Assembly (NCBI GenBank): GCA_964490895.1
Contig: CAZBEI010000065.1
Location: forward strand, 1,192-65,191
From: an uncultured Bdellovibrio sp.
GTDB lineage: Bacteria > Bdellovibrionota > UBA1018
Length of the DNA: 64,000 nt
Direction: 5' to 3'
The number at the start of each line of letters is the position of its first letter. The stretch's first letter is position 1. Below the pieces are notes generated by a model. The model saw only the letters and a program-made list of their open reading frames with translations. It was not told where the DNA came from and did not search any database. Positions 1 through 64,000 of this stretch are shown in pieces. The position numbers and the translations under genes are program-made.

Positions 1-1598
1 ATCAGTCTTGTATCCTCCGTGGGGTGACCAATAGTAAAATGATAGAGACTCTGGAATCCCTTATTTTTTAGCCCCAATATATCATGTACAGGATTATCGA
101 AAAAACACCCAATCCCAGTGGCTCGAATCCCAACTACCTCGGCATCAAGATAAAGGACTTGGCCTACAAGCCCGCTCTCCCAAAACAAACGAGGATAAAA
201 CCAGGGCCCATTTTCACGAATCGGTTTCTCATACTGGGTAATCATACCCAGACTAAAACAACCATCACTAGCAATATCCTGTGCGCAAGACACCGCTTTT
301 GCGGCCTCGCGCACATCACTACTCAAAAGAGAAAAAAGTGGGAGGTTATCAGGACAACCGTCTGGTTTACTCCAAGAAAATTCGGGACGAGAGTTTTCTT
401 TAAAATACGGCATGTGACTGAGATTTCGAAAGAAGAAATAGAGCCCTGGTTTCAATCCCTCAACGCGATGAATGAAAATGAGAAAATTAACTTTAGGTTC
501 CCAATCAAACACTTCAAAGGGAACTCTTCCTCTTGCAGGCAGTGTATTTTCTAGTATGGAATAGAAATTATTTGAGCTCATTGTTCCAACTCCATCAAAG
601 GCAATGGCACTACGCCTTTGATGAATCATTTTTCTAATTGGAGGGTCCATACTCCTAACCTTTATTGTTCGTTCATCATACTTAATCTGTTCCAATTTCT
701 GTTTTTCAAATGGCTTTTCTGTAAGTTCTGACATCTTTTCTACCCATTGCCAATTCACGTGTTCGGGACTGAGTTCATTTGGAGTCCCTTGCCACTCGAG
801 TAAATCAAACGCATTAAAGAGTGATTGGCTTTCCAAAATAGTATTGGGAGGTTCGTTATATTTTGGAATAATGACAAGACAACAATCAGGATGTTCCCTG
901 TCCGGTCCTGATTGGTTTCTAAGACCAAGCATAGATTCTAATTCCTTAGTTCCAATATGGGAGAGCAGTCGGGTCTCCCAACCCAAAACTGCAGCGGCAA
1001 CGGTGACAGCTCCAATGGCGTGCCCTACGTCATGATGGCAATATCGAAAAGCACGCTCTCCGTATTTCCACGCTTCTCTCCAATAGATGGAAGTGAGTGC
1101 AATAAAAAAAGTATTTTCAGGAAGATCTCTAATCATTTCTTTCCAGATAGAATTTGAGAAGCGAGCTCGCACTTCGAGCATATGTTCCTTAGGTGCATAG
1201 TGTGCCACGATGGGGCCATCGCTCATCTCTTTGATTGGACCACAAATCAAATAGCCTTCGGTGGGATGAAGGTTTCCACTTGAGGGATTTACCCTCAAGG
1301 GCCAAGCAGAGTCTTGAAAACTTTTCCAAGCAGAAAGGCCAAGGCAATCCTGAAAGAGTTGTGAAATCGTATTAAAAGTGGGGCGGCAAACAATTGTTTC
1401 AGAACGGCTCAGGACTTCCTCATAGTTTGGACCTAAATCTTCTGAGCTTAATTTAAGAGGAATTTCTTTTGCCCCCTGATACCTTCGAAAGGGGTTTGGT
1501 TGATTGGCCCAATCTAAATAACCTGGGCCGGGGGAGGATCGGTGGAATTGGTGTTTACTGAGTTCATGGTACTCAAAAACTTCCTCAATTTGATTCAT
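1..1598 (-). CDS. Nitroreductase-superfamily protein with two tandem nitroreductase-like halves (SagB/ThcOx-type dehydrogenase-like); partial, continues past the window start
   Basis: Open minus-strand frame from ATG at 1598 to the window edge (over 530 aa). Absent from the ORF track because no stop falls in the window. Translation shows nitroreductase-like segments (HYAPKEHMLEV..YWREAWKYGERAFRYCHHDVGHAIGAV, and a second half ending GIGCFFD). Confidence 0.55.
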   Translation of the reverse strand, partial: MNQIEEVFEYHELSKHQFHRSSPGPGYLDWANQPNPFRRYQGAKEIPLKLSSEDLGPNYEEVLSRSETIVCRPTFNTISQLFQDCLGLSAWKSFQDSAWPLRVNPSSGNLHPTEGYLICGPIKEMSDGPIVAHYAPKEHMLEVRARFSNSIWKEMIRDLPENTFFIALTSIYWREAWKYGERAFRYCHHDVGHAIGAVTVAAAVLGWETRLLSHIGTKELESMLGLRNQSGPDREHPDCCLVIIPKYNEPPNTILESQSLFNAFDLLEWQGTPNELSPEHVNWQWVEKMSELTEKPFEKQKLEQIKYDERTIKVRSMDPPIRKMIHQRRSAIAFDGVGTMSSNNFYSILENTLPARGRVPFEVFDWEPKVNFLIFIHRVEGLKPGLYFFFRNLSHMPYFKENSRPEFSWSKPDGCPDNLPLFSLLSSDVREAAKAVSCAQDIASDGCFSLGMITQYEKPIRENGPWFYPRLFWESGLVGQVLYLDAEVVGIRATGIGCFFDNPVHDILGLKNKGFQSLYHFTIGHPTEDTRL

Positions 1599-1639
1599 AG
1601 ACCTTACATAACATTACAACTACTCCTCAGCCACCACTC

Positions 1640-1800
1640 TTCGTGCCCAACCGGACCTCAACTATTCTTATCTTGTTCCAATTCCAGCTGCGCGAAGTTC
1701 TTTCTCGCTTACAGTTCCAGCTTTACAGCAATCAAGAAGCTTTCCGTCCACGACCACAGCGGGGACTCTTGTAATGCCGTACTGCTTTGCCTTATCGTGG
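1640..1800 (-). pseudogene. Fragment of a thioredoxin/glutaredoxin-like gene (and merT 5' end), decayed copy of the 46296-46568 locus
   Basis: About 80-85% nucleotide similarity to 46290-46470; no intact ORF. Confidence 0.4.
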
Positions 1801-2037
1801 CACTCGTTGGTATCAGGTTTTAGCCTGGATGAAATTCAAAGCCTTCTCAACCTCCGAGTCCGCTCCGTAAAACGTTGTAACCAGGTCAGATTCAAAGCTG
1901 AGCAAAAACTAAAGGATGTTCAACAAAAGATGGTGCACCTAAAAAAATTGGAACGTACTCTCAAGAGTCTCGTTTCAGACTGTGAAAATCGCGTGGTCTC
2001 TGATTGTTGCCCGATTATTGAAAAGATGGAGGTTTAG
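1774..2037 (+). pseudogene. MerR-family regulator C-terminal fragment; the N-terminal HTH is missing
   Basis: The translation GFSLDEIQSLLNLRVRSVKRCNQVRFKAEQKLKDVQQKMVHLKKLERTLKSLVSDCENRVVSDCCPIIEKMEV is about 85% identical to the C-terminal half of the intact MerR at 46675-47088. The DNA-binding half is absent. Confidence 0.55.
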
Positions 2038-2039
2038 AG

Positions 2040-2858
2040 ATGGCTGAGCTGAGGCTTATCTACTTTGAGGGATGCCCGAATGCTGAAAGAGTGAGAAGGA
2101 GTTTGGAAGGTACGGGTTATAAGTTTGATGAGGTGATTTTTGGAACGACCACTGGTTCAGAGGGCGGATGCTCATTGGAGATTCCAACGACTCAAGAGAT
2201 TCAAGCCAAGATAGTCGAGGCTGGTGTTAGGGAGACAAAGAAGGCAAAACTTCTTGCGCCAACAGGTTCCCTTGGTTCAATTATAACTGTCATTCTTTGC
2301 CCAGTTTGTAAACCCGCCATTGCGGCGCTCTTAGGATCAGTTGGTCTTGGTTTCGTTGTGAATGAATCAATCTTACAATCTGTTCTGGTTATATTCTTAG
2401 CTCTCACAATCGGCGGCCTGTTATGGTCTTTCTTGAAAGTACATCGCAATATCTGGCCTGTGATTCTTGGAGCAACAATGTCATTGGCGCTTTATCTGGG
2501 CCGCTATGTTTACTTTGGATATATGGAAAACAATGTTTTGACCTATGGAAGTATCGCTGGCCTCGTGGCAGTGAGCATTTGGAATTTCAGACTAAAAAAA
2601 AAAACACCTGTGGTTCGTGTACCAATACAGGTCCTTGAGTTGATTGGAGTAATGATGAGAAAAATTATTTTGACTTTATTGATGGCCATTCCTCTTCAGA
2701 TTTTGGCAGAGAAGTCAAAAACAACTTTTCTCGTGGAGGGGATGACATGCGCATCATGCGCAGGATCGATTGAAAAATCAGTTAGGAAAGTTCCTGAAGT
2801 AGATTCGGTGAACATTTCGGTAAAAGCAGGAAAAGTCACTGTCGGGGAATCAAAATAG
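2040..2858 (+). CDS. Mosaic ORF: thioredoxin-like N-terminus, membrane segment with CPVC motif (MerT-like) and a truncated C-terminal HMA domain (GMTCASC, MerP-like); possibly a fused or decayed MerT-MerP
   Basis: Single 272-aa frame. An internal signal-peptide-like MMRKIILTLLMAIPLQILA precedes the HMA motif. The HMA domain lacks its last ~20 aa. An A11 homopolymer lies at 2594-2604. Confidence 0.3.
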   Translation: MAELRLIYFEGCPNAERVRRSLEGTGYKFDEVIFGTTTGSEGGCSLEIPTTQEIQAKIVEAGVRETKKAKLLAPTGSLGSIITVILCPVCKPAIAALLGSVGLGFVVNESILQSVLVIFLALTIGGLLWSFLKVHRNIWPVILGATMSLALYLGRYVYFGYMENNVLTYGSIAGLVAVSIWNFRLKKKTPVVRVPIQVLELIGVMMRKIILTLLMAIPLQILAEKSKTTFLVEGMTCASCAGSIEKSVRKVPEVDSVNISVKAGKVTVGESK

Positions 2859-3261
2859 AAAGATGCGCCCGACCGATGGACCAAAGCGATTACGTCTCGG
2901 TTTTACTCTGACTTGACAGCAGGCTTGATAAGTCGAGTATTCTTAAGAAGCGCATGAAAGTTCAAATCCCATCCAATTCCGAAATACTTCGGTGGAAAAA
3001 CTCTGTCGTCATCTAAAGAAACCACTTTTTCCTGACAAATTGTGGAGTCTCGTCGTATCAACGGACAACCTAGACATGTGGTTTTGCTCACGTTGGGGAA
3101 TATCCTCGATCCCAATGTTCAGAAAATGCAAGGTCTCAAAAAATCCTGGGTTTGATCAAAAATTACAGGTAAATGTCAATTGACAGCCCAAAGCTCTTTC
3201 GAGGATATTTAACTTTACTTTTTGGATTCAATTATATAAAATAGATCCTATAAGTAAAAAT

Positions 3262-3834
3262 ATGAAGCTCAACAAATTGAAACAAAAAGGAAAAATGGTC
3301 TTTAATACTGAGGATGCACGAAAGATTGGAATTTCGCGACAACTCATTGCCCATTATCTCCATCAGGGATTGATTATACGACTTTCCCATGGTGTCTATC
3401 GTCTAGAAGGCACTGAGAGCATTGATTTTGAAGAACTGATTAAAGAGGTCCTAGCCGCTATTCCAAACTCCGTCATCGGTCTAAAAACGGCTCTAAGAAT
3501 CTATAACCTTACCGAAGAGCTGCCTTCCGAAATTGATATCATTGTGCCCAAAGAAAATGTTCCAAAAAGGAGGCTCGAAAACGTGCGTCTCTATCGCATC
3601 AAAGGGAATATTTATCGACACGATGTAAAACAAATCCATGGACTGCCCGTAACATCTCCTGAAAGAACAGTGATTGATCTTCTTAGATTCAATGAACCCA
3701 TGTCACTCATTTTGGAAGTCCTTGCTGAAGCGAAACAAAAAAGTATTGCCATTAGCATTCCTAAACTTAAAAAGATGAGTAAAATGTTTAGGGTTCAGGG
3801 AAAAATGAAGCAACTTCTTGAGGCGTGGGTATGA
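3262..3834 (+). CDS. AbiEi-family (type IV TA antitoxin-like) wHTH transcriptional regulator
   Basis: 190 aa. N-terminal wHTH (FNTEDARKIGISRQLIAHYLHQGLIIRLSHGVYRL) and a conserved C-terminal TSPERTVIDLL block typical of AbiEi. No AbiEii nucleotidyltransferase follows it. Confidence 0.5.
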   Translation: MKLNKLKQKGKMVFNTEDARKIGISRQLIAHYLHQGLIIRLSHGVYRLEGTESIDFEELIKEVLAAIPNSVIGLKTALRIYNLTEELPSEIDIIVPKENVPKRRLENVRLYRIKGNIYRHDVKQIHGLPVTSPERTVIDLLRFNEPMSLILEVLAEAKQKSIAISIPKLKKMSKMFRVQGKMKQLLEAWV

Positions 3835-3843
3835 CAAAGTGGA

Positions 3844-4074
3844 ATGAAAAGGATTTACGAACTCGTCTATCCACCATACTCCTCGACTTTGATGGTTGCA
3901 GAAGGACTAGACTTAAAAACAGTCAAAGAAATCTGTGGTCACAAAGATATCTCCACACCAATGACGGTTGTGCACTTGAGTTGCAGATTGTATTACAAAT
4001 GTTGCAAAAGTATTCGCAATAGTGCCTGCTGCAACATGTCCAAAGCTTCGTCTTGTCAGTTAGTTTTTGAGTGA
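3844..4074 (+). pseudogene. Tyrosine recombinase (phage-type integrase) C-terminal remnant, frameshifted
   Basis: LMVAEGLDLKTVKEICGHKDIST matches the integrase fragment at 62665-63024. A 1-nt indel destroys the catalytic Tyr region. Confidence 0.6.
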
Positions 4075-4101
4075 GGGCAGAGTTCTGAACATGGTTAGAC
4101 A
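3885..4101. repeat. Left copy of an ~215-bp imperfect direct repeat (integrase 3' end plus ~40 bp downstream)
   Basis: Aligns with 62848-63061 with ~10 mismatches and a 1-nt indel. The last ~100 bp are identical, then the flanks diverge sharply at 4102 / 63062. Confidence 0.7.
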
Positions 4102-4185
4102 TCCGTTAGACATCCAAAAAATTAAATTTTTAGTAGTATTATTTAGTTTTTTATACTATTTAAAACTACAAAGAGGTGAGTCACT

Positions 4186-4398
4186 ATGGGATTGCCCCAA
4201 ACAGTACGTTTTGATGATGATTTAGAAAAGAGAGTGAAAAAATATTTAGTTCAAAATAAGATAAAATTCCCCCAGCTTGTGAGGCTTGCTCTGGAGAAAT
4301 TTATTTCGGAGCCTCAGACATTAACTTTTATGCCAACAGAAAAAAGAGCTGACCCAGTCAAGCCAAAGTCTGTGCATAGAGGTCCAGGGAGAATTTAA
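4186..4398 (+). CDS. Small ribbon-helix-helix (CopG/Arc-like) DNA-binding protein
   Basis: Strong RBS AGAGGTGA 8 nt upstream. The N-terminus QTVRFDDDLEKRVKKYLVQNKIKFPQLVRLALEKFI fits a beta-strand plus two-helix RHH pattern. Confidence 0.45.
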   Translation: MGLPQTVRFDDDLEKRVKKYLVQNKIKFPQLVRLALEKFISEPQTLTFMPTEKRADPVKPKSVHRGPGRI

Positions 4399-4416
4399 CA
4401 AACTTAGGAGGTTTTT

Positions 4417-4638
4417 ATGTTTATGTCTAAGTTAATGTCATGGTTAATTACAGTTGCAATAATGCTCGCTTCAATTGGAGTTCTGGGGAAGGCGACTCTG
4501 TACCTAGCCATAAAAGCAGCAGAGTCTTGTCAATATGAACAGTTTAGTCTTGCAAAGTGGAATAGAGCTTTAGTGGGGCCCGATACTGTGGGTGCTCATT
4601 CAAAAAACAGGAATAAAGACGCTAAAGGCCACCATTAG
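4417..4638 (+). CDS. Small single-TM membrane protein
   Basis: RBS AGGAGG 7 nt upstream. Hydrophobic helix LMSWLITVAIMLASIGVLG. Paired with the RHH gene. Confidence 0.4.
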   Translation: MFMSKLMSWLITVAIMLASIGVLGKATLYLAIKAAESCQYEQFSLAKWNRALVGPDTVGAHSKNRNKDAKGHH

Positions 4639-4809
4639 AGAGAATTCTCCTTTCCAAATGCTTCGAGCCGTTTTTGAATGCAGTCTCTGATTTCTCTAAA
4701 TGAACGAAGACGGTCTTCCTTGGTGGTGCCACTTGACCCAGGATCAGAAAAGGGCCTTTATCTTGGCACTTCCTAGGATATTGCTGCACGCAAAAGCCCG
4801 TGTTTGTCG

Positions 4810-5154
4810 TCAACTTTGAGTAAAGAGCTGATAAAACGGTGGAAATGTTGTGAGCAATCCAAATAATACTAATCCAAATATGATTTTGAGCCAAAATGTT
4901 TCATCTAACTCTCTTTTTTTCATAAAGGTGTTCAAGATAAGCCACCCCATGAAATAGATGAGCACTGCTACACTGGTTTTGCCTGAAAGAGGGCCCACCG
5001 GATCGTAAAAATTTAGAGCAGGCTTAATCATTTTTGGACTTACCTCAGCTAAAATGGTGAGGATGCCCAGAGACGCGCTGCCCATTCCTGCAGCCATCAA
5101 AGCGGCGATCGGTTTTCCGTTTGGAACTAATTGATGTCGAGTAGAAGTCATCAT
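4810..5154 (-). CDS. Hypothetical integral membrane protein
   Basis: 114 aa, three hydrophobic segments. Last gene of the tightly packed minus-strand operon 4810-10012. Confidence 0.4.
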   Translation of the reverse strand: MMTSTRHQLVPNGKPIAALMAAGMGSASLGILTILAEVSPKMIKPALNFYDPVGPLSGKTSVAVLIYFMGWLILNTFMKKRELDETFWLKIIFGLVLFGLLTTFPPFYQLFTQS

Positions 5155-5169
5155 TTTATTCTCCTTTTA

Positions 5170-5700
5170 TTAACGAGTTGCAGCGACTTTGTTGATAAAA
5201 GCTCCAAATAGACCAGCCACTGCAGCAGATGCAAAGGTGATAATGAGAAGCCAAAACAGGGTGCGTCGCATGCGTGGGAAATCCTTAATTCGCTCCCCAT
5301 AATATTGAGCGCTATAGGCGATAGAGGTTAGAAGCATTGGAGCGATCCATGCCACATGCTCTTTCCATTCCATTCCAAACTCATGCCATTCTTTCGTGTT
5401 TGGTTTTGAAAGAAGAAAGTACCGAGGAAAATTAAACAGCTCAGTCCCAGCTACAGGTTTTGCCCGGTACCAGACATAGACAACCCAAGTACCCGTGATC
5501 ACCGTGCCCCAGGCAATGAGGGCCATAGCCCAAAGCCCAAGTTTCAGTCTTCGGCTGTTTTCCATAGCCCCTTCGGGGGTGATCCAGGAAGCCTTGAGTT
5601 CATATAGATCTGCAATAGCGCCGCCAAAAGCCAGCAGAAAGACTGCACCTAAAACCATTCCATGCAACACTGTCCAAATTTCTCGAATACTTAATTCCAT
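5170..5700 (-). CDS. Hypothetical integral membrane protein
   Basis: 176 aa, four predicted TM helices, Trp-rich loops. 16-bp gap to the downstream gene. Confidence 0.45.
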   Translation of the reverse strand: MELSIREIWTVLHGMVLGAVFLLAFGGAIADLYELKASWITPEGAMENSRRLKLGLWAMALIAWGTVITGTWVVYVWYRAKPVAGTELFNFPRYFLLSKPNTKEWHEFGMEWKEHVAWIAPMLLTSIAYSAQYYGERIKDFPRMRRTLFWLLIITFASAAVAGLFGAFINKVAATR

Positions 5701-5719
5701 GTGAGACCCCCTTTTAAAT

Positions 5720-6685
5720 TTATCTCAAATCAGTCACCACTTCTTTATTTTTGAGTATAAGTCGATAATGATATTGTGGATAGTTTTTGCTGAGAATTTT
5801 CTTGGCTTTTTCCTTATCCATAACAAAAGTTGCGGTGGACAAAATGTCACATACCATTGCAGATGGGCCGAGAATGGTTGTGTACAGAAATGCTTGTGCC
5901 GGTCTCAGTTTTTTTGGATCAATGAGATGGTGCCACTTTCCATCTTCAGAATAGCTCTCATTTTCTATGCCCGAAGAAGCAATGGATTCATTCTGAAGTT
6001 CGACCGGAAGGGTGCCCCGAGAGAGTGGATTATAAATCGCCACATTCCATTTTTTCCCATTTGCATGTTCTCCTTTGAGCTTTATATTACCTGAGAAATT
6101 AACCAGATAAGAAGTAATCCCTTGTTGCTCTAAGTAATTTGAAACCAGGTCAACGGCATAACCCTTAGCAATTCCGTCAAGTGTAATTGCCATCGCAGGA
6201 GTGGCAAAAGAAATCTGGTGTGCAGAGACTCTAATTTTACGATAATCAATAAGCAACTTGAGTCGGTCAAGAGATTTTTCGTCAATCAAACCAGAGCCAT
6301 TTTGAAAATGTTTTTTGATCTCCCGCAGGAGTGGCCAAACCGTGATATCAAAGTATCCGTCTGTCTTAGCTCCAGCTTCGATGGCGATTTGAATTATTTT
6401 TTTAAAATGAGTGGAGGGTTCTTCAATAAAGCCTTTCTCATTTAAACGAGAAATTTCGCTATCGATAAGGTAGAGGCTCATTGAGGCTTCTAGGTCATCC
6501 AGTATTTTTTTTATATCGAGCTGATGTTTTTTAGCTTCGGCTGACAAGCATGGATTTACGTACTGAATTTCGAAAACCGTACCCATGCTTGGAATGTGGA
6601 CTATGTGATCACAAAGTGGAGATGCCTGAAGTGGTATACCCATCAGTCCGAGCCAAAAAAAGTATACACTCCACTTAAATTTCAT
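5720..6685 (-). CDS. apbE: ApbE-family FAD:protein FMN transferase (flavin transferase) with signal peptide
   Basis: 321 aa with signal peptide. Contains the MAITLDGIAKGYAVD block matching the ApbE signature. Confidence 0.7.
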   Translation of the reverse strand: MKFKWSVYFFWLGLMGIPLQASPLCDHIVHIPSMGTVFEIQYVNPCLSAEAKKHQLDIKKILDDLEASMSLYLIDSEISRLNEKGFIEEPSTHFKKIIQIAIEAGAKTDGYFDITVWPLLREIKKHFQNGSGLIDEKSLDRLKLLIDYRKIRVSAHQISFATPAMAITLDGIAKGYAVDLVSNYLEQQGITSYLVNFSGNIKLKGEHANGKKWNVAIYNPLSRGTLPVELQNESIASSGIENESYSEDGKWHHLIDPKKLRPAQAFLYTTILGPSAMVCDILSTATFVMDKEKAKKILSKNYPQYHYRLILKNKEVVTDLR

Positions 6686-7130
6686 TTAATATCCATTCTT
6701 TTAGCATTAATAATTCGTCCATTCCGCTGGTCCAAATCTCTCCTCCATCATGGCCGGCACCTTTATTCTGGACTTTGATAAACATCAGACTCTTTTCAGG
6801 GTCTTTTGGCGTAATTTTCTTTAGACTCGACAAGTAATCTTTTTCGGCATCTCCAGTTAAATCAAAAGGCTCTCCCATTCCTTTGTGACACTCAAAACAC
6901 TTGGCTTGCATGTAGGGATAAACTTTTTTGATAAAAACCTGTTTCCCATTGGGAACGGGGGGCGGACTCTCAGTGTTTTTTGGTGCTTCTTTTGGTGAAC
7001 CTGTTTCGGGAGGCTTTGCAGGAGGATTATCAGTTGTCTTTGATGGAGCTGGCAGCCCACGCTTAAAGGGGTGGTCTGCACCACAGGAAAATAAAAACAG
7101 GACAGAAAAAAAAGGGATTAATTTATTCAT
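6675..7130 (-). CDS. Mono-heme c-type cytochrome lipoprotein
   Basis: Lipobox LFSC, a Pro-rich linker, and a single CFECH (CxxCH) haem-binding motif. Confidence 0.5.
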   Translation of the reverse strand: MNKLIPFFSVLFLFSCGADHPFKRGLPAPSKTTDNPPAKPPETGSPKEAPKNTESPPPVPNGKQVFIKKVYPYMQAKCFECHKGMGEPFDLTGDAEKDYLSSLKKITPKDPEKSLMFIKVQNKGAGHDGGEIWTSGMDELLMLKEWILNEI

Positions 7131-7138
7131 ATCAGCTC

Positions 7139-7684
7139 CTATTTTCTAGACTCCTCTTTTTTTAGTACAAAGGCATTAAAAGCAAAACTTGATTTCCTCA
7201 CAGCCTCTGATACGGCTCGAGAGGAGCGCGTAGCTCCTGAAACTGCATCAATGTCGCTTCCCACTTGAAATACCTCCGATGATTTTTTTCCTGAGAATTG
7301 TTTCAGGAACCGAAGTTCTTTTACGGGCTTGCCTCTTTCTTCGGAATATTCGATCACGCGAACAGATCTGATAATTCCGTCTGACTCAAAGCAAACTCCA
7401 ATGGTCATTGGGCCTTCTTTTCCTTCTTGAGGCACAACAGTACAGGCGACTTTTAGATGATCTTTTTCATCTTTTCCAAAATAAAATGTAAAAGAAGCAT
7501 CCGACGAAGTGTCTGCAAGTGTTTTTAGCTTTTTTAATTGTTCTGTGTTTAATACAAATGTCTCTTTAGTTTTTTTAGGAACGCTCGATAGAAATTCTTT
7601 TAGAAAATCTCTTGGTTCTTGCACTATCTCTCCTAAACAGAGGCAAGCAAAGAATGAAAATAAAATAAAGTGATAAAGTATCAT
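7139..7684 (-). CDS. FMN-binding domain protein (NqrC/RnfG/NosR-type FMN_bind), membrane-anchored
   Basis: N-terminal TM helix. C-terminal DAVSGATRSSRAVSEAV matches the FMN_bind flavinylation motif (Thr/Ser target of ApbE). Confidence 0.55.
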   Translation of the reverse strand: MILYHFILFSFFACLCLGEIVQEPRDFLKEFLSSVPKKTKETFVLNTEQLKKLKTLADTSSDASFTFYFGKDEKDHLKVACTVVPQEGKEGPMTIGVCFESDGIIRSVRVIEYSEERGKPVKELRFLKQFSGKKSSEVFQVGSDIDAVSGATRSSRAVSEAVRKSSFAFNAFVLKKEESRK

Positions 7685-8266
7685 CTATACCTCAACTGTG
7701 CCAAGGCTACGAATTTCAGGCCGTCGAAAGACTTCAAATAAAATGACAATCCAAAGCAAACCAAATGATACGGCCATCAGTGTTCCAGCTGCCGCCGTCA
7801 AATAGGCAAAAGACGGGCCTAGCAACCGAGTCACAATAAAACTTAAATTATCTAGTACAATGGTCAAATAAGGCACCCCAACTAAGGCTGTCTTAAATTT
7901 AGTCCCAACTCCTGTAAAAAGGGCCAACAACGTTAATCCAAAAAAGAAACTTGTCATCCCAAATAGATGGAAGTGTCCTTCGGCTACAAATTTTTTCATG
8001 CCCGGTTGCGAAACAGGAGGAGCCACCGTAGCTGTTTTAGCATCCAAGTCGAATGCTTCTTCCTTCTGTGCCACAACATTTGTTTTAATTTTTTCAGACG
8101 CTCCATAGTAATGAAGCGCGATTTGATCTGGTTTTAGACCTACGACCAGCGCAACATTGACGAGAGCGTAAATATATCCTGCAGTCAATGATAGCAAGTA
8201 TCCTAGAACAAGCGCTTTTAGAGGAAGAGGGGCATTTCTTAATTTAAATCTAAAAAATTCGTTCAC
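7685..8266 (-). CDS. Hypothetical integral membrane protein
   Basis: 193 aa, four or five hydrophobic helices. Abuts the FMN-binding gene with no gap. Confidence 0.45.
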   Translation of the reverse strand: MNEFFRFKLRNAPLPLKALVLGYLLSLTAGYIYALVNVALVVGLKPDQIALHYYGASEKIKTNVVAQKEEAFDLDAKTATVAPPVSQPGMKKFVAEGHFHLFGMTSFFFGLTLLALFTGVGTKFKTALVGVPYLTIVLDNLSFIVTRLLGPSFAYLTAAAGTLMAVSFGLLWIVILFEVFRRPEIRSLGTVEV

Positions 8267-8275
8267 TTTTTCTCC

Positions 8276-9316
8276 TTAAAAATCAAGCGCAAACATCAGA
8301 CGGAATAAATCATTGGGTTTTTCATCAAGTGCTTCGAGGTTCCATTGGTATTCGAGTATAAATTTCATAACGTCGATCGGAAATACAAAAGACAAATCAA
8401 AAGAGTGTGAATCTTGTTGGCTTTTTTGCTGTGAATTATTAATGTAAGTCCCATAGCGAATTCGAGGCTCAACAAAACCTAAAGCATTTGTTGCCAACTC
8501 AATATAATCTCCATATTTTCTAAAATTTCCTAATAATCCCTGAAAAATTTTAGCATCAGCAAAACCCAGTCCTAATTTTAGGTTTTTTAAAACCGGGAGA
8601 TTGACAAGATGATAATCAGTCCATAGGTCTCCTCCTAAAAGAACGAGAGGTTTTCCAATTTGCCACTGTGTGTAGTAACCCGATAGAATGAGTTTAATCT
8701 TTTCGAATGGAAATCCTGAGAGCCTGAGTCCCAGGGCCTGGGTGTTTGGGTCCGCGGGCAAGTTTAATTCTACGTCTTTGTCAGCTTTAGGTTCTCCAAA
8801 ACCATTGACGAGATAAGTATCTAAATTCCATTGATTTATCTCAAAGGTAAGTATGGCCCCATTTTCAGCCCAAATATTGGGAAACATCACTCCTTTTGCA
8901 GCAAATCCTTGTACACCCCCATAAAGATGATGGTAACGAGAAGTATCTCCAAAAGGGATCAGCACTTTTCCAAGATACGCTATTATTTTTTCAGTTGGCT
9001 TATAAATAATTTCTAAAAAACTTTTTGAGATGATTTCTCCTAAAAACGAAACTTTTTCTGAAGCATTGAGTTTTAAAAAAACTAAGAAATGATTATTTTT
9101 AAAGGTGTCATTTTGTCTGATCAGAGAAGGATTTTGATAGGGAGAAATTTCGTAAGACAAATCTAGTCTCCCTATCAATTTGAAAGGGATTTTTTCAGCT
9201 TGTGTGTTTACGTGTTTTGGAACTATTTCGGGAGAGTCTAGGTCTAAACTTTCCTCAGCCCATCCTTCAGAGAGCAGTAAAAAAACAAATAAGCTTAGTA
9301 AACCTATTTTTTTCAT
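8276..9316 (-). CDS. Putative outer-membrane beta-barrel protein
   Basis: Signal peptide, alternating amphipathic strands, C-terminal ..FALDF ending in Phe. Confidence 0.5.
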   Translation of the reverse strand: MKKIGLLSLFVFLLLSEGWAEESLDLDSPEIVPKHVNTQAEKIPFKLIGRLDLSYEISPYQNPSLIRQNDTFKNNHFLVFLKLNASEKVSFLGEIISKSFLEIIYKPTEKIIAYLGKVLIPFGDTSRYHHLYGGVQGFAAKGVMFPNIWAENGAILTFEINQWNLDTYLVNGFGEPKADKDVELNLPADPNTQALGLRLSGFPFEKIKLILSGYYTQWQIGKPLVLLGGDLWTDYHLVNLPVLKNLKLGLGFADAKIFQGLLGNFRKYGDYIELATNALGFVEPRIRYGTYINNSQQKSQQDSHSFDLSFVFPIDVMKFILEYQWNLEALDEKPNDLFRLMFALDF

Positions 9317-9325
9317 TCCGTACTC

Positions 9326-10012
9326 CTAAGGCTCTTTTTTGAGAAGAGTCTCACCCACTCTTTTCCAATCACCAGGGGCTGTAAATTTTAAAGTATTCAT
9401 TATTTTTTGTATGTTAGAAAGTATGTCGTTTGCCCTGTAAATAGTGACCTCATAGTTATCTCCTTGGTCTTTTGATATTCCAGTCCACACAAAAAACCAC
9501 TTGTGCGGTACTCCTTTTAGTTGATAGACAAAACTAATAAGGTGGGGGGATTGTGGGTCGTTTGGATTTTCTTGCCAGTCTCGACTCCATATTTGGCTGG
9601 ATTCGAACTCATTTTTTCCCATGATTTTTTGATCAGTATGAATCACTAATCGTTGCACGTCATTTTGTTCATAGTAAATATCTGCATTCCCTGTGATTTT
9701 AAAGGTGTGCCCTAGGGTCGGAGTGAGTTCAATTTTTTCAGTTTTAAATCTTAAAGTGGGATCAGGAGACATCACTTCGTCTACTTTTAGGTCATAGGCA
9801 CCTTCGAAAGAAGAAGCGAGCTTCAGATCTCGATCTGTGAGTATCCCAATTAATCGCCCCTCTTCTTGGACTGGAAGGTGTCGAATTCGATACTCCCTCA
9901 TCATCTCAAGTGCTTTTTTTAAACCGATATCATTCCCAATAGAATGTGGCATTGGGGTCATGTATGTTTGAATTTGAGGTATTTGTTTCATCTTTCTTTC
10001 TCCTTGAGTCAA
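9326..10012 (-). CDS. CBS-pair domain protein with uncharacterised C-terminal domain
   Basis: The N-terminal ~130 aa show two CBS motifs (HLPVQEEGRLIGILTDRDL). First gene of the minus-strand operon. Confidence 0.55.
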   Translation of the reverse strand: MTQGERKMKQIPQIQTYMTPMPHSIGNDIGLKKALEMMREYRIRHLPVQEEGRLIGILTDRDLKLASSFEGAYDLKVDEVMSPDPTLRFKTEKIELTPTLGHTFKITGNADIYYEQNDVQRLVIHTDQKIMGKNEFESSQIWSRDWQENPNDPQSPHLISFVYQLKGVPHKWFFVWTGISKDQGDNYEVTIYRANDILSNIQKIMNTLKFTAPGDWKRVGETLLKKEP

Positions 10013-10184
10013 ATCTTTAAATGATTCTTAAAGAGCATTAGCAAATTCTAGGCCATTCGATACAAGCTACAAAAAATTGAAATAAAAAATAGGACGGGAC
10101 ATTTTGGCGCAGAAGTTGTTTTTTATGTCCCATCTCAACTTTTAAAAGAAATCCATTTGGCCTTGTTTACTCTAGCCATATAAG

Positions 10185-10200
10185 TGGCATTGATTGTGCA
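10185..10200 (+). promoter_or_regulatory. Sigma-54 (-24/-12) promoter-like motif TGGCAT-N5-GTGCA upstream of uspA
   Basis: GG and GC separated by the canonical 10 nt. Lies 37 bp upstream of the ATG at 10237. Confidence 0.45.
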
Positions 10201-10236
10201 TACTCTTCTTAAAAATACGGGAGGTGTTAAGACAAT

Positions 10237-11152
10237 GAAAATTCTTTGGTGCTTAGATGTATTTGAAGAAAAAAATGATATTTACAATCGCACAATCAAT
10301 GTTTTAGAGAATATTACAAAAGAACACGCAAGCTCAATTGAACCAGTCTACCTATTGAGCCCAGAGCAATTCGAGCTGCCTGTTGAGTTTACTCCGTCTT
10401 GGGTAGAGCACTATCATCCAAAAGCAAAAAAAGCAGCCGAGAATAAACTTAAGGAGCATCCCCTGCCTGGTCTTTTGCCTATAAAAATTATAGGCCACGA
10501 AAAGCCCTCAATTTCGGGGTCCATTACTTCGTTGCTCAATTATGCTAAAAAAGAAAATGCGAACCTCATTGTAGTTGGATCCCACGGCAGAAGGGGGCTC
10601 TCAAGACTTTTCGTGGGGAGCTTTGCAGAGGCACTGCTCCTTCGGTCTCCTCTTCCTATTATGATTGTGGGACCCCACTCCATAAATGTTGACGGATTTA
10701 AAGAAATCCTATTCCCCACAGATTTGGGTGAAAATTTTTATGGTGTTTTTAGAGAAGTTTTAAAATTAGCTGGGCAATTAAAAACAAAGCTTACTTTACT
10801 TCATGTCATTCCTAACCCCATTGAGCCAGTGGTACAAAGTGGCGCTTTTTTATTAGGTGGAGGCTGGGTACCGATTTCAGGTTATCTGGAGAAAGAGGAG
10901 AAAAAGCAGAGAGAAATTGCTGAGCGTTGGATCAGAAAAGCAAAAAGCCATGGGATAGACGCTCAGTTTGTTTTAGATTATTCAAAACATGGGGTATTAT
11001 CTGCTATCCACGAGCATGCAAAAAACCATTGTTTTATTGCAATGGCTGCTCAAAGTGGGCCTCTTTCGGCTGCATTTTTAGGAAGTATCACCAGGCAAGT
11101 TGCAAGGTCAGCTTCTTGTCCAGTATGGTTAGTAAGAGAAAATGTGTTATAA
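10237..11152 (+). CDS. Universal stress protein, tandem UspA domains
   Basis: RBS GGGAGGTG 9 nt upstream of the ATG at 10237; the track ORF starts earlier at 10184. Two Usp domains with ATP-binding-like G-x2-G-x9-G(S) (VVGSHGRRGLSRLFVGS). Confidence 0.7.
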
Positions 11153-11162
11153 AGGATAGAGA

Positions 11163-12599
11163 ATGATTACTCCCACAAAAGGAAAGGTCCTCATAGTAGA
11201 CGACGACATGGAGATGAGATCACTTCTTGAGGATTATCTCAAGAGTGAAAACTTTCAAGTAAAAAGCTTTGCAAATGGCGTGGAGGCCCTTGAAGACTTA
11301 GAACTCCAGAGCTCTGAGACTGATTTAATTATTTCAGATATTAAGATGCCCCAAATGGATGGGTTAGAACTTACTTCAAAGCTCACGCACATTTTACCCA
11401 AAATTCCGATTCTATTAATCACTGCTTTTGGAAGCATCGAAACAGCACTTGAGGCCATGAAAAGAGGCGCATTTCATTATATTGTAAAACCTTTCAAACT
11501 TGCCGAAATGGCCGTGCATATTGAGAAGGCTTTAGAACATAGAAGACTTCAAAGAGATAACGAGGCTCTTCGAAAAGAGATAAAACAGTCCTGGGGTTTA
11601 GGAAATATCCTTGGAAAAAGCCAGGCCATGAAATCGGTCTTTGATTTAGTAACTCGTGTTTCTCAAACAACCGCGAATGTGCTCATCATGGGTGAAAGCG
11701 GGACAGGCAAAGAAATGGTAGCTCGCGCCATACACAAAACGGGCCCCAGGGCTCAAAAGCCTTTTGTTGCTATCAATTGCACGGCTATTCCCGAAACTCT
11801 TTTAGAGTCAGAGCTCTTTGGACATGCAAAAGGGTCTTTTACGGGAGCGCATCAAAGAAAACAGGGACTCTTCGAAGAGGCTGAGGGTGGGACTCTCTTT
11901 TTAGATGAGATTGGGGATATGGATGGCACTCTTCAATCTAAACTACTCAGAGTGATTCAAGAAAAGAAAGTCAGAGCTGTTGGAGACAACACGCTTCGAG
12001 ACATCAATGTAAGAATTATTGCAGCTACTCATAAAGACTTAAAAGCAGCGATGAAAGATGGCCGCTTTCGTGAAGATCTTTACTACCGCTTGAGCGTTAT
12101 TCCTATTTTGATTCCGCCCTTAAGGGAACGAAAAGAAGATATCCCATTATTGGCAGAGCATTTTTTAAAAAAATACTCTGCTACAAATAACACAAATGTG
12201 CGTGGATTCACAAAAAGCGCGATGAATAAACTCCTCACCCTGCGTTGGGAAGGGAACGTGCGCGAACTTGAAAATATTATTGAAAGGGCTGTTGTTTTGA
12301 GTTCTGGCACTTTCATTGACGAAAGGGACTTGCCCTCTCCAGAAACTCAAAATCCAGAACAGTTTTTTTCTTCTTCTACAGGAGACTTCCCTACGATCGA
12401 TCAACTCGAAAAAAGATACATGGGTCTCGTGCTCGAAAAATCAGGAGGCAGAAAAGACAAAGCAGCACAGATTTTAGGGATTAATAGAAGGACTCTCTAC
12501 CGCAAAGAAAGAGAATATGGCTTTATTACAGAGCAAGGCGATGAAATCCAAGAACAAAGTGATAAAATCCAAGAGGAGGAGGAGACTAAAAAACTTTAA
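11163..12599 (+). CDS. Sigma-54-dependent Fis-family response regulator (NtrC-like: REC + AAA+ sigma-54 activator + HTH)
   Basis: REC domain with phospho-acceptor Asp (LIISDIKMP). Walker A GESGTGKE. GAFTGA-type loop GSFTGA. C-terminal Fis-like HTH. 10-bp gap after uspA, so cotranscribed. Confidence 0.85.
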   Translation: MITPTKGKVLIVDDDMEMRSLLEDYLKSENFQVKSFANGVEALEDLELQSSETDLIISDIKMPQMDGLELTSKLTHILPKIPILLITAFGSIETALEAMKRGAFHYIVKPFKLAEMAVHIEKALEHRRLQRDNEALRKEIKQSWGLGNILGKSQAMKSVFDLVTRVSQTTANVLIMGESGTGKEMVARAIHKTGPRAQKPFVAINCTAIPETLLESELFGHAKGSFTGAHQRKQGLFEEAEGGTLFLDEIGDMDGTLQSKLLRVIQEKKVRAVGDNTLRDINVRIIAATHKDLKAAMKDGRFREDLYYRLSVIPILIPPLRERKEDIPLLAEHFLKKYSATNNTNVRGFTKSAMNKLLTLRWEGNVRELENIIERAVVLSSGTFIDERDLPSPETQNPEQFFSSSTGDFPTIDQLEKRYMGLVLEKSGGRKDKAAQILGINRRTLYRKEREYGFITEQGDEIQEQSDKIQEEEETKKL

Positions 12600-13776
12600 A
12601 CCAAATTGTAAAAACACTTCCCACTCCCAATTCACTCAGGACAGAAATTTCGCCACCCATTTCCTTTAGCAATTGAACAACAATTGCTAAACCCAAGCCT
12701 GTACCTTCTCCCACGTCTTTTGTAGTAAAAAAAGGTTTAAAAAGCTTATTTGTATTTTTTGGGTCAATCCCGCAACCGGTGTCCTTGATTTCAATGGCCA
12801 CTTTTTGCCCATGAACACTTGCTTTAATGTACAGTTGGTGTCCTGTTTTTCTTCCATCTCGAATCGCCTTATGAATGGCTTGAATCGCGTTCATCACTAA
12901 ATTTAAAATCGTTTGTTCTAAACGCCCATAATCTGCTTTTACTTTTATTTCGTCTGAGATGTCTGTCTTAATTTCTACTCCATCTTCTTTAAGATTTTGC
13001 CCTACGAGAGACAAAACCTCGTGCACAACTTGTGTAATGCTCACTTCTTCAATACGAAAATCACTAGTCCTTCGCCCCATTCTTAAGAGTGAACGAATGA
13101 GCTTAGAAATTTTATCAATTTGAGAAATAATAATTTCCAAATCTTTTTTAGGTAATTCGTCTTTGGACTGTAATATTAAAAACTCAGCTCTTCCACGAAT
13201 CACTCCAAGCGGGGTGCCCACTTCGTGCGCAAGACCACTCGAGAGCAACCCAATGGAGGCAAGTCGGTCTTGATGAAAAATTTTTGCCTCAAGTTCTTTT
13301 TTCTGAGTCATGTTTAGAGCCACACCCATGTAGCCTAAAATTTCGCCCATTTCTGACTTAAATGGAGTAATGGTCAAAAATACGGGCACATACGTTCCAT
13401 CTTTGGCACGATTGACGAGCTCGCCTTTCCAATGTGCAATTTTAGGGTCCCGAATTTTTGACCACATTTCTCTGTAAAACTCTTTGGATTGGAACCCAGA
13501 ATGCAAAAGTCCGGGAGTTTGCCCAATGGCTTCTGCATTAGAATAACCATAAGTTTGGCTCCAAGCAGGGTTGACGTAGACCAGATGACCGTCTTTGTCA
13601 CTAATCATGATGGTTTCATTGCTGTCTTCGACACATCTAAAAAAGATATTTTTGGGATCGAAATTAATCTCTAAGGGCATGAGTCCTTTTAACATCATTT
13701 CGACGTTCTTGACAGCACTTGTCTTATAAGGACGAGAAAAAATGTCCTTTTTTTTTGATTTTTGGGACAAAAACAC
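12586..13776 (-). CDS. Soluble PAS-domain sensor histidine kinase
   Basis: PAS domain (MISDKDGHLVYVNPAWSQTYGYS), HisKA H-box LAHEVGTPLG, and HATPase_c G-boxes (DTGCGI, GTGLGL). Its 3' end overlaps the response-regulator stop by 14 bp, convergent. Confidence 0.8.
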   Translation of the reverse strand: MFLSQKSKKKDIFSRPYKTSAVKNVEMMLKGLMPLEINFDPKNIFFRCVEDSNETIMISDKDGHLVYVNPAWSQTYGYSNAEAIGQTPGLLHSGFQSKEFYREMWSKIRDPKIAHWKGELVNRAKDGTYVPVFLTITPFKSEMGEILGYMGVALNMTQKKELEAKIFHQDRLASIGLLSSGLAHEVGTPLGVIRGRAEFLILQSKDELPKKDLEIIISQIDKISKLIRSLLRMGRRTSDFRIEEVSITQVVHEVLSLVGQNLKEDGVEIKTDISDEIKVKADYGRLEQTILNLVMNAIQAIHKAIRDGRKTGHQLYIKASVHGQKVAIEIKDTGCGIDPKNTNKLFKPFFTTKDVGEGTGLGLAIVVQLLKEMGGEISVLSELGVGSVFTIWFKVF

Positions 13777-13814
13777 CTCCCCCTGGTTTTCATGAAGCCT
13801 GAAACCGGGTCACT

Positions 13815-13830
13815 TGGTTTCACTTATGCA
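13815..13830 (+). promoter_or_regulatory. Sigma-54 promoter-like motif TGGTTT-N5-ATGCA upstream of cytochrome c
   Basis: GG..GC spacing is correct. Shares TTATGCA at -12 with the nirK motif. Lies 40 bp upstream of the ATG at 13870. Confidence 0.4.
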
Positions 13831-13869
13831 ACTTTGGTGCTAAAGTAAAAGTCTAATAGGAGATCAAAA

Positions 13870-14226
13870 ATGCACAAAATAAAATGCTTGGTTGGATTGG
13901 GTTTTATATTTTTGTATCAGGGAGCTTCGGCAGGTCCTCCAAAGTCTTCGCCCGAACTTATTGCAAAAGGAAAAGCCTCTTATGTGACCAACTGTTTGAC
14001 CTGTCATGGCGAAAATGGCGATGGCAATGGTCCTGCTGGACAGTACATGAATCCAAAACCTAGATCCTATACAAAAGATAAGTTTAAAAAGGGAGAGAAA
14101 CCTGAACAGGTTTTTAAAACCATTACAGCAGGGATTGATGGAACAGCAATGACTGGGTTTGGTCATTTGCCAGAAGACGAAAGATGGGGCCTTGTGTATT
14201 ACGTGCTTTCGTTTAAGAAAAAATAG
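13870..14226 (+). CDS. Class I c-type cytochrome (secreted, mono-heme), likely electron donor to NirK
   Basis: Signal peptide, CLTCH haem motif, distal Met region. RBS GGAG 9 nt upstream. Confidence 0.7.
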   Translation: MHKIKCLVGLGFIFLYQGASAGPPKSSPELIAKGKASYVTNCLTCHGENGDGNGPAGQYMNPKPRSYTKDKFKKGEKPEQVFKTITAGIDGTAMTGFGHLPEDERWGLVYYVLSFKKK

Positions 14227-14230
14227 CTAC

Positions 14231-14590
14231 TTACTCCAATTGTTTTATTTCTAGTTCGGGCATCTCTATCAAAAAAGCACGTGAAATCTCGCCAAAAGAA
14301 GTACCTTTTTGATAGACAAAGCTGGCCGCAGATTGTTCTGGAGCAAACCTCAAAGTTTTTGAATCCACAGCAGAAATTTTAGAAAACGCTTTCTTGAGGA
14401 GAGGAATTTGTTCTTTTGAGTGAAAGCCTTTGATTTCAATGACTACATAATGATTTCTAGTTTTTTCTGCCATTCTTTTATTTTTGTAAGAATAAACAGA
14501 AGCGGCCTTATCCCCCACACAAAAACCACAGGCAATGGCCTGAACGTGTGCCACTAAAAACAAAAACCCAGCCAAATAGATTATTTTCAT
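14231..14590 (-). CDS. Hypothetical small lipoprotein (CGFC motif)
   Basis: 119 aa, signal peptide with AIACGFC. No recognisable domain. Confidence 0.35.
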   Translation of the reverse strand: MKIIYLAGFLFLVAHVQAIACGFCVGDKAASVYSYKNKRMAEKTRNHYVVIEIKGFHSKEQIPLLKKAFSKISAVDSKTLRFAPEQSAASFVYQKGTSFGEISRAFLIEMPELEIKQLE

Positions 14591-14725
14591 ACCTCTCTCT
14601 TATTCATAAAATGGGCCAAGCAAAAAACCTAATTATTTTACTCTCTCAAGCTTAAAACAGAACCACAGATGGGACTAAATGTCACTCGCATGAGGCATAT
14701 TTTCTTCCTGCCGTGGCTTCTATTT

Positions 14726-14746
14726 TTTAAATCTAACGGATTTAAA
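14726..14746 (+). promoter_or_regulatory. Perfect 8-N5-8 palindrome TTTAAATC-taacg-GATTTAAA upstream of nirK (candidate regulator or IHF-type site)
   Basis: Seen directly in the sequence, 12 bp upstream of the -24 element of the nirK promoter motif. Confidence 0.3.
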
Positions 14747-14757
14747 GGGTTTTTTTT

Positions 14758-14773
14758 TGGCAAGGTTTATGCA
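14758..14773 (+). promoter_or_regulatory. Sigma-54 promoter-like motif TGGCAA-N5-ATGCA upstream of nirK
   Basis: Canonical GG/GC spacing, 31 bp upstream of the ATG at 14804. Confidence 0.45.
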
Positions 14774-14803
14774 TTTAATAAGACTTAATAGGAGGGTTTT
14801 ATC

Positions 14804-15829
14804 ATGCGTTTGGCCATTTGTTTTTTTGTGTTTATGTCTGGAAATTTATATGCGGGGGATAATCCTGACCCCTCAAAAATGATTTTTGGCCCACCCCCAG
14901 CCATTGTTCATAATAAAATTTTAGAAGGTCCTGTGATGCAGGGAGCAACGCTCCTTCCATTTGCTCCTAAACTCTCTGGTGAGCGAACCCTCAACGTTCG
15001 CTTGGATGTCACTCACAAAGTTCAAGAACTTGCAGATGGAGTTAAAATGATGGTTTGGACGTTTGGAGATTCTGTGCCAGGTCCAACTATTCGAGTCAGG
15101 CAGGGGGATCGAATTAAATTCACAATGGCAAATCGCAGCACTGAAACTGCAGCCATTACTCCTCCCATGCCTCATTCGATGGATTTTCATGCCTCTATGG
15201 TGAGCCCACAAGACAAATTTAGACCCATCTCACCGGGGCAAACATTAGAATTTGAATTCGTCGCAAATTATCCAGGGGTATACATGTACCACTGTGGAAC
15301 ACCCATGATTTTACATCACTTAGCAATGGGAATGTACGGCGCTGTCATTGTAGAACCCAAAGAAGGGTATCCCACAAAAGTAGACCGCGAGTATGTTCTT
15401 GTTCAGTCAGAATTTTATCCCCAAAAAAATGTGAATAAAAATGGAAAGAAAACAAGTGTGGTCGAATTAGACATGAACGCAGTTATCCACAAACAGGCCT
15501 CTATTGTTGCTTTTAATGGAAAGGCCTTTCGCCACCGTGACGAACCGCTCAAGGCAAAAGTAGGAGAAAGAGTGAGGCTCTTTGTGCTCAATGCAGGACC
15601 CAGTGGGACTTCGAGTTTTCATGTTGTTGGAACCATTTGGGACCGTGTTTGGCTTGAGGGAAATCCAAGCAATGAACTTCGAGGAGGTCAATCTGTGCTT
15701 TTAGGCGCAAGCAACTCAGCTATCGTTGAATTTATTATTCCAGAAAAAGGAAAATACATTATGGTCGATCATGAATTTGCTGACGCTAATGCAGGAGCAC
15801 TGGGATTAATTGATGCAACAGGAGATTAG
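14804..15829 (+). CDS. nirK: Copper-containing nitrite reductase NirK
   Basis: 341 aa with signal peptide. Cu-ligand blocks PHSMDFHA and YMYHCGTPMILHHLAMGMYGAVIVEP match the type 1 / type 2 copper sites of NirK. RBS AGGAGGG. Confidence 0.85.
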   Translation: MRLAICFFVFMSGNLYAGDNPDPSKMIFGPPPAIVHNKILEGPVMQGATLLPFAPKLSGERTLNVRLDVTHKVQELADGVKMMVWTFGDSVPGPTIRVRQGDRIKFTMANRSTETAAITPPMPHSMDFHASMVSPQDKFRPISPGQTLEFEFVANYPGVYMYHCGTPMILHHLAMGMYGAVIVEPKEGYPTKVDREYVLVQSEFYPQKNVNKNGKKTSVVELDMNAVIHKQASIVAFNGKAFRHRDEPLKAKVGERVRLFVLNAGPSGTSSFHVVGTIWDRVWLEGNPSNELRGGQSVLLGASNSAIVEFIIPEKGKYIMVDHEFADANAGALGLIDATGD

Positions 15830-15842
15830 CACAGAGTCAAAC

Positions 15843-16022
15843 GCAGCATGAGGGTTCTTCGGCTGCACTCTGTTCAACAGCACGGTGAATATAGTATTTA
15901 AAACACGGCTCACATCGTGCCGAGATTGCCCAGACCATCGCTGTGAGGATCTTAAATTTTTGAGGCGCTTCCCCATCAGAAAAAATAGCCCTCTTCCTCA
16001 TTTGGTCAATAGGCGTTGGTAG
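15843..16022 (-). pseudogene. Fragment of a second carboxymuconolactone-decarboxylase (CMD/AhpD-like) gene, in frame immediately after the stop of the upstream CMD gene
   Basis: Translates to LPTPIDQMRKRAIFSDGEAPQKFKILTAMVWAISARCEPCFKYYIHRAV-EQSAAEEPSCCV. This is about 90% identical to 45253-45627 but lacks the first ~24 codons and has a 39-codon internal in-frame deletion. Confidence 0.55.
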
Positions 16023-16619
16023 CTACTCTGGCTCTAAACGGGTCGGACAAAACCCCTGAGGTGGAATTTTTAGGGCCGCATTAAACTTACTCGAAAGGTT
16101 CTGATAAGCGATGAGAGCTGTCAACTCAATGATTTGGTTTTCATCAAAATGTATTTTTAAACGCTCAAAGAGTGTGTCCTCAATTTTTTTGTCAGATCGG
16201 GTCATTGCCTCCGTGTAAGCTAACGCTGCTCTTTCCTGTTCAGTATACGCAGGATCGCTTTCATAATTTGCTAAAGCCAGTATTTTTTCCATGGGCACCC
16301 CACGCTTCTGTAAAAGAGCACTATTAATATCAATACAAAAGGAGCAGTGATTAATCTGCGAAACACGCACAGTCACAAGCGATCTCAGTGCGGGATTTAG
16401 CGGAGAATTTTTTCTGTCGATTGCACTATAGAGAAATTGAAGCCCCATCAAAAGACGAGGCGAACGTCCCCAAAGTCGTGTAGGCTCAAGACTCGATCCA
16501 TACTTTTTTTTCTGTGCTCGAAAAATTAAACGCACCCAAAATGGGTACTCCCTTTCTGGTTTAGCTGCAATTCTCATAGGCTCCCCTTTCATTTCTGCAA
16601 GAATATCACTTTCTCTCAC
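16023..16619 (-). CDS. Carboxymuconolactone decarboxylase (CMD/AhpD-like) family protein
   Basis: 198 aa. HCSFCID CxxC-type motif and helical CMD-family pattern. Confidence 0.6.
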   Translation of the reverse strand: MRESDILAEMKGEPMRIAAKPEREYPFWVRLIFRAQKKKYGSSLEPTRLWGRSPRLLMGLQFLYSAIDRKNSPLNPALRSLVTVRVSQINHCSFCIDINSALLQKRGVPMEKILALANYESDPAYTEQERAALAYTEAMTRSDKKIEDTLFERLKIHFDENQIIELTALIAYQNLSSKFNAALKIPPQGFCPTRLEPE

Positions 16620-16738
16620 ACTTATATGTGCAAATATTTTTCAAGTCTCTTAATTATGGCGGGACATTTTGCCGCAAAATTTGTTTTTTTGTCTCATCAT
16701 GATTTTAAAAAACTCTTTTACTGCTTAAATAATTACAT

Positions 16739-16754
16739 GGCACTGATTATGCAT
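16739..16754 (+). promoter_or_regulatory. Sigma-54 promoter-like motif TGGCAC-N5-ATGCA upstream of the PLP-decarboxylase gene
   Basis: Near-consensus -24/-12. Lies inside a ~170-bp block duplicated from the uspA upstream region. Confidence 0.5.
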
Positions 16755-16821
16755 GTTAATCTTAAAAATAGGGGGCGAACATAACAAATTCTTTGGTACT
16801 TCATTCATTTGAAGCAAAAAA

Positions 16822-18546
16822 ATGACATCAAAGTGTAATACAAAAGACATTGCACTCAAGGGATTTTTCTTGGGCCCACAAGCTGAAAATGGCCCTTGGG
16901 TGTTAGAATTTATTCAAAGAGTTTTTGAGCGTTGGTTTAAGTGGAGAAGATCTCTTTATCCTGCAGATGGGAAAGGGATATCAAAATCAGATCAAAACAC
17001 CTCTGACTTTTTAGAAAGAAATCAGAATTTCAAGCTGCAGCTGGAGCGCCTCCTTTTACGTTTTGAAAACGAATTGCCAAAATTTTCTCCTCGGTACATG
17101 GGTCATATGTTTTCTGAAATTTCTCTCCCCGCACTGTTTGGACATATTGTGACCTTACTTCACAATCCCAATAATCTTTCTGGAGAATCTTCTCGAGTTG
17201 GGACTCAACTCGAAAACGAAGCCATCGGAATGTTAGCCCAAATGGTTGGTTATTCGGGAGCATGCAAAGGTCATTTTACTTCTGGGGGAACCCTTGCAAA
17301 CTTTGAAGCCATCATTCGCTCTCGAGCTCGTATTTTTTCTTGGCTTGAGCAGGGAGCCCTTGTTAAGCAAAACAACCTAAAAGAATTTGATCTTTTTTCT
17401 GCTTCACACATGGGTTGGGAATGTTTTGATCGATATCCTAAAACATTCGATGGACTCCATCTCTCTGAAAGTAATCCCTGGGAGCTTGCAAAAAAAATCG
17501 GATCTATTTTTCAGACTCCTTTTAGTGGCGGGGTCTTGCTCGTTCCAGAGAATAAACATTATTCGTGGAAAAAAGGAGTGTCTATTTTAGGACTAGGCGA
17601 TGAGGCTTTTTGGCCAATTTCATTAAACTCAGAAGGAAAACTTTGCACCCAGAGTCTCAATCAAAGAATCCATCAGGCAAGAAAAGAAAATCGGCCTATT
17701 TTTATGGTTGTCTCTGTCGCTGGAACTACGGAGCTTGGAGAAATTGACCCTGTTTCAGAAGTTCAGGAAATTTTAAATCATTGGAAAACAAACCATGGAG
17801 TTCATATTTGGCATCATGTGGATGCTGCTTATGGTGGATTTTTTTGCACACTCAAAAACCAGAACAAAAACCTCGCGGCACTTTCACAAGTAGACTCCAT
17901 TACGTTAGACCCACATAAATTAGGATATGTTCCGTTTTCATCGGGAGCTTTCTTAGTCAAAGAAAGGAGAAATTATTACATCAAGTCTTACGAAACTCCT
18001 TATCTCCAGTTTAATGAAAATGAAGACCCAGGTCCATTTACAATCGAAGGTTCTAGATCCGCAGCAGGAGCGGTGGCCACTTGGTTGACTGGGAAAACAA
18101 TTGGATTTGATGAAAATGGCTATGGACGAATTTTAGGTCGCACTTTGGACATTAAGCAAAATTTAGAAAAATTACTTCAAAAATCAAATTTGCCCATTCA
18201 AATCGCACCCCACACAGATACAAATATTCTTTGCTTTTGCGTGGTGGCCGCTCAAGGAGAACTCCTTTCGAAAACAAATGATAAAACCTTACACATCTAT
18301 GAGGCTCTTTCTGCAAAGGCAAGAGGCCCATTTATAGTCTCAAAAACAAAGCTTTATTTTAAGTCCTACAGACAGTACCTGGAGTCTTTTATTGGCTCAT
18401 GGCATGGAAAGATCGATCAGGACTCCCTTGTTTTAATCCGAATGTGCTTAATGAATCCCTTTTTTGATTCTGTAGAAATGGACGTCCAGTTTTCTCGAGA
18501 ATTTGTAGAGTGTATACGAAATTTGACTAAATATGAGGTAGGATAA
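16822..18546 (+). CDS. Pyridoxal-phosphate-dependent decarboxylase (group II, fold type I)
   Basis: 574 aa. Contains SGGTLANFEAI and DPHKLGYVP, the PLP-lysine block of group II decarboxylases. Confidence 0.7.
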   Translation: MTSKCNTKDIALKGFFLGPQAENGPWVLEFIQRVFERWFKWRRSLYPADGKGISKSDQNTSDFLERNQNFKLQLERLLLRFENELPKFSPRYMGHMFSEISLPALFGHIVTLLHNPNNLSGESSRVGTQLENEAIGMLAQMVGYSGACKGHFTSGGTLANFEAIIRSRARIFSWLEQGALVKQNNLKEFDLFSASHMGWECFDRYPKTFDGLHLSESNPWELAKKIGSIFQTPFSGGVLLVPENKHYSWKKGVSILGLGDEAFWPISLNSEGKLCTQSLNQRIHQARKENRPIFMVVSVAGTTELGEIDPVSEVQEILNHWKTNHGVHIWHHVDAAYGGFFCTLKNQNKNLAALSQVDSITLDPHKLGYVPFSSGAFLVKERRNYYIKSYETPYLQFNENEDPGPFTIEGSRSAAGAVATWLTGKTIGFDENGYGRILGRTLDIKQNLEKLLQKSNLPIQIAPHTDTNILCFCVVAAQGELLSKTNDKTLHIYEALSAKARGPFIVSKTKLYFKSYRQYLESFIGSWHGKIDQDSLVLIRMCLMNPFFDSVEMDVQFSREFVECIRNLTKYEVG

Positions 18547-18965
18547 AAGGGCCTCAAAAAGCAAAAAACTGCCACTCCAGAAACACACACATAAAGCCAC
18601 AGGCTCATTGCCCAGCGTGCGATCCTTCGATGGTGTGTATACCTTTTGGTCATCGCAAAGAACAAGCTAGTGACCACTAGTGGAGGAACCGCTGCTGCAA
18701 ATATTGTGTGTGTAAAAAGGATAGGGAAGTAGATGGACTTTATAACCCAACTCCCCTCAAAACCGACGTGTCCTACATGCATGTGGTAAATTCCATAGAG
18801 TCCGAGAAAAAGTAGAGATAAAACAAAGGCTGTGAGTACAAAAAACCGATGCACCATGGATCGTTTTTTTCGAATGAAAAAATATCCCAGTATAAGCAAA
18901 AGAGCGCTCGTTGAGTTCAGTCCTGCGTTGATGGAGGGTATGCTGTAAATGTTGATCTCACCCAT
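18417..18965 (-). CDS. DUF420-family membrane protein (accompanies caa3 oxidase clusters)
   Basis: Four TM helices. Start taken at MGEINIY with RBS AGAGGTGG; the track ORF extends to 19010. Its 3' end overlaps the convergent decarboxylase by 130 bp. Confidence 0.55.
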   Translation of the reverse strand: MGEINIYSIPSINAGLNSTSALLLILGYFFIRKKRSMVHRFFVLTAFVLSLLFLGLYGIYHMHVGHVGFEGSWVIKSIYFPILFTHTIFAAAVPPLVVTSLFFAMTKRYTHHRRIARWAMSLWLYVCVSGVAVFCFLRPFYPTSYLVKFRIHSTNSRENWTSISTESKKGFIKHIRIKTRES

Positions 18966-19142
18966 CGCCACCTCTTCCAAATTTTCTATATATCCAAAAA
19001 GCCAAGCCACACATCACCAGCGGCAGCACACTCAATAAGACTGTGACTAGAAAATAGGCATCCAAAGTGCGCCTGGGAAATCCTTGACCTGCACAAACAC
19101 TGCAAGCCCATGAGTCGTTCACTAGGACGTCCCAAAACAGAC

Positions 19143-19676
19143 TCATAAAAGATAAACCAATCCGTAAAGCAAGGGCCATAAACCAACCACAAAAAACCAA
19201 TACAAGCTTGTTGCATGGATAAAGTCTTCATTTTTAAATTCTACAAGAGCAATGCTGATTACAGCTAATCCAGCTAGCACATGAATCGCATGTGCTCCAA
19301 CAATCAGATAAAAGAAAGCGCCATAAATGCTTGAGGATGTTGTCAGCCCGTATCTCAGGAGACGCGCCCACTCGAATCCCTGAAAAGTTACAAAAAAAGA
19401 ACCCAATAAAATCGTAACGGCAAGCCAATGTCTCAACATCGTTTTTAATGCCAAGTACATCGTTACCGCACTCAATAAAAGAATCATTGTGTTAATAGCA
19501 GTTCTCTCAATCGGCAGACGTGGCTGATCAAAAGGTGGCCAGACAGCGGTGTTTGCTCGAGCAACGAGATAGGCGCTGATTAGGCCAGCAAAAAATAATG
19601 TCTCCGTTGCTAAGACCAAAAGCACTCCGAGGCTACTATTTGAAATTCTATACTTTTTTCTCACCAGGGTATTCAC
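19143..19676 (-). CDS. Second, short haem-copper oxidase subunit III-like protein
   Basis: 177 aa, five TM helices. HAIHVLAG, FEW and YWFF blocks shared with subunit III. Confidence 0.65.
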   Translation of the reverse strand: MNTLVRKKYRISNSSLGVLLVLATETLFFAGLISAYLVARANTAVWPPFDQPRLPIERTAINTMILLLSAVTMYLALKTMLRHWLAVTILLGSFFVTFQGFEWARLLRYGLTTSSSIYGAFFYLIVGAHAIHVLAGLAVISIALVEFKNEDFIHATSLYWFFVVGLWPLLYGLVYLL

Positions 19677-19682
19677 AATGAT

Positions 19683-19994
19683 TTACCTCGCTATTTTCAA
19701 ATCCACATAGACAATATCGGGTAGAACCCCGAAATACAGAAATACTAAGCACAGAGCTCCGAATCCCACGATTCCCCATACGATCTTTGGCTCCCACCGC
19801 AGATGCATGAAGTTTCCCAACACCAGCAATGTTTTTATGATGGCCAATGAAAAAATGCCTGCTACGGCCATTCTCTTGTTTCCCATAAATCCAATTGCTA
19901 GACTGACTGCCAAAAGCGCAACCAATACTGCCCAGACCATGATGTAGTTGGGATGTCCGTGGTAATTAGATTTCATATTTTCCTCCATTGCCAT
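19683..19994 (-). CDS. Cytochrome c oxidase subunit IV (prokaryotic caa3-type, CoxD/CtaF)
   Basis: 103 aa, three TM helices. Sits between the two subunit III genes; start abuts the coxC stop. Confidence 0.6.
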   Translation of the reverse strand: MAMEENMKSNYHGHPNYIMVWAVLVALLAVSLAIGFMGNKRMAVAGIFSLAIIKTLLVLGNFMHLRWEPKIVWGIVGFGALCLVFLYFGVLPDIVYVDLKIAR

Positions 19995-20579
19995 TCACTT
20001 CGCGATATAAAGAAGCGGAAATAGAAAAATCCAAACGATGTCGACGAAATGCCAGTAAAGGCCGACCATCTCAACCCGATGCAAATTCTCTCCTTTTGCT
20101 GCCTGTTTCATGATCACGAACATGGCAATCATTCCAGCCAACACGTGTGTTGCATGCAGGCCAGTCATTAGATAATAAAAACTCCAAAATAGATTTGATG
20201 TAAACGTAAACCCATGCGAAATTTCAGAGTTGTATTCGATCGCCTTAACAATCAAGAACAGAAGTCCCATGAGAATCGTAGCCGTCATATATTTTACAAC
20301 ACGTTTACGATTTCCATAAGTGGCGGCTTGGTGGGCAAGCACCACGCTTAGGCTACTCGTGAGCAAAACCAGTGTATTGAGCGCTCCCAGTGGAGTAGAC
20401 GTGTGCTCTGCATACTCACCCCAATGAGGAAATCTTGTACGGTATAATATATAGGTACAGATCAAACCTCCAAAAATGACGACTTCGGATGCGATCAACC
20501 ACCACATTGCAATTCTTCCATTGGGAACATCTGAAATCGTCGGATGGGGACTCACTTCGCTTGTGATTGCATCGCTCAT
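19995..20579 (-). CDS. coxC: Cytochrome c oxidase subunit III
   Basis: 194 aa. Conserved LHATHVLAG and YWHFVD motifs. Confidence 0.8.
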   Translation of the reverse strand: MSDAITSEVSPHPTISDVPNGRIAMWWLIASEVVIFGGLICTYILYRTRFPHWGEYAEHTSTPLGALNTLVLLTSSLSVVLAHQAATYGNRKRVVKYMTATILMGLLFLIVKAIEYNSEISHGFTFTSNLFWSFYYLMTGLHATHVLAGMIAMFVIMKQAAKGENLHRVEMVGLYWHFVDIVWIFLFPLLYIAK

Positions 20580-20594
20580 ATTTTTTTCCTCAAT

Positions 20595-22280
20595 TTAGCT
20601 GGGTACATTTTGAGGCCACCAGTCTTCGCTCCGGCCTGGCACACTGTACTCATATGCTCCTCGATAAATGCATGGAACCGTTTCGAAGTTTCCGTGTGGA
20701 GGTGGTGACGACACTGTCCACTCCAGCGTATTGGCTTGCCAAGGATTTTTACCCGCTTCTTTTCCTTTGAAGTAACTGACTATGAAATTGAATACAAAAA
20801 TCAACTGAGCTGTGATCATGCAGATCGCAGATATTGTTGCAATCTCCCGGTACCGACGAAGCTCAGGGGTCATCAGAGAAGGCCATGCCGAATAATCAAA
20901 GATGCGTCGATGTTCGCCTGCGAGACCCCCAAAAAATAAAGGCATGACCATGGTATTGAAGAAAATAGTCGTCAACCAGAAGTGAACCTTTCCCAAAGTT
21001 TCGGAGAGCATTTTTCCGGTAAACTTTGGATACCAATAATAAACAGCGGCAAATCCACCAAAAACGACAGTTGGGATCAAAGTATAATGAAAGTGCGCGA
21101 CTACAAAATAAGTGTCATGAGCGTAGATATCAAAAGCGCTCGATCCAAGGTATATCCCGGTTACTCCTCCAAGCAAAAACTCCCCGATAAAGCCAAGAGC
21201 AAATAACATGGGCGATGTAAACTGGATCGAGCCCTTCCATAATGTTGCAATACAAGAAAAGATAATCACAGCAAATGGAATCGAAATCATGATTGTAGTA
21301 ATACTAAAAAATGTGGCCATCCTCGGATCAATGCCTGCGACAAACTGATGGTGTGCCCAAACGATGAACGAAAGCACACCCGCGATCATCGTCGAATAAA
21401 TGATCATTTTATAACCAAAAATCGGTTTTCTCGAAAATGTTGAGAGAATTTCGGCGAGAAATCCAATAGCAGGGAGCAATAAAACATAGACCTCGGGATG
21501 CCCAAAAAACCAAAACAAATGTTGAAACAAAATGGGGTCGCCACCCACTGCTGGATTATAAAATCCTGTCCCTACAGTTCGATCAAGTAAAAGCATCACA
21601 GCGCCAGCAATCAAAGGTCCTACCGAAAACATAAAAATCAATATGGAGATAATGAACATCCAAATTACAACCGGCATTCGAAACCAACTCATGCCTGGCG
21701 CTCGCATGTTAAAGGAAGTCACAAGAAAATTGATTCCACCCATCAAAAAAGCGATGAACTCAAGGGCAACAGCGAGAATCCAAAGATTGCCACCCATCCC
21801 AGAAAAAAAATCAAGTCGTCCATTGTATCCACCAGCAGAAAGGGGTGGATAGGCAGTCCAACCCCCACCAAACGCTCCACCAGGAGCCAAAAATGACAGA
21901 GTTAGAATGACAGTGCTTAGAAAAAAAACCCAGTATGACATCATATTCAAAGTGGGAAATGCCATGTCTTCAGTACCAATCATGAGCGGAATGAGGAGAT
22001 TTCCGAAGCCCGCTAAAAGCAGTGGCATAGCCACCCAAAAAATCATAATCGTACCGTGCATTGTAACAAAAGTGTTGTACTGGCTAGCATCAAGCGAACC
22101 AAAACCCGGGATGGAGTGTCCTGGATACGCAAGTTGCATACGAAAAACATAAGACAAGTATCCACCGACAAATGCCATCACGAGCGCTGTGAGGATGTAC
22201 TGAGTACCGATTACTTTATGATCTGTAGAAAAAATATATTTTTTCCAGAAACTAGTGTGCGAAGTTGACATTCTAGACAT
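20595..22280 (-). CDS. coxA: Cytochrome c oxidase subunit I (haem-copper oxidase catalytic subunit)
   Basis: 561 aa, 12 TM helices. GHPEVY, WAHHMF-like HH pair and FFGHPEVY blocks. Confidence 0.9.
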   Translation of the reverse strand: MSRMSTSHTSFWKKYIFSTDHKVIGTQYILTALVMAFVGGYLSYVFRMQLAYPGHSIPGFGSLDASQYNTFVTMHGTIMIFWVAMPLLLAGFGNLLIPLMIGTEDMAFPTLNMMSYWVFFLSTVILTLSFLAPGGAFGGGWTAYPPLSAGGYNGRLDFFSGMGGNLWILAVALEFIAFLMGGINFLVTSFNMRAPGMSWFRMPVVIWMFIISILIFMFSVGPLIAGAVMLLLDRTVGTGFYNPAVGGDPILFQHLFWFFGHPEVYVLLLPAIGFLAEILSTFSRKPIFGYKMIIYSTMIAGVLSFIVWAHHQFVAGIDPRMATFFSITTIMISIPFAVIIFSCIATLWKGSIQFTSPMLFALGFIGEFLLGGVTGIYLGSSAFDIYAHDTYFVVAHFHYTLIPTVVFGGFAAVYYWYPKFTGKMLSETLGKVHFWLTTIFFNTMVMPLFFGGLAGEHRRIFDYSAWPSLMTPELRRYREIATISAICMITAQLIFVFNFIVSYFKGKEAGKNPWQANTLEWTVSSPPPHGNFETVPCIYRGAYEYSVPGRSEDWWPQNVPS

Positions 22281-22286
22281 TCTCCT

Positions 22287-23270
22287 TCATTTTACAGTCT
22301 TCAAATATTCCACGATAGCGTCTACCTCACCCTCAGTGAGGCCACCCCGCTGGGGTGGCATAAGGGGTTGGTATCCTTTTACGATGTCTACATTTGGTTC
22401 TAGAATCGATCGTCGGATATAGGCTTCGTCTGCAATAATTTCGTGTTCTTTTCCACCTGTGAGAACCACTGTTTTTCGTCCAAAAATTCCTTTATAGGAT
22501 GGACCCACAACTTTTGCTCCATCAACGCTGTGACAAGCGAGGCAGCCTTTTATTTTTACAAGCTGCATTCCTTTTGTTGCTGTTCCCAGACTGAGATTGT
22601 TCTCGTCAGGTAAATCAGGATTGTTGCGCCAACGGTCATAGTCTTCTTGCGACTCGACGATCAGTGTCCCACTCATTACGGTGTGTCCAACTCCACAAAT
22701 TTCAGCACAGGCAATCTCGTATTGTCCAATCTTATTGGCCACAAACCAGCCTGTGATGGTTCGGCCCGGCACAACATCTTGTTTGAGCCTCAGGCTGGGA
22801 ACCCAAAAACTATGCAGTACATCTTTAGATTCGAGATGAAAAACGATGGTCTTATTTACCGGCACGTGAAAGTCGTTTATTTTTTTTAGTTCGCCTTTGC
22901 TCTCAAACCTGCCGTTATTGTCAGGATAAGTAAAAAGCCACGAAAATTGTTGAGCAGTGACTCTTACAACAATGTCTCCTTTTGGAGTTGAGCCCTTAAT
23001 CTTTTCCCATGCATCAGTAGTCCGAAAGTCGATATAGAAATCCATTACAATGATAATAAGTACGGGAACAATAACCCATTTTACTTGGTGCCAAGAATTT
23101 CCAAGGATGTAGTTTGCTTTTTCTCCAGATTGCCTGCGAAATTTCACTAAAGAGTAAAAGAATATCGCTAGGACTACAAAAAGGCAGACTCCAACCAAGA
23201 TGGTGATCAAAATGGCAAGAGAGTCAATCTCAGAACCAAAACTTGATACATTTTCGGGCATGAACATCAT
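22287..23270 (-). CDS. coxB: Cytochrome c oxidase subunit II with fused C-terminal cytochrome c domain (caa3-type)
   Basis: CuA site H..CAEICGVGHTVM. C-terminal CLACH haem c motif. Confidence 0.85.
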   Translation of the reverse strand: MMFMPENVSSFGSEIDSLAILITILVGVCLFVVLAIFFYSLVKFRRQSGEKANYILGNSWHQVKWVIVPVLIIIVMDFYIDFRTTDAWEKIKGSTPKGDIVVRVTAQQFSWLFTYPDNNGRFESKGELKKINDFHVPVNKTIVFHLESKDVLHSFWVPSLRLKQDVVPGRTITGWFVANKIGQYEIACAEICGVGHTVMSGTLIVESQEDYDRWRNNPDLPDENNLSLGTATKGMQLVKIKGCLACHSVDGAKVVGPSYKGIFGRKTVVLTGGKEHEIIADEAYIRRSILEPNVDIVKGYQPLMPPQRGGLTEGEVDAIVEYLKTVK

Positions 23271-24004
23271 ACAATCTTTCTTTCAAATTCATCCAAAGAC
23301 CCATAAAGCTGACTTACATTTTCTAAAATAAAAATCCGATCTTGAAATCTATCGACTTGAAATTCCTGGTTTCGGATGATTTCTAAATTGAACGGAAGGA
23401 CTTCGGGTTCATCACTTAAGGCATAGCGACACTCAGCAAATGACGAAGCAATTCCCGCTCCAAAGATGCGTTTTCCTTTTGGAGTTTTGATCAATGCAAA
23501 TTCGACAGTGAACCAAAAGAGGCGTTCAAACTGACGAAGGATCTCAGGGTTATTTACAAATCGTGAGGCTCTTTCTCCAAACCTATGGCAGAAATCTGCA
23601 TAAGCAATGTCTGTAAAAAAAGGGAGATGTCCATAGAGATCATGAAATACGTCAGGTGCTGGCGTGTAGGACAAATCCTTTGGGTCACGAATAAAATTAC
23701 CTATCGGAAACTCCCGCCTTGCAAGCATGGGGAAAAAATCGATGGCATCTTCTAGTCCTTCGACTGGAACTCCTCTAAAGCCGGTTTTTTTTTGGAGAAT
23801 AAAATTTACTGTATCGAGGTCAGGAACGTGTTTAGAGCTGAGGCCTAAACTTTTCACTCCGTCTGAAAAAAGATCGACAATTTGCTCTGCTCTTTTTGGG
23901 GTCTGGCGTTCAAAGAGTAAGCTCCAGACCTGGTGCTCTTCGGGCGTAAACTTTCGAAAAACAACTCCACCCATATTACCGTTCTCCAGATTCGAACATT
24001 CCAC
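23267..24004 (-). CDS. phhA: Phenylalanine 4-hydroxylase (pterin-dependent aromatic amino-acid hydroxylase)
   Basis: PDVFHDLYGHLPFF, the iron-binding 2-His motif of the aromatic amino-acid hydroxylase family. About 245 aa, bacterial PhhA size. Confidence 0.75.
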   Translation of the reverse strand: MECSNLENGNMGGVVFRKFTPEEHQVWSLLFERQTPKRAEQIVDLFSDGVKSLGLSSKHVPDLDTVNFILQKKTGFRGVPVEGLEDAIDFFPMLARREFPIGNFIRDPKDLSYTPAPDVFHDLYGHLPFFTDIAYADFCHRFGERASRFVNNPEILRQFERLFWFTVEFALIKTPKGKRIFGAGIASSFAECRYALSDEPEVLPFNLEIIRNQEFQVDRFQDRIFILENVSQLYGSLDEFERKIV

Positions 24005-25067
24005 GCCTCATTTGATCGCGTTCGATAGATTTAAAGAGCGCTAGAAAGTTGCCCTCGCCAAATGAGAAATAATTTTTTCTCTGGATAATTTCAATGAAAA
24101 TAGGACCTATCAGGTTTTTAGTGAAAATTTGGAGAAGGTAGCCATTTTTATCTCCATCTACTAAGACGTTGTGGCTTTGGATACTTTTGTGGTCTTCGGT
24201 GACATTGGGGACACGGTTAAAAACTTCGCGATAATAGTCATCGTCAATATCTAGCATTTCTATAGAGGTCCCACTCAATCTATCAAGTGAGGCCAGAATA
24301 TCGCTGGTCAGAAAAGCAAGGTGTTGGATGCCTGGGCCATTATATTCTCTGAGATATTCGTTGATTTGTGATTTTTCTTCGTCTGCTTCGTTAATGGGAA
24401 TGCAAAACTTTCCACAAGGAGAGCGTAAAGCATAGGACTGAAGTCCAGTTTTCATCCCTCGGATATCAAAGTATCGGACTTCGGTGAAACCGAAGATCGT
24501 TTTATAAAACTCTGCCCACTCTCGCATCGTTCCTTTGGCTACATTGTTTGTAAGATGATCGATGGACAGAAATCCTTTGGACGGGACAAGATCGGGCTTA
24601 AAAAGATTTTCAAACTGTAGTTTTTCGTAAAGGTCTTGGTCATTGTAGTTTTCTATAAAATAAATGGGACTATCCCCAATCCCATAAATTGCAGGACACT
24701 CTATGCCTGCGGCGGTAATATAATCCCCGCCCCGGTAAACCCTTGCTCCTTTTGCGATGGCTGTATTCAAAGCGTGAGCAGCATTTTTCACTCGCCATCC
24801 CATAGAACAGATCGACGGTCCATGGACATGTCCAAAGCGAGTTCCAGAAGAGTCGGGCTCATTATTCAAAAGAAAACGGATGTCATTTTGTTGATAGTAG
24901 TCGATTTTTCTCGTCTCGTGGTGCTTGACTCTAGAAAAACCAAACTCTAAGAATAATTCGTGAAGTATGCCTGGATTTCGAGATGTAAATTCTACAAACT
25001 CAATTCCGTCTAATTCCAGTGGATTGCTTGTCACTGACTTCTCCTTTATTTCTGCCAGCTTTTCCAA
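23976..25067 (-). CDS. hppD: 4-hydroxyphenylpyruvate dioxygenase
   Basis: 363 aa, two vicinal-oxygen-chelate modules. C-terminal GPGIQHLAF and EIIQR..FGEGNF match the HPPD signature. Confidence 0.8.
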   Translation of the reverse strand: MEKLAEIKEKSVTSNPLELDGIEFVEFTSRNPGILHELFLEFGFSRVKHHETRKIDYYQQNDIRFLLNNEPDSSGTRFGHVHGPSICSMGWRVKNAAHALNTAIAKGARVYRGGDYITAAGIECPAIYGIGDSPIYFIENYNDQDLYEKLQFENLFKPDLVPSKGFLSIDHLTNNVAKGTMREWAEFYKTIFGFTEVRYFDIRGMKTGLQSYALRSPCGKFCIPINEADEEKSQINEYLREYNGPGIQHLAFLTSDILASLDRLSGTSIEMLDIDDDYYREVFNRVPNVTEDHKSIQSHNVLVDGDKNGYLLQIFTKNLIGPIFIEIIQRKNYFSFGEGNFLALFKSIERDQMRRGMFESGER

Positions 25068-26158
25068 TAGTCACTCAGTTCTACAGTTTCGGCGTGCGGG
25101 GTTTTCTTGAGAGTGTTTCGCGCATCAATCATGACCGCCACCTCATCAGTTCTCTGTATTTCTCTGGCTCTTTCGATTGCTTTTCGTTGTGGACCATGTT
25201 GAATACCTTGAGGATGAAAGGTGATCATCCCCTCCTTAATGCCCGCCCGACTGAAAAACTGGCCGCTGTGATAAAAAATCACTTCATCAAAGTCGATGTT
25301 GAGATGATAAAACGGCACTTTCATCGCTTGAGGATCCCCATTTTCAAGGGGCCGAGGAAGAAACGTGCAGATCACAAAATTGTTTGCAACAAATGTCGTG
25401 TGAGCAGAGGGTGGAAGGTGGTAACGGTCTGCAGATACAGGTCTAATGTCTCGAACATTAAGTTGCCATACTGATAATGTGCCTTTCCAACCTACTGCAT
25501 TGAGCGGATGAAAGGGATATAAAACGCGCGTGATCTCTCCGCAGTGTTGAATTCTGAGTTCATACTTTCCATTTGATTTATGCTCCATTTTTTCTGGCTC
25601 TGGTGTTGGAACACGAATCACTGCTGGATCAAATAGAGCGTGCTGTCCCAGCATCCCTTTTTCTGGAAAACAAACTTCGCTATAGGCTTCTATCAGTAGG
25701 GAGTGGGTTTCTTCCCGAGGATCAAATCGATAAACTGTACCTCTAGGAATAACAAGGTAGTCCCCAGGTTCGTAGACAAGAGGACCAAAGTCTGTTTCAA
25801 TTCGACCTTTGCCTGCATGGATGAAAAAAATTTCATCAGCGTCAGCATTTCTAAAGAAATACTGCATCTGGTTTTTTAGTCGGAAAAAAGAAATGCGAAC
25901 ATCGTCATTGTAGAGATAGCTTTGTCTGGCTTCAAGGTAATCTTGAGAAATATCCGTCACAGATCGAGCAAGATCGTAGGCTTGAGGCTTGAGGGGGCCT
26001 TCAATTTCAAGCCACTCAACAAGGGGTCGAGTACGGTAAAAGTGGGCGTACCTCCCTGAAAAACCATTTCTGGCATACTCCTCTTCGCTGGTTCCCTCTG
26101 GTATGCCCACATGAGCTTGATGAGCCACCTTCCCTTTGATGTGGGGGATTTGCATTAG
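25046..26158 (-). CDS. hmgA: Homogentisate 1,2-dioxygenase
   Basis: Cupin-fold HGO blocks (FFRNADADEIFFIHAGKG, FHPQGIQHGP). Start placed at MQIPHIKG with RBS GGAAAGAGGA. The longer track ORF (to 26290) would overlap the divergent LysR gene. Confidence 0.75.
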   Translation of the reverse strand, partial: LMQIPHIKGKVAHQAHVGIPEGTSEEEYARNGFSGRYAHFYRTRPLVEWLEIEGPLKPQAYDLARSVTDISQDYLEARQSYLYNDDVRISFFRLKNQMQYFFRNADADEIFFIHAGKGRIETDFGPLVYEPGDYLVIPRGTVYRFDPREETHSLLIEAYSEVCFPEKGMLGQHALFDPAVIRVPTPEPEKMEHKSNGKYELRIQHCGEITRVLYPFHPLNAVGWKGTLSVWQLNVRDIRPVSADRYHLPPSAHTTFVANNFVICTFLPRPLENGDPQAMKVPFYHLNIDFDEVIFYHSGQFFSRAGIKEGMITFHPQGIQHGPQRKAIERAREIQRTDEVAVMIDARNTLKKTPHAETVELSDYWKSWQK

Positions 26159-26261
26159 AATCCTCTTTCCTTTGGAAACAAGTATAGAAAATTTTCTGTA
26201 TATTAAAAGTATAGAAAACAGTGTAAGACTGTAAAAAAAACTCACAAAGAGGAAACTACCC

Positions 26262-27179
26262 GTGCATATCACTTTGGAAGAAGCCCGCACTTTGGATGCT
26301 GTTGTTCAGTTCGGAAGTTTTTCGAAAGCAGCACAAAATCTTCGCAAGAGTCATTCTGCTATCATCTATTCGCTGAAATCCTTAGAAACACAAACGGGTT
26401 TGCGCATTCTCGACAGAACGCAGTATCGAACCACGCTCACGCCCACAGGGAAACGCGTGTGGGAGCAGTGTAAAAAACTTTTGTCTTCTGAGCAAGATTT
26501 TACACACCTTTGCCGGAATCTTGGCTCTGGATGGGAGCCCTACCTAAAAATTGTGGTCGACGGACTCATTCCATTCGATTCCATTTTGCAGGCGCTCGAA
26601 AAACTAAGCCAACAGAAAGTTCCCACCAAAATCATGCTCTATGAGGAGTTTCTAGGTGGCGTGGAAAACAGTTTTATAGAAAATAGTGCGGATGTTATGA
26701 TCTCGGTGATTCCTCCAGAAAAAACTGTGCTTGAACCCATAAAACTTTGCCCGATCAGTAGCTACTTGGTCGTGAACAAGGAGCACTTCTTGGCTAAAAC
26801 ACGCAAGCGCCTGACGATTAGCCAGCTGCAAGAGTATCCCTTTCTCACCGTACGAGGATCGGATACAAGACTCAATCTCACAACCTCTGCCTTCGAGGAA
26901 TCATCGGCTTATCACCTGAACAATTTTCAGTCGAAGAAAGCAGCCATTCTCAAAGGGCTAGGTTTTGGTTGGCTACCGGAGTATTTGATCCATAAGGAAC
27001 TTGCAAAGAAAGAGCTTAAAATTGTTTACTGGGAGAAAAGCAGCGCGCACACTTACTTTCCTCATATCTATTGTCGAGGAACAAAGCATTTAGGTAAGGC
27101 TGGCTTGTCGTTTCTAAATGCATTGCTTTCATTTCAGCAGGTACCGAACTGTGAAGAATGTGCTCTTAAAACAAAATAA
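26262..27179 (+). CDS. LysR-family transcriptional regulator (divergent from hmgA-hppD-phhA)
   Basis: N-terminal HTH (LDAVVQFGSFSKAAQNLRKSHSAIIYSLKSLE). GTG start with RBS AAGAGGA. Confidence 0.8.
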   Translation: MHITLEEARTLDAVVQFGSFSKAAQNLRKSHSAIIYSLKSLETQTGLRILDRTQYRTTLTPTGKRVWEQCKKLLSSEQDFTHLCRNLGSGWEPYLKIVVDGLIPFDSILQALEKLSQQKVPTKIMLYEEFLGGVENSFIENSADVMISVIPPEKTVLEPIKLCPISSYLVVNKEHFLAKTRKRLTISQLQEYPFLTVRGSDTRLNLTTSAFEESSAYHLNNFQSKKAAILKGLGFGWLPEYLIHKELAKKELKIVYWEKSSAHTYFPHIYCRGTKHLGKAGLSFLNALLSFQQVPNCEECALKTK

Positions 27180-27267
27180 AAAAGCAAGATTGTGACAAAA
27201 AGGTATAATTAGAGAATTATTGTCTCATTTTTTTTCCAACATTAGAAACTTTATGCTTAATCCCACC

Positions 27268-27283
27268 TGGCATATTATTTGCA
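27268..27283 (+). promoter_or_regulatory. Sigma-54 promoter-like motif TGGCAT-N5-TTGCA (inside repeated element copy A)
   Basis: Near-consensus -24/-12. A TTGTGACAA palindrome lies ~75 bp upstream (27189-27197). Confidence 0.5.
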
Positions 27284-27301
27284 TCAGCACTGTACTTAAA
27301 A

Positions 27302-28057
27302 ATGCAAAAAAAAGTGGCCTCTAAAATTTTTGTAGTCAGTGCTATTTTTTTCCTAAGCGCCAATGCGACTGCACTCGAACAAACTGTCACACAAGGCATC
27401 AAGTCACTGGATTGCCAGAAAGAAATTTTAAGTCAACTCTCTCAGTGGGGAACCAAAAATGAGTGGATGACTCTGAAGCGTCCATTTGAAGACGAAAATT
27501 CCTACTTGAGTCCCACTCACGAAATCGGCGTTTGGGTCAAAATTCAATTTCAAACCCCACATGCACTTACCGCTTATCGAATGAATACAGAGCAAACAGA
27601 AAAAATCAATTGGGACAAAAAATGCCAAGCAACTTCTCAAATTCATGACACAAAAGGGGCGGAAGAAAAAAAAGACCCGGATTTATTGAGTGACAGTGAC
27701 TTAAAAGTCTTGATCAAAGATAATCCTTCTGGAATTTTATTTGTTTGGACCCCTCACACCCCTTGCTCGATCAAAGGGCTGAGAAATATCCAAATGGCTG
27801 CAAAAACACTCGGAGTTAAACTTTTTCCACTTTTACACCCCGCCTCCAACAGAAAGAGGGCTTGGCAAATGATCAGAGAGCTGCAACTTCCAGTCGATCA
27901 GTTGAGAGAAGTGGCGTCTTTAGAGCTTATTTTGAGAGGACTCATCAATCATGCTCCATCGATGATTGTGTTTTCGAAGGGAGAAATTAAAACTCCGATC
28001 TTGCGAGGCCCACACAGTTCTCTTAGATACCTCAACTTTGTAAAAGAAACCCTATGA
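27302..28057 (+). CDS. Secreted hypothetical protein
   Basis: Signal peptide; no recognised domain. Starts with MQKK, shared with the duplicated element. Confidence 0.45.
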   Translation: MQKKVASKIFVVSAIFFLSANATALEQTVTQGIKSLDCQKEILSQLSQWGTKNEWMTLKRPFEDENSYLSPTHEIGVWVKIQFQTPHALTAYRMNTEQTEKINWDKKCQATSQIHDTKGAEEKKDPDLLSDSDLKVLIKDNPSGILFVWTPHTPCSIKGLRNIQMAAKTLGVKLFPLLHPASNRKRAWQMIRELQLPVDQLREVASLELILRGLINHAPSMIVFSKGEIKTPILRGPHSSLRYLNFVKETL

Positions 28058-28067
28058 GGACAGGAAC

Positions 28068-29510
28068 TTGACAATGAAAAATATTCTCTCATGCTTGATA
28101 GTAGGGTTATTTTTTCTAAAACCCTCTCTAGCATCTTTGCCAAGCTATTGTTCTTTGCCTTCAGTGTATACAAAAATTTTACATACTTTTCCACGAGACG
28201 GTAAATTTTTAGACAATATTGCTTGGCTTTCAAATCCTGTCCCCAATTCTGTAGGACTTCCCTATCTCATTAGTTTTAGTCAGTTCATGGAAGATGGCAA
28301 AGACAAAAACTATATTCTCAATTTAGCCTCTGGAAAAACAGTCACTATTCCGGGTCAAGGAGATCCTGTGGTCACTCCAGACGGAAAATTTTTGACTATT
28401 CCAGGAGCTCACTCTGGAGAAAGCCAACTCCTTATTTTTTTAACTAAAACTGTTTTGAGGACTTTATTAAAAAAAGAGGCCGGCATTAATAGTCTCGAAA
28501 AAATAAAGCCCCTTTTTGTAGATCCAAAAGTCGAGGGGTATTGCCAGTCCTTTGGAGTATTGCCAAGCAAAAAAGGCACAATCCGATACAGACTCCTACA
28601 CACAGAAGGAGGCGGGCCCTTTCAGCTCACGGAGTACGAAGTTCATGAAAAAAACGGAAAATTTGAATTTAAAAATCTCGGGGCCATGCAGGTCTGTAGC
28701 AACATGCCGAATTCAGTCCACGACAATGGTACCGCGATTCTCTCAAAAGATGGACGCTATGTCTCTCTCTATGACTCTCAAGCACAGTCTACAAAGATTT
28801 TTGAACTCGAAGTAGCACAGGGAAAATGCTCTTGCAAAGAAGCCGTGGACTTCGGGTTTCCAACAGGAAGAGTGGATTTTAGCTACGATGGGAAAAAAAT
28901 TACTTTTCATGTCAATTTCTTAGGTATTGATTATGCAGACAATTATGTTTTAAAAGTCCCAGCATCTAAAATAAAAGACGTTTTTGTGGCCGAGCTTGAT
29001 TATAAAAATGGAAAAATAACCGGCATCAAAAAAATGGCGCGCTTGACAGCTTCTCAAAAAATGGGCGAAGGCTCTTATTTTCCGACTTTTTTGCCCAATG
29101 GAAAAATCTTTTATGTCTATCAAGACAACAGTGACCAACAGGACCGAAAATATCGACTTGAAGTCGTAGACTCTCGAAGTGCTAAGTATGAGGAAAATTT
29201 ATTTTCAAAACTCGACTCAGAAAAAGAGCAGGCTCGGTTTTTATCCAAAGTAGCATTGGGAAGACTTTGGTCCAAAGCCTGCGAACAAAAAATACTCACC
29301 CCCATTCAGTCAGCTCTGTACGCCATGAGTTTAGATACAAAATCCTGTCAATCTGTTGTGCGAGGTTCTTGGTCAAAATATAAATCTCAGATTTTAGTTG
29401 AGTTAACAGCTAACCGGAATGAAACGAGCTCAAGACTTAAAAAAATCAAGGACTCTGTTTTTAGACGTAAGATTTTTCAAGAGACACTCTTGGCGGCTTG
29501 TAGGCAATGA
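28068..29510 (+). CDS. Secreted protein with TolB/WD40-like beta-propeller repeats
   Basis: Signal peptide. Repeated DG-hydrophobic blades (TPDGKFLTIPG, SKDGRYVSLYD, SYDGKKITFHV, LPNGKIFYVYQD). Confidence 0.5.
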   Translation: MTMKNILSCLIVGLFFLKPSLASLPSYCSLPSVYTKILHTFPRDGKFLDNIAWLSNPVPNSVGLPYLISFSQFMEDGKDKNYILNLASGKTVTIPGQGDPVVTPDGKFLTIPGAHSGESQLLIFLTKTVLRTLLKKEAGINSLEKIKPLFVDPKVEGYCQSFGVLPSKKGTIRYRLLHTEGGGPFQLTEYEVHEKNGKFEFKNLGAMQVCSNMPNSVHDNGTAILSKDGRYVSLYDSQAQSTKIFELEVAQGKCSCKEAVDFGFPTGRVDFSYDGKKITFHVNFLGIDYADNYVLKVPASKIKDVFVAELDYKNGKITGIKKMARLTASQKMGEGSYFPTFLPNGKIFYVYQDNSDQQDRKYRLEVVDSRSAKYEENLFSKLDSEKEQARFLSKVALGRLWSKACEQKILTPIQSALYAMSLDTKSCQSVVRGSWSKYKSQILVELTANRNETSSRLKKIKDSVFRRKIFQETLLAACRQ

Positions 29511-29624
29511 GTGTGCTCAAAACACTATCCATATAAAAAGCAAGATTGTGACAAAAAAGCATTTTTTTGAGAATTATTGTCCCGTTTTTTTAAAACGTTA
29601 GAAACTTTAATGCTTAACATTGCC

Positions 29625-29640
29625 TGGCCTATTACTTGCA
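29625..29640 (+). promoter_or_regulatory. Sigma-54 promoter-like motif TGGCCT-N5-TTGCA (inside repeated element copy B) upstream of the Mo-enzyme operon
   Basis: Near-consensus -24/-12, 17 bp upstream of the ATG at 29657. The TTGTGACAA palindrome lies ~75 bp upstream (29544-29552). Confidence 0.5.
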
Positions 29641-29656
29641 CCAATAAAGACTACAA

Positions 29657-30466
29657 ATGCAAAAAAGAGGGGCTGAGAGCCAAGAAATTGACTTCGACTG
29701 TGTAGATTTTCATCGCCGATGGGAAAGAGCACGTATTTCTGCTCTTAAAAAAGCATTAGATTTTATCCCACAGGCTCTAGATACGGAAAAAGAGTTTCAA
29801 CTTCTCACACTGGTAAGACCAGAATCTGAAAACCTTGTGTTAAAGCTTGTGTTTGACCATAGTTTTCAACTTGGAAAAAGTTTATCCCTGTTTTTGAAAC
29901 GCCCCATCACACTGAAAGAAATCAAAAAAATCATAACCTCATCAAACCAATCTTGTCACCAGGGAGTTTGGCAAGATAAAGGCTTTGCTTTTGTATTAGA
30001 ACGAGAGGGATGTGATTCACAAAAGAAAACAGGAAAGTTTTACTGCCAGTACTCTAGGGAAGCTATGGATGGTTTGACTATGGGGGCGTGCAAAGACGAG
30101 GGGTATGCACGCCACAAAAGCGTAGGGCATGGAGATGAAAACTGTGTTGATGTTTTCTACAGTGAAAATGCGAGATCCAATCAGTTTGGAGGCATTGCAA
30201 AAGAAATATCTGAAAAACTAGAGTTTCTGCAAGAAGAGTTTGAAAAAATGAACTTGAACCTCGTTTTTGATGGAATTCGAGAAGGTACGTTATTTTACCA
30301 ACTTACCTCTAAAAATAGCTCTCTGTGTGGAAGTTCTGAAGACTTATTTCACCGTACCATTCAAGAAAGAATTAAAAAAGAATTCCCACTCCTTATCGTT
30401 CAAAATAGAACACCAAAATCTGTATTGGCAAAAAACAAAAATCACGAGGTGTATCCCCATGCCTAA
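29657..30466 (+). CDS. Hypothetical Cys/His-rich cytoplasmic protein translationally coupled to the molybdoenzyme alpha subunit
   Basis: 269 aa, no signal peptide. Its stop overlaps the alpha start (ATGCCTAA). Start codon uncertain. Confidence 0.4.
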   Translation: MQKRGAESQEIDFDCVDFHRRWERARISALKKALDFIPQALDTEKEFQLLTLVRPESENLVLKLVFDHSFQLGKSLSLFLKRPITLKEIKKIITSSNQSCHQGVWQDKGFAFVLEREGCDSQKKTGKFYCQYSREAMDGLTMGACKDEGYARHKSVGHGDENCVDVFYSENARSNQFGGIAKEISEKLEFLQEEFEKMNLNLVFDGIREGTLFYQLTSKNSSLCGSSEDLFHRTIQERIKKEFPLLIVQNRTPKSVLAKNKNHEVYPHA

Positions 30467-33400
30467 CGCAATTAAAAGAAGAGATTTTCTAAAAGGAATG
30501 GCTTATGTGGGCTCTTGGGGAGTGGCTTCGTCATGGATGCTCTCCCATAAACTCATGGCTGCTCCCATTCGTTACTTTAAACCCACCCACATCGAAAATC
30601 CTCTCGCTTTTTATCCGAATCGAGACTGGGAAAAAGTCTATCGTAATATTTTTGAACCAGACTCCTCTTTTGTTTTTTTATGCGCCCCCAATGACACCCA
30701 CAACTGCCTCCTAAAAGCTTATGTAAAAAATGGAGTCATTATCCGAATTGGACCCAGTTATGGTTATGGAAAAGCAACGGACCTCTATGGCAATCAGGCT
30801 TCTCATCGGTGGGATCCGAGAATTTGTCAAAAGGGGCTCGCTCTTGTTCGCAGAATATATGGAGACCGTAGAGTAAAAGCTCCCATGGTGAGGCGAGGGT
30901 TTAAGCAGTGGGTAGAAGACGGATTTCCAAGAGATCCATTGACTGGAAAACCAGATCCTAAATATTTCGAGCGCGGAAAAGACAAGTGGTTAAGGATCGA
31001 CTGGGAGGGAGCCTATGATTTGTCAGCTCGTACGATTGAGAATATCAGCAAAACTTATTCTGGAGAAAGTGGAGCAAAATTGCTTAAAGCACAAGGATAT
31101 GACCCCAGCATGATTGAGGCAACAGAAGGTGCGGGGACTCAGACTATTAAGCTTCGGGGTGGGATGGCATTCTTGGGTGCAACACGGATTTTTGGGCTTT
31201 ATCGATTTGCCAATATGCTCGCACTCATGGATGCAAAACAGCGTGGAGTTTCGCCTGATCAAGCCATCGGTGCAAGAGGTTGGGACAGTTATAGCTGGCA
31301 CACGGATCTCCCTCCTGGGCATCCCATGGTTACAGGGGCACAGACCAATGACTTTGATCTTTTTTCTACAGAATATTCAAAATTAATCATTGCCTGGGGA
31401 ATGAATTGGATCACCACTAAAATGCCAGACTCCCATTGGCTAACAGAGGCGCGGTTGAAGGGAGCAAAGACTGTTGCTGTAACGGTAGAATACAGTGCTA
31501 CGGGATCAAAGTGTGACGATGTCATTATTATCCGTCCTGGAACAGATCCTGCATTTGCCCTGGGAGTTGCGCAAGTTATTATTTCTAAAAAATTGTATGA
31601 CGAAGACTTTGTGCAAAAAAATACGGATTTACCTTTTTTAATTCGCTTAGACACGCTCCAACCTCTCCGCCCAGAAGAAGTGTTTGCAAACTATAAAGCC
31701 ACTCCTATCGAAACCATGAGCTTTATCAAGAAAGGCGAAAAAACATTACCAGGGAATTTACAAAAAAATCAATTTGCAAATGAGAACATGCAAAAAGATT
31801 TTAGTCCGTACGTTATTTTTGATAAAAAAATAAAAAAATTAGTCCCGGTAACACGAGACCAATGGGGACAGACATTCTCTCAAACCGAAATGAAGCCAGA
31901 CCTAAGAGCCCATCGAAAAATAAAACTCATTAACGGCAATGAAGTCGAAGTCAGAACGGTTTTCCATTTGACAGAGGAATATCTCAATAAAAACTTTACA
32001 CCCAAACTCACCGCTCTTGTCACAGGAACCCCAGAAAAAACCATCGTCAATCTTGCACTGGATATTGCAAAAAATAAGGAAAAAACTCTTTTTGCCTGCG
32101 GAATGGGCCCCAATCAGTTTTTTAACTCAGATCTAAAAGACAGGGCTATTTTTTTAGTGGCTGCTCTGACTCGAAATGTTGGCTTTCCGGGTGGAAACGT
32201 GGGGAGCTATGCCGGAAATTATAGAGCGGCACTTTTTGGAGGGATACCACAATTTGCAACAGAAGATCCCTTTCACCTCCAACTTGAAAAAGGAGGCAAA
32301 ATTACAGTAAAAAAATATCTCCATTATGAGTCACTCCATTATTTTAACTATGGAGACAGACCCTTAAGACTTGGCAACAAACTTTTTACAGGACATGGCC
32401 ACTTGCCCACTCCTACAAAAATGATGTGGTTAAATAACTCTAACTCAGTGATCGGTAACATTAAATGGCATTTCGATGTCGTCAATAATACTCTTCCAAA
32501 GCTAGAGTTTATTGCTTACTCAGATTGGTGGTGGACTGGATCCTGCGAGTACTCAGACATTGTATATGGTGTAGATAGTTGGGCTGAGTTCAAGGTTCCA
32601 GACATGTGTGGCTCTTGCACGAACCCTTTTGTTCAGATTTATCCGAGAACTCCCGTTCCAAGAATTTTTAATACCAAAAGTGATATTGAAGTGATTGCTG
32701 GTGTATCCAAACGATTGGGCGAGATTTTGAACGAACCTCGCATGAAAGACATGTGGAAGTTTGTTTCCGATGGTGACGTCGACGAATATCTGCAGAGAGT
32801 GATTGATCATTCGTTTACGCTAAAAGGATATGACTTTAAAACTCTAGAAAAAAATGCCAAAGAAGGGATTCCAGCTTTACTCAATACAAGGACTTACCCG
32901 AGAGTTTCCTCCTTTGAGCAAGCAAAAAACGAACAACCTTGGCACACAAAATCTGGTCGGCTAGAGTTTTATCGATTCGAATCGGACTTCATTGATAGCG
33001 GAGAAAACATGGTTGTTTACCGAGAGCCCATTGACTCCACTCATTATGAACCTAACGTGATTGTAGCTCATCCTCATACAGCCATTCGGCCAAAAACTCC
33101 AAAAGATTATGGACTCGATCCAAAGGATCTTTCGGTGGAGGCAAGACAGGTCAGAAATGTTCTGAAAACGCCAGAAGAGTTGATTCGATCTCAACATCCG
33201 CTGAAATTAAAATTATACTCTCACGTTTACCACACTCCTAAGTACCGACATGGAGCTCATTCGACCCCTGTCGATACTGATTATACTTCGGTTTGGTTTG
33301 GTCCATTTGGGGACGTGTATCGACACGACAAGAGAATGCCTGCCAACTCTGAAGGCTACGTTGACATCAATCCGCTCGATGCAAAGGCTTTAGGCGTAGA

Positions 33401-33941
33401 AGATGGAGATTATGTCTATATTGACGCTGACCCAGAAGATCGGCCTTTTAGGGGTTGGAAAGAAAATACACTGGAGTACAAAGTCGCACGGCTGCTTTTG
33501 AGAGCTCGTTATTACCCGGGCACACCCCGTGGAATCGCGCGCACTTGGCACAACATGTATGGTGCGACGTTGGGCAGCGTAAAAGCTCACGAAACGAGGC
33601 CAGACGGTTTGGCAAAAAATACTGAAACCAACTATCAGTCTATGTACCGTTATGGGAGCCATCAAAGTGCCACACGAGCATGGCTCAGGCCCACTCTCAT
33701 GACAGAATCCCTTGTCCACAAGGGCATGTTTGGCCAAGGAATTGAAAAGGGTTTTGCTCCTGATATTCATTGCCCAGTGGGTGCTCCCAGAGAAGCTTTT
33801 GTGAAAATCACTAAAGCAGAATTAGGGGGTATGGATGGAAAGGGAATGTGGAGGCCCGCCTCACTTGGCTTCAGACCTACCTACGAAAACAAAGCAATGA
33901 AAGAGTATCTAAAGGGTCATTTCTTAAAGAAAAAATCTTAG
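30459..33941 (+). CDS. Type II DMSO-reductase-family molybdoenzyme alpha subunit, periplasmic nitrate reductase / nitrite oxidoreductase-like (NarG/NxrA-type), Tat-exported
   Basis: Start at MPNAIKRRDFLKG (twin-arginine motif) with RBS GAGGTG; the track ORF begins upstream at 30267. About 1160 aa. The first Fe-S (FS0) motif C-x3-D-x3-C aligns to NarG H-x3-C-x3-C next to YVKNG. The Mo-ligand Asp region TTKMPDSHWLTEARLKGAKTVAV parallels NarG. Confidence 0.85.
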   Translation: MPNAIKRRDFLKGMAYVGSWGVASSWMLSHKLMAAPIRYFKPTHIENPLAFYPNRDWEKVYRNIFEPDSSFVFLCAPNDTHNCLLKAYVKNGVIIRIGPSYGYGKATDLYGNQASHRWDPRICQKGLALVRRIYGDRRVKAPMVRRGFKQWVEDGFPRDPLTGKPDPKYFERGKDKWLRIDWEGAYDLSARTIENISKTYSGESGAKLLKAQGYDPSMIEATEGAGTQTIKLRGGMAFLGATRIFGLYRFANMLALMDAKQRGVSPDQAIGARGWDSYSWHTDLPPGHPMVTGAQTNDFDLFSTEYSKLIIAWGMNWITTKMPDSHWLTEARLKGAKTVAVTVEYSATGSKCDDVIIIRPGTDPAFALGVAQVIISKKLYDEDFVQKNTDLPFLIRLDTLQPLRPEEVFANYKATPIETMSFIKKGEKTLPGNLQKNQFANENMQKDFSPYVIFDKKIKKLVPVTRDQWGQTFSQTEMKPDLRAHRKIKLINGNEVEVRTVFHLTEEYLNKNFTPKLTALVTGTPEKTIVNLALDIAKNKEKTLFACGMGPNQFFNSDLKDRAIFLVAALTRNVGFPGGNVGSYAGNYRAALFGGIPQFATEDPFHLQLEKGGKITVKKYLHYESLHYFNYGDRPLRLGNKLFTGHGHLPTPTKMMWLNNSNSVIGNIKWHFDVVNNTLPKLEFIAYSDWWWTGSCEYSDIVYGVDSWAEFKVPDMCGSCTNPFVQIYPRTPVPRIFNTKSDIEVIAGVSKRLGEILNEPRMKDMWKFVSDGDVDEYLQRVIDHSFTLKGYDFKTLEKNAKEGIPALLNTRTYPRVSSFEQAKNEQPWHTKSGRLEFYRFESDFIDSGENMVVYREPIDSTHYEPNVIVAHPHTAIRPKTPKDYGLDPKDLSVEARQVRNVLKTPEELIRSQHPLKLKLYSHVYHTPKYRHGAHSTPVDTDYTSVWFGPFGDVYRHDKRMPANSEGYVDINPLDAKALGVEDGDYVYIDADPEDRPFRGWKENTLEYKVARLLLRARYYPGTPRGIARTWHNMYGATLGSVKAHETRPDGLAKNTETNYQSMYRYGSHQSATRAWLRPTLMTESLVHKGMFGQGIEKGFAPDIHCPVGAPREAFVKITKAELGGMDGKGMWRPASLGFRPTYENKAMKEYLKGHFLKKKS

Positions 33942-33949
33942 GAGAGTTT

Positions 33950-35080
33950 ATGTCAAAAGTAAAAAATTGGCACTTGGGACGTGAGATGGAATATGTTTAC
34001 GAAGAACATCGCCCCAAAAAACAATGGTCCATAGTATTCGATTTGAATAAATGCATTGCCTGCCAAACTTGTACACTGGCTTGTAAAACCACCTGGACGA
34101 GTGGAAAAGGCCAGGAATACATGTTTTGGAATAATGTCGAAACAAAGCCCTATGGGAGCTATCCACTGGCATGGGATGTGCGAGTTTTAGAAAAACTAGG
34201 TCAACAAGAGTGGGGGAAAAAAGAACCTTATTACGGGAAGACGATTTTTGAGGGAGCCCTGCCGACCGAAAGGGCCGTACACTTTCATCCCAAAGACGAA
34301 GACTGGATGTATCCCAATCAGGGCGAAGATGATTGCTTAGGAAATGTAACAAGGGGTGACTCTATTACTCTTCCGCACGACAAGTGGTTTTTTTATTTAC
34401 CTAGAACTTGTGCTCATTGTACTTATCCCGCTTGTCTCGCTGCATGCCCCAGAAAAGCAATTTATAAAAGAGACGAAGACGGAATTGTTTTGATCGATCA
34501 ATCCAGGTGCAAAGGCTATGGAGAATGCGTTCGAGCCTGCCCATACAAAAAATCAATGTACAACCCTTATACAAGAGTGAGCGAAAAATGTATCGGTTGC
34601 TATCCCGCAGTTGAGAAGGGCTATCAACCCATGTGTGTGCAAAACTGTATTGGGAAAATTAGAATCATGGGGTTTGTAAACCCTCCCTGGAAAGTGAGAG
34701 AGAATAATCCAATTGATTATTTGATTCACAAAAAAGAATTAGCCCTGCCTTACTATCCACAACTGGGATTAGAGCCTAATATCTATTACATCCCACCCAT
34801 CCATGCTGATAAAACATACCTCACTCAAATGTTTGGACCCAATGTCGAACACTCAATAGAACAATATAAAAAAATAAAGAACGACATTACAACACAGGGT
34901 CTTTTGGTTTTGATGGGTAGTACGGATCGAATTATTCATAGTTTTGAAGTTAAAAACAATACGGCCTATGGATATGACGAAAAGGGAGACGAAATTGTCC
35001 ATGTTCCTATCACAGAACCACTTTATGAGAGAGAAAGCTTTGATGCCAAACGTCAGGTTGTCAGGAACAATACGCCCTAA
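33950..35080 (+). CDS. Molybdoenzyme beta subunit (four Fe-S clusters; NarH/NxrB-like)
   Basis: Start at MSKVKNW with RBS GGAGAG. Cys clusters CIACQTCTLAC, CAHCTYPACLAACP, CKGYGECVRACP, CIGCYP..C. Confidence 0.8.
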   Translation: MSKVKNWHLGREMEYVYEEHRPKKQWSIVFDLNKCIACQTCTLACKTTWTSGKGQEYMFWNNVETKPYGSYPLAWDVRVLEKLGQQEWGKKEPYYGKTIFEGALPTERAVHFHPKDEDWMYPNQGEDDCLGNVTRGDSITLPHDKWFFYLPRTCAHCTYPACLAACPRKAIYKRDEDGIVLIDQSRCKGYGECVRACPYKKSMYNPYTRVSEKCIGCYPAVEKGYQPMCVQNCIGKIRIMGFVNPPWKVRENNPIDYLIHKKELALPYYPQLGLEPNIYYIPPIHADKTYLTQMFGPNVEHSIEQYKKIKNDITTQGLLVLMGSTDRIIHSFEVKNNTAYGYDEKGDEIVHVPITEPLYERESFDAKRQVVRNNTP

Positions 35081-35093
35081 CTAAGGAGTAAAC

Positions 35094-35954
35094 ATGAAAA
35101 TAAAAAGAAACTTATTTTTACTTTTTTTTATATTAAATTTATGTCCCTCAATTGATGCAGCCGAACTTATTTCTAAGTTTGTGAAGGCAGACTTCTCCCA
35201 TTTTCCAATGGGCGATGACATCTGGAAGGGAGCACGCGAAGAAACAATTAAACTCATGGCTCAACCCATGGCCATCCCAAGACCCAAAGAAACAAACACA
35301 TCCGAAATTTATGTCAAAACCTTAAATGATGGAAAATGGATTGCCTTTCGAATCAGGTGGAAAGACACAGAGAAAAACGAAGCAGGTAGGTTGGGTCAGT
35401 TTTCGGATGCACTTGCTCTTGAGTTTCCAGTCAAAAGTAACCTTTCTCCACCTCCGATTTTCATGGGTGCCAAAGATAACCCTGTTCATGTTTTTCATTG
35501 GCGCGCTCAGTATCAGGCAGACAAAGAACGCGGAAAACCCACGATGAAGGATCTTTATCCCAATATGAATGTCGACATTTATCCTATGGAATTTCAGGAC
35601 CAAGGCTACCTCATGGGATTAACCGAAGAAAAAAGAGAAGTCTTCTCACATGGGATGGCAGCAGGAAATCCTCAGTCGTACAGAAAAATCCATGGTGTGG
35701 ATGAGATTTTTGCTGAAGGTTTTGGGAGTAGCTCCGTCATTGAAAACGTTGAGTCAATTGCACAGGGGGCTTGGAAAAATAATGAATGGGATCTCGTTTT
35801 GTCTAGATCGCTTAAGCGCGAAAACGGATCTATTTTAGAGTCTGGAAAAGGGAGCTTTGTAGGTTTTGCTGTTTGGCAGGGAGGCAAAGACGAAGTGGGA
35901 TCTAGAAAATCAGTCACCATGAATTGGACACCCCTTAAGATTCAAGCAGAATAG
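35094..35954 (+). CDS. Gamma subunit, EbdC/NxrC-like periplasmic haem-b protein (ethylbenzene-dehydrogenase gamma family)
   Basis: Signal peptide, 286 aa. Conserved FPMGDDIWKGA..W.A.Y pattern of type II gamma subunits. Gene order matches alpha-beta-gamma-delta. Confidence 0.7.
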   Translation: MKIKRNLFLLFFILNLCPSIDAAELISKFVKADFSHFPMGDDIWKGAREETIKLMAQPMAIPRPKETNTSEIYVKTLNDGKWIAFRIRWKDTEKNEAGRLGQFSDALALEFPVKSNLSPPPIFMGAKDNPVHVFHWRAQYQADKERGKPTMKDLYPNMNVDIYPMEFQDQGYLMGLTEEKREVFSHGMAAGNPQSYRKIHGVDEIFAEGFGSSSVIENVESIAQGAWKNNEWDLVLSRSLKRENGSILESGKGSFVGFAVWQGGKDEVGSRKSVTMNWTPLKIQAE

Positions 35955-35965
35955 GAGTACTTATT

Positions 35966-36649
35966 ATGGAAAATAATTTTGCAAATAAAGTCTCACAGTT
36001 TGTCTTGGCTTCACTTATTACGTCTTACCCAGACACAGCTTTTCCCGATCATCTGTCAAAAATATCTCAAACTGAGCTTGATTGTAGTGAACTCATGGCA
36101 ATGCTCCACTCCTATTGCGAAAGCCAAATCAAATTAGATAACCTCAGGTCTGATTATATTGACATTTTTGATCGAGGAAAAAATCTAAACCCTCTTTATG
36201 AAACAGAATATGAGAGAGAGCGAACACAAGTAAAAGCCACAACGCTTTCAGATATTGCTGGATTTTATAAGGCGTTTGGATTTGACTTCGATGGCACAAG
36301 CTATCCAGAAATGGTGGACCATGTGTCTGTTGAGCTTGAGTTTTATGCCTTGTTGCTCATGAAACAAGCTTATCTTGAAGAAAATAAAACGACAGAGGGT
36401 GTGTCCATAACATTAGATGCTAGGAAAAAATTTCTAAAAGATCACTTGGGTCGCTTTGTTGGTTCCATTGCTGAACGGCCAGGGGTCAAAGAAAACCATT
36501 TTTATTCTCGTGTTTTTGATTGGTGTAAAGATTTGATTCAAACAGAATGCCAAGAACTTGGGGTCAAAGTGATTCCAGCCCAGTGGTTTTCAGTATCACA
36601 AAAGCCGCAAGATTCTGGCGAAATGTGCTGCGGGGATCATAAAAATTGA
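35966..36649 (+). CDS. TorD/NarJ-family redox-enzyme maturation chaperone (delta subunit)
   Basis: 227 aa, all-helical. The DIFDRG..YETEYE..EL.FY..L pattern is typical of the NarJ/TorD family. Confidence 0.65.
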   Translation: MENNFANKVSQFVLASLITSYPDTAFPDHLSKISQTELDCSELMAMLHSYCESQIKLDNLRSDYIDIFDRGKNLNPLYETEYERERTQVKATTLSDIAGFYKAFGFDFDGTSYPEMVDHVSVELEFYALLLMKQAYLEENKTTEGVSITLDARKKFLKDHLGRFVGSIAERPGVKENHFYSRVFDWCKDLIQTECQELGVKVIPAQWFSVSQKPQDSGEMCCGDHKN

Positions 36650-37629
36650 CAAAATTACAAGATCCTTTTGATAGGAAATTTTCTTATCTCCGACTTTCTG
36701 TTACAGATGTCTGTAATTTTAGGTGCGTTTATTGCCTCCCCAAGGGCTATCAAAAACCAAAAAAATCTTTTACTCCTTTAACATTAGTTGAAATCAAAAA
36801 TCTCGTGCTCGCATTTTCTGAGCTAGGTATCACCAAAGTGAGGCTGACCGGTGGAGAGCCCACAACAAGACATGACATTGTCGAAATAGCTCGAGTGATT
36901 TCAGAAATCCAAGGAATAAAAAAAATCGCACTGACCACCAATGGTTATCGTTTAAGTGAACTCGTTCCCCACCTTAAAGCAACGGGTCTGTCCTCCCTCA
37001 ATGTCAGTGTGGACAGCTTAGATCCTGAAAATTTTTCTAGTATTACGGGCAAGCCCTTGCTTCATAAAGTTCTCGACGGGATAAGTCGCGCAATTCAAGT
37101 CGGAATAGCATCAGTAAAAATAAACGTAGTTTATTTGAAAAAAATAAATAGCGCAGAACTTGAGCGATTTTTAGACTGGGCCAAAGAAACCCCTGTCGCT
37201 ATTCGCTTTATTGAGCTCATGGAGACTGGAAAAAATAAAGTATTATTTCAATCCCATCACCTCTCATTAGGAGAAATTCAATTTTACCTTTTAAAGTCGG
37301 GCTGGAGTTTAATCCCAAAAGAAACTGACAGTGGGCCCGCCTGGGAGTACTGCCACCCAGAGTATAGGGGTCAAATTGGAGTCATTGCTCCCTACTCAAA
37401 AGATTTTTGCCAGTCTTGCAACCGGCTACGCATTTCTTCTCAAGGCGAACTCAAACTCTGTCTTTTTGGTGAAAAAAATTACTCTTTGCGCCACCTCCTC
37501 CAATCGCAAAAATATAAAGAAGAGCTCAAATCAACAATCCAACATTTGATCTATCAGAAACCCATTTCACATTTCTTACACGAGGGAAAATATGGAAACA
37601 CATGGAATCTATCCTCCATCGGAGGATAA
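36646..37629 (+). CDS. moaA: GTP 3',8-cyclase MoaA (radical SAM)
   Basis: CNFRCVYC radical-SAM motif and a C-terminal CQSCNRLR..G cluster. Confidence 0.85.
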   Translation: MTKLQDPFDRKFSYLRLSVTDVCNFRCVYCLPKGYQKPKKSFTPLTLVEIKNLVLAFSELGITKVRLTGGEPTTRHDIVEIARVISEIQGIKKIALTTNGYRLSELVPHLKATGLSSLNVSVDSLDPENFSSITGKPLLHKVLDGISRAIQVGIASVKINVVYLKKINSAELERFLDWAKETPVAIRFIELMETGKNKVLFQSHHLSLGEIQFYLLKSGWSLIPKETDSGPAWEYCHPEYRGQIGVIAPYSKDFCQSCNRLRISSQGELKLCLFGEKNYSLRHLLQSQKYKEELKSTIQHLIYQKPISHFLHEGKYGNTWNLSSIGG

Positions 37630-38602
37630 CTCTTCGCAAATGGTGGATGTTAGCTCAAAAGACATCACCTTACGCAAAGCGCGTGCAACAGGAAGAATTC
37701 AAGTTTCTCTAGAAATCATAGAAAAAATCAAATCAAACACAATTCCAAAGGGAGATGTTTTTAGAGTGGCAGAAGTCGCTGGCATTCTTGCTGCCAAAAA
37801 AACTCCAGAGATCATCCCCCTTTGCCATCCCATCCTTATTGAGTCTGTTCGAATCCATTGCGAAATAAAAACGCCACATGCGATAGAAGTGACCTCCGAA
37901 GTCATAGCCCAAGCCAAAACAGGTGTTGAAATGGAAGCTTTGGTGGCCGTGCAAGCGGCACTGCTGTGCATTTATGACATGACAAAGGGGCTTTATCCCT
38001 ACGCTACCATCGAAGACGTTCATGTTGTATCTAAAACGGGTGGAAAATCGGAACATTGGCCAAACCCTAAAAACAACACACAACAATTAGATATAAAAGT
38101 TGGGATCCTGACCGTGAGTGACCGTTGTTCAAAAGGCAAACAAGAAGACAAATCCGGAAAAACAATTGAGTGTTTTTTTACTGAAACAAACTCTACTCTC
38201 ATCGGGAGTCTCATCGTACCAGACGATGTGGGCAAAATTCAAAGTGCCATCAAAAATTTAGCATTTGAGGAAAAAGCAGACCTCATTATCACAACAGGTG
38301 GGACTGGACTCGGCCCTCGAGATCAAACTCCTTTAGCGCTACAGACGCTTTGGACAAAGCCCTTGCCAGGAGTTGGAGAACTCTTAAGGAGTAAAGGTTC
38401 GCTACACACTCCACTTTCTTGGCTGAGCCAAATGGAGGCTGGATTGATCGAAAATACCCTGGTGGTCTCCCTACCAGGCAGCCCAAAGGCTGTAAAAGAG
38501 TCCCTAGATATTTTGAGCCCCTTACTGGTGCATATTTTTGACATGATTCGCGGAGAGAATCATGAAGGTAAAATGATTCGCGGAGAGAATCATGAAACTT
38601 AA
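37592..38602 (+). CDS. moaC: Bifunctional MoaC (cyclic pyranopterin monophosphate synthase) and MogA/MoaB-like molybdopterin adenylyltransferase fusion
   Basis: N-terminal half has MVDVSSKDITLRKARA..EIIPLCHP (MoaC). C-terminal half has GILTVSDR..IITTGGTGLGPRD (MogA/MoaB). Confidence 0.75.
   Translation: METHGIYPPSEDNSSQMVDVSSKDITLRKARATGRIQVSLEIIEKIKSNTIPKGDVFRVAEVAGILAAKKTPEIIPLCHPILIESVRIHCEIKTPHAIEVTSEVIAQAKTGVEMEALVAVQAALLCIYDMTKGLYPYATIEDVHVVSKTGGKSEHWPNPKNNTQQLDIKVGILTVSDRCSKGKQEDKSGKTIECFFTETNSTLIGSLIVPDDVGKIQSAIKNLAFEEKADLIITTGGTGLGPRDQTPLALQTLWTKPLPGVGELLRSKGSLHTPLSWLSQMEAGLIENTLVVSLPGSPKAVKESLDILSPLLVHIFDMIRGENHEGKMIRGENHET
38543..38602. repeat. 30-bp tandem duplication (atgattcgcggagagaatcatgaa + 6 nt) at the moaC-mogA / transporter junction
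   Basis: Two adjacent 30-bp units with 26/30 identity. Each carries GGAGAG-N4-ATG. The first gives the mini-ORF MKVK; the second is the transporter start. Confidence 0.8.
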
Positions 38603-39683
38603 ATGGCTATCCAATCAATTTCTTGGAGCCTTTTCTGACGGAGCGATTTTGATTCCTATGATCGCTGTGCTCTCTGCAAAGTCTGGATATAATATTAAAA
38701 CTCTACTCTTCAGTGCAGGGATTATTTATTGTGTGAGTGGAGCTTATTTTAAAATCCCAATGGCTGTGCAACCTCTAAAATCACTGGTGATCACGGCTCT
38801 TGCAATTCAAGCAAGTCTCACCGAAATTAGGCTAGTGGGAGCATTGATTGGACTACTTTGCCTGTTTTTGACTCTCTTTGATGCCAATGCACTTGCTAAA
38901 AAAGTACCCATTGAGCTGATACACGGGCTCCAAGTAGCATTGGGTGTTTTACTTATTTTACAAGGGTTTAGAGCTATCCACACAGAAGTGCTTGTTGTTT
39001 TAGTTGTTTTAGTTATTATTTACTATTTCTTCGAATTTCCGATTTTAGGCGTATTGGCTTGCCTTGGAATTTTATTCTCTTTCACACGCACACTACCCAT
39101 CCCTGGCAGCACAATCAATATAAACGGAAGTGAGTTTAGATTTTCAGTTATTATTTCACTTTTACTTCCGCAAATAATTCTGACACTCAGCAATTCAGTC
39201 ATTGGAACGTATCACGTTTCACAGTACTATTTTCCAAAAGGGGCAAGCAAAGTAACTCCCAAACGACTTTTAACTTCGATTGGGATTGGAAACATTTTGA
39301 CAGCCTTATTTGCGGGTCTCCCCTTTTGTCATGGCTCTGGTGGAATTACGGCACATTACTTGGGTGGAGCCAGACATTACATTTCAAACTTTATTGTAGG
39401 CTTTTTTCTAATTGGAGTATTCATTTTTCTCCAATTTTCTAAAAATTATTTTACCTTTCACTATCCTCCCATTCTTTTGTCAAGCTTGCTCATATCAGTA
39501 GGAGTTTTTCATATCAAATTAGCAAAAGAGACTTGGATTAAAAAAGAAAATGGCAAACCAACCCTCATGCTGATGGCTCTTACTGCACTGACAACACAAA
39601 ACTTACTCTACGCACTGGGGATTGGAATATTTCTAGAACTCATCAGTAAACGGATCTATAAATTGACAGGAGCACGCTCATGA
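38592..39683 (+). CDS. Polytopic membrane transporter embedded in the Moco cluster (possible molybdate/sulfate-family permease)
   Basis: 363 aa, about 10 TM helices. Position between mogA and moeA suggests molybdate uptake; family not securely identified. Confidence 0.5.
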   Translation: MKLKWLSNQFLGAFSDGAILIPMIAVLSAKSGYNIKTLLFSAGIIYCVSGAYFKIPMAVQPLKSLVITALAIQASLTEIRLVGALIGLLCLFLTLFDANALAKKVPIELIHGLQVALGVLLILQGFRAIHTEVLVVLVVLVIIYYFFEFPILGVLACLGILFSFTRTLPIPGSTININGSEFRFSVIISLLLPQIILTLSNSVIGTYHVSQYYFPKGASKVTPKRLLTSIGIGNILTALFAGLPFCHGSGGITAHYLGGARHYISNFIVGFFLIGVFIFLQFSKNYFTFHYPPILLSSLLISVGVFHIKLAKETWIKKENGKPTLMLMALTALTTQNLLYALGIGIFLELISKRIYKLTGARS

Positions 39684-40939
39684 TCACTTATGCACAAGCT
39701 TTAGAGATCATCTATGAAGCTGGAAATAAAAAAATATTAGGAACAGAAAAAATTTCAATAGAACTATCCATCGGAAGAGTCTTAGCGGAATCCATTTATA
39801 GCCCAGAGGATCTGCCAGGATTTGACAACTCAGCGATGGATGGTTTTTGTGTTGTCTCAAAAGAGACTCTCACCGCAAGTCAAGCTCACCCCATTGAGCT
39901 TTCAATTTTAGATACAATTGCAGCAGGGGACTCCAAGAAATTTGATCCAAGCACATTGGCTGAAAATCTTATCTGCTTCGAAATCATGACCGGAGCTCCT
40001 CTTCCTCATACGCAGTTTGATGCAGTGGTTAAGGTAGAAGATGTAAAGCGGTTGGGAAATAAAATCATATTGACCCGACCCATTCTCAGCAAAGAAAATG
40101 TTCGACATCAAGGTTCCGATACTCAGATGGGAACTTTAATCCTTGGATCTGGGACTCCACTCTCGCACCAACACTTACTCATGCTCGCAGCACTGGGCAT
40201 AAGCGAAGTTTCTGTATTTAAAAAGCTAAAACTAGCCCTTATTTCAACTGGAAAAGAACTGGCTCATTATACCGAAAAGGAGTTAAAACCAGGACAAATT
40301 AGAAATTCTACAGCGCCCTATTTATTGAGCCTACTAAACTCTCTGGGGTTTAACGTGACCTATATAGGAAACATCCAAGATGATCCGGGTTACTTCAAAA
40401 AAAAATGTGACAAAATTATTTTTGATGATTTTGATATTCTTCTTACAACGGGTGCTGTCTCTGTAGGGAAATTTGATTTCATCAAAGAAGTATTAACTCA
40501 AATGAAGACAGAAATTCTATTTCACAAATCTGCTATTCGACCTGGCAAGCCTATTCTGTTTGGCGAATTTTGCCACCTTGCCAGTCATCACTCTGTGTTT
40601 TTTGGGATGCCTGGAAATCCAATCTCAACGGCAGTTGGGGTGAGGTTTTTTTTAATTCCCTACCTGCGTTGTATCACAAAACAACCCATGGAGGCGCCTC
40701 TTTTGATTGAGCTTGAAAACGAAGTGAGAAAACCCAAAGACCTGCGCTGTTTTTATAAAGCTAAACTCACTATTGTCTCCTCAAAAGCTAAGGTGACTGT
40801 TTTACCTGGACAGGCCTCGTTTATGGTCAGCCCACTCTTAGAGTCAAGCGCTTGGGCTGTTCTTCCAGATAGCAAAGAGGTGTTCGAGCCTGGAGAAAAA
40901 ATCGATGTTTATCCATTATTACCCCAAACCTATTTTTAA
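39680..40939 (+). CDS. moeA: Molybdopterin molybdotransferase MoeA
   Basis: 419 aa. PGFDNSAMDGFCV and GGVSVG blocks. Confidence 0.85.
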   Translation: MITYAQALEIIYEAGNKKILGTEKISIELSIGRVLAESIYSPEDLPGFDNSAMDGFCVVSKETLTASQAHPIELSILDTIAAGDSKKFDPSTLAENLICFEIMTGAPLPHTQFDAVVKVEDVKRLGNKIILTRPILSKENVRHQGSDTQMGTLILGSGTPLSHQHLLMLAALGISEVSVFKKLKLALISTGKELAHYTEKELKPGQIRNSTAPYLLSLLNSLGFNVTYIGNIQDDPGYFKKKCDKIIFDDFDILLTTGAVSVGKFDFIKEVLTQMKTEILFHKSAIRPGKPILFGEFCHLASHHSVFFGMPGNPISTAVGVRFFLIPYLRCITKQPMEAPLLIELENEVRKPKDLRCFYKAKLTIVSSKAKVTVLPGQASFMVSPLLESSAWAVLPDSKEVFEPGEKIDVYPLLPQTYF

Positions 40940-40959
40940 ATTAAGCCAAGGAAAATAAA

Positions 40960-41226
40960 ATGATTAAAATAAAATTTCAATTTTTTGGTCTGTTAAAAAA
41001 GCAAATTCCAGCTCCTTTTATCGAAATGGAAGTCGAAGAAGGAATAAAACTAAACCAACTCGTCACAAGGCTTCTCAATGTATTAAAAAACGAAGGACAC
41101 TGCTTACTCAATATCTCTACTCTTGACGAGTGCGCTATTGCCAACGAATCAAGAGTACTAGATAAAAATGAAGCAATCCATGAGAGCTGCACTCTTTCAC
41201 TTTTGCCGCCAGTTTGTGGAGGTTAA
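40960..41226 (+). CDS. moaD: Molybdopterin synthase sulfur-carrier subunit MoaD-like
   Basis: 88 aa ending in Gly-Gly (VCGG). Confidence 0.65.
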   Translation: MIKIKFQFFGLLKKQIPAPFIEMEVEEGIKLNQLVTRLLNVLKNEGHCLLNISTLDECAIANESRVLDKNEAIHESCTLSLLPPVCGG

Positions 41227-41273
41227 GTATTTTGTTTAAATATAAAATAAAAATAACAAAAAAGCCGATAGAA

Positions 41274-41732
41274 ATGAGTAAAATCCTAGAGGAACTTCAA
41301 GACCCACGGAGTGGGGCCTCGACGCTCTTTGTTGGCTCTGTTCGCAATCAGAATCTCGGGCGAGTTGTAAAATCCGTTCACTACGAAGCTTTTGTTCCAC
41401 TTGCACTTAAAACCCTTGTTTTGATTTGTAAAAATGCAAAAAAACAGTTTAGCCCCAATAAAGAACTTCTTAAAATCGCCATCGTTCATCGGTTAGGAAA
41501 ACTCAGTGTTGGTGAAATGAGTGTCGCAATTGGCGTGGCAACGAAACATCGCGACGAGTCGTACAAAATATCGAGATTCATTATTGAAGAACTAAAAAAA
41601 CAGGTCCCCATTTGGAAAAAAGAACATTATGTAGACGGAGAAAGCGAGTGGCTTAAAGGACATGCACTTTGCAACAAAAACCATCGGCGTCGTGCTCATG
41701 GGCGGTCAATCGAGCAGAATGAAGTCTCCTAA
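41274..41732 (+). CDS. moaE: Molybdopterin synthase catalytic subunit MoaE
   Basis: Start taken at MSKILEEL; the track ORF starts at 41214. GASTLFVGSVRN and VAIGVATKHR blocks. Confidence 0.7.
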   Translation: MSKILEELQDPRSGASTLFVGSVRNQNLGRVVKSVHYEAFVPLALKTLVLICKNAKKQFSPNKELLKIAIVHRLGKLSVGEMSVAIGVATKHRDESYKISRFIIEELKKQVPIWKKEHYVDGESEWLKGHALCNKNHRRRAHGRSIEQNEVS

Positions 41733-42270
41733 GGAGGATCTCATCTTTCAAGGAAAAAAATGGATTGACCACCAACTCAGCACTCTTACAAAGACCCTCA
41801 AAGGGATTCCATCCTTTGTCGTTGTCAGTGGCAAACCAAAAGGCTACCCCTCAGTCAAAGATATCAAAAAAAACCTGGGACCGCTGGGTGGGATATATTC
41901 TGTGCTCAGAAATTTTTACCCTATTCTAAAGAATAGCTCTATTCTCTTTATTCCAATTGACATGCCATTTCTTTCCGAAAAATCACTCAAAAAATTAATT
42001 CAAGCTCCTGTGACTCAAAATATTGATTACATAGGTTTTAAATCATACGAACTTCCTTTTTTATTAAAAATATCTGAAAAAACAGTCAAATTGGCACAGT
42101 CCTTTTGTGATGACTCAATCTGCTCTCGCGATCGCTCGATCAAAAAATTTCTGGCGTGTTTGAATTCGCGTATCATTGGTGTTCCAAAACAACTGCAGTT
42201 TGAGTTCTGCAATATCAACACTCCCGAGGAATGGAAGCTACTTTATGAACATTCGATTATCTCCGAATGA
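41662..42270 (+). CDS. mobA: Molybdenum cofactor guanylyltransferase MobA
   Basis: N-terminal GVVLMGGQSSRM nucleotide-binding motif. Confidence 0.7.
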   Translation: MHFATKTIGVVLMGGQSSRMKSPKEDLIFQGKKWIDHQLSTLTKTLKGIPSFVVVSGKPKGYPSVKDIKKNLGPLGGIYSVLRNFYPILKNSSILFIPIDMPFLSEKSLKKLIQAPVTQNIDYIGFKSYELPFLLKISEKTVKLAQSFCDDSICSRDRSIKKFLACLNSRIIGVPKQLQFEFCNINTPEEWKLLYEHSIISE

Positions 42271-42619
42271 AATTCGATTTCGTTTTAAAAAAAATGAGCT
42301 TGAGAATCTATTAAAAACAGAAAAAATCGAAGAGACTCTCTTCTTTTCCAGAGAAATGGGTTTTAGTTACTGTGTTTTAATGAAACGAAATATTTCAGAA
42401 ATGGAGCTTTGTTTGTACCCCAATCAATTTGTATTGCATATCCATCCTCATCAGATAGAAACGTTATTAAACCAAGATCTAAGAAAAAACTCAGGTCTGT
42501 TTCAGGAAATTTATAGGGACGAAACAAATGTGTTAAAACTAAAAGTCGAGATTGATTTAGATCCTCACCCTTTTTCGAGGGGGCCTTTCCAGGCCGAAAA
42601 GCCGCCCTCAAGCGAATAG
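42245..42619 (+). CDS. Hypothetical small protein at the end of the Moco operon
   Basis: About 124 aa from MNIRLSPN. No recognised domain. Its 3' end overlaps the convergent moeB by 55 bp. Confidence 0.3.
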   Translation: MNIRLSPNEIRFRFKKNELENLLKTEKIEETLFFSREMGFSYCVLMKRNISEMELCLYPNQFVLHIHPHQIETLLNQDLRKNSGLFQEIYRDETNVLKLKVEIDLDPHPFSRGPFQAEKPPSSE

Positions 42620-43668
42620 ACATCTAGAATTCCCTTATTTTTTATGTCTAAAACAAGTTTTTTTGAGCTATTCCCTACTCCACAATAAAAGACATATTTT
42701 TTACCTAAATAGTGTATATTTTTAAGTTGCTCGTCATTGAGACAGAGAGACCCTGGGATACGACCCAACTTCCATTCGAGAGGACTTCTGAGATCAATCA
42801 AGACCAGGTGTTCTGTTTGCATGAGTGCAGTCAATTCTTTTTGTGCCAGTTCAAGGTTTTGAGTCTGAAATACCTCCAAAGGACTCTGCATTTTGCTTTG
42901 ACCTATATTTTGAAAAGAACAAGTCGTACAATTTGAATTTTTTTGAGTTTTAAAAATTGAAAAATTCATAGTTTGAGTGTCCATCACAAGAAGCTTATTT
43001 AATAATAATTCAAAAGGTGCTGGAGGACTGTCTTGAGACAAAATCCATTTTAAAGTTTCCAGGGCTAGTATAGATCCTAGGATACCTGCCACAGGACCTA
43101 AAATTCCAGTTTCAGAGCAATTAGGGACCCCTTCCTTTGGAGGCTCTGGGTAAAGACAACGGTAACAATTTCCTTTTCCGCCTCCTTTTTCTGGCCAAAA
43201 CAGCGACGCTCTCACCTCAAATTGGGAGAGAGCGCCGAAAACCCAAGGGGTATTCATTTTTGTGCAATAGTCATTGATTAAATATTTAGTGTCAAAGTTA
43301 TCTGTGCCATCAATAACAATATCATAACCAGAAAAGACATCCGCTACATTTTGTGAACTCAGCAAGTCCGGGTAAGTTTGAATTTCGACTTTAGAGTTGA
43401 GTTGAGTGAGTTTTTCTTTTGCAACCTCAGTTTTTAATTCTCCCTGATCTGATTCAGAATATAAAACTTGTCGATTTAAGTTTGATCTATCCACACGATC
43501 AAAATCTACTAGACCTATTTTTCCAATACCTGCTGCAACTAAATATTGAGATGCGGGCACGCCTAAGCCACCCACCCCAACACAAAGTACTTTAGCTTTC
43601 GAAATTTTTTCCTGGCCTTTTTCTCCTACCTCTTTGAGTAGAATTTGTTTTATGTAGCGCTGATCCAT
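42565..43668 (-). CDS. moeB: MoeB/ThiF-type adenylyltransferase with C-terminal rhodanese domain (MoeZ-like)
   Basis: GVGGLGVPASQYLVAAGIG nucleotide-binding fold, CxxC pairs, and a C-terminal rhodanese-like region with active-site Cys (YCGVGN). Confidence 0.75.
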   Translation of the reverse strand: MDQRYIKQILLKEVGEKGQEKISKAKVLCVGVGGLGVPASQYLVAAGIGKIGLVDFDRVDRSNLNRQVLYSESDQGELKTEVAKEKLTQLNSKVEIQTYPDLLSSQNVADVFSGYDIVIDGTDNFDTKYLINDYCTKMNTPWVFGALSQFEVRASLFWPEKGGGKGNCYRCLYPEPPKEGVPNCSETGILGPVAGILGSILALETLKWILSQDSPPAPFELLLNKLLVMDTQTMNFSIFKTQKNSNCTTCSFQNIGQSKMQSPLEVFQTQNLELAQKELTALMQTEHLVLIDLRSPLEWKLGRIPGSLCLNDEQLKNIHYLGKKYVFYCGVGNSSKKLVLDIKNKGILDVYSLEGGFSAWKGPLEKG

Positions 43669-43674
43669 ACTTTT

Positions 43675-45132
43675 TCAGCTTGTCTGGCCGCTTAAATAAG
43701 AAATTACATGGTGTGCCGTGTAAGATTGCTGTCCATGGGGAAGAAATTGCTTTAACTGAAGCAAATCATCCCCTGCAGTAAGAAGAGGTAGCTCTTGATA
43801 ACCATTTTTTTGAATTTGCCCAAGTCCGATGTTTGACATGAGTGCATTACACAAGCACTTCCGACCGACGGTGTCTTCGATCTTGCCGCCCTTGTGAACA
43901 TAGTCGTCAATAGGTTCTGCCGGGCAGCGATAGATCATACTTCCATCTGGACGATTTACGATTTGCCTGAGATAGCCGAGATCACACTTCCGAGAACGTG
44001 CTTGATACAAAGCACTTTCTGACAACGTCCCTTCTAGTGGAGCAATCTTAAACGGAAACCCCGTGGGTGATGCAAAAGGATCAGTAAAGACAGCCTCGGG
44101 TTTGGTAGGATTATTAAAACACCACTTTTCGATCACTGCTTTTCGTAAATGCTCCGACAAACCCGACTCGTTGCAAAACGCAAATGCGGTGCCAACCTGT
44201 ATGCCAGTTGCACCGACACTGAGCGCTTGCTGGAGTTTATCTGGAGATCCAAATGATCCTGCAAGCCAGAATGGAAGACCGATCTTTCGAATTGCCTCCA
44301 AGTCAGCTTCGTCCTTTGCACTGTAAATGGGTTCACCTCGTTCATTGAGTTGCAGAGGTCCTCTAGGTGGGGCGTTATGTCCTCCCGCCAAAGGACCTTC
44401 GATTATGAAACCATCTACCTTACCTGTAGATTTTCGAGCCAGATGTAGAGCTAGTGTAGCTGACGAAATAATCGCTAAAAACTTTGGCCTTATTAAGGAA
44501 GACCGAGCCATTTTTGGAAATACGTGCATCGGATCAAAGCTGATTCGAATGTCTGTGTCAGGATTAGACTCGGCAACTACGATCTTAATCGAGGCTTCAT
44601 TTTGCTCTGAAAATCTGTCCAAGACGCCAGGAATTTCGCGAGGAACACCTGCTCCCATGAGTACGTAATCTACCCCAGCAAGCATTGCACCATAGATACC
44701 AGGAAGATTCGAAGTTTGAAGTTTTTCTAGAAAGTTGATCCCAATAACTCCGTCGTGGCCTTCTTTTGCGAGAAAAACTTCAACAAAACTAGCAACCACA
44801 CTCAACTGCTGTAAAAAAAGAGGTGCACTCACCGAAGGAAGTGGGATCCTCTTATAGCCTTTTCCAAGAGAGCGGCCATTTTGCAGCCAAAAAGAGGAAA
44901 GAACCTGTTCGATAAGAACGCCATCAGGAAAGTGAGCAAGTGCCCGCCGCACGTGTCCTTCGGCGTCACTATCTTGAAGTCTGCGGATCAAAATCGTATT
45001 GATGCCTGTCCCAGATACCACTCCCAGTTGTCCGAGCGTAGAGACGGCCTTTGCTAGTCTCCAATCAGATACTCCGACACCCATGCCTCCTTGAATAATC
45101 AGCGGTAGACTCATATCCTTCCCATAACACAT
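43675..45132 (-). CDS. Nitronate monooxygenase / 2-nitropropane dioxygenase family flavoprotein (long form)
   Basis: N-terminal IIQGGMGVGVS motif and a TIM-barrel FMN-binding pattern. 485 aa. Confidence 0.7.
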   Translation of the reverse strand: MCYGKDMSLPLIIQGGMGVGVSDWRLAKAVSTLGQLGVVSGTGINTILIRRLQDSDAEGHVRRALAHFPDGVLIEQVLSSFWLQNGRSLGKGYKRIPLPSVSAPLFLQQLSVVASFVEVFLAKEGHDGVIGINFLEKLQTSNLPGIYGAMLAGVDYVLMGAGVPREIPGVLDRFSEQNEASIKIVVAESNPDTDIRISFDPMHVFPKMARSSLIRPKFLAIISSATLALHLARKSTGKVDGFIIEGPLAGGHNAPPRGPLQLNERGEPIYSAKDEADLEAIRKIGLPFWLAGSFGSPDKLQQALSVGATGIQVGTAFAFCNESGLSEHLRKAVIEKWCFNNPTKPEAVFTDPFASPTGFPFKIAPLEGTLSESALYQARSRKCDLGYLRQIVNRPDGSMIYRCPAEPIDDYVHKGGKIEDTVGRKCLCNALMSNIGLGQIQKNGYQELPLLTAGDDLLQLKQFLPHGQQSYTAHHVISYLSGQTS

Positions 45133-45252
45133 TTTTACCCACTCAAGGGTTCAAAATTGAGAGATTCCACCATCCCGCGGATGCTGAAATTTGGGTTTGG
45201 TTTTCCGAAGGAGCCGAGCCTAGCCATCGCTAAAACTGAAAAACATTAGTAG

Positions 45253-45627
45253 TCAAGCACAGCATGAAGGCTCTTCTGCTGAAGCACTTTGCCCAGATAC
45301 CGCTTCTTTATATGCTTTAAATGCTTTAATAGCCCACATTTCACCCACACAGCCACCCATAGTAGAGGCAATAGCTAAAAACTCACCAAGTTCTATTTCT
45401 GTAGTGCCAACTGCTACTGCGCGATGGATATAGTATTTAAAACATGGCTCACATCGAGCCGAGATAGCCCAAACCATCGCAGTGAGAATTTTAAATTTCT
45501 GAGGTACCTCACCATCTGAAAAGATTGCCTTCTTCCTCATTTGATCAATCAGTGCTGGGATTCCACTTGTGATTTTAGAAAAGTCCTTCATTAAGTTTAA
45601 GGCAGGATCAATTTTATTATAATCCAT
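45253..45627 (-). CDS. Carboxymuconolactone decarboxylase (CMD/AhpD-like) family protein
   Basis: 124 aa. CEPC redox motif. Last gene of the mer-like operon. Confidence 0.65.
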   Translation of the reverse strand: MDYNKIDPALNLMKDFSKITSGIPALIDQMRKKAIFSDGEVPQKFKILTAMVWAISARCEPCFKYYIHRAVAVGTTEIELGEFLAIASTMGGCVGEMWAIKAFKAYKEAVSGQSASAEEPSCCA

Positions 45628-45637
45628 AAGTCCTCCA

Positions 45638-45931
45638 TTAGTTTTCTATTTTTTTGCATTCTTGAGACGTTGCTTTATATCCCACATCGTTAATTGCTTT
45701 CTTAATAGCTTCTGCATTCGTTTGTGCGGGATCAAATTGAACAACTGCATTTTTCTTTTCAACAAAGACTTTGGCTACTTCAACGCCCTTAATCTTCTTC
45801 ACGGCAGCTTTCACCGTGATGCCACAGGTAGCGCAGGTCATCCCTTGTACATTATAACAAGCCTGCTCTGCCCTGGCTAAGCTTGCTACGTTGAGCATGC
45901 TTATAAAAACCAAGTATATTATTTTTCTCAT
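45638..45931 (-). CDS. merP: Periplasmic heavy-metal-binding protein, MerP-like (signal peptide + HMA domain)
   Basis: Start at MRKIIYLVF with RBS AAGGAGGGAG. GMTCATCGITV metal-binding loop. The track ORF extends upstream to 46012. Confidence 0.65.
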   Translation of the reverse strand: MRKIIYLVFISMLNVASLARAEQACYNVQGMTCATCGITVKAAVKKIKGVEVAKVFVEKKNAVVQFDPAQTNAEAIKKAINDVGYKATSQECKKIEN

Positions 45932-45942
45932 TTCTCCCTCCT

Positions 45943-46299
45943 TTAGGAAAAAAACCAGACAACCCACTGTGGGGAGGTTATTCCCAAGACAGCAACTGAA
46001 ACTCCAATCCAATAAAATATAACCATCTTTCTATATTTTTTGGGATCGGCACAAATGGACCCTGGTTCACAACTGTTACGTCTTCGATAAAGTGTAAAAC
46101 CAGCAACTCCAAAAAGCACTAAGACTAAAATTAACATGGGTACGCGGATCACATCAAATTTTGCCAGAGCTGCTGCACCAGATACTCCAAGAATTGTCAA
46201 AATGAGAGGACCTACACAACATAAAGGGACTAGCATAGAAGCAATAATTCCAGTTGTCACAAGCCATCCAGATTTATTTCCGACTTTGCTCTTGTTCAT
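45943..46299 (-). CDS. merT: MerT-like metal transport membrane protein
   Basis: TM1 Cys pair LVPLCCVGPL and cytoplasmic loop Cys pair SCEPGSIC as in MerT. About 118 aa from MNKSKVG. Confidence 0.6.
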   Translation of the reverse strand: MNKSKVGNKSGWLVTTGIIASMLVPLCCVGPLILTILGVSGAAALAKFDVIRVPMLILVLVLFGVAGFTLYRRRNSCEPGSICADPKKYRKMVIFYWIGVSVAVLGITSPQWVVWFFS

Positions 46300-46568
46300 C
46301 TCGTTCCAACTCCCGCTGCTCGCAGTTCCTTTTCGCTCACGGTACCACTTATACAGCAATCAAGAAGTCTACCGTCTACAACGATAGCAGGAACTTTTGT
46401 AATGCCATATTTTTTTGCTTTATCTCTACACTCATTGGTGGCACATCCAGCATTAAGGTCGTAGATTACGACATTGCATGATGAACATGCTATTTTTTTA
46501 ACTAGGGCCACAACGGGCTCACAAACCGGACAGCCAGAAGTGAAAACCTCAATTTTTCTATTAGCCAT
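46296..46568 (-). CDS. Thioredoxin/glutaredoxin-like small redox protein
   Basis: 90 aa. N-terminal CPVC motif. First gene after the merR-divergent promoter. Confidence 0.55.
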   Translation of the reverse strand: MANRKIEVFTSGCPVCEPVVALVKKIACSSCNVVIYDLNAGCATNECRDKAKKYGITKVPAIVVDGRLLDCCISGTVSEKELRAAGVGTR

Positions 46569-46674
46569 AATTTAGGACTCCTTCTATCATCAGCTTAACC
46601 CCTATACCCAAGTATAGGGTCAATAGAAATTATTTTCTTGGCCTTGTACCTATATATAGGGTTAGAATATAAGC

Positions 46675-47088
46675 ATGAGAAACGGTGTGTCTAAAACTTT
46701 AACTATTGGTCAACTAGCGAAGGCTGCTGATGTTAACATTCAAACCGTTCGTTTTTATGAAAGAAAAGGAATTTTAAAACCCCAAACACGACTAGAATCA
46801 GGCTATCGTATTTACAACGAAGACAGTCTTAGACGTCTTCGTTTTATTCGTCACGCAAAGGATTTGGGTTTTAGTCTTAATGAGATTCAAAGTCTCCTCA
46901 ATCTCAGGGTGCGTTCAGTAGAAAGTTGCAATCAAGTTAAATTGAAGGCTGAGCAAAAGCTGAAAGATGTTCAGCAAAAGATCGTCCAACTCAGAACGTT
47001 AGAACGAACCCTCAAGGGTCTCGTTTCTGATTGTGAAAATCGTGTCGTTTCAGACTGTTGCCCAATAATTAAAAAAATGGAAATCTAA
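46675..47088 (+). CDS. MerR-family metal-responsive transcriptional regulator
   Basis: N-terminal HTH (LTIGQLAKAADVNIQTVRFYERKGIL), coiled coil, and C-terminal Cys cluster CENRVVSDCCPI. Confidence 0.8.
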   Translation: MRNGVSKTLTIGQLAKAADVNIQTVRFYERKGILKPQTRLESGYRIYNEDSLRRLRFIRHAKDLGFSLNEIQSLLNLRVRSVESCNQVKLKAEQKLKDVQQKIVQLRTLERTLKGLVSDCENRVVSDCCPIIKKMEI

Positions 47089-47262
47089 ACTATTCTGTTA
47101 AAGCTTGTTTCGGGGGCCATTGCCGCCACAGCTTTAGTGTTTTCATACAGCAATTTTGAAGGGTTCCCAAATGCTCCATGTAAGGCTGGCTAATCTTGAA
47201 AAATATAAAAAAATGACGGTAGAGCAGGTTTGTAATATATTTACTATATTCATATTGTTTAT

Positions 47263-50200
47263 TTAATTAGCCCTTGGCATCACTACCGAAGAAGAGGGAA
47301 CTACAGTTCCCTCTTTCATTTCAAACTTCCACTTCCAGATAAAGTAGATCGCTGGGTACACAAGAAGTTCTAGAGCGAAACTCGTTACGAGCCCTCCCAC
47401 CATGGGGGCAGCAATACGTCTCATCACGTCGCTGCCTGCTCCTGCAGCCCACATAATGGGTAGTAACCCCATAAATGCTGCCATGACCGTCATCATCTTT
47501 GGGCGTATCCTCTTGACGGCACCGTGTATGATAGCGTCACAGAGGTCTTCTTTTGTTTTCATTTGCCCAGCCTTAACTTTTTCTTCGTAAGCCAGATCGA
47601 GATAAAGGAGCATAAAGACTCCTGTCTCAGCATCCAAACCCATCAGAGCAATCATGCCCACCCATACGGCAATCGAAATATTGTATCCAAGCAAAAAAAG
47701 AAGCCACACACTCCCAATAACAGAAAAAGGTACCGCGAGCATTACAATGCCAGTTTTTATAATAGATTTTGTATTCATGTAGAGCAAAAGAGCAATCAGA
47801 AAAAGAGTCAGAGGTATGACAACCTTGAGGCGCTCCTTTACGCGAATCATATTTTCGAACTGTCCGCTCCAGACGAGATTATATCCTGTGGGCACTTTTA
47901 CTTTTTGTTCGACAACTTGCTTAGCTTCTTCTACATAACCGCCGATGTCTCTCCCAGCCATATCAACATAGACAAAACCAGCAAGAAGTCCGTTTTCGTT
48001 TCTGATCATCGATGGCCCTTCGACCATCTTAATGTCTGCAATCTGAGCCATTGGGATTTGAACTCCATTTGCTGCAGGAACAAGAACCCGCTTAAGTGCG
48101 TTGATATTATCTCTGAATTCTCTGGCGTATCGAATATTGATAGGATATCGCTCTCGACCCTCTATGGTTGAGGTGATGTTTTCACCTCCAACGGCAGAAC
48201 TGATAACCATTTGAGCTTCGTTGACAGAAATGCCGTATCTCGCAAGCTCATCACGATTTAAAACAAAATCTAAATAATATCCCCCTGCGGCTCTCTCAGC
48301 ATAAACGTTTCGAGTTCCACGAATCCCTCTGACCGCGGCTTCAATTTGTTCACTGGTGGCTTGTATGACTTTAAGATCAGGTCCCATGACTTTAATGCCG
48401 ATCGGGGTTCTGATTCCTGTAGAGAGCATGTCGATGCGGTTTTTGATGGGCATTGTCCAAATATTAGGGATTCCCGCAAATTTTAGTTTTTCATTCATTT
48501 CATTCTGGAGCTCATCAAATGTTTTATGAGGTGGAGTAGTCCAAGAAAAGAGTGGATACATAAATTGAGGGAGCCACGTGTACCATCGCTTGACGTGAGG
48601 CCATTCTGCTACAGGCTTCAGAACAACAGTCGTTTCGACCATCGAAAAAGGAGCAGGATCTGTAGGTGTTTCAGCACGTCCTGCTTTACCAAAAACACTT
48701 TTGACTTCTCCAAATTCTTTAATGAGCTTGTCTTGAATTTGCAAAATACGCTCGGCTTCTGTAACAGACATTCCGGGAAATGCTGTTGGCATATAAAGAA
48801 AAGCTCCCTCATTGAGAGGCGGCATGAACTCTGAGCCTAACTTCATGTAAATTGGTATCGTGGACAAAACTAGAATCACTGCTGCGGTAATTACTTGTTT
48901 GGGATACTTGAGAACAAAGTGAACTGCCGGTTCATAATATTTGAAAAGAACCCGGCTAATAGGATGCTTTTCTTCGGGGTAGTATTTGCCAACGAGGATC
49001 TGATTACCCAGCCAAATGATTTTTTTTCTTAAAAATTCGACCTGGTGATAAAACTTTGGGAGAACTCTAGTCAATGGTGAGTAGACAAAATAATCCATTC
49101 TTGTGAACATCATGCGAAGGGCAGGGTCAACCGTTACGGCAAGAAGAGCTGCTAAAGCCATTGCCAAAGTTTTTGAAAAAGCAAGCGGAGTAAAGAGTCT
49201 TCCCTCTTGATCTACCAAAGTAAAAACAGGCAAAAACGAAACAGCGATAACAAGGAGAGAAAAAAATACAGAGGGCCCTACTTGTTTAAGAGCATTTAAG
49301 CGAACTTCGTGAAAATCGCCCTTTCTTCCTGTAGAATTCCACTCCTCAAGTTTCTTATAAGCATTTTCGACTTCCACTATGGCCCCATCCACCAAAACAC
49401 CAATAGAAATAGCAATTCCAGCCAAAGACATGATGTTAGTCGTAAGCCCCAAGAAGTACATGGGGATAAAGGCTAGGAAAACTGAAATCGGAATGGTAAC
49501 AATAGGGACTGTTGCCGAAGGGATATGCCACAAAAAAAGAAGTATGACAAAGCTCACAATGATTACCTCAAGCTTTAGTTCATGCTTGAGAGTGTCGATG
49601 GCTCTTGTGATCAGATCAGAACGGTCATAGACAGGAACGATTTTTAATCCCGGAGGAAGACTTGGTTTTATTTCTTCGAGTTTTTCTTTTACTCGATTGA
49701 TAACATTAAGAGCATTTTCTCCTTGGCGCATGACAACGATGCCACCAACAGCGTCTCCCATCCCATTGAGATCAGTGACACCTCTCCTGATATCAGGACC
49801 TAGTTCCACGTTGGCTAAGTGTTTAACCAGTATAGGAACACCTGTTTTGGGATCATGTCCCACTACGACTTTTTCAATATCACTTTTTTGCTTAATATAT
49901 CCACGGCCACGAACCATGTATTCGGTGCCAGCAAATTCGAGCACCCTTCCACCCGTATCGCTATTGCCCTTTCGGACGGAGTCCACAAGCTGTGTGAGAG
50001 TCATCCCATAAGAAATAAGACGGTTGGGATCTACGTTAATTTGGTACTGTTTTACAAATCCTCCCACAGAGGCCACCTCCGCAACTCCGGGAACAGATTG
50101 CAGGTGGAATTTTAGCTGCCAATCTTGGATACTTTTCATTTGAGCAAGATTGAGATGATCTGACTCATCAATAAGGGCGTATTGGTAGACCCAACCCACA

Positions 50201-50601
50201 CTTGTGGCATCAGGGCCAATTTCTGTTTTGACCCCTTCGGGAAGTCTTGGCAGGATTTTACTTAGATATTCTATAACGCGTGACCTTGCCCAATAGAGAT
50301 CAGTTCTGTCTTCAAAAATAACATAGACATAGGAGTATCCAAAATCTGATAACCCTCGAACAGTTTTTATTTTTGGTGCGCCCAAAAGAGCTGTAACAAT
50401 GGGATAAGTGACTTGATCTTCGAGTATGTCTGGTGACCTATCCCATCTTGAATAAATAATGACCTGCGTATCAGATAAATCTGGAATCGCATCCAGAGGG
50501 ATATGTCTCACACACCACCACGCTCCTACCATGGCTACACCAGTGAGGATAAAAACGAGCAATTTATTTTTTGCACTCCACTCAATGAGGTTTTCAATCA
50601 T
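47263..50601 (-). CDS. cusA: Heavy-metal efflux RND transporter, CusA/CzcA family
   Basis: 1112 aa, 12 TM helices, two large periplasmic loops. HME-RND family. Confidence 0.9.
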   Translation of the reverse strand: MIENLIEWSAKNKLLVFILTGVAMVGAWWCVRHIPLDAIPDLSDTQVIIYSRWDRSPDILEDQVTYPIVTALLGAPKIKTVRGLSDFGYSYVYVIFEDRTDLYWARSRVIEYLSKILPRLPEGVKTEIGPDATSVGWVYQYALIDESDHLNLAQMKSIQDWQLKFHLQSVPGVAEVASVGGFVKQYQINVDPNRLISYGMTLTQLVDSVRKGNSDTGGRVLEFAGTEYMVRGRGYIKQKSDIEKVVVGHDPKTGVPILVKHLANVELGPDIRRGVTDLNGMGDAVGGIVVMRQGENALNVINRVKEKLEEIKPSLPPGLKIVPVYDRSDLITRAIDTLKHELKLEVIIVSFVILLFLWHIPSATVPIVTIPISVFLAFIPMYFLGLTTNIMSLAGIAISIGVLVDGAIVEVENAYKKLEEWNSTGRKGDFHEVRLNALKQVGPSVFFSLLVIAVSFLPVFTLVDQEGRLFTPLAFSKTLAMALAALLAVTVDPALRMMFTRMDYFVYSPLTRVLPKFYHQVEFLRKKIIWLGNQILVGKYYPEEKHPISRVLFKYYEPAVHFVLKYPKQVITAAVILVLSTIPIYMKLGSEFMPPLNEGAFLYMPTAFPGMSVTEAERILQIQDKLIKEFGEVKSVFGKAGRAETPTDPAPFSMVETTVVLKPVAEWPHVKRWYTWLPQFMYPLFSWTTPPHKTFDELQNEMNEKLKFAGIPNIWTMPIKNRIDMLSTGIRTPIGIKVMGPDLKVIQATSEQIEAAVRGIRGTRNVYAERAAGGYYLDFVLNRDELARYGISVNEAQMVISSAVGGENITSTIEGRERYPINIRYAREFRDNINALKRVLVPAANGVQIPMAQIADIKMVEGPSMIRNENGLLAGFVYVDMAGRDIGGYVEEAKQVVEQKVKVPTGYNLVWSGQFENMIRVKERLKVVIPLTLFLIALLLYMNTKSIIKTGIVMLAVPFSVIGSVWLLFLLGYNISIAVWVGMIALMGLDAETGVFMLLYLDLAYEEKVKAGQMKTKEDLCDAIIHGAVKRIRPKMMTVMAAFMGLLPIMWAAGAGSDVMRRIAAPMVGGLVTSFALELLVYPAIYFIWKWKFEMKEGTVVPSSSVVMPRAN

Positions 50602-51806
50602 TTTAGTTTTTGCAGTACCCCACGTAATTTTGATTCAGAATCAATGAGAAAATTGGCCGATGTGACAACCACATCACTCTCCTTAAGCCCTGAGAGTACT
50701 TCGTAATAATCATCTGTTCTAACGCCAACTTTTATGGGCTGGGGCTCGAAACGTCCCTTGTCATTGACAAGAAAAACAAAAGATTGTTGTTCAGAATGCA
50801 TCACTGAGTTTTCAGGCACTACAAGTCGTTTACCTAAATCCACTTTGATCCTGACATTCAAGAAGGTATCTGGCCTGAGCAGACCTTCTGTGTCGGGAAC
50901 TAGGGCTCTGAGACGAACAGTTCTTGTTGGAGAATTTACAACCGGGCTTATGCTTGAGATTTTACCGTGAAATGTTTTACCGGGAATGGATGGGGACTCG
51001 GCCTCTACTTCTGCCGAAGCACTTAGCCCCGCGACTTCATATTCGAAAACTTCTGCGTATACCCACACAGAACCGCTGGGTAAAAGCAGGTTGAGTGAAT
51101 TACTCCCTCCCTTCGAAAGACCACGGATTTGAGTGTCTCCTAACCCCAGCAGCCGGAGCTTTGTTTTAGCAGATGTGATGAGTTCATTGGCTTGCTTTTG
51201 CAGTCCAGGATAAGAATTTCCCTCCATCTGAGACCTTGCAGTCACAGCCTGTTGATATTCTTCGATTGCTATGTATAAATCAGGATCAAAAGCAACTCGC
51301 CCGCTAGCCTTTACCTCACGATTTAATTGCTTAAACTCCACTTTTGCTTTTGTTACACCAATGAGCTGCTGTCTTTCGGATGATAATGTAAAACTCCCTC
51401 GGCCCTCCACTTGAGTTGATCCATTTTCCTCAACCTCGTCCGAATAGACAGCTACATAATCCATTCCCATATTGTCCTTAGTTGGTGCGGGCGAAGTAAC
51501 TTTTGGATCCATAGGATTTCTGTAATAGAGAACCTTTCTTTCGTTTTTGTCAGAAGGTTTGTCAGAAGGTTTGTCAGAAGGTGTGTCAGCTGTGGCCCCA
51601 TCGTCTACTTTTTGTAAATCCATGTGACAAACTGGGCATTGATCTGGATGATCCGAAATTACCGAAGGATGCATGGGGCAACTGTAAACTGTTTTTGGAG
51701 CTCTTCCGTGTCCAGCTGACTCCTGGAATTTTTTTTTGGCAATGATATAACCACCCATACCAAAAACAAGGGCAAAGGACGTACATAAAGCCAAAATTTT
51801 TTTCAT
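50598..51806 (-). CDS. cusB: RND efflux periplasmic adaptor (CusB/CzcB-like) with N-terminal metal-binding CPMHP..CPVCHM motif
   Basis: Signal/TM anchor, a YSCPMHPSV....CPVCHMDL finger-like motif, beta-barrel/lipoyl membrane-fusion-protein domains. Contains a (PSDK)x3 repeat. Confidence 0.8.
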   Translation of the reverse strand: MKKILALCTSFALVFGMGGYIIAKKKFQESAGHGRAPKTVYSCPMHPSVISDHPDQCPVCHMDLQKVDDGATADTPSDKPSDKPSDKNERKVLYYRNPMDPKVTSPAPTKDNMGMDYVAVYSDEVEENGSTQVEGRGSFTLSSERQQLIGVTKAKVEFKQLNREVKASGRVAFDPDLYIAIEEYQQAVTARSQMEGNSYPGLQKQANELITSAKTKLRLLGLGDTQIRGLSKGGSNSLNLLLPSGSVWVYAEVFEYEVAGLSASAEVEAESPSIPGKTFHGKISSISPVVNSPTRTVRLRALVPDTEGLLRPDTFLNVRIKVDLGKRLVVPENSVMHSEQQSFVFLVNDKGRFEPQPIKVGVRTDDYYEVLSGLKESDVVVTSANFLIDSESKLRGVLQKLK

Positions 51807-53122
51807 TTTAGACTCTCTCCTAGTGGCTCGCCCAACAAGGCTTCTAGTTCAGCAATTTTAGATTCATAGTTTACCAGTGCTTCGTAATAGGACAACTCTG
51901 TTTGAAAACGAGTTTTTATGAGATTAAGGAGAGACGCATACTCAATTTTACCTGTAGAATAAGCTAATTTGCCACTCTGTGTAGACTGCTCAGCAAGGGG
52001 TAGCAGTCCCCCACCAAATAAACTCAGTCGTTTGTTAGCTTCTTGTAGTTCTGAAAAAATCGTGTGAACGCTATGAAGAATATGGTTTCTTTCTTCGTTT
52101 AACAGGGCGTCAGACTTTGCTTCTTGAGCTCTTGCGCCTTTAACCTCCTCTGATTGCTTGCTAAAGGTCCAAATAGGAAGTGACATAAAAACTCCACCTG
52201 AGACAAGACTTACACCTCGATCACCAGGACTTGGCTGTCTCTTTGTGTAGGAAACTTTGAATTCAAAATCAGGAAGATAGTTCCACTTTGCATAAGAGAG
52301 TTTAGTTTCAGCAGACTCAAGCAGAGCTCTCGCTGATTTGATACTAGGATTTTTAGAAATAATTTTTTCTGCTAAAATTTTCTCATTTATTGCTGAAAAA
52401 TTAATGGAGGTTTTTTTGATTTCTTCAGGTTTACCAATTTCATGATGACTGGGTCTTCCTAAGATATGATTTAAATCCCCGGTTTTAGTTTGAATCAGTC
52501 TTTCAGCACTAAACAAATGATCTGTAAACGCGGCCTCCTCAAGCTGTACACTGAGAAGCTCAGCTAGAGTGATTTTGCCAAGAGAATTTCGACTGCGAGT
52601 CACTGCAACCATCTGTTTCATCACTCCCAATTGTTCGTGAGTGATGTCTTCCCTTTTATATGCTAAAAATAACTCATAGTAGGCAAGCCGCACATCTTTA
52701 ATGAGTTGCAATTGTTGATTATTAAAATTTTCTTTTTTGGAGTTGTATTCGTGGGTTGTGGCTCTGCTCAACTTTGTGAGCTTTCCCGGAAATGGTATTT
52801 TCTGAGTAATACTCAGCTGGTTCCCAGTCATTCCAAACTCTCTTGAACTCAAAGTATCGGCTGGATAATTCATTGCCTCAAATCCAATCATTGGATCCTC
52901 ATAAGCACCTCTCGGCCCTATCTCCGCTTCCTTGGAAAGAGCTTCATATTTTGATGCCTTAAGTAGTAGATTATTATCTAAAGCTTCTTGAATAACGTCT
53001 TTGAGTCTTATAGAGTCTTGGGCCAGGCCTTTGACCGATGGTAAAGCAGCCCCAAAAAGAAAACAACCAAAAAGAAAACAATAAGATAGCCAAAATAAAT
53101 TAAACCGGGTGTTAAATACCAT
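51803..53122 (-). CDS. cusC: Outer-membrane efflux protein (TolC/CusC family)
   Basis: 439 aa, signal peptide, two coiled-coil repeats. Overlaps cusB by 4 nt. Confidence 0.8.
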   Translation of the reverse strand: MVFNTRFNLFWLSYCFLFGCFLFGAALPSVKGLAQDSIRLKDVIQEALDNNLLLKASKYEALSKEAEIGPRGAYEDPMIGFEAMNYPADTLSSREFGMTGNQLSITQKIPFPGKLTKLSRATTHEYNSKKENFNNQQLQLIKDVRLAYYELFLAYKREDITHEQLGVMKQMVAVTRSRNSLGKITLAELLSVQLEEAAFTDHLFSAERLIQTKTGDLNHILGRPSHHEIGKPEEIKKTSINFSAINEKILAEKIISKNPSIKSARALLESAETKLSYAKWNYLPDFEFKVSYTKRQPSPGDRGVSLVSGGVFMSLPIWTFSKQSEEVKGARAQEAKSDALLNEERNHILHSVHTIFSELQEANKRLSLFGGGLLPLAEQSTQSGKLAYSTGKIEYASLLNLIKTRFQTELSYYEALVNYESKIAELEALLGEPLGESLK

Positions 53123-53227
53123 GTTTTACATCTTTCCCCGTTAATTAATACGCGCCACTATACATTTTTGTGACATTCAAACTTAAATTTTGTCATATCT
53201 AAAACCTGTAATATTCCTGGCGTCACA

Positions 53228-53932
53228 CTACAAACTAGTCACAATACCTAGCAAAAAAGAATGACCAGAGAAATTCTCGCCAGTGACTGGAGAAAATATG
53301 TGACGATAATCAACCATCAATTGAGTTTTATCCGTACCCATCCAAGCAAGGTTATGGCGGATACCGAGCGTCGCATGATAAGCCAACGAACCTCCTCGTC
53401 TCTGAGCTCCGTCAAGGTCTGAAGACTGTAAATAGGTGTAATATCCCACCCCAAGTTCAACGACTGGCATCGCCCATTTCATTATTGGAGCATAGTCTCC
53501 CAAGTAGACTAACCCAAAAGTCAGCGGTAACAGTGAGAGCCGACTGGGGCCTGCGGGTATGCCATCTGCGAAGCTTGCGTTGCCTATGTGTGAACTGTAA
53601 CCCAAGTCTACCCGTACACCCCAGCTTCCGAGAAATGTAATCGGAGTCGTTTCCCAGCCGATTTCTAAAGCAAACGCGGAATCATTTTTAGGATAATAAA
53701 AATTATAAGCGTCTCCAGTTAAGGTTGTTCCATTGAGCGATCTTGTTCCGATTTGAAATTGTAAGGTAGAAAAATGACTTGAGTCAGCTGAGGACAATTG
53801 CTCTAGGTAAACGACGTTTTGAGAGGACTTCGAAGCTCCTGGATCTAGAAGTAGGGGCAATTTTTCATTCCCAGCAGCCAATGACCCAGCAGCCGATAGA
53901 GCAACAAAACTCATTACGAGAACCCGATTCAC
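53228..53932 (-). CDS. Small outer-membrane beta-barrel protein
   Basis: Signal peptide, eight or more amphipathic strands, aromatic-rich C-terminus. Confidence 0.45.
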   Translation of the reverse strand: MNRVLVMSFVALSAAGSLAAGNEKLPLLLDPGASKSSQNVVYLEQLSSADSSHFSTLQFQIGTRSLNGTTLTGDAYNFYYPKNDSAFALEIGWETTPITFLGSWGVRVDLGYSSHIGNASFADGIPAGPSRLSLLPLTFGLVYLGDYAPIMKWAMPVVELGVGYYTYLQSSDLDGAQRRGGSLAYHATLGIRHNLAWMGTDKTQLMVDYRHIFSPVTGENFSGHSFLLGIVTSL

Positions 53933-55266
53933 TTTGCCACCTTCAGATTAGCAATCTCGCCAAGGCCCTCGTGAAAAATTAAGCCTTCGATATTTTTACC
54001 GGCATGAAGCCCCTTTAATGTTAGGGGATAGGCACCGGCCGTTTGAGCGACCAATCGGCGTGTATAAATATTAAATTCAACACGAGAAAATGGGAGTTCC
54101 ACGTACTCAGTCGAGCCAAAAGCACCAAAATACAATCTCATGTTTCCGGTAATTGAAATCCCGTCAGGTTGAGAAAGATCCTCTGAGCTAATGAAATTCG
54201 CCGTGACCCTTTCGGGCAAATGGGATTGAGTATTCGTATTTTCAAGTTTCCCCTGGTAGATCCCAGCCAGAGACTGAATTTTTTCGTATCCAAGAGGAAA
54301 TAAGGGATAAGATGATCCGACTGAAAAAATAACTTCTCCTGTTTCTCCCATAAAACGGTTACTCCAGTGTCCTCGCATGTCTGCGCCCACAAACTGTCCA
54401 AAGAGTGAGACATTGAGACCCTCTTGTCTCAGAGTGAGTTGCCCACTGATCGGGTTAAAGGACACATCATCGTAGGAATAAGTCGTTTGCTCTGTGGAGT
54501 TATCATCCCCAAAAATCAATCTCAATGTCGCTCTCACGTTGATAGCGTCAGGAAGTTTGACTGACGTACTCAGAGCCAACTTCGCCAATTGGAGTTGGTT
54601 TGATTTATCCCAAAGGGCAAGGCCTCTGTATTCGCCCTTAATATGATGGAGGGGGTGATCAGAAATTTTGCCTGTTCCACCCGATGATACCGAGCGAACG
54701 AGTTCCAGGCTCCCCTGCTCGGAAGCACTAGGAGCAGACCAAGTTCCATGCAAGACCGCTCTGTTAGTAGAAACATCAAGATAGATGAAAATGTCTTTAT
54801 ATTGGCTATTATTCACAACCAAGTTCATCTTTGCAGTATTCAGATCAAAATCACCCTTACCAACAGAGAAACTCACAAACTCAGAGCTAGAGTCATTTGG
54901 CAAATTTGGCGGCGAATTTGGAGCCGCTTCTGAAAAATTAAAGCGAATGAACCCCGACAATGTTGGAACAAGAATGGGATCCACCTGTCCATCTTGAGTT
55001 TCAGGAACATTTTTAATTTCTAAATTCAAGGTTATATTTTCTTGAGTTCCGGCAGATCGTATAAACTTTCCGTGGTATTCCCCAGCGACTTGCTGGAGCT
55101 CTTTAGTTTTTGTCTGCGTTTTGAGCTGATTTCGCTCTCTTAAACTTTCTCTTTCGCTTTTGTTATTGGTCCCACATGAAACAAAAAAGACAATAGAAAT
55201 GCTTATTAGGACGCAGTGAAGCACAGATTGGATGATACTTGCTTTTACTTTCATACTTATGGCCAT
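53929..55266 (-). CDS. Lipoprotein with two copies of a novel ~100-aa module (paralog 1 of 3)
   Basis: Lipobox FVSC. Repeated blocks LRLIFGDDNSTEQTTYSYDDVSFNPISGQLTL and MRLYFGAFGSTEYVELPFSRVEFNIYTRRLVAQT. Confidence 0.5.
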   Translation of the reverse strand: MAISMKVKASIIQSVLHCVLISISIVFFVSCGTNNKSERESLRERNQLKTQTKTKELQQVAGEYHGKFIRSAGTQENITLNLEIKNVPETQDGQVDPILVPTLSGFIRFNFSEAAPNSPPNLPNDSSSEFVSFSVGKGDFDLNTAKMNLVVNNSQYKDIFIYLDVSTNRAVLHGTWSAPSASEQGSLELVRSVSSGGTGKISDHPLHHIKGEYRGLALWDKSNQLQLAKLALSTSVKLPDAINVRATLRLIFGDDNSTEQTTYSYDDVSFNPISGQLTLRQEGLNVSLFGQFVGADMRGHWSNRFMGETGEVIFSVGSSYPLFPLGYEKIQSLAGIYQGKLENTNTQSHLPERVTANFISSEDLSQPDGISITGNMRLYFGAFGSTEYVELPFSRVEFNIYTRRLVAQTAGAYPLTLKGLHAGKNIEGLIFHEGLGEIANLKVAK

Positions 55267-56087
55267 TTCTGCATTGTGACTCGTCCCACTTTTCCGAGTC
55301 CATCGGTATACAAGTCTCCCTCCGCTGTTGCATCGTAGGACATATACCCCTTAAAAGTAAGACCGTAGTTTTCGGTTTTAGCGGTCAAAAACCGACTGTA
55401 AGAATTAAACTGTACGTCCGTAAATTTTATTTCTATGTATTCTAGAGAATTGAAACTTCCAAGATACAATCTCAAATTTCCATTAATTGCTAACTTCGGT
55501 GTAGGGCCAGAGAGATCTTGGGTTGCAACAAATGACATTGTCAATCTTTCCGGAAGACTGGATTGGGGATTTGTGTTTGCAAGTATACCACGATAATATC
55601 CAGACAACTCTTTGACGTTTGTTGATGCAAGCGGTGGAACAGGAAAGTTGTCTTTTGTTGCTATAAATTTTCCAACCCGACCGACAATCGAAGAATACCA
55701 GTCCCCCTCAATTTGGCCCCCCTTAAGAATGGCTACGGCACTCACATCGCTTCCGTCGTTGGTAAATACCAGTTGTCCAGTGATGGGATTAAGGGGCACG
55801 TTCGCAAATTCGTAAGTTAGAAACTCATTCGAATCGGCTGCGCCAAAGATAATCCTCATATTAGCAGAAATTTTGAATTCTCCGCTCGGATTTGTTGTTT
55901 TTAAGGTGATCAGTCCGAACTGATAATAGTTAGTACCTTCATGCTGAAAGATAACCTTATAAAGTCCCGCAACTGAACTCACGTCCTGCGAGATAGCATA
56001 TTGAGAAAAGACAAGGGCAACCAAAAAAGTCGCTGAAAAAATTAAACGAGCCAAAGCTGAGCGTGACACTAATATAAAACGAAACAT
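55257..56087 (-). CDS. Secreted protein with two copies of the same novel module (paralog 2 of 3)
   Basis: Start at MFRFIL with RBS GAAGGGGGG. Blocks MRIIFGAADSNEFLTYEFANVPLNPITGQLVFT and LRLYLGSFNSLEYIEIKFTDVQFNSYSRFLTAKT. Confidence 0.5.
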   Translation of the reverse strand: MFRFILVSRSALARLIFSATFLVALVFSQYAISQDVSSVAGLYKVIFQHEGTNYYQFGLITLKTTNPSGEFKISANMRIIFGAADSNEFLTYEFANVPLNPITGQLVFTNDGSDVSAVAILKGGQIEGDWYSSIVGRVGKFIATKDNFPVPPLASTNVKELSGYYRGILANTNPQSSLPERLTMSFVATQDLSGPTPKLAINGNLRLYLGSFNSLEYIEIKFTDVQFNSYSRFLTAKTENYGLTFKGYMSYDATAEGDLYTDGLGKVGRVTMQKWP

Positions 56088-56194
56088 AGAACCCCCCTTC
56101 GCATGCATTCACCCTTGACGTATACCTATCTTGGGGTATATGTCAAGGCTAAGAAAAAATGCTGTAAAAAGAGAAAAACTAGGGGGGGTTTTAA

Positions 56195-56644
56195 ATGAAA
56201 TTTAAAAAATTAAGTGATTTGATCTCTGGGGTCTTTATTGTGGGAATACTGAGTTTAAGTATTTCAGCCTTAGCAGCTGATCTCCATTGCAGTATTTGTA
56301 GCATGAAAATCCCACAGAGTTCAAAAAACCATCTTGTCCTAAAAAACTTGGATCCCAAGAAACCATCTCTTCATGCTTGCTCACTATCTTGTGCGACTAA
56401 GGCCAGAAAATATGACCCAAAATACGCTCAAATAGAGGTTTCTAATTTTAATCATCCTGACGAATTTCTCTCTGGTGAAAAAGCTTTTTTTCTCATGAAG
56501 AGTGAAAAAATTCAGGCCGATCTTGGCCCAATGGCGATGCTCCCTTATTTTGGTGCTTTTAGTACAAAAGCAGAAGCAGAGGCAGCTCAAAAAAAATATG
56601 GGGACGGAGTCATTGTCCAAGGATTTGAGGGTGCTTTAAAATGA
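56195..56644 (+). CDS. nosL: NosL-family copper-binding lipoprotein (Cu chaperone)
   Basis: Signal peptide. CSICSM aligns to the NosL CxxCxM motif. C-terminal A.LGPMAMLPYFGAF..AEA.AAQKKYGG..V.F resembles NosL. Confidence 0.55.
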   Translation: MKFKKLSDLISGVFIVGILSLSISALAADLHCSICSMKIPQSSKNHLVLKNLDPKKPSLHACSLSCATKARKYDPKYAQIEVSNFNHPDEFLSGEKAFFLMKSEKIQADLGPMAMLPYFGAFSTKAEAEAAQKKYGDGVIVQGFEGALK

Positions 56645-57120
56645 GAACCCGCACACTTTTTTCGGCGGTTTTTTTGGGTCTGTTATTGGGTTGTGGTCCT
56701 ATGAATTCTCCCAAAAAAATAAACTCAGATGATCAAAATAAAAAAAAATCTTCTCCTACCGCCTCTGGAGCTACTCGAGTTTCAAAAAATAACCAGTTCT
56801 ATGTTTATGCAACACCTGTAAATCCATCTGCGTCTAATATACCAAGCTCCACGCGTCTAGAGATAGGCGAAAATACTTATCTCTTTCGGTTTTCGCATTG
56901 CGAAGATCTAAAAAATCCATCTGATCAAGCGACCCTCAAAATTACTTATTGGATGCCAGAGATGCCAGACATGGGCAAATCTGATGGAGTGGCCGTTCGT
57001 CAAACAGATGGATCTTATACATCGACACTTTTCTTTGGGATGCCAGGCCATTGGGAAATCACACTCAAAATGCAAGATGGAAATATACAGGATGATTATG
57101 TCTTTGATGAAAATTTCTGA
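56641..57120 (+). CDS. YtkA/FixH-like Met-rich copper-binding lipoprotein
   Basis: Lipobox LLGC. WMPEMPDMG Met motif and GMPGHWEITL block. Confidence 0.5.
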   Translation: MRTRTLFSAVFLGLLLGCGPMNSPKKINSDDQNKKKSSPTASGATRVSKNNQFYVYATPVNPSASNIPSSTRLEIGENTYLFRFSHCEDLKNPSDQATLKITYWMPEMPDMGKSDGVAVRQTDGSYTSTLFFGMPGHWEITLKMQDGNIQDDYVFDENF

Positions 57121-58057
57121 TATTTCGAAAAGCACTCTTTTGTTTTCATTTGTTTTCATTTGTTTTTCTGTACCTTCCTACGCTTCAAGCTGTTGTGCTG
57201 GAAGTGGAGGGCAAAGTCTTTGTGTTTTACCTTCGGAACAAAGCTACCAATTGGGGGCATCCAGTGCTTACCGGTCTATCGAAGGGCGCTTTGATCCTTA
57301 TGGACAATATACTGCCAATAAAGAGGGTGATCGCATTCGCTCCATTGTCACAGTTCTTGGAGCTGCCTATCGCCTTAATCATGATTGGCAGTTGGGTCTG
57401 AGTGTCCCCATTACAAGTAATCAGCAAAGTTTTTCTGGAAAAAACCATGGGGCAACCTCTCTGGGAGACCCTGCCTTTGAAGCGAGGTATACTTTTTTGG
57501 AGGACCTAAGCTTTCTCACATTTCGACCCGGACTTACTTTCTATGGAGGAGTTCGTTTGCCTGTTGGAAAATCTATTTATAATTCGACAGACCCTTACAA
57601 TGCAGATGCTGTGGGTGATGGAACAACGACTTTTCATATGGGGCTGAATGCCTCAAAAATCTATAGCCCAATAAAACTCACTTTTGATAGTGCATTTTTT
57701 TATCCGTTCAGTAAGAAAGTTACCGAAATGCGGGGAGACCCTGTTTCATCCCCCTACCCACTTAAAAGTGGAAACAAAGTGCAACTTCTAGAGAGCGCTG
57801 GTTATCTGGTCAATGAACACTGGAGTGGCACTTTAGGTGTAAAGCAGCTTTGGATTTTCGAAAGCTCTCTCAATTCAGAGCCTGTATTGGGCTCTGCGGG
57901 GCGTCTTTTTTCGAGTCTCATCACACTTAATTATTTTCACAACGCTTCTTTAGGTTTGGGTCTCACTTATGAAACAGCATTTCCATTTTACCATTACCTA
58001 GCGAATCAGCCCTATGTCCAACAAATTTCTTTGGCCGCAACTTATGGAGGATTTTAA
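57107..58057 (+). CDS. Outer-membrane beta-barrel channel protein
   Basis: Start at MKISDISKS with signal peptide; the track ORF starts at 56984. Amphipathic strands. Ends ..AATYGGF. Confidence 0.5.
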   Translation: MKISDISKSTLLFSFVFICFSVPSYASSCCAGSGGQSLCVLPSEQSYQLGASSAYRSIEGRFDPYGQYTANKEGDRIRSIVTVLGAAYRLNHDWQLGLSVPITSNQQSFSGKNHGATSLGDPAFEARYTFLEDLSFLTFRPGLTFYGGVRLPVGKSIYNSTDPYNADAVGDGTTTFHMGLNASKIYSPIKLTFDSAFFYPFSKKVTEMRGDPVSSPYPLKSGNKVQLLESAGYLVNEHWSGTLGVKQLWIFESSLNSEPVLGSAGRLFSSLITLNYFHNASLGLGLTYETAFPFYHYLANQPYVQQISLAATYGGF

Positions 58058-58495
58058 ATGAAACAATCAACACTGAATGTCTTTGGGCTTAGTAACTGGT
58101 TAGCAGTTACTCTAATTTTTGGAATTTTCAGTCTGGGATCCAACTCTGGCTGGACTGACTCAAATCCTATAAAGTTTGATCCTGCAGAGCCAAGTGCGGG
58201 TGGGAACTATCAAGTTTCAGGCAATTGGTTAGAACTCAAGCGGGGCTGGAATGTCTTAACTCTTCAAATTGTAGATTCTAACTCCAATCCTGTCACTGGG
58301 GCAGAGCTAAAAGTTATCTACGACATGGTTGGAATGCCCATGAATCCTCCCAATAAGCCAGTAGAGGAAAAGGGGGAGGGTCGTTACAATAAACAGGTTT
58401 TTTTAGGGATGCGAGGTCAATGGAAATTTGATCTGACGATCCACAAAGACACTGTAGAAGACACGCTCTCACACATTGAAAACGTTAAAAATTAG
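58058..58495 (+). CDS. Second YtkA/FixH-like Met-rich lipoprotein (paralog of 56641-57120)
   Basis: YDMVGMPMNPP and GMRGQWKFDLTI blocks parallel the first copy. Confidence 0.5.
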   Translation: MKQSTLNVFGLSNWLAVTLIFGIFSLGSNSGWTDSNPIKFDPAEPSAGGNYQVSGNWLELKRGWNVLTLQIVDSNSNPVTGAELKVIYDMVGMPMNPPNKPVEEKGEGRYNKQVFLGMRGQWKFDLTIHKDTVEDTLSHIENVKN

Positions 58496-58532
58496 AAATA
58501 TTGAGAGTGAGTATTGGTTCTAAGGAGGTTTT

Positions 58533-60131
58533 ATGAAAGTTCTCTATTTTTTATTTTTGCAGCTTTTACTGTCCACTATAATTGCACCCACAAATGCACA
58601 GACTAGCGAAGGCTCCGTATTTGGAAGATATCTGGGTGTTCTTGAACACGAAAGAACGGGAGAACAGCAGTTAGCTAAACTTGATTTTATACTGGACCGA
58701 AATGAGGGTTCAACGCTTGCTTTGAAAGCAATTCTGACATTGCATTTTGGAGATTATACAAGCCAAGAATACGCTGCATTTCATTTTAATCAGGTTCAAT
58801 TCAATCTGCTGACTTCTAGTCTTGTCTTTGATCAGCCTGATCAAGACGTGAGAGTTGTTGTAGAGCGATTCGAGGGTGGAGTGCTTTCGGGCACGTTAAA
58901 ATCAAATATTTTTGGAACCGTAGGAAAAATAAAATTACAAAGAGATGAGGGCCAGAGTGCTGTTCTAAGCTCACTCCCTTTGATTGAACCCGTGCAGGGC
59001 GAATACAAGGGTAAATGCAATAACAAAGAGTCCTGGTTAAGACTCTTTACCTATCGAGCTACCGAAGATATTACTAAAACTGGAAACCCATTTGGGGCCT
59101 ATGAAATAGTGGGTCACATTGCCCAATATGATTTTGCTCTTTGCGGGCCAGACCCTGAAAGACCTTGTGTTTTAGCAGAGTATAATGCAGGTTCTTATGA
59201 TTATTTTTCGCAGGAGCTTAAGCTGATCGGAAGACTGAGCCGACTAAAATGTAAAAAAATAGGATCACAGTTGAATTGTGATTCTTGTCAATTTCAAAGA
59301 GTTTCGAATGAAAACGAATTAAAAAACCTACACCCACCCACATCAGTACCAGAACTTTTTGTATTAAGCTCTGATAGTTCTCCTCACCCATCACAACCGA
59401 TGTCTATCAGTGGCGAATACGAAGGATATTTGTATCATGAGTATTTGAACACCTATCAAAAAGCACGAATTGATCTTTCAACTTTTCAAACAATAGAAAA
59501 TGGAGAAAGTCACTTCAAAGTATCGGCAGCCGCACGGCTTATTTTTGGCAATGGCAATAAAGAAGCCGAGGAGATTTTGAGTTACCGCTTTGATAATGTG
59601 GACTACCCAAACCCAACCCGACCTTTTCAACTTGTATTTGCTCGTTCCTCAGCTGATGTGGATGCTATCATTCGGATTTCGTCTTTTAAGGATGGAGTGA
59701 TTAAAGGCGAATGGTTTTCTCTCATGTTTGGCCGAGTGGGTGCTTTTGAACTCCGGAAAAAAGAGTTAGAGCAGCTACCCACCCCAAAACAACTCATGAC
59801 AGGTCTTACAGGTGAGTATAAAAACAGCACGTGGTTCATTAGTCTTGCTGCTCGATTAGGAAGAACACCTATTAATACAGATAATCCATTTTTCCCTTTG
59901 CAGTTGGAAGGGTTTGTTGGTCCTAATAATAGATTTTTTAGAAAAGATGACATCCAAAGAGGAAGTTATGATTTTTACACTGGAAAATTTGCATTACTCT
60001 ATGACAATAATTATTTACTAACCGGAACTCGATTTCAAGATGGAAATTTTTCCCTTTCTTACGTTGCCAATAAGTTTGCTGTATTGGCTCAGAATTTTTA
60101 TCCAGATCTTTATAAAAAAATAAATGAATAG
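58533..60131 (+). CDS. Secreted protein with two copies of the novel module plus a Cys-rich insert (paralog 3 of 3)
   Basis: RBS AAGGAGG. Blocks LTLHFGDYTSQEYAAFHFNQVQFNLLTSSLVFDQ and ARLIFGNGNKEAEEILSYRFDNVDYPNPTRPFQLVF. Confidence 0.5.
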   Translation: MKVLYFLFLQLLLSTIIAPTNAQTSEGSVFGRYLGVLEHERTGEQQLAKLDFILDRNEGSTLALKAILTLHFGDYTSQEYAAFHFNQVQFNLLTSSLVFDQPDQDVRVVVERFEGGVLSGTLKSNIFGTVGKIKLQRDEGQSAVLSSLPLIEPVQGEYKGKCNNKESWLRLFTYRATEDITKTGNPFGAYEIVGHIAQYDFALCGPDPERPCVLAEYNAGSYDYFSQELKLIGRLSRLKCKKIGSQLNCDSCQFQRVSNENELKNLHPPTSVPELFVLSSDSSPHPSQPMSISGEYEGYLYHEYLNTYQKARIDLSTFQTIENGESHFKVSAAARLIFGNGNKEAEEILSYRFDNVDYPNPTRPFQLVFARSSADVDAIIRISSFKDGVIKGEWFSLMFGRVGAFELRKKELEQLPTPKQLMTGLTGEYKNSTWFISLAARLGRTPINTDNPFFPLQLEGFVGPNNRFFRKDDIQRGSYDFYTGKFALLYDNNYLLTGTRFQDGNFSLSYVANKFAVLAQNFYPDLYKKINE

Positions 60132-60141
60132 GAGAGTCGAT

Positions 60142-61152
60142 ATGAGGTTTAAATTTTTTGAAAATGCTATTGCCTTTACAGTAAGCTGCGTTTTTATCCT
60201 ATTATTGTCTCAAGAAGGGTTTACTTACCCCAGCATAAGAACATACCTTGGAAAAAGCTTTCTTGGAAAATCAGCCGAAAATAAAAAGCAGTGCGAAGAC
60301 CTTTTGCCAAAATTAGTTGCAACAATCGATCATGTTAAAGAATCAGGGATTAAAGTGGTTCATAGTCAATGTAGGGAAAATGAAAATTCCTATCAAATAG
60401 AGATTGATTATGGATATCAGCTCTCGGATCCACTCTATTCTGATATTCTTACACCCAAATCTCAAAATTCATGCTCCACAGATGTTCTAGATGTTAGACA
60501 AAGGCTATCGGAGGCAAAAAACAGTCTTTATTTACTAGATGTGTATTGCAAACCTGATGGAGAAAACGAAAGAATTCAAATCGATTACTTTAATCCAGAA
60601 CATTTAGTTTTAGTTCAAATAGAATATCCATTGCAGTTTTCTAAGCATAGTGACTGCGAAGCAGAGTCCTCTCGTCTATTCAAATCTATTTCTAGTAGCG
60701 TGATTTTCGCACTTCGAAACTATTGCAGAAGGGTCACCTATAGTACCACCGGAGAGATTTCGTTTCGCTCTATCGTTGATTATTATAAGCCTATCTACAA
60801 ATCCATTAGAACTGAAATCGTGCTAAGCACAACGGACAAAACCGAATGTGTCCACCAGTTAGAGGTTGTGAAGGCAAAATTCAATCAGCATAAGTTCACA
60901 GATATTTTTTTGGCTTGCACTTTAGAAGGTGGTTTGTTTATGGGGGTTTTGGCTTTTGTAGAAACTACGGATAGAAGTTTAAGCTTTGTTTCGCCTGAGC
61001 ATTTTTATGACAAGAAGACTTGCGAACAAAAAGGAGAACTCATGTCACGGTACTATGAAAAATTAAACACACCTGTTGTGCATTGGAGTTGTACACAGCA
61101 GTACGTCAATGGCTCATATGATCTATTGTTTTTTTATTACTATCAAATTTAA
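60142..61152 (+). CDS. Secreted hypothetical protein (Cys-rich)
   Basis: Start at MRFKFF with RBS AGGAGAG; the track ORF starts at 60124. Signal/TM anchor. No recognised domain. Confidence 0.4.
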   Translation: MRFKFFENAIAFTVSCVFILLLSQEGFTYPSIRTYLGKSFLGKSAENKKQCEDLLPKLVATIDHVKESGIKVVHSQCRENENSYQIEIDYGYQLSDPLYSDILTPKSQNSCSTDVLDVRQRLSEAKNSLYLLDVYCKPDGENERIQIDYFNPEHLVLVQIEYPLQFSKHSDCEAESSRLFKSISSSVIFALRNYCRRVTYSTTGEISFRSIVDYYKPIYKSIRTEIVLSTTDKTECVHQLEVVKAKFNQHKFTDIFLACTLEGGLFMGVLAFVETTDRSLSFVSPEHFYDKKTCEQKGELMSRYYEKLNTPVVHWSCTQQYVNGSYDLLFFYYYQI

Positions 61153-61213
61153 ATAGGGAGAAAAATAGGGTCTGATCTAAAATAGTTAGGAGTGGACTAC
61201 AATCAATAAATGT

Positions 61214-61729
61214 TCAATTAAGAGCCCCCTCTTTTTTTAGAAACTTTGATCTATTTATAGCAGTTAAAATATTGCCTATGGCAACTTTTCCACTCCAACT
61301 GCCAACAAGATTTCTTTCGCGATTAAACAGAAAAATTTGTGGAACTGATTTTATTTCACCAGAAAGCGTCTTTGATGCGTCTTTACTTGGAATCCATTGT
61401 TCATATTGAGGCTGAAAATGTGAGACAAACGCTTCTATTTCTTTTTTTCTAGATTGAATAGGAATCCCTAAAATAAAAAGCCGCTTTTCTTCATGGTTGA
61501 TACTTTTTAGGAGTGCGTTTAACTCTTGAACCTCTTGGCCACATGGGGCACAAAATGGGCTCCAGAATTGAAGCAACACAAAATCTTCTTTGATCTTGTG
61601 GAGTTGGGTTCTGATTTCTGGTTGCTCATTGATTTTAATTGGGCTGTCTTGCACAGATGCCTTTAGTTCTAAAGCTGAAAAAACAATTAAACCACAAGTA
61701 AGGCTCATCACTAGATTTTGAAATCTCAC
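61214..61729 (-). CDS. TlpA/ResA-like periplasmic thiol-disulfide oxidoreductase
   Basis: Signal peptide and FWSPFCAPCGQE CxxC thioredoxin-fold motif. Confidence 0.65.
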   Translation of the reverse strand: MRFQNLVMSLTCGLIVFSALELKASVQDSPIKINEQPEIRTQLHKIKEDFVLLQFWSPFCAPCGQEVQELNALLKSINHEEKRLFILGIPIQSRKKEIEAFVSHFQPQYEQWIPSKDASKTLSGEIKSVPQIFLFNRERNLVGSWSGKVAIGNILTAINRSKFLKKEGALN

Positions 61730-61916
61730 ATGGTTTTTTATCTGGGTTATAGAAGTTTGTAAAGTTCAATACTTTACGCATTATTTGGGGATAAAAAATG
61801 GGCATTCCTCAAAAACAGAAACAATATTTGCTATCAGCTCAATCAACGCATCCAGGGCCCCTGCCAGGGGTGGGCCTTGAAACTCTGGATTTCCTGCTAA
61901 GGAAGATTATTATCTA

Positions 61917-62270
61917 TCAAAAACTAATTCCAAATTTTTTGAGCAATGAAATATAACACATGTATCCAATTAACATGAGAACACAAGAAAGGGTCATTGC
62001 CCATTCAAATCGAACACCATTTCTCAGCAAAATAGGAAGACTTAATAAAAATAAAAATGACGGGAGAATTGCCCAAAAAATATTTATGGAAAGATCGGCT
62101 ACTTTTCCAGTGTCTTTGGTATCTGAGTAAAGCCATAACATGGTCATGAGCGAAGTCATTGGTAAAGCTGCTAAAATCGCAGCAAAAGCGGATGACCTTT
62201 TTCCAATTTCAGAAACTGCCGAAATAATTAAAGCTGAAATGACAGTTTTAAGAATAAATCTCATTAACAA
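61917..62270 (-). CDS. Hypothetical small membrane protein
   Basis: 117 aa, three or four TM helices. Confidence 0.4.
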   Translation of the reverse strand: MLMRFILKTVISALIISAVSEIGKRSSAFAAILAALPMTSLMTMLWLYSDTKDTGKVADLSINIFWAILPSFLFLLSLPILLRNGVRFEWAMTLSCVLMLIGYMCYISLLKKFGISF

Positions 62271-62311
62271 TACCTCCCCTGTTTCTTTTTTTTCACATGA
62301 ACCTCCTCGAC

Positions 62312-62641
62312 CTAAAAATGATGAGCATAAATTAGTCCTGTCTCCTCCAGCTTCAAAAGGAGGTCCCTTCTTTGTTGAGCAAGATTTTTTAGACGTTGCC
62401 TTTTGTATGGATGGATCTTGGCAATATCAAAAACGACTAACGCCAGTTCTGTAACTTTTGGATCTGGAGAAGTCTTGAGCAGTTCAAGCCACTTGATATT
62501 TTTCAAGGAGATGTGGGACTGCTTTAAAAACCCAAAGATCTCATCTTTCTGCTCGATAGTGTCACGTATCTCAATAGGCATCCGATTGCAATCTTTACAA
62601 ATATGATTCCTGTGACCACCACCCAAAGGGGAAAAGGTCAA
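62312..62641 (-). CDS. Hypothetical protein
   Basis: 109-aa ORF. Has a CKDC motif; no recognised domain. Confidence 0.3.
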   Translation of the reverse strand: MTFSPLGGGHRNHICKDCNRMPIEIRDTIEQKDEIFGFLKQSHISLKNIKWLELLKTSPDPKVTELALVVFDIAKIHPYKRQRLKNLAQQRRDLLLKLEETGLIYAHHF

Positions 62642-62664
62642 GGTATGTCCCTTGTAACCCCTTT

Positions 62665-63024
62665 TTGTATGCTGAACTAAGCCAGCTGATTCAAGCTAAA
62701 AGGCTTTTGCCAGAGCAAACCTTATTCAGCTCTGAAAAGGGGACTCCGATTGATCATGATAATTTTGTGGGCCGATATTTTGAAAAAGACCTCAAAGATG
62801 CGGGGTTAAAAAAAATTCGGTTTCATGACTTGCGACATACGGGAGTGACTTTGATGGTTGCAGAAGGACTAGACTTAAAAACAGTCAAAGAAATCTGCGG
62901 TCACAAAGATATCTCTACAACAATGAAGTATGTGCACTTAGTAGCAGATTGTATTAAAAATGTTGCAAAAGTATTCGCAATAGTGCCTGCTGCAGCATGT
63001 CCAAAGCTTCGTCTTGTCAGTTAG
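62665..63024 (+). pseudogene. Tyrosine recombinase/integrase C-terminal fragment (N-terminally truncated)
   Basis: Catalytic-domain blocks RFHDLRHTGVTLMVAEG and GHKDISTTMKYVHL (active-site Arg, His and Tyr). Only ~119 aa, with an upstream in-frame stop. Confidence 0.7.
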
Positions 63025-63061
63025 TTTTTGAGTGAGGGCAGAGTTCTGAGCATGGTTAGAC
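62848..63061. repeat. Right copy of the ~215-bp direct repeat
   Basis: Aligns with 3885-4101. Confidence 0.7.
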
Positions 63062-63091
63062 AAGCATGACTTGCTAAGCCCTTGAAATCAT

Positions 63092-63141
63092 TGGAGCCGA
63101 CGGCCGGAATCGAACCGGCGACCTACGCTTTACGAAAGCAT
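63092..63141 (-). tRNA. tRNA-Thr(CGT) 3' fragment (anticodon arm, variable loop, T-arm, acceptor 3' strand, CCA); no D-arm or 5' acceptor strand, att-site-like remnant
   Basis: The reverse complement reads ATGCTTTCGTAAAGCGTAGGTCGCCGGTTCGATTCCGGCCGTCGGCTCCA. T-arm GCCGG/TTCGATT/CCGGC, anticodon loop TTCGTAA. The upstream sequence cannot form a D-arm. Confidence 0.5.
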
Positions 63142-63416
63142 GCGATAGACTTAGACGTAAGTGTTCAAAAAGATTCAAAAAAATACCTTCAAAACCACTC
63201 TTTTGTAGCTCAAATCATGGCGAAACTCGCCGAAAAAATCCTAATCATTCTGCGGGCTGCCACAAGTCCTTGCTACACCGGTGCTACACAAACTTTTACA
63301 GAGCCATCTGACCCAGTAGAAGCGAAGCAGGCATTAGATTCTAAAAACAAAATTTCAAATCCAATAAATCAAAAAAGAAAGCGGGGAAAAAATTCTATGG
63401 ACCCGCCATAAATAAA

Positions 63417-63452
63417 AAAGCCCGGCGGGTTCTCCGACGGGCTTTTCGAAAC
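63417..63452. terminator. Bidirectional rho-independent terminator-like hairpin (A-run / GC stem / T-run)
   Basis: aaaaaGCCCGGCGGgttctCCGACGGGCttttcg: 9-bp GC-rich stem with one mismatch, flanked by A6 and T4. Confidence 0.6.
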
Positions 63453-63605
63453 TTAGTTGTCGTCAGTGTTTGGTTGCCACCGATGCTGACGGCTATCACT
63501 TTTTAATCGGAACTGCTTTTACGAGCGGTTCCTGAATATGGATACGAACGGACATCTCCATTGTTACGGGGATGTCGTTGATCCGTCAACATTTGGAGAA
63601 AATAT

Positions 63606-64000
63606 ATGGAATTACGGACAAGCCCGATCATTGCAGTCTGCACGCAAAAGGGCGGGGTGGGAAAAACTACTACCGCTATCAATCTTGCTCAAGCTCTTGC
63701 TCTTCACGATTTGAAAATTTTGCTCGTTGATCTAGATCCCCAGGGAAATGCCACTTGTGGAGTGGGTATCAAGCTCGAATCAATTCAGACTTCTGTTGCG
63801 GATTTAATTCGCGACCGGGATTTACTGGCTGAGAAAGCCATCTACAAAGGAGATGGGCTAGATATAATCCCAGCCACTCCCTATCTCGCGCGAGTGGAGC
63901 GAGAGATGGTTGGCATGACCAATAGTGAGCTTAGGCTTATGCGAAAACTCGCTCAAGTACGTGAAAAATATTCAGCAATTATTTTGGATACTCCCCCAAC
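63606..64000 (+). CDS. parA: ParA/Soj-family partitioning ATPase (5' part, continues past the window end)
   Basis: RBS GGAG. Deviant Walker A KGGVGKTTTAINLA, then DLDPQGNAT. Confidence 0.8.
   Translation, partial: MELRTSPIIAVCTQKGGVGKTTTAINLAQALALHDLKILLVDLDPQGNATCGVGIKLESIQTSVADLIRDRDLLAEKAIYKGDGLDIIPATPYLARVEREMVGMTNSELRLMRKLAQVREKYSAIILDTPP

What the first reader, a model, noticed from the sequence alone, without database searches (positions are those of the whole stretch)
13815..15829. Cytochrome c and NirK each preceded by a sigma-54-like promoter sharing TTATGCA; perfect 8-5-8 palindrome abutting the nirK promoter
The motifs TGGTTTcacttATGCA (cytochrome c) and TGGCAAggtttATGCA (nirK) share an unusual -12 element. 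The palindrome TTTAAATC-N5-GATTTAAA at 14726-14746 sits only 12 bp upstream of the nirK -24 element. That is too close for an enhancer, but well placed for a repressor such as an NO-sensing regulator, or an architectural site. Sigma-54 control of nirK is uncommon; FNR/NnrR or NsrR control is the norm.
Basis: partly seen in the sequence, partly recalled or inferred. Interest (0 to 1): 0.5.

Follow-up and report, generated by a model that had tools for sequence, protein, structure and literature searches.

The report
Sigma-54 regulon controlling copper nitrite reductase

Summary
All three sequence observations are correct. TGG-N6-TTATGCA occurs three times in the window against 0.14 expected, and the third copy (16738) was missed. 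The sigma-54 reading of nirK is well supported. I found a 15-bp palindrome, GGGACA-N3-TGTCCC, 70-110 bp upstream of five -24/-12 promoters in the window, including nirK (14671-14685). The same motif sits upstream of nirK, nnrS, USP, activator and kinase genes in related contigs (29 motif-promoter pairs against 2.25 in shuffles). Two other nirK genes (78% and 69% identical) keep a -24/-12 element 29-32 nt before the ATG. No FNR, DNR, NnrR, NsrR, NorR or IHF boxes are present. The cytochrome c promoter is a weaker case. The 8-5-8 palindrome is real but is not conserved. Such palindromes are roughly as frequent as chance predicts, and it matches no known operator. As RNA it extends to a 13-bp hairpin followed by U9, so a weak terminator is a live alternative to a repressor site. 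Verdict: a new member of the sigma-54/activator class of regulon, inferred from sequence and comparison only.

The parts
9326..9991 (-). CBS-domain gene, probably the first gene of a minus-strand operon that runs on towards FMN_bind and ApbE genes. Candidate regulon member.
   Evidence: Pfam CBS. ATG at 9991 after an AAGGAG ribosome-binding site. Downstream genes.
10040..10055 (-). -24/-12 promoter TGGCCTAGAATTTGCT for the CBS operon.
   Evidence: Weight-matrix score 13.4 bits, intergenic and correctly oriented. Paired with the motif at 10096.
10096..10131 (.). Upstream activator sequence shared by the divergent CBS and USP promoters: GGGACATTTTGGCGC, plus a half-site ATGTCCC 21 bp further on.
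   Evidence: L081 has the same GRGACAT-N22-ATGTCYC architecture.
10185..10200 (+). -24/-12 promoter TGGCATTGATTGTGCA for the USP-activator operon, which implies autoregulation.
   Evidence: 13.4 bits. GGAGG ribosome-binding site and ATG at 10235 downstream.
10235..11152 (+). Universal stress protein gene with tandem Usp domains.
   Evidence: Pfam Usp, two stretches. Start re-assigned from the sequence.
11163..12599 (+). NtrC/AtoC-type sigma-54 enhancer-binding response regulator (REC, AAA+ Sigma54_activat, HTH_8) with a GSFTGA loop.
   Evidence: Pfam Sigma54_activat at 5.7e-73. NCBIfam hits to AtoC, NtrC and ZraR, all below their cut-offs. Sequence. 54% identical to the activator next to nirK in L081.
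12586..13698 (-). Soluble PAS histidine kinase, the probable partner sensor. Its PAS domain is of the flavin/LOV/NifL type.
   Evidence: Pfam PAS, HisKA and HATPase_c. Solved relatives: ZraS kinase core, PpSB1-LOV, MmoS, NifL PAS1 and Aer.
13734..13778 (.). Two weak motif-like sites upstream of cytochrome c: GAGAAAAAATGTCCT and GGGACAAAAACACCT.
   Evidence: Each has one good half-site only.
13815..13830 (+). Candidate -24/-12 promoter of cytochrome c, TGGTTTCACTTATGCA. This is the weakest promoter of the set.
   Evidence: 8.3 bits. Its leader, AGTCTAATAGGAG, resembles the nirK leader.
13870..14226 (+). Class I cytochrome c, probable electron donor to NirK.
   Evidence: Pfam. 56% identical to the cytochrome c gene that follows nirK in L081.
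14231..14590 (-). Secreted 119-aa protein whose mature N-terminus begins CGFC. It has an HMA-like fold and is a candidate copper chaperone for NirK. A homologue lies beside nirK in most of the close relatives that were examined.
   Evidence: Model and Foldseek search. Invariant C21, C24, D27.
14603..14618 (-). Sigma-54-like element TGGCCCATTTTATGAA with GA in place of GC at -12, 13 nt before the ATG of the 119-aa gene.
   Evidence: The same GGCAY-N6-TGA-N13/14-ATG layout is in L081, L088, L169 and L170.
14671..14685 (.). Upstream activator sequence GGGACTAAATGTCAC, about 105 bp before the predicted nirK start and about 85 bp before the divergent promoter.
14722..14758 (+). As plus-strand RNA it is a 13-bp A-U/G-U hairpin (14722-14750) followed by a T9 run (14750-14758) that abuts the -24 GG.
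14758..14773 (+). -24/-12 promoter of nirK, TGGCAAGGTTTATGCA. GG is at 14759-60 and GC at 14771-72, so the predicted start is near 14784. AGGAGG lies at 14790-95.
   Evidence: Conserved in L170 (TGGCAAGCCATATGCA) and L171 (TGGCACGTGGACTGCA).
14804..15829 (+). nirK, copper-containing nitrite reductase of the AniA/Geobacillus type.
16661..16753 (+). Activator motif (GGGACATTTTGCCGC plus TGTCTC) and -24/-12 promoter TGGCACTGATTATGCA (16738-16753). This region is a 78%-identical duplicate of the USP upstream region.
16822..18546 (+). Pyridoxal-dependent decarboxylase gene driven by the duplicated promoter.
   Evidence: Pfam Pyridoxal_deC. NCBIfam tyrosine-decarboxylase-like, below cut-off.

Best explanation
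Proposed mechanism. nirK, and probably the cytochrome c gene, are transcribed from sigma-54 (-24/-12) promoters. Both belong to a local regulon run by the adjacent two-component system. A soluble histidine kinase with a flavin-type PAS domain senses oxygen or redox state, or possibly NO. It phosphorylates an NtrC-family enhancer-binding response regulator. That regulator binds a 15-bp palindrome, GGGACA-N3-TGTCCC, often present as two copies 20-22 bp apart, centred 70-110 bp upstream of the start site. From there it remodels the closed sigma-54 complex by DNA looping.

Predicted targets in this window: the CBS-domain operon, the USP-activator operon (autoregulation), cytochrome c, nirK, the divergent gene for an HMA-like candidate copper chaperone, and a pyridoxal-dependent decarboxylase.

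The palindrome. TTTAAATC-N5-GATTTAAA lies in the looping segment between the activator site and the -24 element. Its role is open. I rank chance or generic AT-rich flexible DNA first, a weak terminator or insulator second, and a protein site third.

Shown directly by sequence and comparison: the motifs, their positions, their conservation and their co-occurrence. Inferred: that this particular activator binds this palindrome, what signal is sensed, and that transcription depends on sigma-54.
For: 1. Three exact TGG-N6-TTATGCA matches against 0.14 expected, all intergenic and facing genes. Five or six of the 11 best weight-matrix hits fall in gene-upstream zones that make up 9% of positions, P about 0.002.
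2. The activator (REC, Sigma54_activat, HTH_8, GSFTGA loop) and the PAS kinase are immediate neighbours.
3. GGGACA-N3-TGTCCC with up to 2 mismatches: 5 observed against 1.37 expected. Three of the five lie 71-83 bp from motif centre to the GG of -24/-12 elements.
4. The same motif plus -24/-12 layout occurs in relatives. L081 has it before the activator, kinase, USP and CBS genes and the nirK operon. L166 and L169 have it before nnrS. L169 has a perfect copy before the nirK operon. L170 has it before nirK. Over the window plus 8 loci there are 29 motif-promoter pairs against 2.25 in shuffles.
5. A promoter of nirK's own is conserved 29-32 nt before the ATG in L170 (78% NirK identity, 62% GC) and L171 (69% identity).
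6. The alternatives are absent. Sigma-70-like hits are no more frequent than in shuffles and none is well placed. No FNR, DNR, NnrR, NsrR, NorR, NarL, NtrC, NifA or IHF boxes were found.
7. Independent support that sigma-54 can drive nirK: strong -24/-12 elements of up to 17.8 bits, about 65 nt before the ATG, in about a dozen Balneolaceae nirK loci.
Against: - No transcription data exist for this organism. rpoN is not in the window, so its presence is inferred from the activator and the promoters.
- The weight matrix was written from memory of the published consensus.
- The cytochrome c element is weak (8.3 bits, TGGTTT at -24). Its upstream sites are half-sites, and it cannot be tested by conservation because cytochrome c sits downstream of nirK in relatives.
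- nirK has only one activator site, with 2 mismatches, where most regulon promoters have two.
- In several relatives the nirK operon promoter has GA, not GC, at -12, which is non-canonical.
- The activator-to-motif assignment rests on co-localisation only. In L084 and L166-L170 no activator gene lies on the fetched piece.
- The kinases next to the activator in the window and in L081 are only 28% identical.
Confidence: 0.65

Rival explanations
1. The palindrome is an operator for a separate regulator, for example an NO- or nitrite-sensing repressor. Bound next to the -24 element, it would gate the sigma-54 promoter.
For: It is a perfect 8-5-8 dyad with 11 nt between it and the TGG. It is unique in the window. 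Dual control of NO-related sigma-54 promoters has been proposed elsewhere (hmp of P. stutzeri, PMC1274295).
Against: It is absent from all related loci, including the two with the same divergent gene layout. As a class such palindromes are about as frequent as chance predicts (34 against about 21). It does not match the NsrR, FNR/DNR, NnrR, NorR or NarL consensus. No regulator gene other than the two-component pair lies nearby.
Confidence: 0.12
2. The palindrome is the stem of a weak intrinsic terminator or insulator on the plus strand. It would stop transcripts arriving from the cytochrome c promoter, which would run antisense through the 119-aa gene, just before the nirK promoter.
For: As RNA the stem extends to 13 uninterrupted pairs through G-U pairs that exist only on the plus strand, and a U9 run follows directly. 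Free energy is -7.6 kcal/mol, z = -2.2. Among 112 T-runs of 7 or more it is one of the few with a hairpin abutting the run. Cytochrome c has no terminator of its own before the convergent gene.
Against: The stem has a single G-C pair and is weak for a terminator, and the scan tool does not list it. It lies 500 nt beyond the cytochrome c stop codon. It is not conserved.
Confidence: 0.2
3. The palindrome is an architectural element: an IHF/HU-type site or intrinsically flexible TTTAAA DNA. It would help the loop form between the activator site at about -105 and the polymerase.
For: It is centred near -48, between the activator site and the -24 element, where IHF sites sit in many sigma-54 promoters (established knowledge). 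Some sister promoters also carry TTTAAA-type palindromes in that segment: window USP CTTTTAAAAG, and L081 activator promoter CTTTAAAG twice.
Against: No match to WATCAANNNNTTR at up to 1 mismatch. The TTTAAA feature is missing from several regulon promoters: L081 kinase and CBS promoters, L170, and cytochrome c.
Confidence: 0.15
4. The -24/-12 promoters are real, but the GGGACA-N3-TGTCCC palindrome is bound by a different factor, or a different activator drives nirK. On this reading the neighbouring two-component system is not the nirK regulator.
For: The assignment is by co-localisation only. Several related nirK contigs show the motif without an activator gene on the fetched piece. The motif loosely resembles RegR/PrrA-type boxes such as TGCGACATCGGCGGC (PMC4064962 Table 1).
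Against: In both genomes where the activator is seen, the motif precedes the activator's own sigma-54 promoter, and in L081 the kinase's promoter as well. Tandem sites 20-22 bp apart at -70 to -110 are typical of enhancer-binding proteins. The pairing with -24/-12 elements is 13-fold over shuffles.
Confidence: 0.15
5. The -24/-12 matches are chance look-alikes, and nirK and cytochrome c are transcribed by sigma-70 under another, unseen regulator.
For: GG-N10-GC patterns are short. The looser TGG-N9-TGCA gives 14 matches against 8.5 expected. The cytochrome c element scores only 8.3 bits.
Against: 3 exact extended matches against 0.14 expected. Positional conservation in L170 and L171. The activator lies next door. 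No good sigma-70 promoter is present.
Confidence: 0.08

Closest known systems
NorR (sigma-54-dependent NO-responsive activator) regulons of beta- and gamma-proteobacteria (norVW, norAB, hmp, nnrS)
   Same: Sigma-54 promoters with tandem palindromic upstream sites in front of nitrogen-oxide stress and denitrification genes. nnrS is a shared target. The regulator gene is clustered with its targets (PMC1274295).
   Different: NorR has a GAF sensor domain and no kinase partner, whereas this activator is a phospho-receiver response regulator paired with a PAS kinase. NorR sites are GT-N7-AC and none is present here. In the paper read, NorR is assigned control of nir genes only in Ralstonia species and together with DNR; elsewhere its targets are NO-detoxification genes.
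NtrC/AtoC/ZraR-type two-component enhancer-binding proteins
   Same: Identical domain order (REC, AAA+ sigma-54 interaction, Fis-type HTH). The kinase core is most like ZraS/AtoS. Upstream sites lie at about -70 to -110.
   Different: All NCBIfam hits are below the curated cut-offs, so it is not an orthologue of any named one. The site is GGGACA-N3-TGTCCC rather than TGCACC-N5-GGTGCA. The targets are respiratory and stress genes.
Redox two-component systems PrrBA/RegSR/ActSR and NtrYX, which control nirK in alpha-proteobacteria
   Same: A redox-type sensor kinase and a regulator with a Fis-type HTH controlling nirK, its electron donor and related genes (PMC4064962). RegR boxes such as TGCGACATCGGCGGC loosely resemble GGGACATTTTGGCGC.
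   Different: From my own knowledge, PrrA and RegR lack the AAA+ module and act at sigma-70 promoters, and their kinases are membrane proteins. The resemblance between the boxes is a lead, not a test.
RegSR-NifA cascade of Bradyrhizobium diazoefficiens
   Same: A sigma-54 activator (NifA) is required for maximal nap, nirK and nor expression (PMC4064962 introduction).
   Different: The text I read does not report a direct -24/-12 promoter at nirK. NifA sites (TGT-N10-ACA) are absent here. The main control there is FixK2/NnrR.
NsrR, NnrR, DNR and FNR control of nirK (the usual pattern)
   Same: The same target gene and a comparable gene set (nirK, nnrS, norB).
   Different: None of their boxes is present in either upstream region, and the promoter class differs.

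Membership tests
Sigma-54 (RpoN) -24/-12 promoter | GG and GC dinucleotides separated by exactly 10 nt | tested here: met
   nirK 14759-60 and 14771-72. Cytochrome c 13816-17 and 13828-29.
Sigma-54 (RpoN) -24/-12 promoter | Good fit to the extended consensus TGGCAC-N5-TTGCW | tested here: inconclusive
   nirK scores 14.2 bits, fourth of all positions in the window. Cytochrome c scores only 8.3 bits. The matrix was written from memory.
Sigma-54 (RpoN) -24/-12 promoter | Intergenic, oriented toward a gene, at leader distance from the start codon | tested here: met
   30 nt (nirK) and 39 nt (cytochrome c) from motif end to ATG, each with an AGGAG ribosome-binding site. Enrichment of top hits in upstream zones, P about 0.002.
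Sigma-54 (RpoN) -24/-12 promoter | Conservation of the element in orthologous loci | tested here: met
   L170 TGGCAAGCCATATGCA at 29 nt, and L171 TGGCACGTGGACTGCA at 32 nt. Not testable for cytochrome c.
Sigma-54 (RpoN) -24/-12 promoter | A cognate enhancer-binding protein with a GAFTGA-type loop, and upstream activator sites | tested here: met
   Activator at 11163-12599 with GSFTGA. Motif at 14671-14685 and at sister promoters. Binding itself was not tested.
Sigma-54 (RpoN) -24/-12 promoter | rpoN present in the genome; start site 12 nt after the GC; expression lost without rpoN | not testable with these tools
   No rpoN was found among the window ORFs that were scanned. No transcript data are available.
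NorR regulon | GAF-AAA+-HTH activator and three GT-N7-AC sites | tested here: not met
   The activator has a REC domain, not GAF. No GATGT-N7-ACATC-type sites at up to 2 mismatches.
   No match at up to 4 mismatches in 14591-14803 or 13699-13869.
FNR/DNR/NnrR box | TTGAT-N4-ATCAA or TTGCG-N4-CGCAA upstream of the promoter | tested here: not met
   No match at up to 2 mismatches.
IHF site | WATCAANNNNTTR between the activator site and the promoter | tested here: not met
   No match at up to 1 mismatch. By eye the palindrome has 3 mismatches.
Intrinsic terminator | Stable G+C-rich hairpin directly followed by a U-run | tested here: inconclusive
   A U9 run directly follows a 13-bp stem, but the stem has 1 G-C pair and -7.6 kcal/mol.
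Copper-containing nitrite reductase NirK | Two cupredoxin domains with the type 1 and type 2 copper ligands and the catalytic Asp and His | tested here: met
   Aligned to Geobacillus NirK 3wkq at E 2.7e-69. PHSMDFH, YHCGT..H..M, FHVVG and DHEF are kept. TIGR02376 scores 197 bits, below its cut-off of 296, as expected for this divergent clade.

The most novel reading that the evidence does not exclude
A previously undescribed two-component sigma-54 regulon is the main switch for nitrite reduction and NO/hypoxia-stress genes in a whole lineage of Oligoflexia-like bacteria, replacing the NnrR/DNR/NsrR logic known from Proteobacteria. Its parts would be a flavin-PAS kinase, an NtrC-type activator and the GGGACA-N3-TGTCCC enhancer. 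Its targets would be nirK, its copper chaperone and electron donor, nnrS, globin, USP and CBS proteins. A sub-class of its promoters carries GA instead of GC at -12 and would start transcription at the start codon, giving leaderless mRNA.
Probability: 0.4. Interest if true: 0.6.

Novelty: new member of a known kind. Interest (0 to 1): 0.5.

Why it matters
NirK produces NO, the committed and toxic step of denitrification and a control point for N2O emission. Its regulation is known almost only from Proteobacteria, where it runs through FNR/CRP-family factors, NsrR and sigma-70-type two-component systems.

This cluster gives a concrete, testable case of a different logic. It names a kinase, an activator, a 15-bp enhancer motif and about six target promoters. 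The same logic recurs in uncultured relatives across 41-64% GC. In a different form, with ATTGCA-N4-TGCAAT sites, it also recurs in Balneolaceae.

The motif could be used to predict nitrite and NO-stress regulons in metagenome-assembled genomes of these poorly studied groups. The finding also flags a small, narrowly distributed HMA-like secreted protein as a likely NirK copper chaperone.

Tried and rejected
- My first pattern search used one N too many (TGG-N10-TGCA). It gave chance-level hits and I discarded it.
- Looking up the window's NirK by exact sequence found no contig. The genome scan found nothing closer than 64% identity. The metagenome scan added only three close loci.
- The contigs for P0016, P0002 and one P0015 contig, which have the same divergent layout as the window, returned no DNA. 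I therefore could not test the palindrome in the nearest layouts.
- The palindrome as an NsrR, FNR, NnrR, NorR, NarL or IHF site: no matches.
- The palindrome as a repeated element: no other copy in the window or the loci.
- TTTAAA palindromes as a constant feature of regulon promoters: inconsistent.
- A sigma-70 promoter for nirK or cytochrome c: nothing better than shuffles.
- Known RNA families or tRNAs in the window: none.
- An activator gene next to the Balneolaceae nirK (L067): none on the fetched piece.
- A word-based homologue search for the 119-aa protein found only the protein itself. The exhaustive HMMER search found 31 clusters.
- Literature searches for sigma-54 control of nirK found only the indirect NifA effect in Bradyrhizobium.
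Full report
**1. Checking the observation**

- TGGTTTCACTTATGCA lies at 13815-13830, 39 nt before the cytochrome c ATG at 13870.
- TGGCAAGGTTTATGCA lies at 14758-14773, 30 nt before the nirK ATG at 14804.
- TTTAAATC-TAACG-GATTTAAA lies at 14726-14746.

In both promoter-like motifs the GG and GC dinucleotides have the canonical sigma-54 spacing. My first search used a wrong spacing and I ignored it.

With the right spacing, TGG-N9-TGCA gives 14 matches against 8.5 expected. The third copy, TGGCACTGATTATGCA at 16738, lies upstream of a pyridoxal-dependent decarboxylase gene (16822-18546).

The gene calls are sound.
- The 341-aa product aligns over its whole catalytic core to Geobacillus NirK (E 2.7e-69) and keeps all copper-ligand motifs. 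It falls below the TIGR02376 cut-off, as divergent AniA-type NirKs do.
- The 118-aa product is a class I cytochrome c.

**2.

Directly upstream of cytochrome c lie two regulatory genes.
- A soluble PAS histidine kinase occupies 12586-13698 on the minus strand.
- An NtrC/AtoC-type sigma-54 enhancer-binding response regulator occupies 11163-12599. Its domains are REC, Sigma54_activat (5.7e-73) and HTH_8, and it has a GSFTGA loop.

The kinase core is most like ZraS. Its PAS domain is most like flavin-binding PAS/LOV domains: PpSB1-LOV, MmoS, NifL PAS1 and Aer.

I scanned the window with a sigma-54 weight matrix written from memory of the published consensus. The best hits include six intergenic, correctly oriented sites:

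| Position | Strand | Downstream gene | Score (bits) |
|---|---|---|---|
| 27268 | + | unknown protein | 15.0 |
| 16738 | + | decarboxylase | 14.8 |
| 14758 | + | nirK | 14.2 |
| 10185 | + | USP-activator operon (true ATG at 10235) | 13.4 |
| 10040 | - | CBS-domain gene (ATG 9991) | 13.4 |
| 29625 | + | unknown protein | 12.9 |

Five or six of the 11 best hits fall in gene-upstream zones that make up 9% of strand-specific positions (P about 0.002). The cytochrome c element scores only 8.3 bits.

**3. An enhancer motif**

The USP and decarboxylase upstream regions share GGGACAT-N21/22-(A)TGTCYC. Comparison with relatives refined this to a 15-bp palindrome, GGGACA-N3-TGTCCC, usually in tandem 20-22 bp apart.

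In the window, matches with up to 2 mismatches number 5 against 1.37 expected. Three of them lie with their centres 71-83 bp upstream of the GG of -24/-12 elements:
- 10096, serving both divergent promoters (USP and CBS);
- 14671, GGGACTAAATGTCAC, upstream of nirK;
- 16661, upstream of the decarboxylase.

Cytochrome c has only two weak, half-site-like copies, at 13734 and 13764.

The nirK site is centred about 105 bp before the predicted nirK start. It is also about 85 bp before a divergent sigma-54-like element that faces the 119-aa gene. This is the same bidirectional layout as at the CBS/USP region.

**4. Related loci**

The window's NirK has one identical database entry, on an NCBI contig of 66,762 bp, and then relatives at 79% identity or less. 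The nearest named relative is an 'Oligoflexia bacterium' assembly (L081/L082, 41% GC).

In L081 the gene order is CBS, activator, PAS kinase, 121-aa protein, nirK, cytochrome c, then nnrS on the opposite strand.
- Its activator is 54% identical to the window's.
- Its cytochrome c is 56% identical.
- Its small protein is 41% identical.

L081 carries the same motif plus -24/-12 layout before the CBS, activator, kinase and USP genes (two USP genes in fact), and carries the motif before the nirK operon.

Higher-GC relatives show the same pattern.
- L166 and L169 have tandem motifs plus AGGCAC-N5-TTGCT before nnrS.
- L169 has a perfect GGGACAGGATGTCCC before its nirK operon.
- L084, L167, L168 and L088 have motif copies before theirs.

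Over the window plus eight loci, motif-promoter pairs at 40-100 bp number 29 against 2.25 in shuffles.

The most direct evidence bears on the finding itself. Two other nirK genes that, like the window's, have their own promoter keep a -24/-12 element at the same place.
- L170: TGGCAAGCCATATGCA, 29 nt before the ATG, with the same ATGCA -12 element and a motif copy 70 bp upstream.
- L171/L172: TGGCACGTGGACTGCA, 32 nt before the ATG.

**5. Alternatives for the promoters**

Sigma-70-like hexamer pairs in 13600-16900 are no more frequent than in shuffles, and none is well placed for nirK or cytochrome c. Neither upstream region contains an FNR/DNR, NnrR, NsrR, NorR2, NarL/P, NtrC, NifA or IHF consensus at the tolerances tried.

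The literature I could search assigns nirK control to NnrR, DNR/FNR, NsrR, and the PrrBA/ActSR/RegBA and NtrYX systems. It confines sigma-54 to NorR targets and to an indirect NifA effect in Bradyrhizobium (PMC1274295; PMC4064962; searches).

Sigma-54 control of nirK is therefore unusual relative to what is published. The genomic evidence suggests it is not rare: about a dozen Balneolaceae nirK loci carry very strong -24/-12 elements of up to 17.8 bits. They have their own tandem ATTGCA-N4-TGCAAT sites.

**6. The palindrome**

It lies between the activator site and the -24 element, centred near -48. Three points argue against a dedicated operator.
- It is not conserved in any fetched locus.
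- Perfect inverted repeats with 8-bp arms are common in this AT-rich window: 34 against about 21 in simulations.
- It fits no known operator tested.

As plus-strand RNA the stem extends through G-U pairs to 13 uninterrupted pairs (14722-14750) and is followed at once by U9. The free energy is -7.6 kcal/mol with z = -2.2. Among 112 T-runs in the window it is one of the few with an abutting hairpin.

It could therefore be a weak terminator or insulator. It would stop transcripts from the cytochrome c promoter, which otherwise has no terminator before the convergent 119-aa gene. The stem has only one G-C pair, so this remains a minority reading.

An architectural role is also possible, but the E. 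coli IHF consensus does not support it. I rank the readings as follows: chance or generic flexible DNA about 0.35, terminator about 0.2, architectural about 0.15, specific regulator about 0.12.

**7. Mechanism proposed**

- Inferred: the flavin-type PAS kinase senses redox state or oxygen, or possibly NO.
- Inferred: it phosphorylates the activator.
- Inferred from co-localisation, autoregulatory placement and typical enhancer geometry: the activator binds GGGACA-N3-TGTCCC.
- Shown as sequence and conserved: the sites lie at -70 to -110 from sigma-54 promoters of nirK, its electron donor, its candidate copper chaperone, stress proteins and the regulator's own operon.
- In relatives the target list also includes nnrS, a globin and further kinases. 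This looks like a hypoxia and nitrosative-stress regulon.

**8. Verdict**

The sigma-54 reading is well supported for nirK and plausible for cytochrome c. The repressor reading of the palindrome is not supported.
- In kind this is an ordinary sigma-54/enhancer-binding-protein system. It has an undescribed activator specificity and an unusual target, so I class it as a new member of a known kind.
- Everything functional is inference from sequence and comparison. rpoN itself is not in the window.

Noticed in passing
window 14231-14590 (-); homologues in L081:5620-5985, L084:5593-5970, L166:2848-3219, L168:1539-1916, L169:5602-5982, L088:767-1135: A small secreted protein whose mature N-terminus begins CGFCxGD lies next to nirK in most of the close relatives examined. 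It has no Pfam or NCBIfam family. A single-sequence AlphaFold model (pLDDT 70 overall, about 80 in the C-terminal half) has a beta-alpha-beta-beta-alpha-beta fold. Its best Foldseek hits are nearly all HMA copper-chaperone domains (ATP7A MBD3, MerP, CsoZ, Atx1). Only 31 clusters exist among 1.84 billion representatives. C21, C24, D27, V32 and Y33 are invariant. It is a likely periplasmic copper chaperone for NirK.
   Followed up: partly
window 14603-14618 (-); L081:5591-5606; L088:~739-754; L169:~5573-5588; L170:~278-293 (-); L084:5527-5542; L168:~1481-1496: Upstream of the CGFC gene, seven loci share GGCA(C/T)-N6-TGA, a sigma-54-like element with GA instead of GC at -12. In five of them the ATG follows 13-14 nt after the -12 base, which would give an almost leaderless mRNA. 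The spacing is conserved although the surrounding sequence cannot be aligned.
   Followed up: partly
window 16651-16850 versus 10086-10290: The decarboxylase upstream region is a 78%-identical duplicate of the USP upstream region. The copy includes the enhancer motif, the -24/-12 promoter and a degenerate copy of the first 15 or so USP codons. This looks like a promoter captured by duplication.
   Followed up: partly
window 27175-27310 and 29525-29665: A second pair of duplicated promoter regions, 84% identical. Each has a strong -24/-12 element (TGGCATATTATTTGCA and TGGCCTATTACTTGCA) and a shared upstream AAGCAAGATTGTGACAAAAA. They face unknown proteins and a 1224-aa molybdopterin oxidoreductase with a 4Fe-4S partner. 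This is probably a different sigma-54 regulon, with no activator gene seen in the window.
   Followed up: partly
L015, L025, L028, L031, L036, L052, L059, L067, L075, L094, L122, L123 (Balneolaceae), about 65 nt before the nirK ATG: Very strong sigma-54 promoters (up to 17.8 bits) precede nirK in Fodinibius, Gracilimonas, Halalkalibaculum and relatives. They have tandem ATTGCA-N4-TGCAAT sites upstream and a conserved AAGACA-N4-TGTCTT palindrome just downstream of the -12 element. In Fodinibius roseus the operon is nirK-nirV-senC-cupredoxins, with no activator gene within 6 kb.
   Followed up: partly
window 13728-13756 (+): A hairpin, AAGGAC-N10-GTCCTT, followed by a T9 run lies upstream of the cytochrome c promoter and overlaps the weak enhancer-like site. 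The scan tool lists it as terminator-like, although no plus-strand gene ends there.
   Followed up: no
window 5170-9991 (-): The CBS gene behind the 10040 promoter is followed on the same strand by unknown proteins, an FMN_bind protein and an ApbE flavin transferase. These are possibly accessory redox components co-regulated with nirK. An aa3-type cytochrome oxidase cluster (19143-23270) and molybdenum-cofactor genes (38592-43668) lie further along.
   Followed up: no
window 12586-12599: The activator and kinase genes are convergent and overlap by 14 bp at their 3' ends, unlike the co-directional arrangement in L081. The kinases next to the activator in the two genomes are only 28% identical.
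   Followed up: no

Follow-up and report, generated by a model that had tools for sequence, protein, structure and literature searches.

A duplicated cassette of putative enhancer, sigma-54-type promoter and start codon in front of two unrelated operons of an uncultured Bdellovibrio sp.

In the stretch of 64,000 nucleotides analysed here (the window, 64 kb), a control region of ~165 bp that includes a start codon is present in two copies, 2.36 kb apart, each in front of a different operon. We consider it probable, from the arrangement of motifs and genes, that an enhancer–promoter–start-codon cassette was copied and placed an NXR-type operon in a sigma-54 regulon that already existed. The cassette would consist of a dyad (GTGACA-N23/24-TGTCYC), a T-rich stretch, a conserved block, a sigma-54 promoter and a start codon that lacks a Shine-Dalgarno sequence (SD). 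Copy A would drive p251 and p478, a two-gene operon whose products are exported, and copy B would drive p269 together with a Tat-exported NXR/Nar-type molybdoenzyme, a chaperone and molybdenum-cofactor biosynthesis genes. New here is the wide dyad, which is present at four sites and tied to sigma-54 motifs. Promoter duplication before unrelated genes is in itself already documented in thousands of families; the present case is an unusually readable natural regulatory rewiring, in which all functional parts of the duplicated unit can be identified and a likely donor and recipient can be distinguished.

Homology of the two copies and the operons behind them

As delimited by local alignment and blastn, copy A (27156–27318, plus strand) takes in the last ~8 codons of a LysR gene and copy B (29509–29673, plus strand) begins at the p478 stop codon; they extend to the sixth codon of p251 and of p269, respectively. 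MAFFT and local alignment showed that the two form one continuous homologous stretch of ~165 bp with ~79–84% identity (133 identities in 173 columns). The local score was 131 compared with 18.5 ± 2.8 for 1000 shuffles (maximum 34), and blastn gave 78.9% identity over 142 nt (E = 1e-26). The longest identical runs are 23, 13, 12 and 11 nt long, and GC-containing sequence is found among them (AAGCAAGATTGTGACAAAAA, GAGAATTATTGTC, TTAGAAACTTT/ATGCTTAA and CCTGGC). Score and E-value thus show that the similarity goes beyond A/T runs, the artefact considered in an earlier sequence-only reading. That reading had described shared blocks of ~130 bp before two operons; the blocks are present and homologous, and their extent proved slightly longer. 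It had also placed the start codon within the duplication, in agreement with a repeat that runs six codons into both ORFs and ends after codon 6 in each (MQKKVA in A, MQKRGA in B). The flanking genes are non-homologous, with best BLASTP E-values of 0.8–5 for p251 against p269 and for LysR against p478.

A search for further copies revealed no third cassette. The next best match anywhere in the 64-kb window had a local alignment score of 33. Among GTDB representative genomes, the 19-mer AAGCAAGATTGTGACAAAA had eight matches, none with the cassette, and all 23 matches of TTGTGACAA-N12-19-GAATTATTGTC in JGI metagenomes were at background alignment scores (22–30). A blastn search of plasmids with the cassette gave no match.

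The first gene after copy A, p251 (27302–28057, plus strand), encodes a protein with the signal peptide MQKKVASKIFVVSAIFFLSANA, for which Pfam, NCBIfam and a PDB sequence search returned no known family. It is followed by p478 (P0007, 478 aa; 28074–29510, plus strand), whose product carries a signal peptide and hints weakly at a beta-propeller; Pfam showed only a sub-threshold PD40 repeat. Behind copy B, p269 (29657–30466, plus strand) encodes a Cys/His-rich protein whose AlphaFold model has a pLDDT of 50.8; for p478 and p269, searches of NCBIfam and of PDB sequences were uninformative, as was Pfam for p269. The p269 gene can start only at the ATG at 29657, and its stop codon overlaps the ATG of the alpha-subunit gene (ATGCCTAA). 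This gene (30459–33941, plus strand) codes for an NxrA/NarG-like molybdopterin subunit with the Tat signal KRRDFLK and is followed by genes for a beta subunit (ORF 33848–35080), a gamma heme-b subunit (35094–35954), a delta chaperone (35966–36649) and molybdenum-cofactor synthesis (36646–42270). Exact protein look-ups found no record for window proteins or for P0001, P0007 and P0009, and the gamma subunit matched a 1.2-kb contig only. The earlier assignment to a secreted-protein and a Mo-enzyme operon stands and can be refined, since by its sequence the Mo-enzyme is a Tat-exported NXR/Nar-type member of the type II DMSO-reductase family.

The wide dyad, the sigma-54-type elements and the predicted regulon

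The perfect 9-bp palindrome TTGTGACAA (27190–27198 in A, 29546–29554 in B) had been proposed as an upstream activator sequence (UAS). While the palindrome itself was verified, it is better regarded as one half, the left arm, of a dyad of 35/36 bp, G-N-GACA-N23/24-TGTC-N-C, whose right arm lies in the gagaattattgtc block and which reads GTGACA-N23/24-TGTC(T/C)C in the two copies. The putative UAS of copy A (27192–27226, GTGACA-N23-TGTCTC) ends 41 nt upstream of TGGC, and its counterpart in copy B, also a putative enhancer, occupies 29548–29583 (GTGACA-N24-TGTCCC). Two further dyads belong to cassettes C and D, which represent a second duplicated cassette in the window. The dyad of C (10096–10131, GGGACA-N24-TGTCCC) is located between divergent sigma-54 motifs at 10055–10040 (minus strand) and 10185–10200 (plus strand), that of D (16661–16695, GGGACA-N23-TGTCTC) 42 nt before TGGCAC-N5-ATGCA (16738–16753). 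In its strict form, the dyad has exactly four occurrences in 64 kb, compared with 0.08 ± 0.27 expected, for a motif that was defined after the four sites had been seen. All four are upstream of sigma-54 motifs, and the distances to the five motifs are 41, 41, 42, 40 and 53 nt; this is the layout of a UAS, a symmetric site ~70–150 bp upstream of the start that recurs at co-regulated promoters.

Outside the dyad and the sigma-54 motifs, A/B and C/D share no significant sequence similarity (P 0.03–0.5), and a common ancestry of the two pairs was dropped for want of a significant alignment. The dyad therefore represents a shared site beyond mere shared ancestry, found in two independent lineages only, A/B and C/D. 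All four cassettes share the wide dyad, but C and D lack the 9-bp palindrome. Between A and B, conservation is lowest in the dyad spacer. Immediately past the right arm, copy A contains a T8 run (27228–27235, plus strand) and copy B the run T7A4 (29585–29595); similar T/A runs follow the dyad in C and D, and we infer that they may serve to bend the DNA or to bind an architectural protein. A conserved block, TTAGAAACTTTATGCTTAA, is situated between enhancer and -24 element on the plus strand (27242–27260 in A, 29598–29617 in B). Inspection by eye of the block at 27242–27260 revealed no match to the IHF consensus WATCAANNNNTTR on either strand. Part of the block, TGCTTAA, is also present 9 nt ahead of TGGC in cassette D. 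No usable information on a PilR-type TGTC site was obtained from the literature.

The -24/-12 motif that the sequence-only reading had seen in both blocks is intact as TGGC-N7-TTGCW, at 27268–27283 in A (TGGCAT-ATTAT-TTGCA) and at 29625–29640 in B (TGGCCT-ATTAC-TTGCA), both on the plus strand. In each element, GG and GC are exactly 10 nt apart, as in TGGCAC-N5-TTGCW, and the core is unbroken while its immediate surroundings have diverged. Including A and B, the window contains four TGGC-N7-TTGCW sites (1.28 expected) and ten TGGC-N8-TGCW sites (3.6 expected), of which six are intergenic and point at gene starts. Only 16–18 nt separate the end of the element from the ATG in A and B, compared with 30–68 nt from the end of the -12 motif to the start codon at the other four sigma-54 motifs. 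From the usual position relative to the GC of the -12 element, we infer transcriptional start sites near 27294 (A) and near 29651 (B). Transcription would then begin 6–8 nt ahead of the ATG and yield near-leaderless mRNAs; a leader of this length is unusual among sigma-54 promoters. No SD precedes the ATG of p251 or p269, while 20 of the 33 genes in the window have one, as do the start codons at three of the four other sigma-54 promoters. The start codon context of the cassette is A-rich (AAATGCAAAAAA). If the leaders are as short as predicted, one may ask by what means sigma-54 transcripts that lack an SD are translated.

The window encodes an AAA+ sigma-54 activator (Sigma54_activat, E = 6e-73, with GSFTGA and HTH_8), and rpoN was not found among the window ORFs scanned. 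The candidate activator, a response-regulator enhancer-binding protein (EBP) with REC, AAA+ (GSFTGA) and HTH_8 domains (11163–12599, plus strand), belongs to the operon behind cassette C and adjoins a gene for a PAS histidine kinase (12586–13776, minus strand). The sole basis for this choice is the same dyad ahead of its own operon; activator and adjacent kinase are the best regulator candidates. The usp-activator operon lies behind one motif of the divergent pair around 10.1 kb. Since the same dyad occurs at the same distance from three further sigma-54 motifs, the five promoters (A, B, the divergent pair at ~10.1 kb and that at 16.7 kb) probably form one regulon. The predicted targets are the usp-activator operon, a decarboxylase, the two exported proteins and the NXR-type enzyme with its cofactor pathway. 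For an uncultured bacterium, this amounts to a testable regulon with a PAS kinase and a sigma-54 activator as candidate regulators. At such promoters, a phosphorylated NtrC-type activator would bind to the dyad, whose centre is about 85 bp ahead of the predicted transcriptional start site, assemble there and reach the sigma-54 RNA polymerase at -24/-12 by looping of the ~40 bp in between. Both cassette duplications are located inside a 59-kb stretch that is bracketed by integrase-fragment repeats.

Probable direction of copying and alternative explanations

The two operons are found apart from each other in relatives. In L010, the p251-p478 pair is present and no NXR operon follows; p478 is 66% identical to its homologue there, in a conserved neighbourhood. 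The L010 homologue of p251 is cut by a contig end. Conversely, L009 carries the p269-NXR operon, the closest homologue of the one in the window, and lacks p251 and p478. Upstream of this operon, we found a divergent Crp/Fnr gene and an FNR-like TGAT-N4-ATCA box (TGATTTAGATCA) and no sigma-54 motif, so that it seems, by these sequence features, to be controlled by Crp/Fnr instead of sigma-54. Conservation between p269 and its homologue starts at residue 8, just past the six cassette-derived codons. The distant p478 homologues in L011–L013 are solitary, in unrelated contexts, and uninformative. The direction of copying was probably from A to B, with the secreted-protein operon as donor, and L009 shows what the control of the NXR operon may have been before the cassette arrived. 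Cassette B would have taken the place of the original FNR-type control and of the initial p269 codons. The promoter capture postulated in the sequence-only reading is in line with these results, with homologous cassettes, non-homologous flanking genes and operons that are separate in L009 and L010.

Other explanations were weighed against the capture of a sigma-54 cassette. It is unlikely that the cassette is a sigma-70 promoter with GTGACA as -35 and AATTAT as -10 box and an unstructured leader of ~75 nt, inside which the sigma-54-like motif would be coincidental. A promoter scan did find GTGACA-17-AATTAT (27192–27220) and GTGACA-18-AATTAT (29548–29577) with 9 of 12 matches each, and the longer leader would remove the oddly short sigma-54 leader. 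Such 9/12 matches are frequent, however (9 found in 3 kb, 4.9 ± 2.2 expected), and in C and D the -10 position reads TTTTTT while the dyad and its distance to -24 persist. Moreover, TGGC-N7-TTGCW is expected only about 0.001 times in a given stretch of 130 nt, and a 75-nt leader would still be without an SD. We likewise give little credence to the idea that a non-EBP regulator, either the LysR encoded upstream or a GntR/CRP-type protein on TTGTGACAA, uses the symmetric sequence as its operator and represses or activates both operons. This would suit the perfect palindrome, the end of the LysR gene 10 bp ahead of it and the GTGACA...TGTC(A/T)C dyads that occur in two unrelated genomes with no sigma-54 motif nearby. 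But the LysR gene is divergent from homogentisate-pathway genes, which are its more likely target, and it is the wide dyad, not the palindrome, that is retained in all four cassettes in fixed register with the sigma-54 motifs.

Equally improbable in our view is that copy B is a neutral remnant of tandem duplication or gene conversion and that the NXR operon is read through from promoter A. No terminator-like site was detected on the plus strand between 26900 and 29900, and hence none from p478 to copy B, so that read-through from A could suffice. Furthermore, there are just two copies, and identities cluster in blocks with no more than borderline significance (P about 0.05), so that parts of the A/B similarity may simply reflect recent origin. 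Against this, all 18 core positions (G.GACA, TGTC.C, TGGC and TTGC) are identical at ~20% divergence (chance about 0.02), p269 uses the start codon supplied by the cassette, and the second, independent cassette duplication in the window follows the same pattern. Least probable by far is a small mobile element (MITE, IS end) or a structured RNA (riboswitch, leader). A short non-coding repeat ahead of genes might suggest either, and a molybdenum-cofactor riboswitch would fit a Mo-enzyme operon; however, searches of the rest of the window, GTDB representative genomes, JGI metagenomes and plasmids found no further copies of the repeat. An outward promoter derived from a MITE or IS was rejected, as the repeat lacks terminal inverted repeats and target duplications and has only two copies in 64 kb. 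A riboswitch or structured leader such as the Moco RNA motif was also rejected, since an Rfam search of 26000–31000 at E ≤ 1 gave no match beyond a single one at noise level. Folding of the cassette RNA is less stable than that of shuffled sequences (z +0.9 to +1.6), and the consensus fold comprises 9 pairs only (-5.1 kcal/mol).

Copying of the sigma-54 cassette thus remains our preferred reading. A wider proposal, which we put forward tentatively and hold to be rather doubtful, is that sigma-54 'plug-in' cassettes, with enhancer, promoter, a start codon lacking an SD and a few codons, are in this organism a routine way of enlarging one two-component regulon, by which the NXR-type nitrate/nitrite enzyme, under Crp/Fnr control in relatives, would have been recruited and near-leaderless transcripts would be made. 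To our knowledge, cassette growth of this kind combined with near-leaderless sigma-54 transcripts is not normally described.

Comparison with known systems

At classical promoters activated by the NtrC family, such as glnAp2, a GG-N10-GC promoter is combined with a symmetric enhancer site centred roughly 70–100 bp upstream. The NtrC-type activator is a response regulator with an AAA+ domain and a Fis-type HTH, and its own operon carries the same site. The system described here shares GG-N10-GC, the upstream symmetric site, the activator domains and the dyad ahead of the activator's own operon. It differs in the wider dyad, whose 6-bp arms are 23/24 nt apart whereas classical dyads are compact (~17 bp), in the ~40 bp from site to -24 and in the predicted leader of 6–8 nt without an SD.

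Promoter capture by duplication has reportedly occurred at citT/rnk in E. coli. Local duplication in experimental evolution or after horizontal transfer can put an existing promoter before a gene without adequate expression (PMC6614815, PMC11111574). In our case, too, an existing promoter would have been placed before another gene, but the event is old and diverged (~80% identity) and known from a natural genome only.

In work on promoter propagation in prokaryotes, putative mobile promoters are defined as homologous sequences of at least 50 nt with at least 80% identity upstream of non-homologous genes in one genome; more than 4000 families exist, and two-member families are the commonest (68%) (PMC3488235, PMC3575422). 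A and B resemble such a two-member family, being homologous upstream of non-homologous genes: 73 nt at 83.6% identity (E = 2e-18) fall within -150 to -51 of the translation start, as specified for mobile promoters (PMC3488235), and the coding sequences on both sides are non-homologous (BLASTP E at least 0.8). Unlike mobile promoters, A and B have a readable content (putative enhancer dyad, sigma-54 promoter, start codon), the repeat enters the coding sequence, and 10–17 kb away there is another, unrelated pair of cassettes that contains this dyad.

Finally, in Nitrospira, sigma-54-dependent regulators are found in association with nxrAB loci (PMC6606698). As in the periplasmic NXR loci of Nitrospira, an NXR-type molybdoenzyme would here be linked to sigma-54-dependent regulators. 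While regulator genes flank nxrAB in Nitrospira, the link in the window would be the copied cassette, with the candidate activator encoded 17 kb away.

Extent of the duplication and the genes behind it

Alignment of the two cassettes with MAFFT and Smith-Waterman gave a single continuous homologous stretch (copy A, 27156-27318; copy B, 29509-29673) with 133 identities in 173 alignment columns. The local score of 131 compares with 18.5 ± 2.8 (maximum 34) for 1000 shuffles of copy B and with 33 for the next-best site on either strand of the 64-kb window; blastn aligned 142 nt at 78.9% identity (E 1e-26). The duplication is thereby confirmed. All blocks listed in the sequence-only reading at 27181-27313 and 29536-29668 are present, but the repeat reaches about 30 nt further than proposed there. 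The similarity is not restricted to A/T runs, since the longest identical runs (23, 13, 12 and 11 nt) include GC-containing sequence. On its left side copy A takes in the last ~8 codons of a LysR-family gene, and copy B starts with the stop codon of the gene before it. At its other end, the repeat runs through codon 6 of both downstream ORFs, so that the start codon was indeed duplicated as suggested. No further copies were found in the window or in the public sequence collections searched.

The LysR-family gene (26262-27179), divergent from homogentisate-pathway genes, lies upstream of copy A, which is followed by p251 (27302-28057) and p478 (28074-29510), named by their length in amino acids. 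Both proteins carry N-terminal signal peptides; neither matched a Pfam or NCBIfam family above threshold, and a PDB sequence search was empty. A weak hint of PD40 repeats in p478 was below the Pfam threshold. Copy B precedes p269 (29657-30466), a protein without known family that is translationally coupled to a 1160-aa molybdopterin subunit, whose ATG overlaps the p269 stop codon. This alpha subunit carries a twin-arginine signal (MPNAIKRRDFLK) and matches the nitrite oxidoreductase (NXR) NxrA chain 7b04_B with an E of 2.6e-274; matches to NarG and PcrA were far weaker. Downstream follow a type II DMSO-reductase beta subunit, a heme-b gamma subunit (EB_dh) and a NarJ-like chaperone, with moaA, moaC/B, a molybdate transporter, moeA, moaE and mobA as distal genes. 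Region 30459-42270 encodes a Tat-exported NXR/Nar-type enzyme, its alpha subunit matching Kuenenia NxrA, together with a full molybdenum-cofactor biosynthesis set, and these genes appear to form one transcription unit. The operons behind the copies are different, as had been proposed: by BLASTP, p251 is not similar to p269, nor LysR to p478 (E ≥ 0.8).

Five cysteines of p269 are conserved in its only homologue. The protein also has an RHxSVGHGDxxCVDV motif and may act in maturation or sensing by binding a metal or cluster. Its AlphaFold model was unusably poor (pLDDT 50.8). The host, an uncultured bacterium of 41% GC, also encodes a NirK-like protein and a haem-copper cytochrome c oxidase (COX1/2/3 subunits); all proteins of the contig are singleton clusters from a single NCBI record of 66,762 bp.

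Putative sigma-54 promoters and start codons

The sigma-54 promoter motif recognized previously could be located in both copies as a sigma-54-type −24/−12 element, TGGCAT-ATTAT-TTGCA in A (27268-27283) and TGGCCT-ATTAC-TTGCA in B (29625-29640). TGGC-N7-TTGCW occurs four times in the window (1.28 expected) and the looser TGGC-N8-TGCW ten times (3.6 expected), six of the latter being intergenic and pointing at a gene start. A complete sigma-54 activator (11163-12599) with receiver domain, AAA+ domain with Walker A and GSFTGA, and Fis-type HTH is encoded next to a PAS histidine kinase gene, which suggests that the organism uses sigma-54. Judged by where transcripts normally start relative to the −12 GC, transcription would begin near 27294 (A) and 29651 (B), which would leave leaders of only 8 and 6 nt. 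A Shine-Dalgarno sequence, present for 20 of the 33 surveyed genes of the window, is missing before both ATGs. For p269, no in-frame ATG, GTG or TTG separates the upstream stop from ATG 29657, and the next in-frame start, read from the sequence, is a GTG at codon 61 whose use would remove residues conserved in the only homologue; ATG 29657 is therefore its only usable start.

Another sigma-54-like motif (TGGCAAGGTTTATGCA, 14758-14773) lies 30 nt before the NirK-like multicopper gene (14804-15829), which has a strong Shine-Dalgarno sequence. The wide dyad described below is absent there; a short GGGACT-AAA-TGTCAC occurs ~72 nt upstream.

A wide dyad in four cassettes

A repeat search revealed a second non-coding duplication, cassettes C (10087-10281) and D (16652-16828), aligned by blastn over 196 nt at 72% identity (E 1.5e-16). 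They carry the sigma-54 motifs TGGCAT-N5-GTGCA and TGGCAC-N5-ATGCA and an obvious inverted repeat, GGGACAT...ATGTCCC. In this pair, the sigma-54 cassette of a usp-activator operon was copied before a PLP-decarboxylase gene (16822-18546). In copy D, ~45 nt of the usp coding region persist as 5′UTR, with the usp ATG now ATA, and the right end of this copy coincides with the start codon of the recipient gene, as in the A/B pair.

All four cassettes have the architecture G-N-GACA-N23/24-TGTC-N-C. The window contains exactly four instances of this strict dyad, a motif defined after the sites had been seen (10096-10131 in C, 16661-16695 in D, 27192-27226 in A and 29548-29583 in B), against 0.08 ± 0.27 in 200 dinucleotide-preserving shuffles. 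With the motif taken from C/D alone, the chance of WTGTCYC at the right distance plus the GACA spacing in A/B is ~5e-6 by our arithmetic. The right arm lies 41 nt from TGGC in A and B and 42 nt in D. In C, the distance is 40 nt to a minus-strand motif (10055-10040) and 53 nt, longer by roughly one helical turn, to the plus-strand motif (10185-10200). One dyad is thus common to two divergent sigma-54-like promoters, the minus-strand one heading the 5170-10012 operon (CBS, FMN_bind, ApbE and unknown proteins). Palindrome TTGTGACAA, previously taken as the activator site, is present but holds only the left arm of the dyad in A and B; the right arm falls within the block noted as gagaattattgtc, and no part of the A/B alignment is less conserved than the spacer that separates the arms. 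Outside the motifs, alignment of A/B with C/D did not significantly exceed shuffles (P 0.03-0.5), so common descent alone does not account for the dyad, which is a shared site. Since cassette C precedes its operon, the activator 11163-12599 is the natural candidate for binding the dyad.

Among eight matches to a 19-mer of the cassette in unrelated genomes, two also have the partner arm at wide spacing (rough chance ~1e-3): TTGTGACAA-N20-TTGTCACA before msrP/msrQ-like genes in Ochrobactrum (L001, ~5660-5705, minus strand) and GTGACA-N23-TGTCTC before a CoA-transferase gene in a MAG (L005, 1376-1410). Neither site has a sigma-54 motif.

It is unlikely that the cassette is instead a sigma-70 promoter with blocks i and ii as GTGACA-17/18-AATTAT. 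The promoter scan gave 9/12 matches in both copies, yet such matches are common here (9 versus 4.9 ± 2.2 expected in 3 kb), and this reading fails at C and D and does not account for the constant spacing to the −24 element. That copy B is a neutral remnant would agree with the lack of a terminator between p478 and copy B and with a block-wise conservation of borderline significance (P about 0.05). Against this, all 18 core positions of dyad and −24/−12 element are identical despite ~20% overall divergence, and the start codon supplied by the cassette is p269's own, which makes a remnant quite improbable. A mobile element or a structured RNA is very improbable: terminal inverted repeats are absent, no copies turned up elsewhere in the sequences searched, Rfam gave nothing relevant, the fold is less stable than shuffles (z +0.9 to +1.6), and consensus folding gave 9 pairs at −5.1 kcal/mol.

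Probable promoter capture and known systems

The single detectable p269 homologue, P0002 (38% identity by pairwise alignment), again precedes an alpha subunit, 76% identical to that of the window, on a relative's contig (L009). There it is preceded by a divergent Crp/Fnr-family gene and nnrS, and the intergenic region carries TGATTTAGATCA, which we read as a putative FNR-like TGAT-N4-ATCA box. TGGC...TTGC was seen neither by eye in this intergenic region nor in a motif scan of the whole locus. On another contig (L010), which ends within the p251 homologue so that its promoter lies outside the data, the p251-p478 homologues are paired (52% and 66% identity) and followed by unrelated genes. Elsewhere the two operons thus exist independently of each other, and one or both gained the cassette in this lineage. 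Together with the unrelated flanking genes, this supports promoter capture as the probable origin of the arrangement. Three points favour A as donor and B as recipient: the repeat holds the LysR 3′ coding end in A where the matching B stretch is non-coding, MQKKVA is integral to the p251 signal peptide, and the six cassette-derived codons of p269 precede the similarity to its homologue, which begins at residue 8.

Direct repeats of 216 bp (3885-4101 and 62847-63062, 94-97% identity), consisting of 3′ tyrosine-recombinase gene fragments and downstream sequence, bracket the ~59 kb that hold all cassettes and operons described and may be island boundaries; ARAGORN found no tRNA. The remaining long repeats are paralogous coding sequence and not promoter duplications (mer-like metal-resistance and CMD-family genes; 1670-2030 versus 46298-47081, 15877-16019 versus 45416-45558).

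The earlier interpretation, with the putative enhancer redefined as the wide dyad, is supported. Promoter duplication before unrelated genes is already known from a survey of more than 4000 families of 'putative mobile promoters', 68% of them with two members, defined by at least 50 nt of at least 80% identity within −150 to −51 and non-homologous genes on both sides (PMC3488235). The A/B pair, with 73 nt at 83.6% identity, falls within this definition. In Nitrospira, sigma-54-dependent regulators adjoin NXR loci (PMC6606698). Specific to A/B are that the content of the copied unit can be read, that the repeat reaches into coding sequence and that the predicted transcripts are near-leaderless; specific to the present case is one putative enhancer common to two independent cassette duplications.

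What the first reader, a model, noticed from the sequence alone, without database searches (positions are those of the whole stretch)
30459..36649. Complete periplasmic NXR/pNAR-type molybdoenzyme (alpha-beta-gamma-delta) with Cys-x3-Asp-x3-Cys FS0 motif
The alpha subunit (~1160 aa) has a twin-arginine signal. Its first Fe-S (FS0) motif aligns to NarG as C-APN-D-THN-C next to YVKNG. The Mo-ligand Asp region (TTKMPDSHW..KGAKTVAV) parallels NarG. A Cys-Asp-Cys variant with Tat export and an EbdC-like haem-b gamma subunit is what I recall for the Nitrospira / Nitrospina / anammox nitrite oxidoreductase clade and archaeal periplasmic Nar, not classical NarGHI. The beta subunit (~376 aa) and gamma (286 aa, signal peptide) sizes fit that clade. 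Together with NirK, a c-type cytochrome and a caa3 oxidase, the organism could either respire nitrate periplasmically or oxidise nitrite. Either is notable on a mobile island.
Basis: partly seen in the sequence, partly recalled or inferred. Interest (0 to 1): 0.8.

Follow-up and report, generated by a model that had tools for sequence, protein, structure and literature searches.

The report
Periplasmic nitrate/nitrite molybdoenzyme operon, Nitrotoga/pNAR-type
The region holds a complete operon for a soluble, exported molybdenum enzyme that interconverts nitrate and nitrite; it belongs to a very widespread, little-studied sister group of the classical nitrite oxidoreductases and here, in a Bdellovibrio-like genome, most likely respires nitrate rather than oxidising nitrite.

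Summary
Window 30459-36649 encodes alpha (1160 aa, Tat signal), beta (376 aa), gamma (286 aa, Sec signal, haem-b domain) and delta (chaperone). The FS0 motif is Cys75-x3-Asp79-x3-Cys83 plus Cys123.

Two details were wrong:
- The Mo ligand is Asp283 (WHTDLPP), not the Asp in TTKMPDSHW.
- The enzyme is not in the Nitrospira/Nitrospina/anammox NXR clade. It is 39.8% identical to Kuenenia NxrA and falls outside that clade (bootstrap 100).

It sits in the sister clade (bootstrap 98-100). That clade holds the expressed Methanoperedens nitrate reductase and copies from Thioploca, Thiomargarita and Thioalkalivibrio. By literature and a short N-terminal comparison it also holds Nitrotoga NXR and Hydrogenobaculum. 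At least 587 stretches of the species-representative genomes encode relatives.

The window's enzyme belongs to a tight Bdellovibrionota/Myxococcota subclade (68-77% identity).

No sequence feature found here tells the direction of catalysis. Neighbours in close relatives (NirK, NnrS, Crp/Fnr, nosZDFY) favour nitrate respiration (about 0.6) over nitrite oxidation (about 0.2).

New here:
- A subclade-specific four-cysteine gene lies directly upstream of alpha.
- The operon has a sigma-54-type promoter.
- A full molybdenum-cofactor gene set is attached.

A mobile-island origin is not supported. Verdict: new member of a known kind, moderate interest.

The parts
29625..29640 (+). sigma-54-type promoter (TGGCCTATTACTTGCA), 17 nt before the ATG at 29657
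   Evidence: TGGC-N7-TTGCW occurs 4 times in the window against 1.28 expected; only 1 of 100 shuffles reaches 4. Three of the four lie just upstream of start codons in the right orientation. TGGCAC-N5-TTCGC lies upstream of the homologous gene in L004 and L017. Function is inferred.
29657..30466 (+). Subclade-specific first gene: 269-aa cytoplasmic protein with four invariant Cys (C100, C119, C130, C163). It overlaps the alpha start by 8 nt. Function unknown.
30459..33941 (+). Alpha (catalytic Mo-bisPGD) subunit, 1160 aa. Tat signal RRDFLK; FS0 ligands C75/D79/C83/C123; substrate Asn78; Mo ligand Asp283.
33950..35080 (+). Beta (Fe-S) subunit, 376 aa, no signal peptide. Cys groups start at residues 35, 154, 187 (C-x2-Y-x2-C-x3-C) and 214.
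   Evidence: Pfam Fer4_11; best NCBIfam hit TIGR03478. Full-length match to Kuenenia NXR-B, E 2.8e-112.
35094..35954 (+). Gamma subunit, 286 aa. Sec signal, EB_dh haem-b domain, haem ligands Met124 and Lys272, no membrane helix.
   Evidence: Pfam PF09459. Aligned to Kuenenia NXR-C Met155/Lys305 (PMC8387239). Hydropathy scan.
35966..36649 (+). Delta: NarJ/TorD-type assembly chaperone, 227 aa
   Evidence: Pfam PF02613, E 3e-16; best NCBIfam hit TIGR03482.
36646..42270 (+). Co-directional molybdenum-cofactor module: moaA (36646-37629), moaC fused to a MoCF_biosynth domain (37592-38602), MOT1-family molybdate transporter (38592-39683), moeA (39680-40939), moaD (40960-41226, ends in GG), moaE (41214-41732), mobA-like (41662-42270)
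   Evidence: The same module follows the operon in L001, L004, L005, L007, L017 and L065.
42565..43668 (-). MoeB-like ThiF-rhodanese protein (activates MoaD)
   Evidence: Pfam ThiF plus Rhodanese.
13870..14226 (+). Monohaem class-I cytochrome c, 118 aa: candidate redox partner of the gamma haem
   Evidence: One CxxCH motif and Pfam Cytochrom_C. Homologues at 45-52% identity follow delta/moaA inside the operon in L002, L011 and L018. The partnership is inferred.
14804..15829 (+). NirK-like copper nitrite reductase, 341 aa: candidate consumer of the nitrite made
   Evidence: Best NCBIfam hit TIGR02376, 197 bits, full length, but below the 296-bit cut-off. nirK lies next to the operon in L004 and L017.
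11163..13776 (.). NtrC-type sigma-54 activator (11163-12599, +) and PAS histidine kinase (12586-13776, -): candidate regulators of the sigma-54 promoters
   Evidence: Pfam. The link to the operon is inferred only.
27268..29510 (+). Second sigma-54-type promoter (27268-27283) and two secreted proteins of unknown function (27302-28057, 28068-29510). They are not conserved in any related locus, so probably not part of the system.

Best explanation
The operon encodes a soluble periplasmic heterotrimer (alpha-beta-gamma).

Assembly (inferred from family knowledge): alpha is loaded with Mo-bisPGD and the FS0 cluster in the cytoplasm with help from the delta chaperone. It is then exported by Tat, with beta as a passenger. 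Gamma is exported by Sec.

Electron path (shown by conserved ligands): Mo (Asp283) - FS0 (3Cys/1Asp) - four Fe-S clusters in beta - a Met/Lys-ligated haem b in gamma. None of the three subunits has a membrane anchor. Exchange with the respiratory chain must therefore go through a soluble c-type cytochrome, as in selenate or chlorate reductase and in Kuenenia and Nitrotoga NXR (inferred).

Classification (shown): it belongs to the Nitrotoga-NXR/periplasmic-NAR sister clade of the canonical periplasmic NXRs.

Physiological role (inferred): in this Bdellovibrionota-like genome it most likely works as a respiratory nitrate reductase. The nitrite it makes would pass to NirK, giving respiration under low oxygen. 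Expression would run from a sigma-54 promoter. The attached cofactor genes and molybdate transporter make the module self-sufficient.
For: Family identity:
- Full-length matches to Kuenenia NXR-A, -B and -C (E 2e-274, 3e-112, 8e-26).
- All cofactor ligands are conserved.

Clade:
- NJ tree of 96 sequences over 1150 columns. Canonical NXR clade bootstrap 100; sister clade containing the query bootstrap 98-100; tight subclade bootstrap 100.
- The sister clade includes L060. Its gene order NarG-NarH-NarJ-Orf7-HCOII-like matches the expressed nitrate reductase cluster of Methanoperedens (PMC4683180; PMC7327174).
- It also includes copies from the sulfur bacteria Thioploca, Thiomargarita and Parabeggiatoa, which I know as nitrate respirers.

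Neighbours within 10 kb in close relatives (6 of 22 tight-subclade loci have at least one such neighbour):
- L017: a NirK-cytochrome c fusion, a NirV-like gene, SCO1 and NnrS.
- L004: Crp/Fnr, NnrS and nirK.
- L003: nosZ-nosDFY.
- L001: Crp/Fnr and a NIT-domain chemoreceptor.

Other points:
- A cytochrome c gene lies inside the operon in L002, L011 and L018.
- The subclade's hosts are Bdellovibrionota and Myxococcota. I know of no nitrite oxidiser among them.
Against: - The same broad clade holds the proven nitrite oxidoreductase of Nitrotoga, which has the same soluble ABCD layout (PMC6050957; bioRxiv 10.1101/317552). Over 74 residues around FS0 the query is 73% identical to the Nitrotoga row (OCR text, weak evidence).
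- A full-length Nitrotoga sequence could not be placed in the tree.
- NXR of this kind is reversible in vitro (PMC3578206).
- All known nitrite oxidisers also carry nirK, and a caa3 oxidase lies 7 kb away.
- Only 6 of 22 close loci show denitrification neighbours.
- No FNR box stands out in the window.
- The rest of the genome (carbon fixation, bc1/ACIII, nor, nos) was not available.
Confidence: 0.6

Rival explanations
1. It is a true nitrite oxidoreductase. Nitrite is oxidised in the periplasm and electrons pass via the gamma haem b to cytochrome c and on to the caa3 oxidase. This would give a predatory or heterotrophic bacterium a lithotrophic energy supplement, or even make it a new nitrite-oxidising lineage.
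For: - Nitrotoga NXR has the same superclade, layout and FS0 ligands.
- The N-terminal 74 residues are 73% identical to the Nitrotoga row, and Bdellovibrionota sequences are that row's best matches among my sequences.
- A caa3 oxidase and a cytochrome c lie in the window.
- A Met/Lys-ligated haem b was judged likely to have a high redox potential in Kuenenia NXR-C.
Against: - Neighbours in relatives are genes of nitrite, NO and N2O reduction and Crp/Fnr regulators.
- The experimentally grounded member actually placed in my tree is a nitrate reducer, the Methanoperedens enzyme. Others are named only in the literature.
- I know of no nitrite-oxidising phenotype in Bdellovibrionota or Myxococcota. 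Library searches found no paper linking nxrA with Oligoflexia, and only incidental co-mentions of Bdellovibrionota and nitrite oxidoreductase.
- The Nitrotoga comparison rests on a short, OCR-damaged stretch.
Confidence: 0.2
2. It acts physiologically in both directions: nitrate reductase under hypoxia, and nitrite oxidase or detoxifier under oxic conditions, depending on the redox state of the cytochrome c pool.
For: - Periplasmic NXR is reported as reversible (PMC3578206), and Kuenenia NXR is described as bidirectional (PMC10732223).
- Both an oxidase and a NirK are encoded nearby.
- There is no membrane subunit that would fix the direction.
Against: No direct evidence. Dedicated regulation (a sigma-54 promoter here, Crp/Fnr in relatives) suggests one main condition of use.
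Confidence: 0.12
3. It handles another substrate: chlorate or perchlorate, selenate, dimethyl sulfide, or a hydrocarbon.
For: - The best NCBIfam model is the general type II DMSO-reductase alpha subfamily.
- The soluble alpha-beta-gamma layout with an EB_dh gamma is shared with Ser, Clr, Ddh and Ebd.
Against: - Matches to the DMSO-reductase type II enzyme 4ydd_A (which I take to be perchlorate reductase) and to ethylbenzene dehydrogenase are far weaker than to NXR-A.
- The scores are far below those families' cut-offs.
- The substrate-coordinating Asn is conserved; it is Ile in EbdA.
- Outgroup sequences carry Cys, not Asp, at the FS0 position.
- No chlorite dismutase is seen among the neighbouring genes examined.
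Confidence: 0.05

Closest known systems
Candidatus Nitrotoga NxrABCD (soluble periplasmic nitrite oxidoreductase)
   Same: Tat-alpha of about 1160-1170 aa, signal-less beta, Sec-exported EB_dh gamma without a membrane helix, a TorD/NarJ-type delta, the same NCBIfam best hits (TIGR03479/03478/03477/03482) and Cys-x3-Asp-x3-Cys FS0. Identity is 73% over 74 N-terminal residues (OCR text).
   Different: Nitrotoga is a chemolithoautotrophic nitrite oxidiser. Its gamma is longer (371 aa against 286 aa). No upstream four-Cys gene is reported in the passages I read. Neighbours here and in relatives are denitrification genes. Full-length relatedness was not measured.
Candidatus Methanoperedens NarG-NarH-NarJ-Orf7 nitrate reductase
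   Same: Same sister clade: 56% alpha identity and 59% beta identity. Tat-alpha, and a haem-b Orf7 equivalent to gamma. It is the enzyme of a demonstrated nitrate reducer.
   Different: Gene order is alpha-beta-delta-gamma. It is followed by HCO-II-like and NapH-like membrane proteins that are absent here. The host is an archaeon.
Kuenenia stuttgartiensis NXR-ABC (PDB 7B04)
   Same: Alignable over the full length. The FS0 ligands (3Cys/1Asp), substrate Asn, Mo-Asp and Met/Lys haem-b ligands are the same residue types at aligned positions. It is a soluble heterotrimer.
   Different: Only 39.8% alpha identity, and a separate clade with bootstrap 100. There is no NXR-T tubule protein and no large 15-gene cluster here.
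Hydrogenobacter/Hydrogenobaculum periplasmic NAR
   Same: The literature places it in the same sister clade as Nitrotoga. Identity is 68% over 88 N-terminal residues (OCR text). Orientation is periplasmic.
   Different: It is reported as membrane-bound; the enzyme here has no anchor. Full-length comparison was not possible.
Escherichia coli NarGHJI
   Same: Mo-bisPGD with an Asp ligand, an FS0-FS4 Fe-S chain, and a NarJ-type chaperone.
   Different: NarGHI is cytoplasmic, with no Tat signal. FS0 is 3Cys/1His. A dihaem membrane NarI takes the place of the EB_dh gamma. It aligns only in segments (E 1e-38 to 1e-40), and TIGR01580 scores 159 bits against a cut-off of 1084.

Membership tests
Type II DMSO-reductase family (Asp-ligated Mo-bisPGD alpha-beta-gamma enzymes with a delta chaperone) | Asp ligand to Mo in the Y-x4-D-x11-Q motif | tested here: met
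   Y278-x4-D283-x11-Q295-T296. D283 aligns with Kuenenia D275 and is invariant in all 96 sequences.
Type II DMSO-reductase family (Asp-ligated Mo-bisPGD alpha-beta-gamma enzymes with a delta chaperone) | N-terminal FS0 [4Fe-4S] motif, a beta with four Fe-S clusters, an EB_dh haem-b gamma, and a NarJ/TorD delta | tested here: met
Type II DMSO-reductase family (Asp-ligated Mo-bisPGD alpha-beta-gamma enzymes with a delta chaperone) | Scores above the NCBIfam subfamily cut-offs (TIGR03479, 03478, 03477, 03482) | tested here: not met
   Scores against cut-offs: 281 vs 985, 264 vs 481, 123 vs 170, 70 vs 152 bits. These are the best-hit models, but the enzyme lies outside the sequences they were trained on. 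Nitrotoga NXR gives similar E-values.
Canonical periplasmic NXR (Nitrospira/Nitrospina/anammox clade) | Phylogenetic placement inside the clade (about 55-62% identity among its members) | tested here: not met
   39.8% identity to Kuenenia NxrA. Kuenenia plus two sequences about 60% identical to it form a clade with bootstrap 100 that excludes the query. The query is 45-47% identical to the Nitrospira and Nitrospina N-terminal rows.
Canonical periplasmic NXR (Nitrospira/Nitrospina/anammox clade) | Tat export and 3Cys/1Asp FS0 | tested here: met
   These features are shared by the whole superclade (87 of 88 sequences have Asp), so they do not discriminate.
Canonical periplasmic NXR (Nitrospira/Nitrospina/anammox clade) | Nitrite-oxidising activity and phenotype | not testable with these tools
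   Needs enzyme assays or physiology.
Nitrotoga-NXR / periplasmic-NAR sister clade | Placement in the clade that is sister to the canonical periplasmic NXRs | tested here: met
   Bootstrap 98-100 for a clade of 84-85 sequences that includes the Methanoperedens nitrate reductase orthologue. Nitrotoga and Hydrogenobaculum themselves were compared only over 74-88 OCR-derived residues.
Nitrotoga-NXR / periplasmic-NAR sister clade | Direction of catalysis (the clade holds both NXR and NAR) | not testable with these tools
   The authors of PMC10732223 could not assign a direction from sequence. Context evidence only.
Classical membrane-bound NarGHI | Cytoplasmic alpha without a Tat signal, His-x3-Cys-x3-Cys FS0, and a NarI dihaem membrane subunit | tested here: not met
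   A Tat motif is present. FS0 is Cys-x3-Asp-x3-Cys. Gamma is EB_dh, not NarI. TIGR01580 scores 159 against a cut-off of 1084 bits.
Haloarchaeal pNar (Haloferax mediterranei type) | Close sequence relationship to the characterised narG | tested here: not met
   tblastn identity is 24% to H. mediterranei narG. Halorussus-type sequences fall among the outgroups and carry Cys, not Asp, in FS0.
Perchlorate/chlorate/selenate reductases and ethylbenzene dehydrogenase | Clustering with PcrA, ClrA, SerA or EbdA | tested here: not met
   PDB E-values are 4e-52 for the DMSO-reductase type II enzyme 4ydd_A (which I take to be PcrA) and 6e-33 for EbdA, against 2e-274 for NXR-A. The EbdA equivalog scores 136 against a cut-off of 2000 bits. 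Asn78 is kept where EbdA has Ile.

The most novel reading that the evidence does not exclude
The Bdellovibrionota/Myxococcota subclade is marked by its own four-cysteine first gene, a self-contained molybdenum module and, in this window, a caa3 oxidase 7 kb upstream. It could be a nitrite-oxidising system. Predatory bacteria would then gain energy from nitrite, and nitrite oxidation would extend to phyla with no known nitrifiers.
Probability: 0.12. Interest if true: 0.8.

Novelty: new member of a known kind. Interest (0 to 1): 0.38.

Why it matters
Enzymes of this clade are often annotated only as 'molybdopterin-dependent oxidoreductase'. In metagenome surveys they are scored either as nxr or as nar.

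- The clade is very widespread: at least 587 stretches of the species-representative genomes encode relatives, across many phyla.
- Its hallmark Asp-ligated FS0 does not separate nitrite oxidisers from nitrate reducers. This warns against reading nitrification potential from such genes.
- For Bdellovibrio-like predators, usually regarded as aerobes, a periplasmic nitrate reductase plus NirK would mean respiration in low-oxygen habitats.
- The subclade-specific four-cysteine gene is an untested candidate assembly factor or sensor for this enzyme type.

Tried and rejected
1. The full NxrA alignment in the supplement of PMC8387239 was meant to supply Nitrotoga, Hydrogenobaculum, Nitrospira and Nitrospina references. 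The stored text is OCR-damaged, with duplicated rows. Only 74-89 N-terminal residues were used, as weak evidence.
2. The look-up of encoding contigs with the window's own alpha found nothing. The host is inferred only from its nearest relatives.
3. Homologue searches with the 269-aa protein and with its 16-sequence profile returned only 2 and 4 proteins. The structure model therefore rests on a 4-row alignment (pLDDT 73).
5. My idea that the 269-aa protein holds a V4R domain found no support in Pfam at E up to 1, nor in a PDB profile search.
6. An FNR/Crp box (TTGAT-N4-ATCAA) is no more frequent than chance, and none lies at the operon promoter.
7. No tRNA gene was found in the window, and no close homologue in PLSDB plasmids.
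8. Representatives at 50% identity did not resolve the clades.
9. The tree is neighbour-joining only; no ML software was available.

Full report
**What is there.**

On the + strand the window carries a compact operon.

- A 269-aa gene (29657-30466) overlaps the next start by 8 nt.
- Alpha (30459-33941, 1160 aa) has a twin-arginine motif at residues 7-12, a Pfam Molybdopterin domain, and TIGR03479 as best NCBIfam model.
- Beta (33950-35080, 376 aa) has four cysteine groups. [quoted passage not shown]
- Gamma (35094-35954, 286 aa) has a cleavable-looking N-terminal hydrophobic stretch, an EB_dh haem-b domain and no other hydrophobic segment.
- Delta (35966-36649, 227 aa) is a NarJ/TorD-type chaperone.
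- Directly downstream and co-directional lie moaA, a moaC-MoCF fusion, a MOT1-family molybdate transporter, moeA, moaD, moaE and a mobA-like gene. A ThiF-rhodanese (moeB-like) gene lies on the other strand.

**Cofactor ligands.**

The best solved relative of all three subunits is the Kuenenia stuttgartiensis nitrite oxidoreductase (7B04). The E-values are 2e-274 for alpha, 2.8e-112 for beta and 8e-26 for gamma, each aligned over essentially the full length.

I read the residue numbers off those alignments. Residue roles come from the structure paper (PMC8387239).

| Role | Kuenenia | Here |
|---|---|---|
| FS0 ligands | C67, D71, C75, C115 | C75, D79, C83, C123 |
| Substrate-coordinating Asn | N70 | N78 |
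| Mo ligand | D275 | D283 |
| Gamma haem-b ligands | M155, K305 | M124, K272 |

Its Mo-ligand assignment (the Asp in TTKMPDSHW, residues 319-327) is not. The ligand lies 41 residues upstream, in WHTDLPPGHP, within the Y-x4-D-x11-Q pattern described for NxrA.

**Which clade.**

- Close relatives (68-80% identity) are unnamed or are called 'molybdopterin-dependent oxidoreductase'. They come from Bdellovibrionota, Oligoflexia, Bdellovibrio sp., Myxococcota, and single Planctomycetota, Acidobacteriota, Cloacimonadota and Sericytochromatia MAGs.
- I aligned 96 alpha sequences and built a neighbour-joining tree with 100 bootstraps.
- The query is 39.8% identical to Kuenenia NxrA. The structure paper reports about 40% for Kuenenia against Nitrotoga and Hydrogenobaculum, and about 60% against Nitrospira/Nitrospina-type enzymes.
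- Kuenenia and two sequences about 60% identical to it form a clade with bootstrap 100.
- The query lies in the sister clade (bootstrap 98-100, 84-85 sequences). Other members there are 55-61% identical to it. They come from Methanoperedens, Thioploca, Thiomargarita, Parabeggiatoa, Thioalkalivibrio thiocyanoxidans, Methylomirabilota, Halobacteriales and many other phyla.
- Within that clade the query belongs to a tight subclade (bootstrap 100, 22 sequences). Its nearest neighbours are a Bacteriovoracaceae MAG (77%) and an Oligoflexia MAG (75%).
- The Methanoperedens locus has the gene order NarG-NarH-NarJ-Orf7-HCOII-like. This matches the expressed nitrate reductase cluster of that nitrate-reducing archaeon (PMC4683180).
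- Published trees place Nitrotoga NXR, the Hydrogenobacter periplasmic NAR, and the nitrate reducers Methanoperedens BLZ1 and Thermogutta in this wider group. Their authors say the direction cannot be read from sequence (PMC6050957; PMC10732223).
- I could not obtain a clean full-length Nitrotoga sequence. Over 74-88 OCR-derived N-terminal residues the query is 73% identical to the Nitrotoga row and 68% to Hydrogenobaculum, but 45-47% to Nitrospira and Nitrospina.
- The Haloferax-type archaeal pNar is only 24% identical.

The Cys-x3-Asp-x3-Cys motif is present in 87 of 88 members of the whole superclade (one has Glu). It is replaced by Cys in the outgroups. It marks the superclade, not a direction of catalysis.

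**How it most likely works.**

- Shown by sequence: Tat-alpha, signal-less beta, Sec-gamma, all redox ligands, and no membrane helix in any subunit.
- Inferred from the family: delta-assisted cofactor insertion, co-export of beta with alpha, and electron exchange between the gamma haem and a soluble cytochrome c.
- A monohaem cytochrome c (13870-14226) has homologues at 45-52% identity encoded inside the operon of three relatives.

Evidence on direction comes from genomic context.

- Bacteriovoracaceae relative (L017): divergent from the operon lie a NirK-cytochrome c fusion, a NirV-like gene, SCO1 and NnrS.
- Oligoflexia relative (L004): a Crp/Fnr regulator, NnrS and nirK.
- Sericytochromatia relative (L003): nosZ-nosDFY immediately upstream.
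- Bdellovibrio sp. (L001): a Crp/Fnr regulator upstream and a NIT-domain chemoreceptor downstream.
- Six of 22 close loci have at least one such neighbour.
- In the window itself a NirK-like gene lies 15 kb upstream, beside the cytochrome c.

Together with the nitrate-reducing members of the clade and the heterotrophic, predatory host lineages, this favours nitrate respiration feeding NirK. I put that at about 0.6.

Nitrite oxidation stays possible, at about 0.2:
- Nitrotoga uses the same layout.
- A caa3 oxidase is nearby.
- Nitrite oxidisers also carry nirK.
- The enzyme type is reversible.

**Things beyond the finding.**

1. The 269-aa first gene is specific to the subclade.
   - A homologue (23-38% identity) sits directly upstream of alpha in all 20 close loci that include upstream DNA. 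It is absent from 61 other loci of the wider clade.
   - It has four invariant cysteines, no signal peptide, and no Pfam, NCBIfam or PDB sequence match.
   - A metal- or Fe-S-binding assembly factor or sensor is a reasonable guess, nothing more.
2. A sigma-54-type promoter (TGGCCTATTACTTGCA) lies 17 nt before that gene.
   - Two similar sites precede other genes. The window holds four in all, against 1.28 expected.
   - The two closest relatives have TGGCAC-N5-TTCGC at the same place.
   - An NtrC-type activator and a PAS kinase are encoded at 11163-13776.
3. The attached cofactor genes, including a MOT1-type molybdate transporter, recur in related Bdellovibrionota. The module is therefore self-sufficient.

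**Mobile island?**

- GC content is even, at 0.39-0.44.
- No tRNA was found.
- The only integrase remnant is a C-terminal fragment 26 kb away.
- PLSDB plasmids hold no close homologue.
- The mixed phyla in the subclade do imply past horizontal transfer.
- The window gives no sign of a recent mobile element around the operon.

**Verdict.**

The enzyme is a new, uncharacterised member of a known and very widespread kind, the Nitrotoga-NXR/periplasmic-NAR clade. It is most likely a nitrate reductase here.

It is useful mainly as a caution for nxr/nar annotation, and for the subclade-specific accessory gene.

Noticed in passing
window 29657-30466; homologues in L001-L004, L006-L020 and L030: A 269-aa protein with four invariant Cys and no family assignment is the first gene of the operon. 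It occurs in every close relative that has upstream DNA, and in none of 61 more distant relatives.
   Followed up: partly
window 29625-29640, 27268-27283, 10040-10055 (-), 5611-5626 (-): Sigma-54-type promoter motifs (TGGC-N7-TTGCW), 4 found against 1.28 expected. Three lie just upstream of start codons. An NtrC-type activator (11163-12599) and a PAS kinase (12586-13776) are in the window.
   Followed up: partly
window 38592-39683; also L004, L017, L065: A MOT1-family (MFS_MOT1) molybdate transporter sits inside the moa gene cluster. Bdellovibrio sp. L001 has modABC-like ABC transporter genes (periplasmic binding protein, permease, ATPase) upstream instead.
   Followed up: no
window 62665-63024 and 63082-63411: A C-terminal fragment of a phage-type integrase. 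The next ORF translates to GIEPAT, which looks like a read-through of a tRNA-like sequence, but ARAGORN finds no tRNA.
   Followed up: partly
window 27302-29510: Two secreted proteins (251 and 480 aa) with no family hit and no homologue in any of the 83 related loci. They have their own sigma-54-type promoter and lie between a LysR regulator and the operon.
   Followed up: partly
window 23267-26290 (-): Aromatic amino acid breakdown genes (biopterin-dependent hydroxylase, HPPD, and a homogentisate dioxygenase N-terminal domain) lie between the caa3 oxidase and the operon. This fits a protein-eating heterotroph.
   Followed up: no
window 2040-2858, 3262-3834, 46675-53122: A MerC-HMA fusion and an AbiEi antitoxin-like gene (Pfam). 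By eye only, not tested: a MerR-like regulator and an RND heavy-metal efflux set.
   Followed up: no
window 5720-7684 (-): ApbE flavin transferase and an FMN_bind protein sit in a cluster of small unassigned membrane or secreted proteins. The role is unknown.
   Followed up: no
L032 (Brocadiia MAG), L031 and L038 (Nitrospirota MAGs): MAGs of anammox-related and Nitrospirota lineages carry copies of the sister-clade enzyme (57-58% identity to the query, about 42% to Kuenenia NxrA). These are distinct from the canonical NXR.
   Followed up: no
plasmid NC_019976.1 (Natronococcus occultus SP4), 115169-118351: A 47%-identical homologue of alpha lies on a haloarchaeal megaplasmid, with no annotated feature under the match.
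   Followed up: no
window 14804-15829: The NirK-like protein matches the copper nitrite reductase model over its full length, but at 197 bits against a cut-off of 296. It is a divergent NirK. The closest relative, L017, has a NirK fused to cytochrome c.
   Followed up: partly
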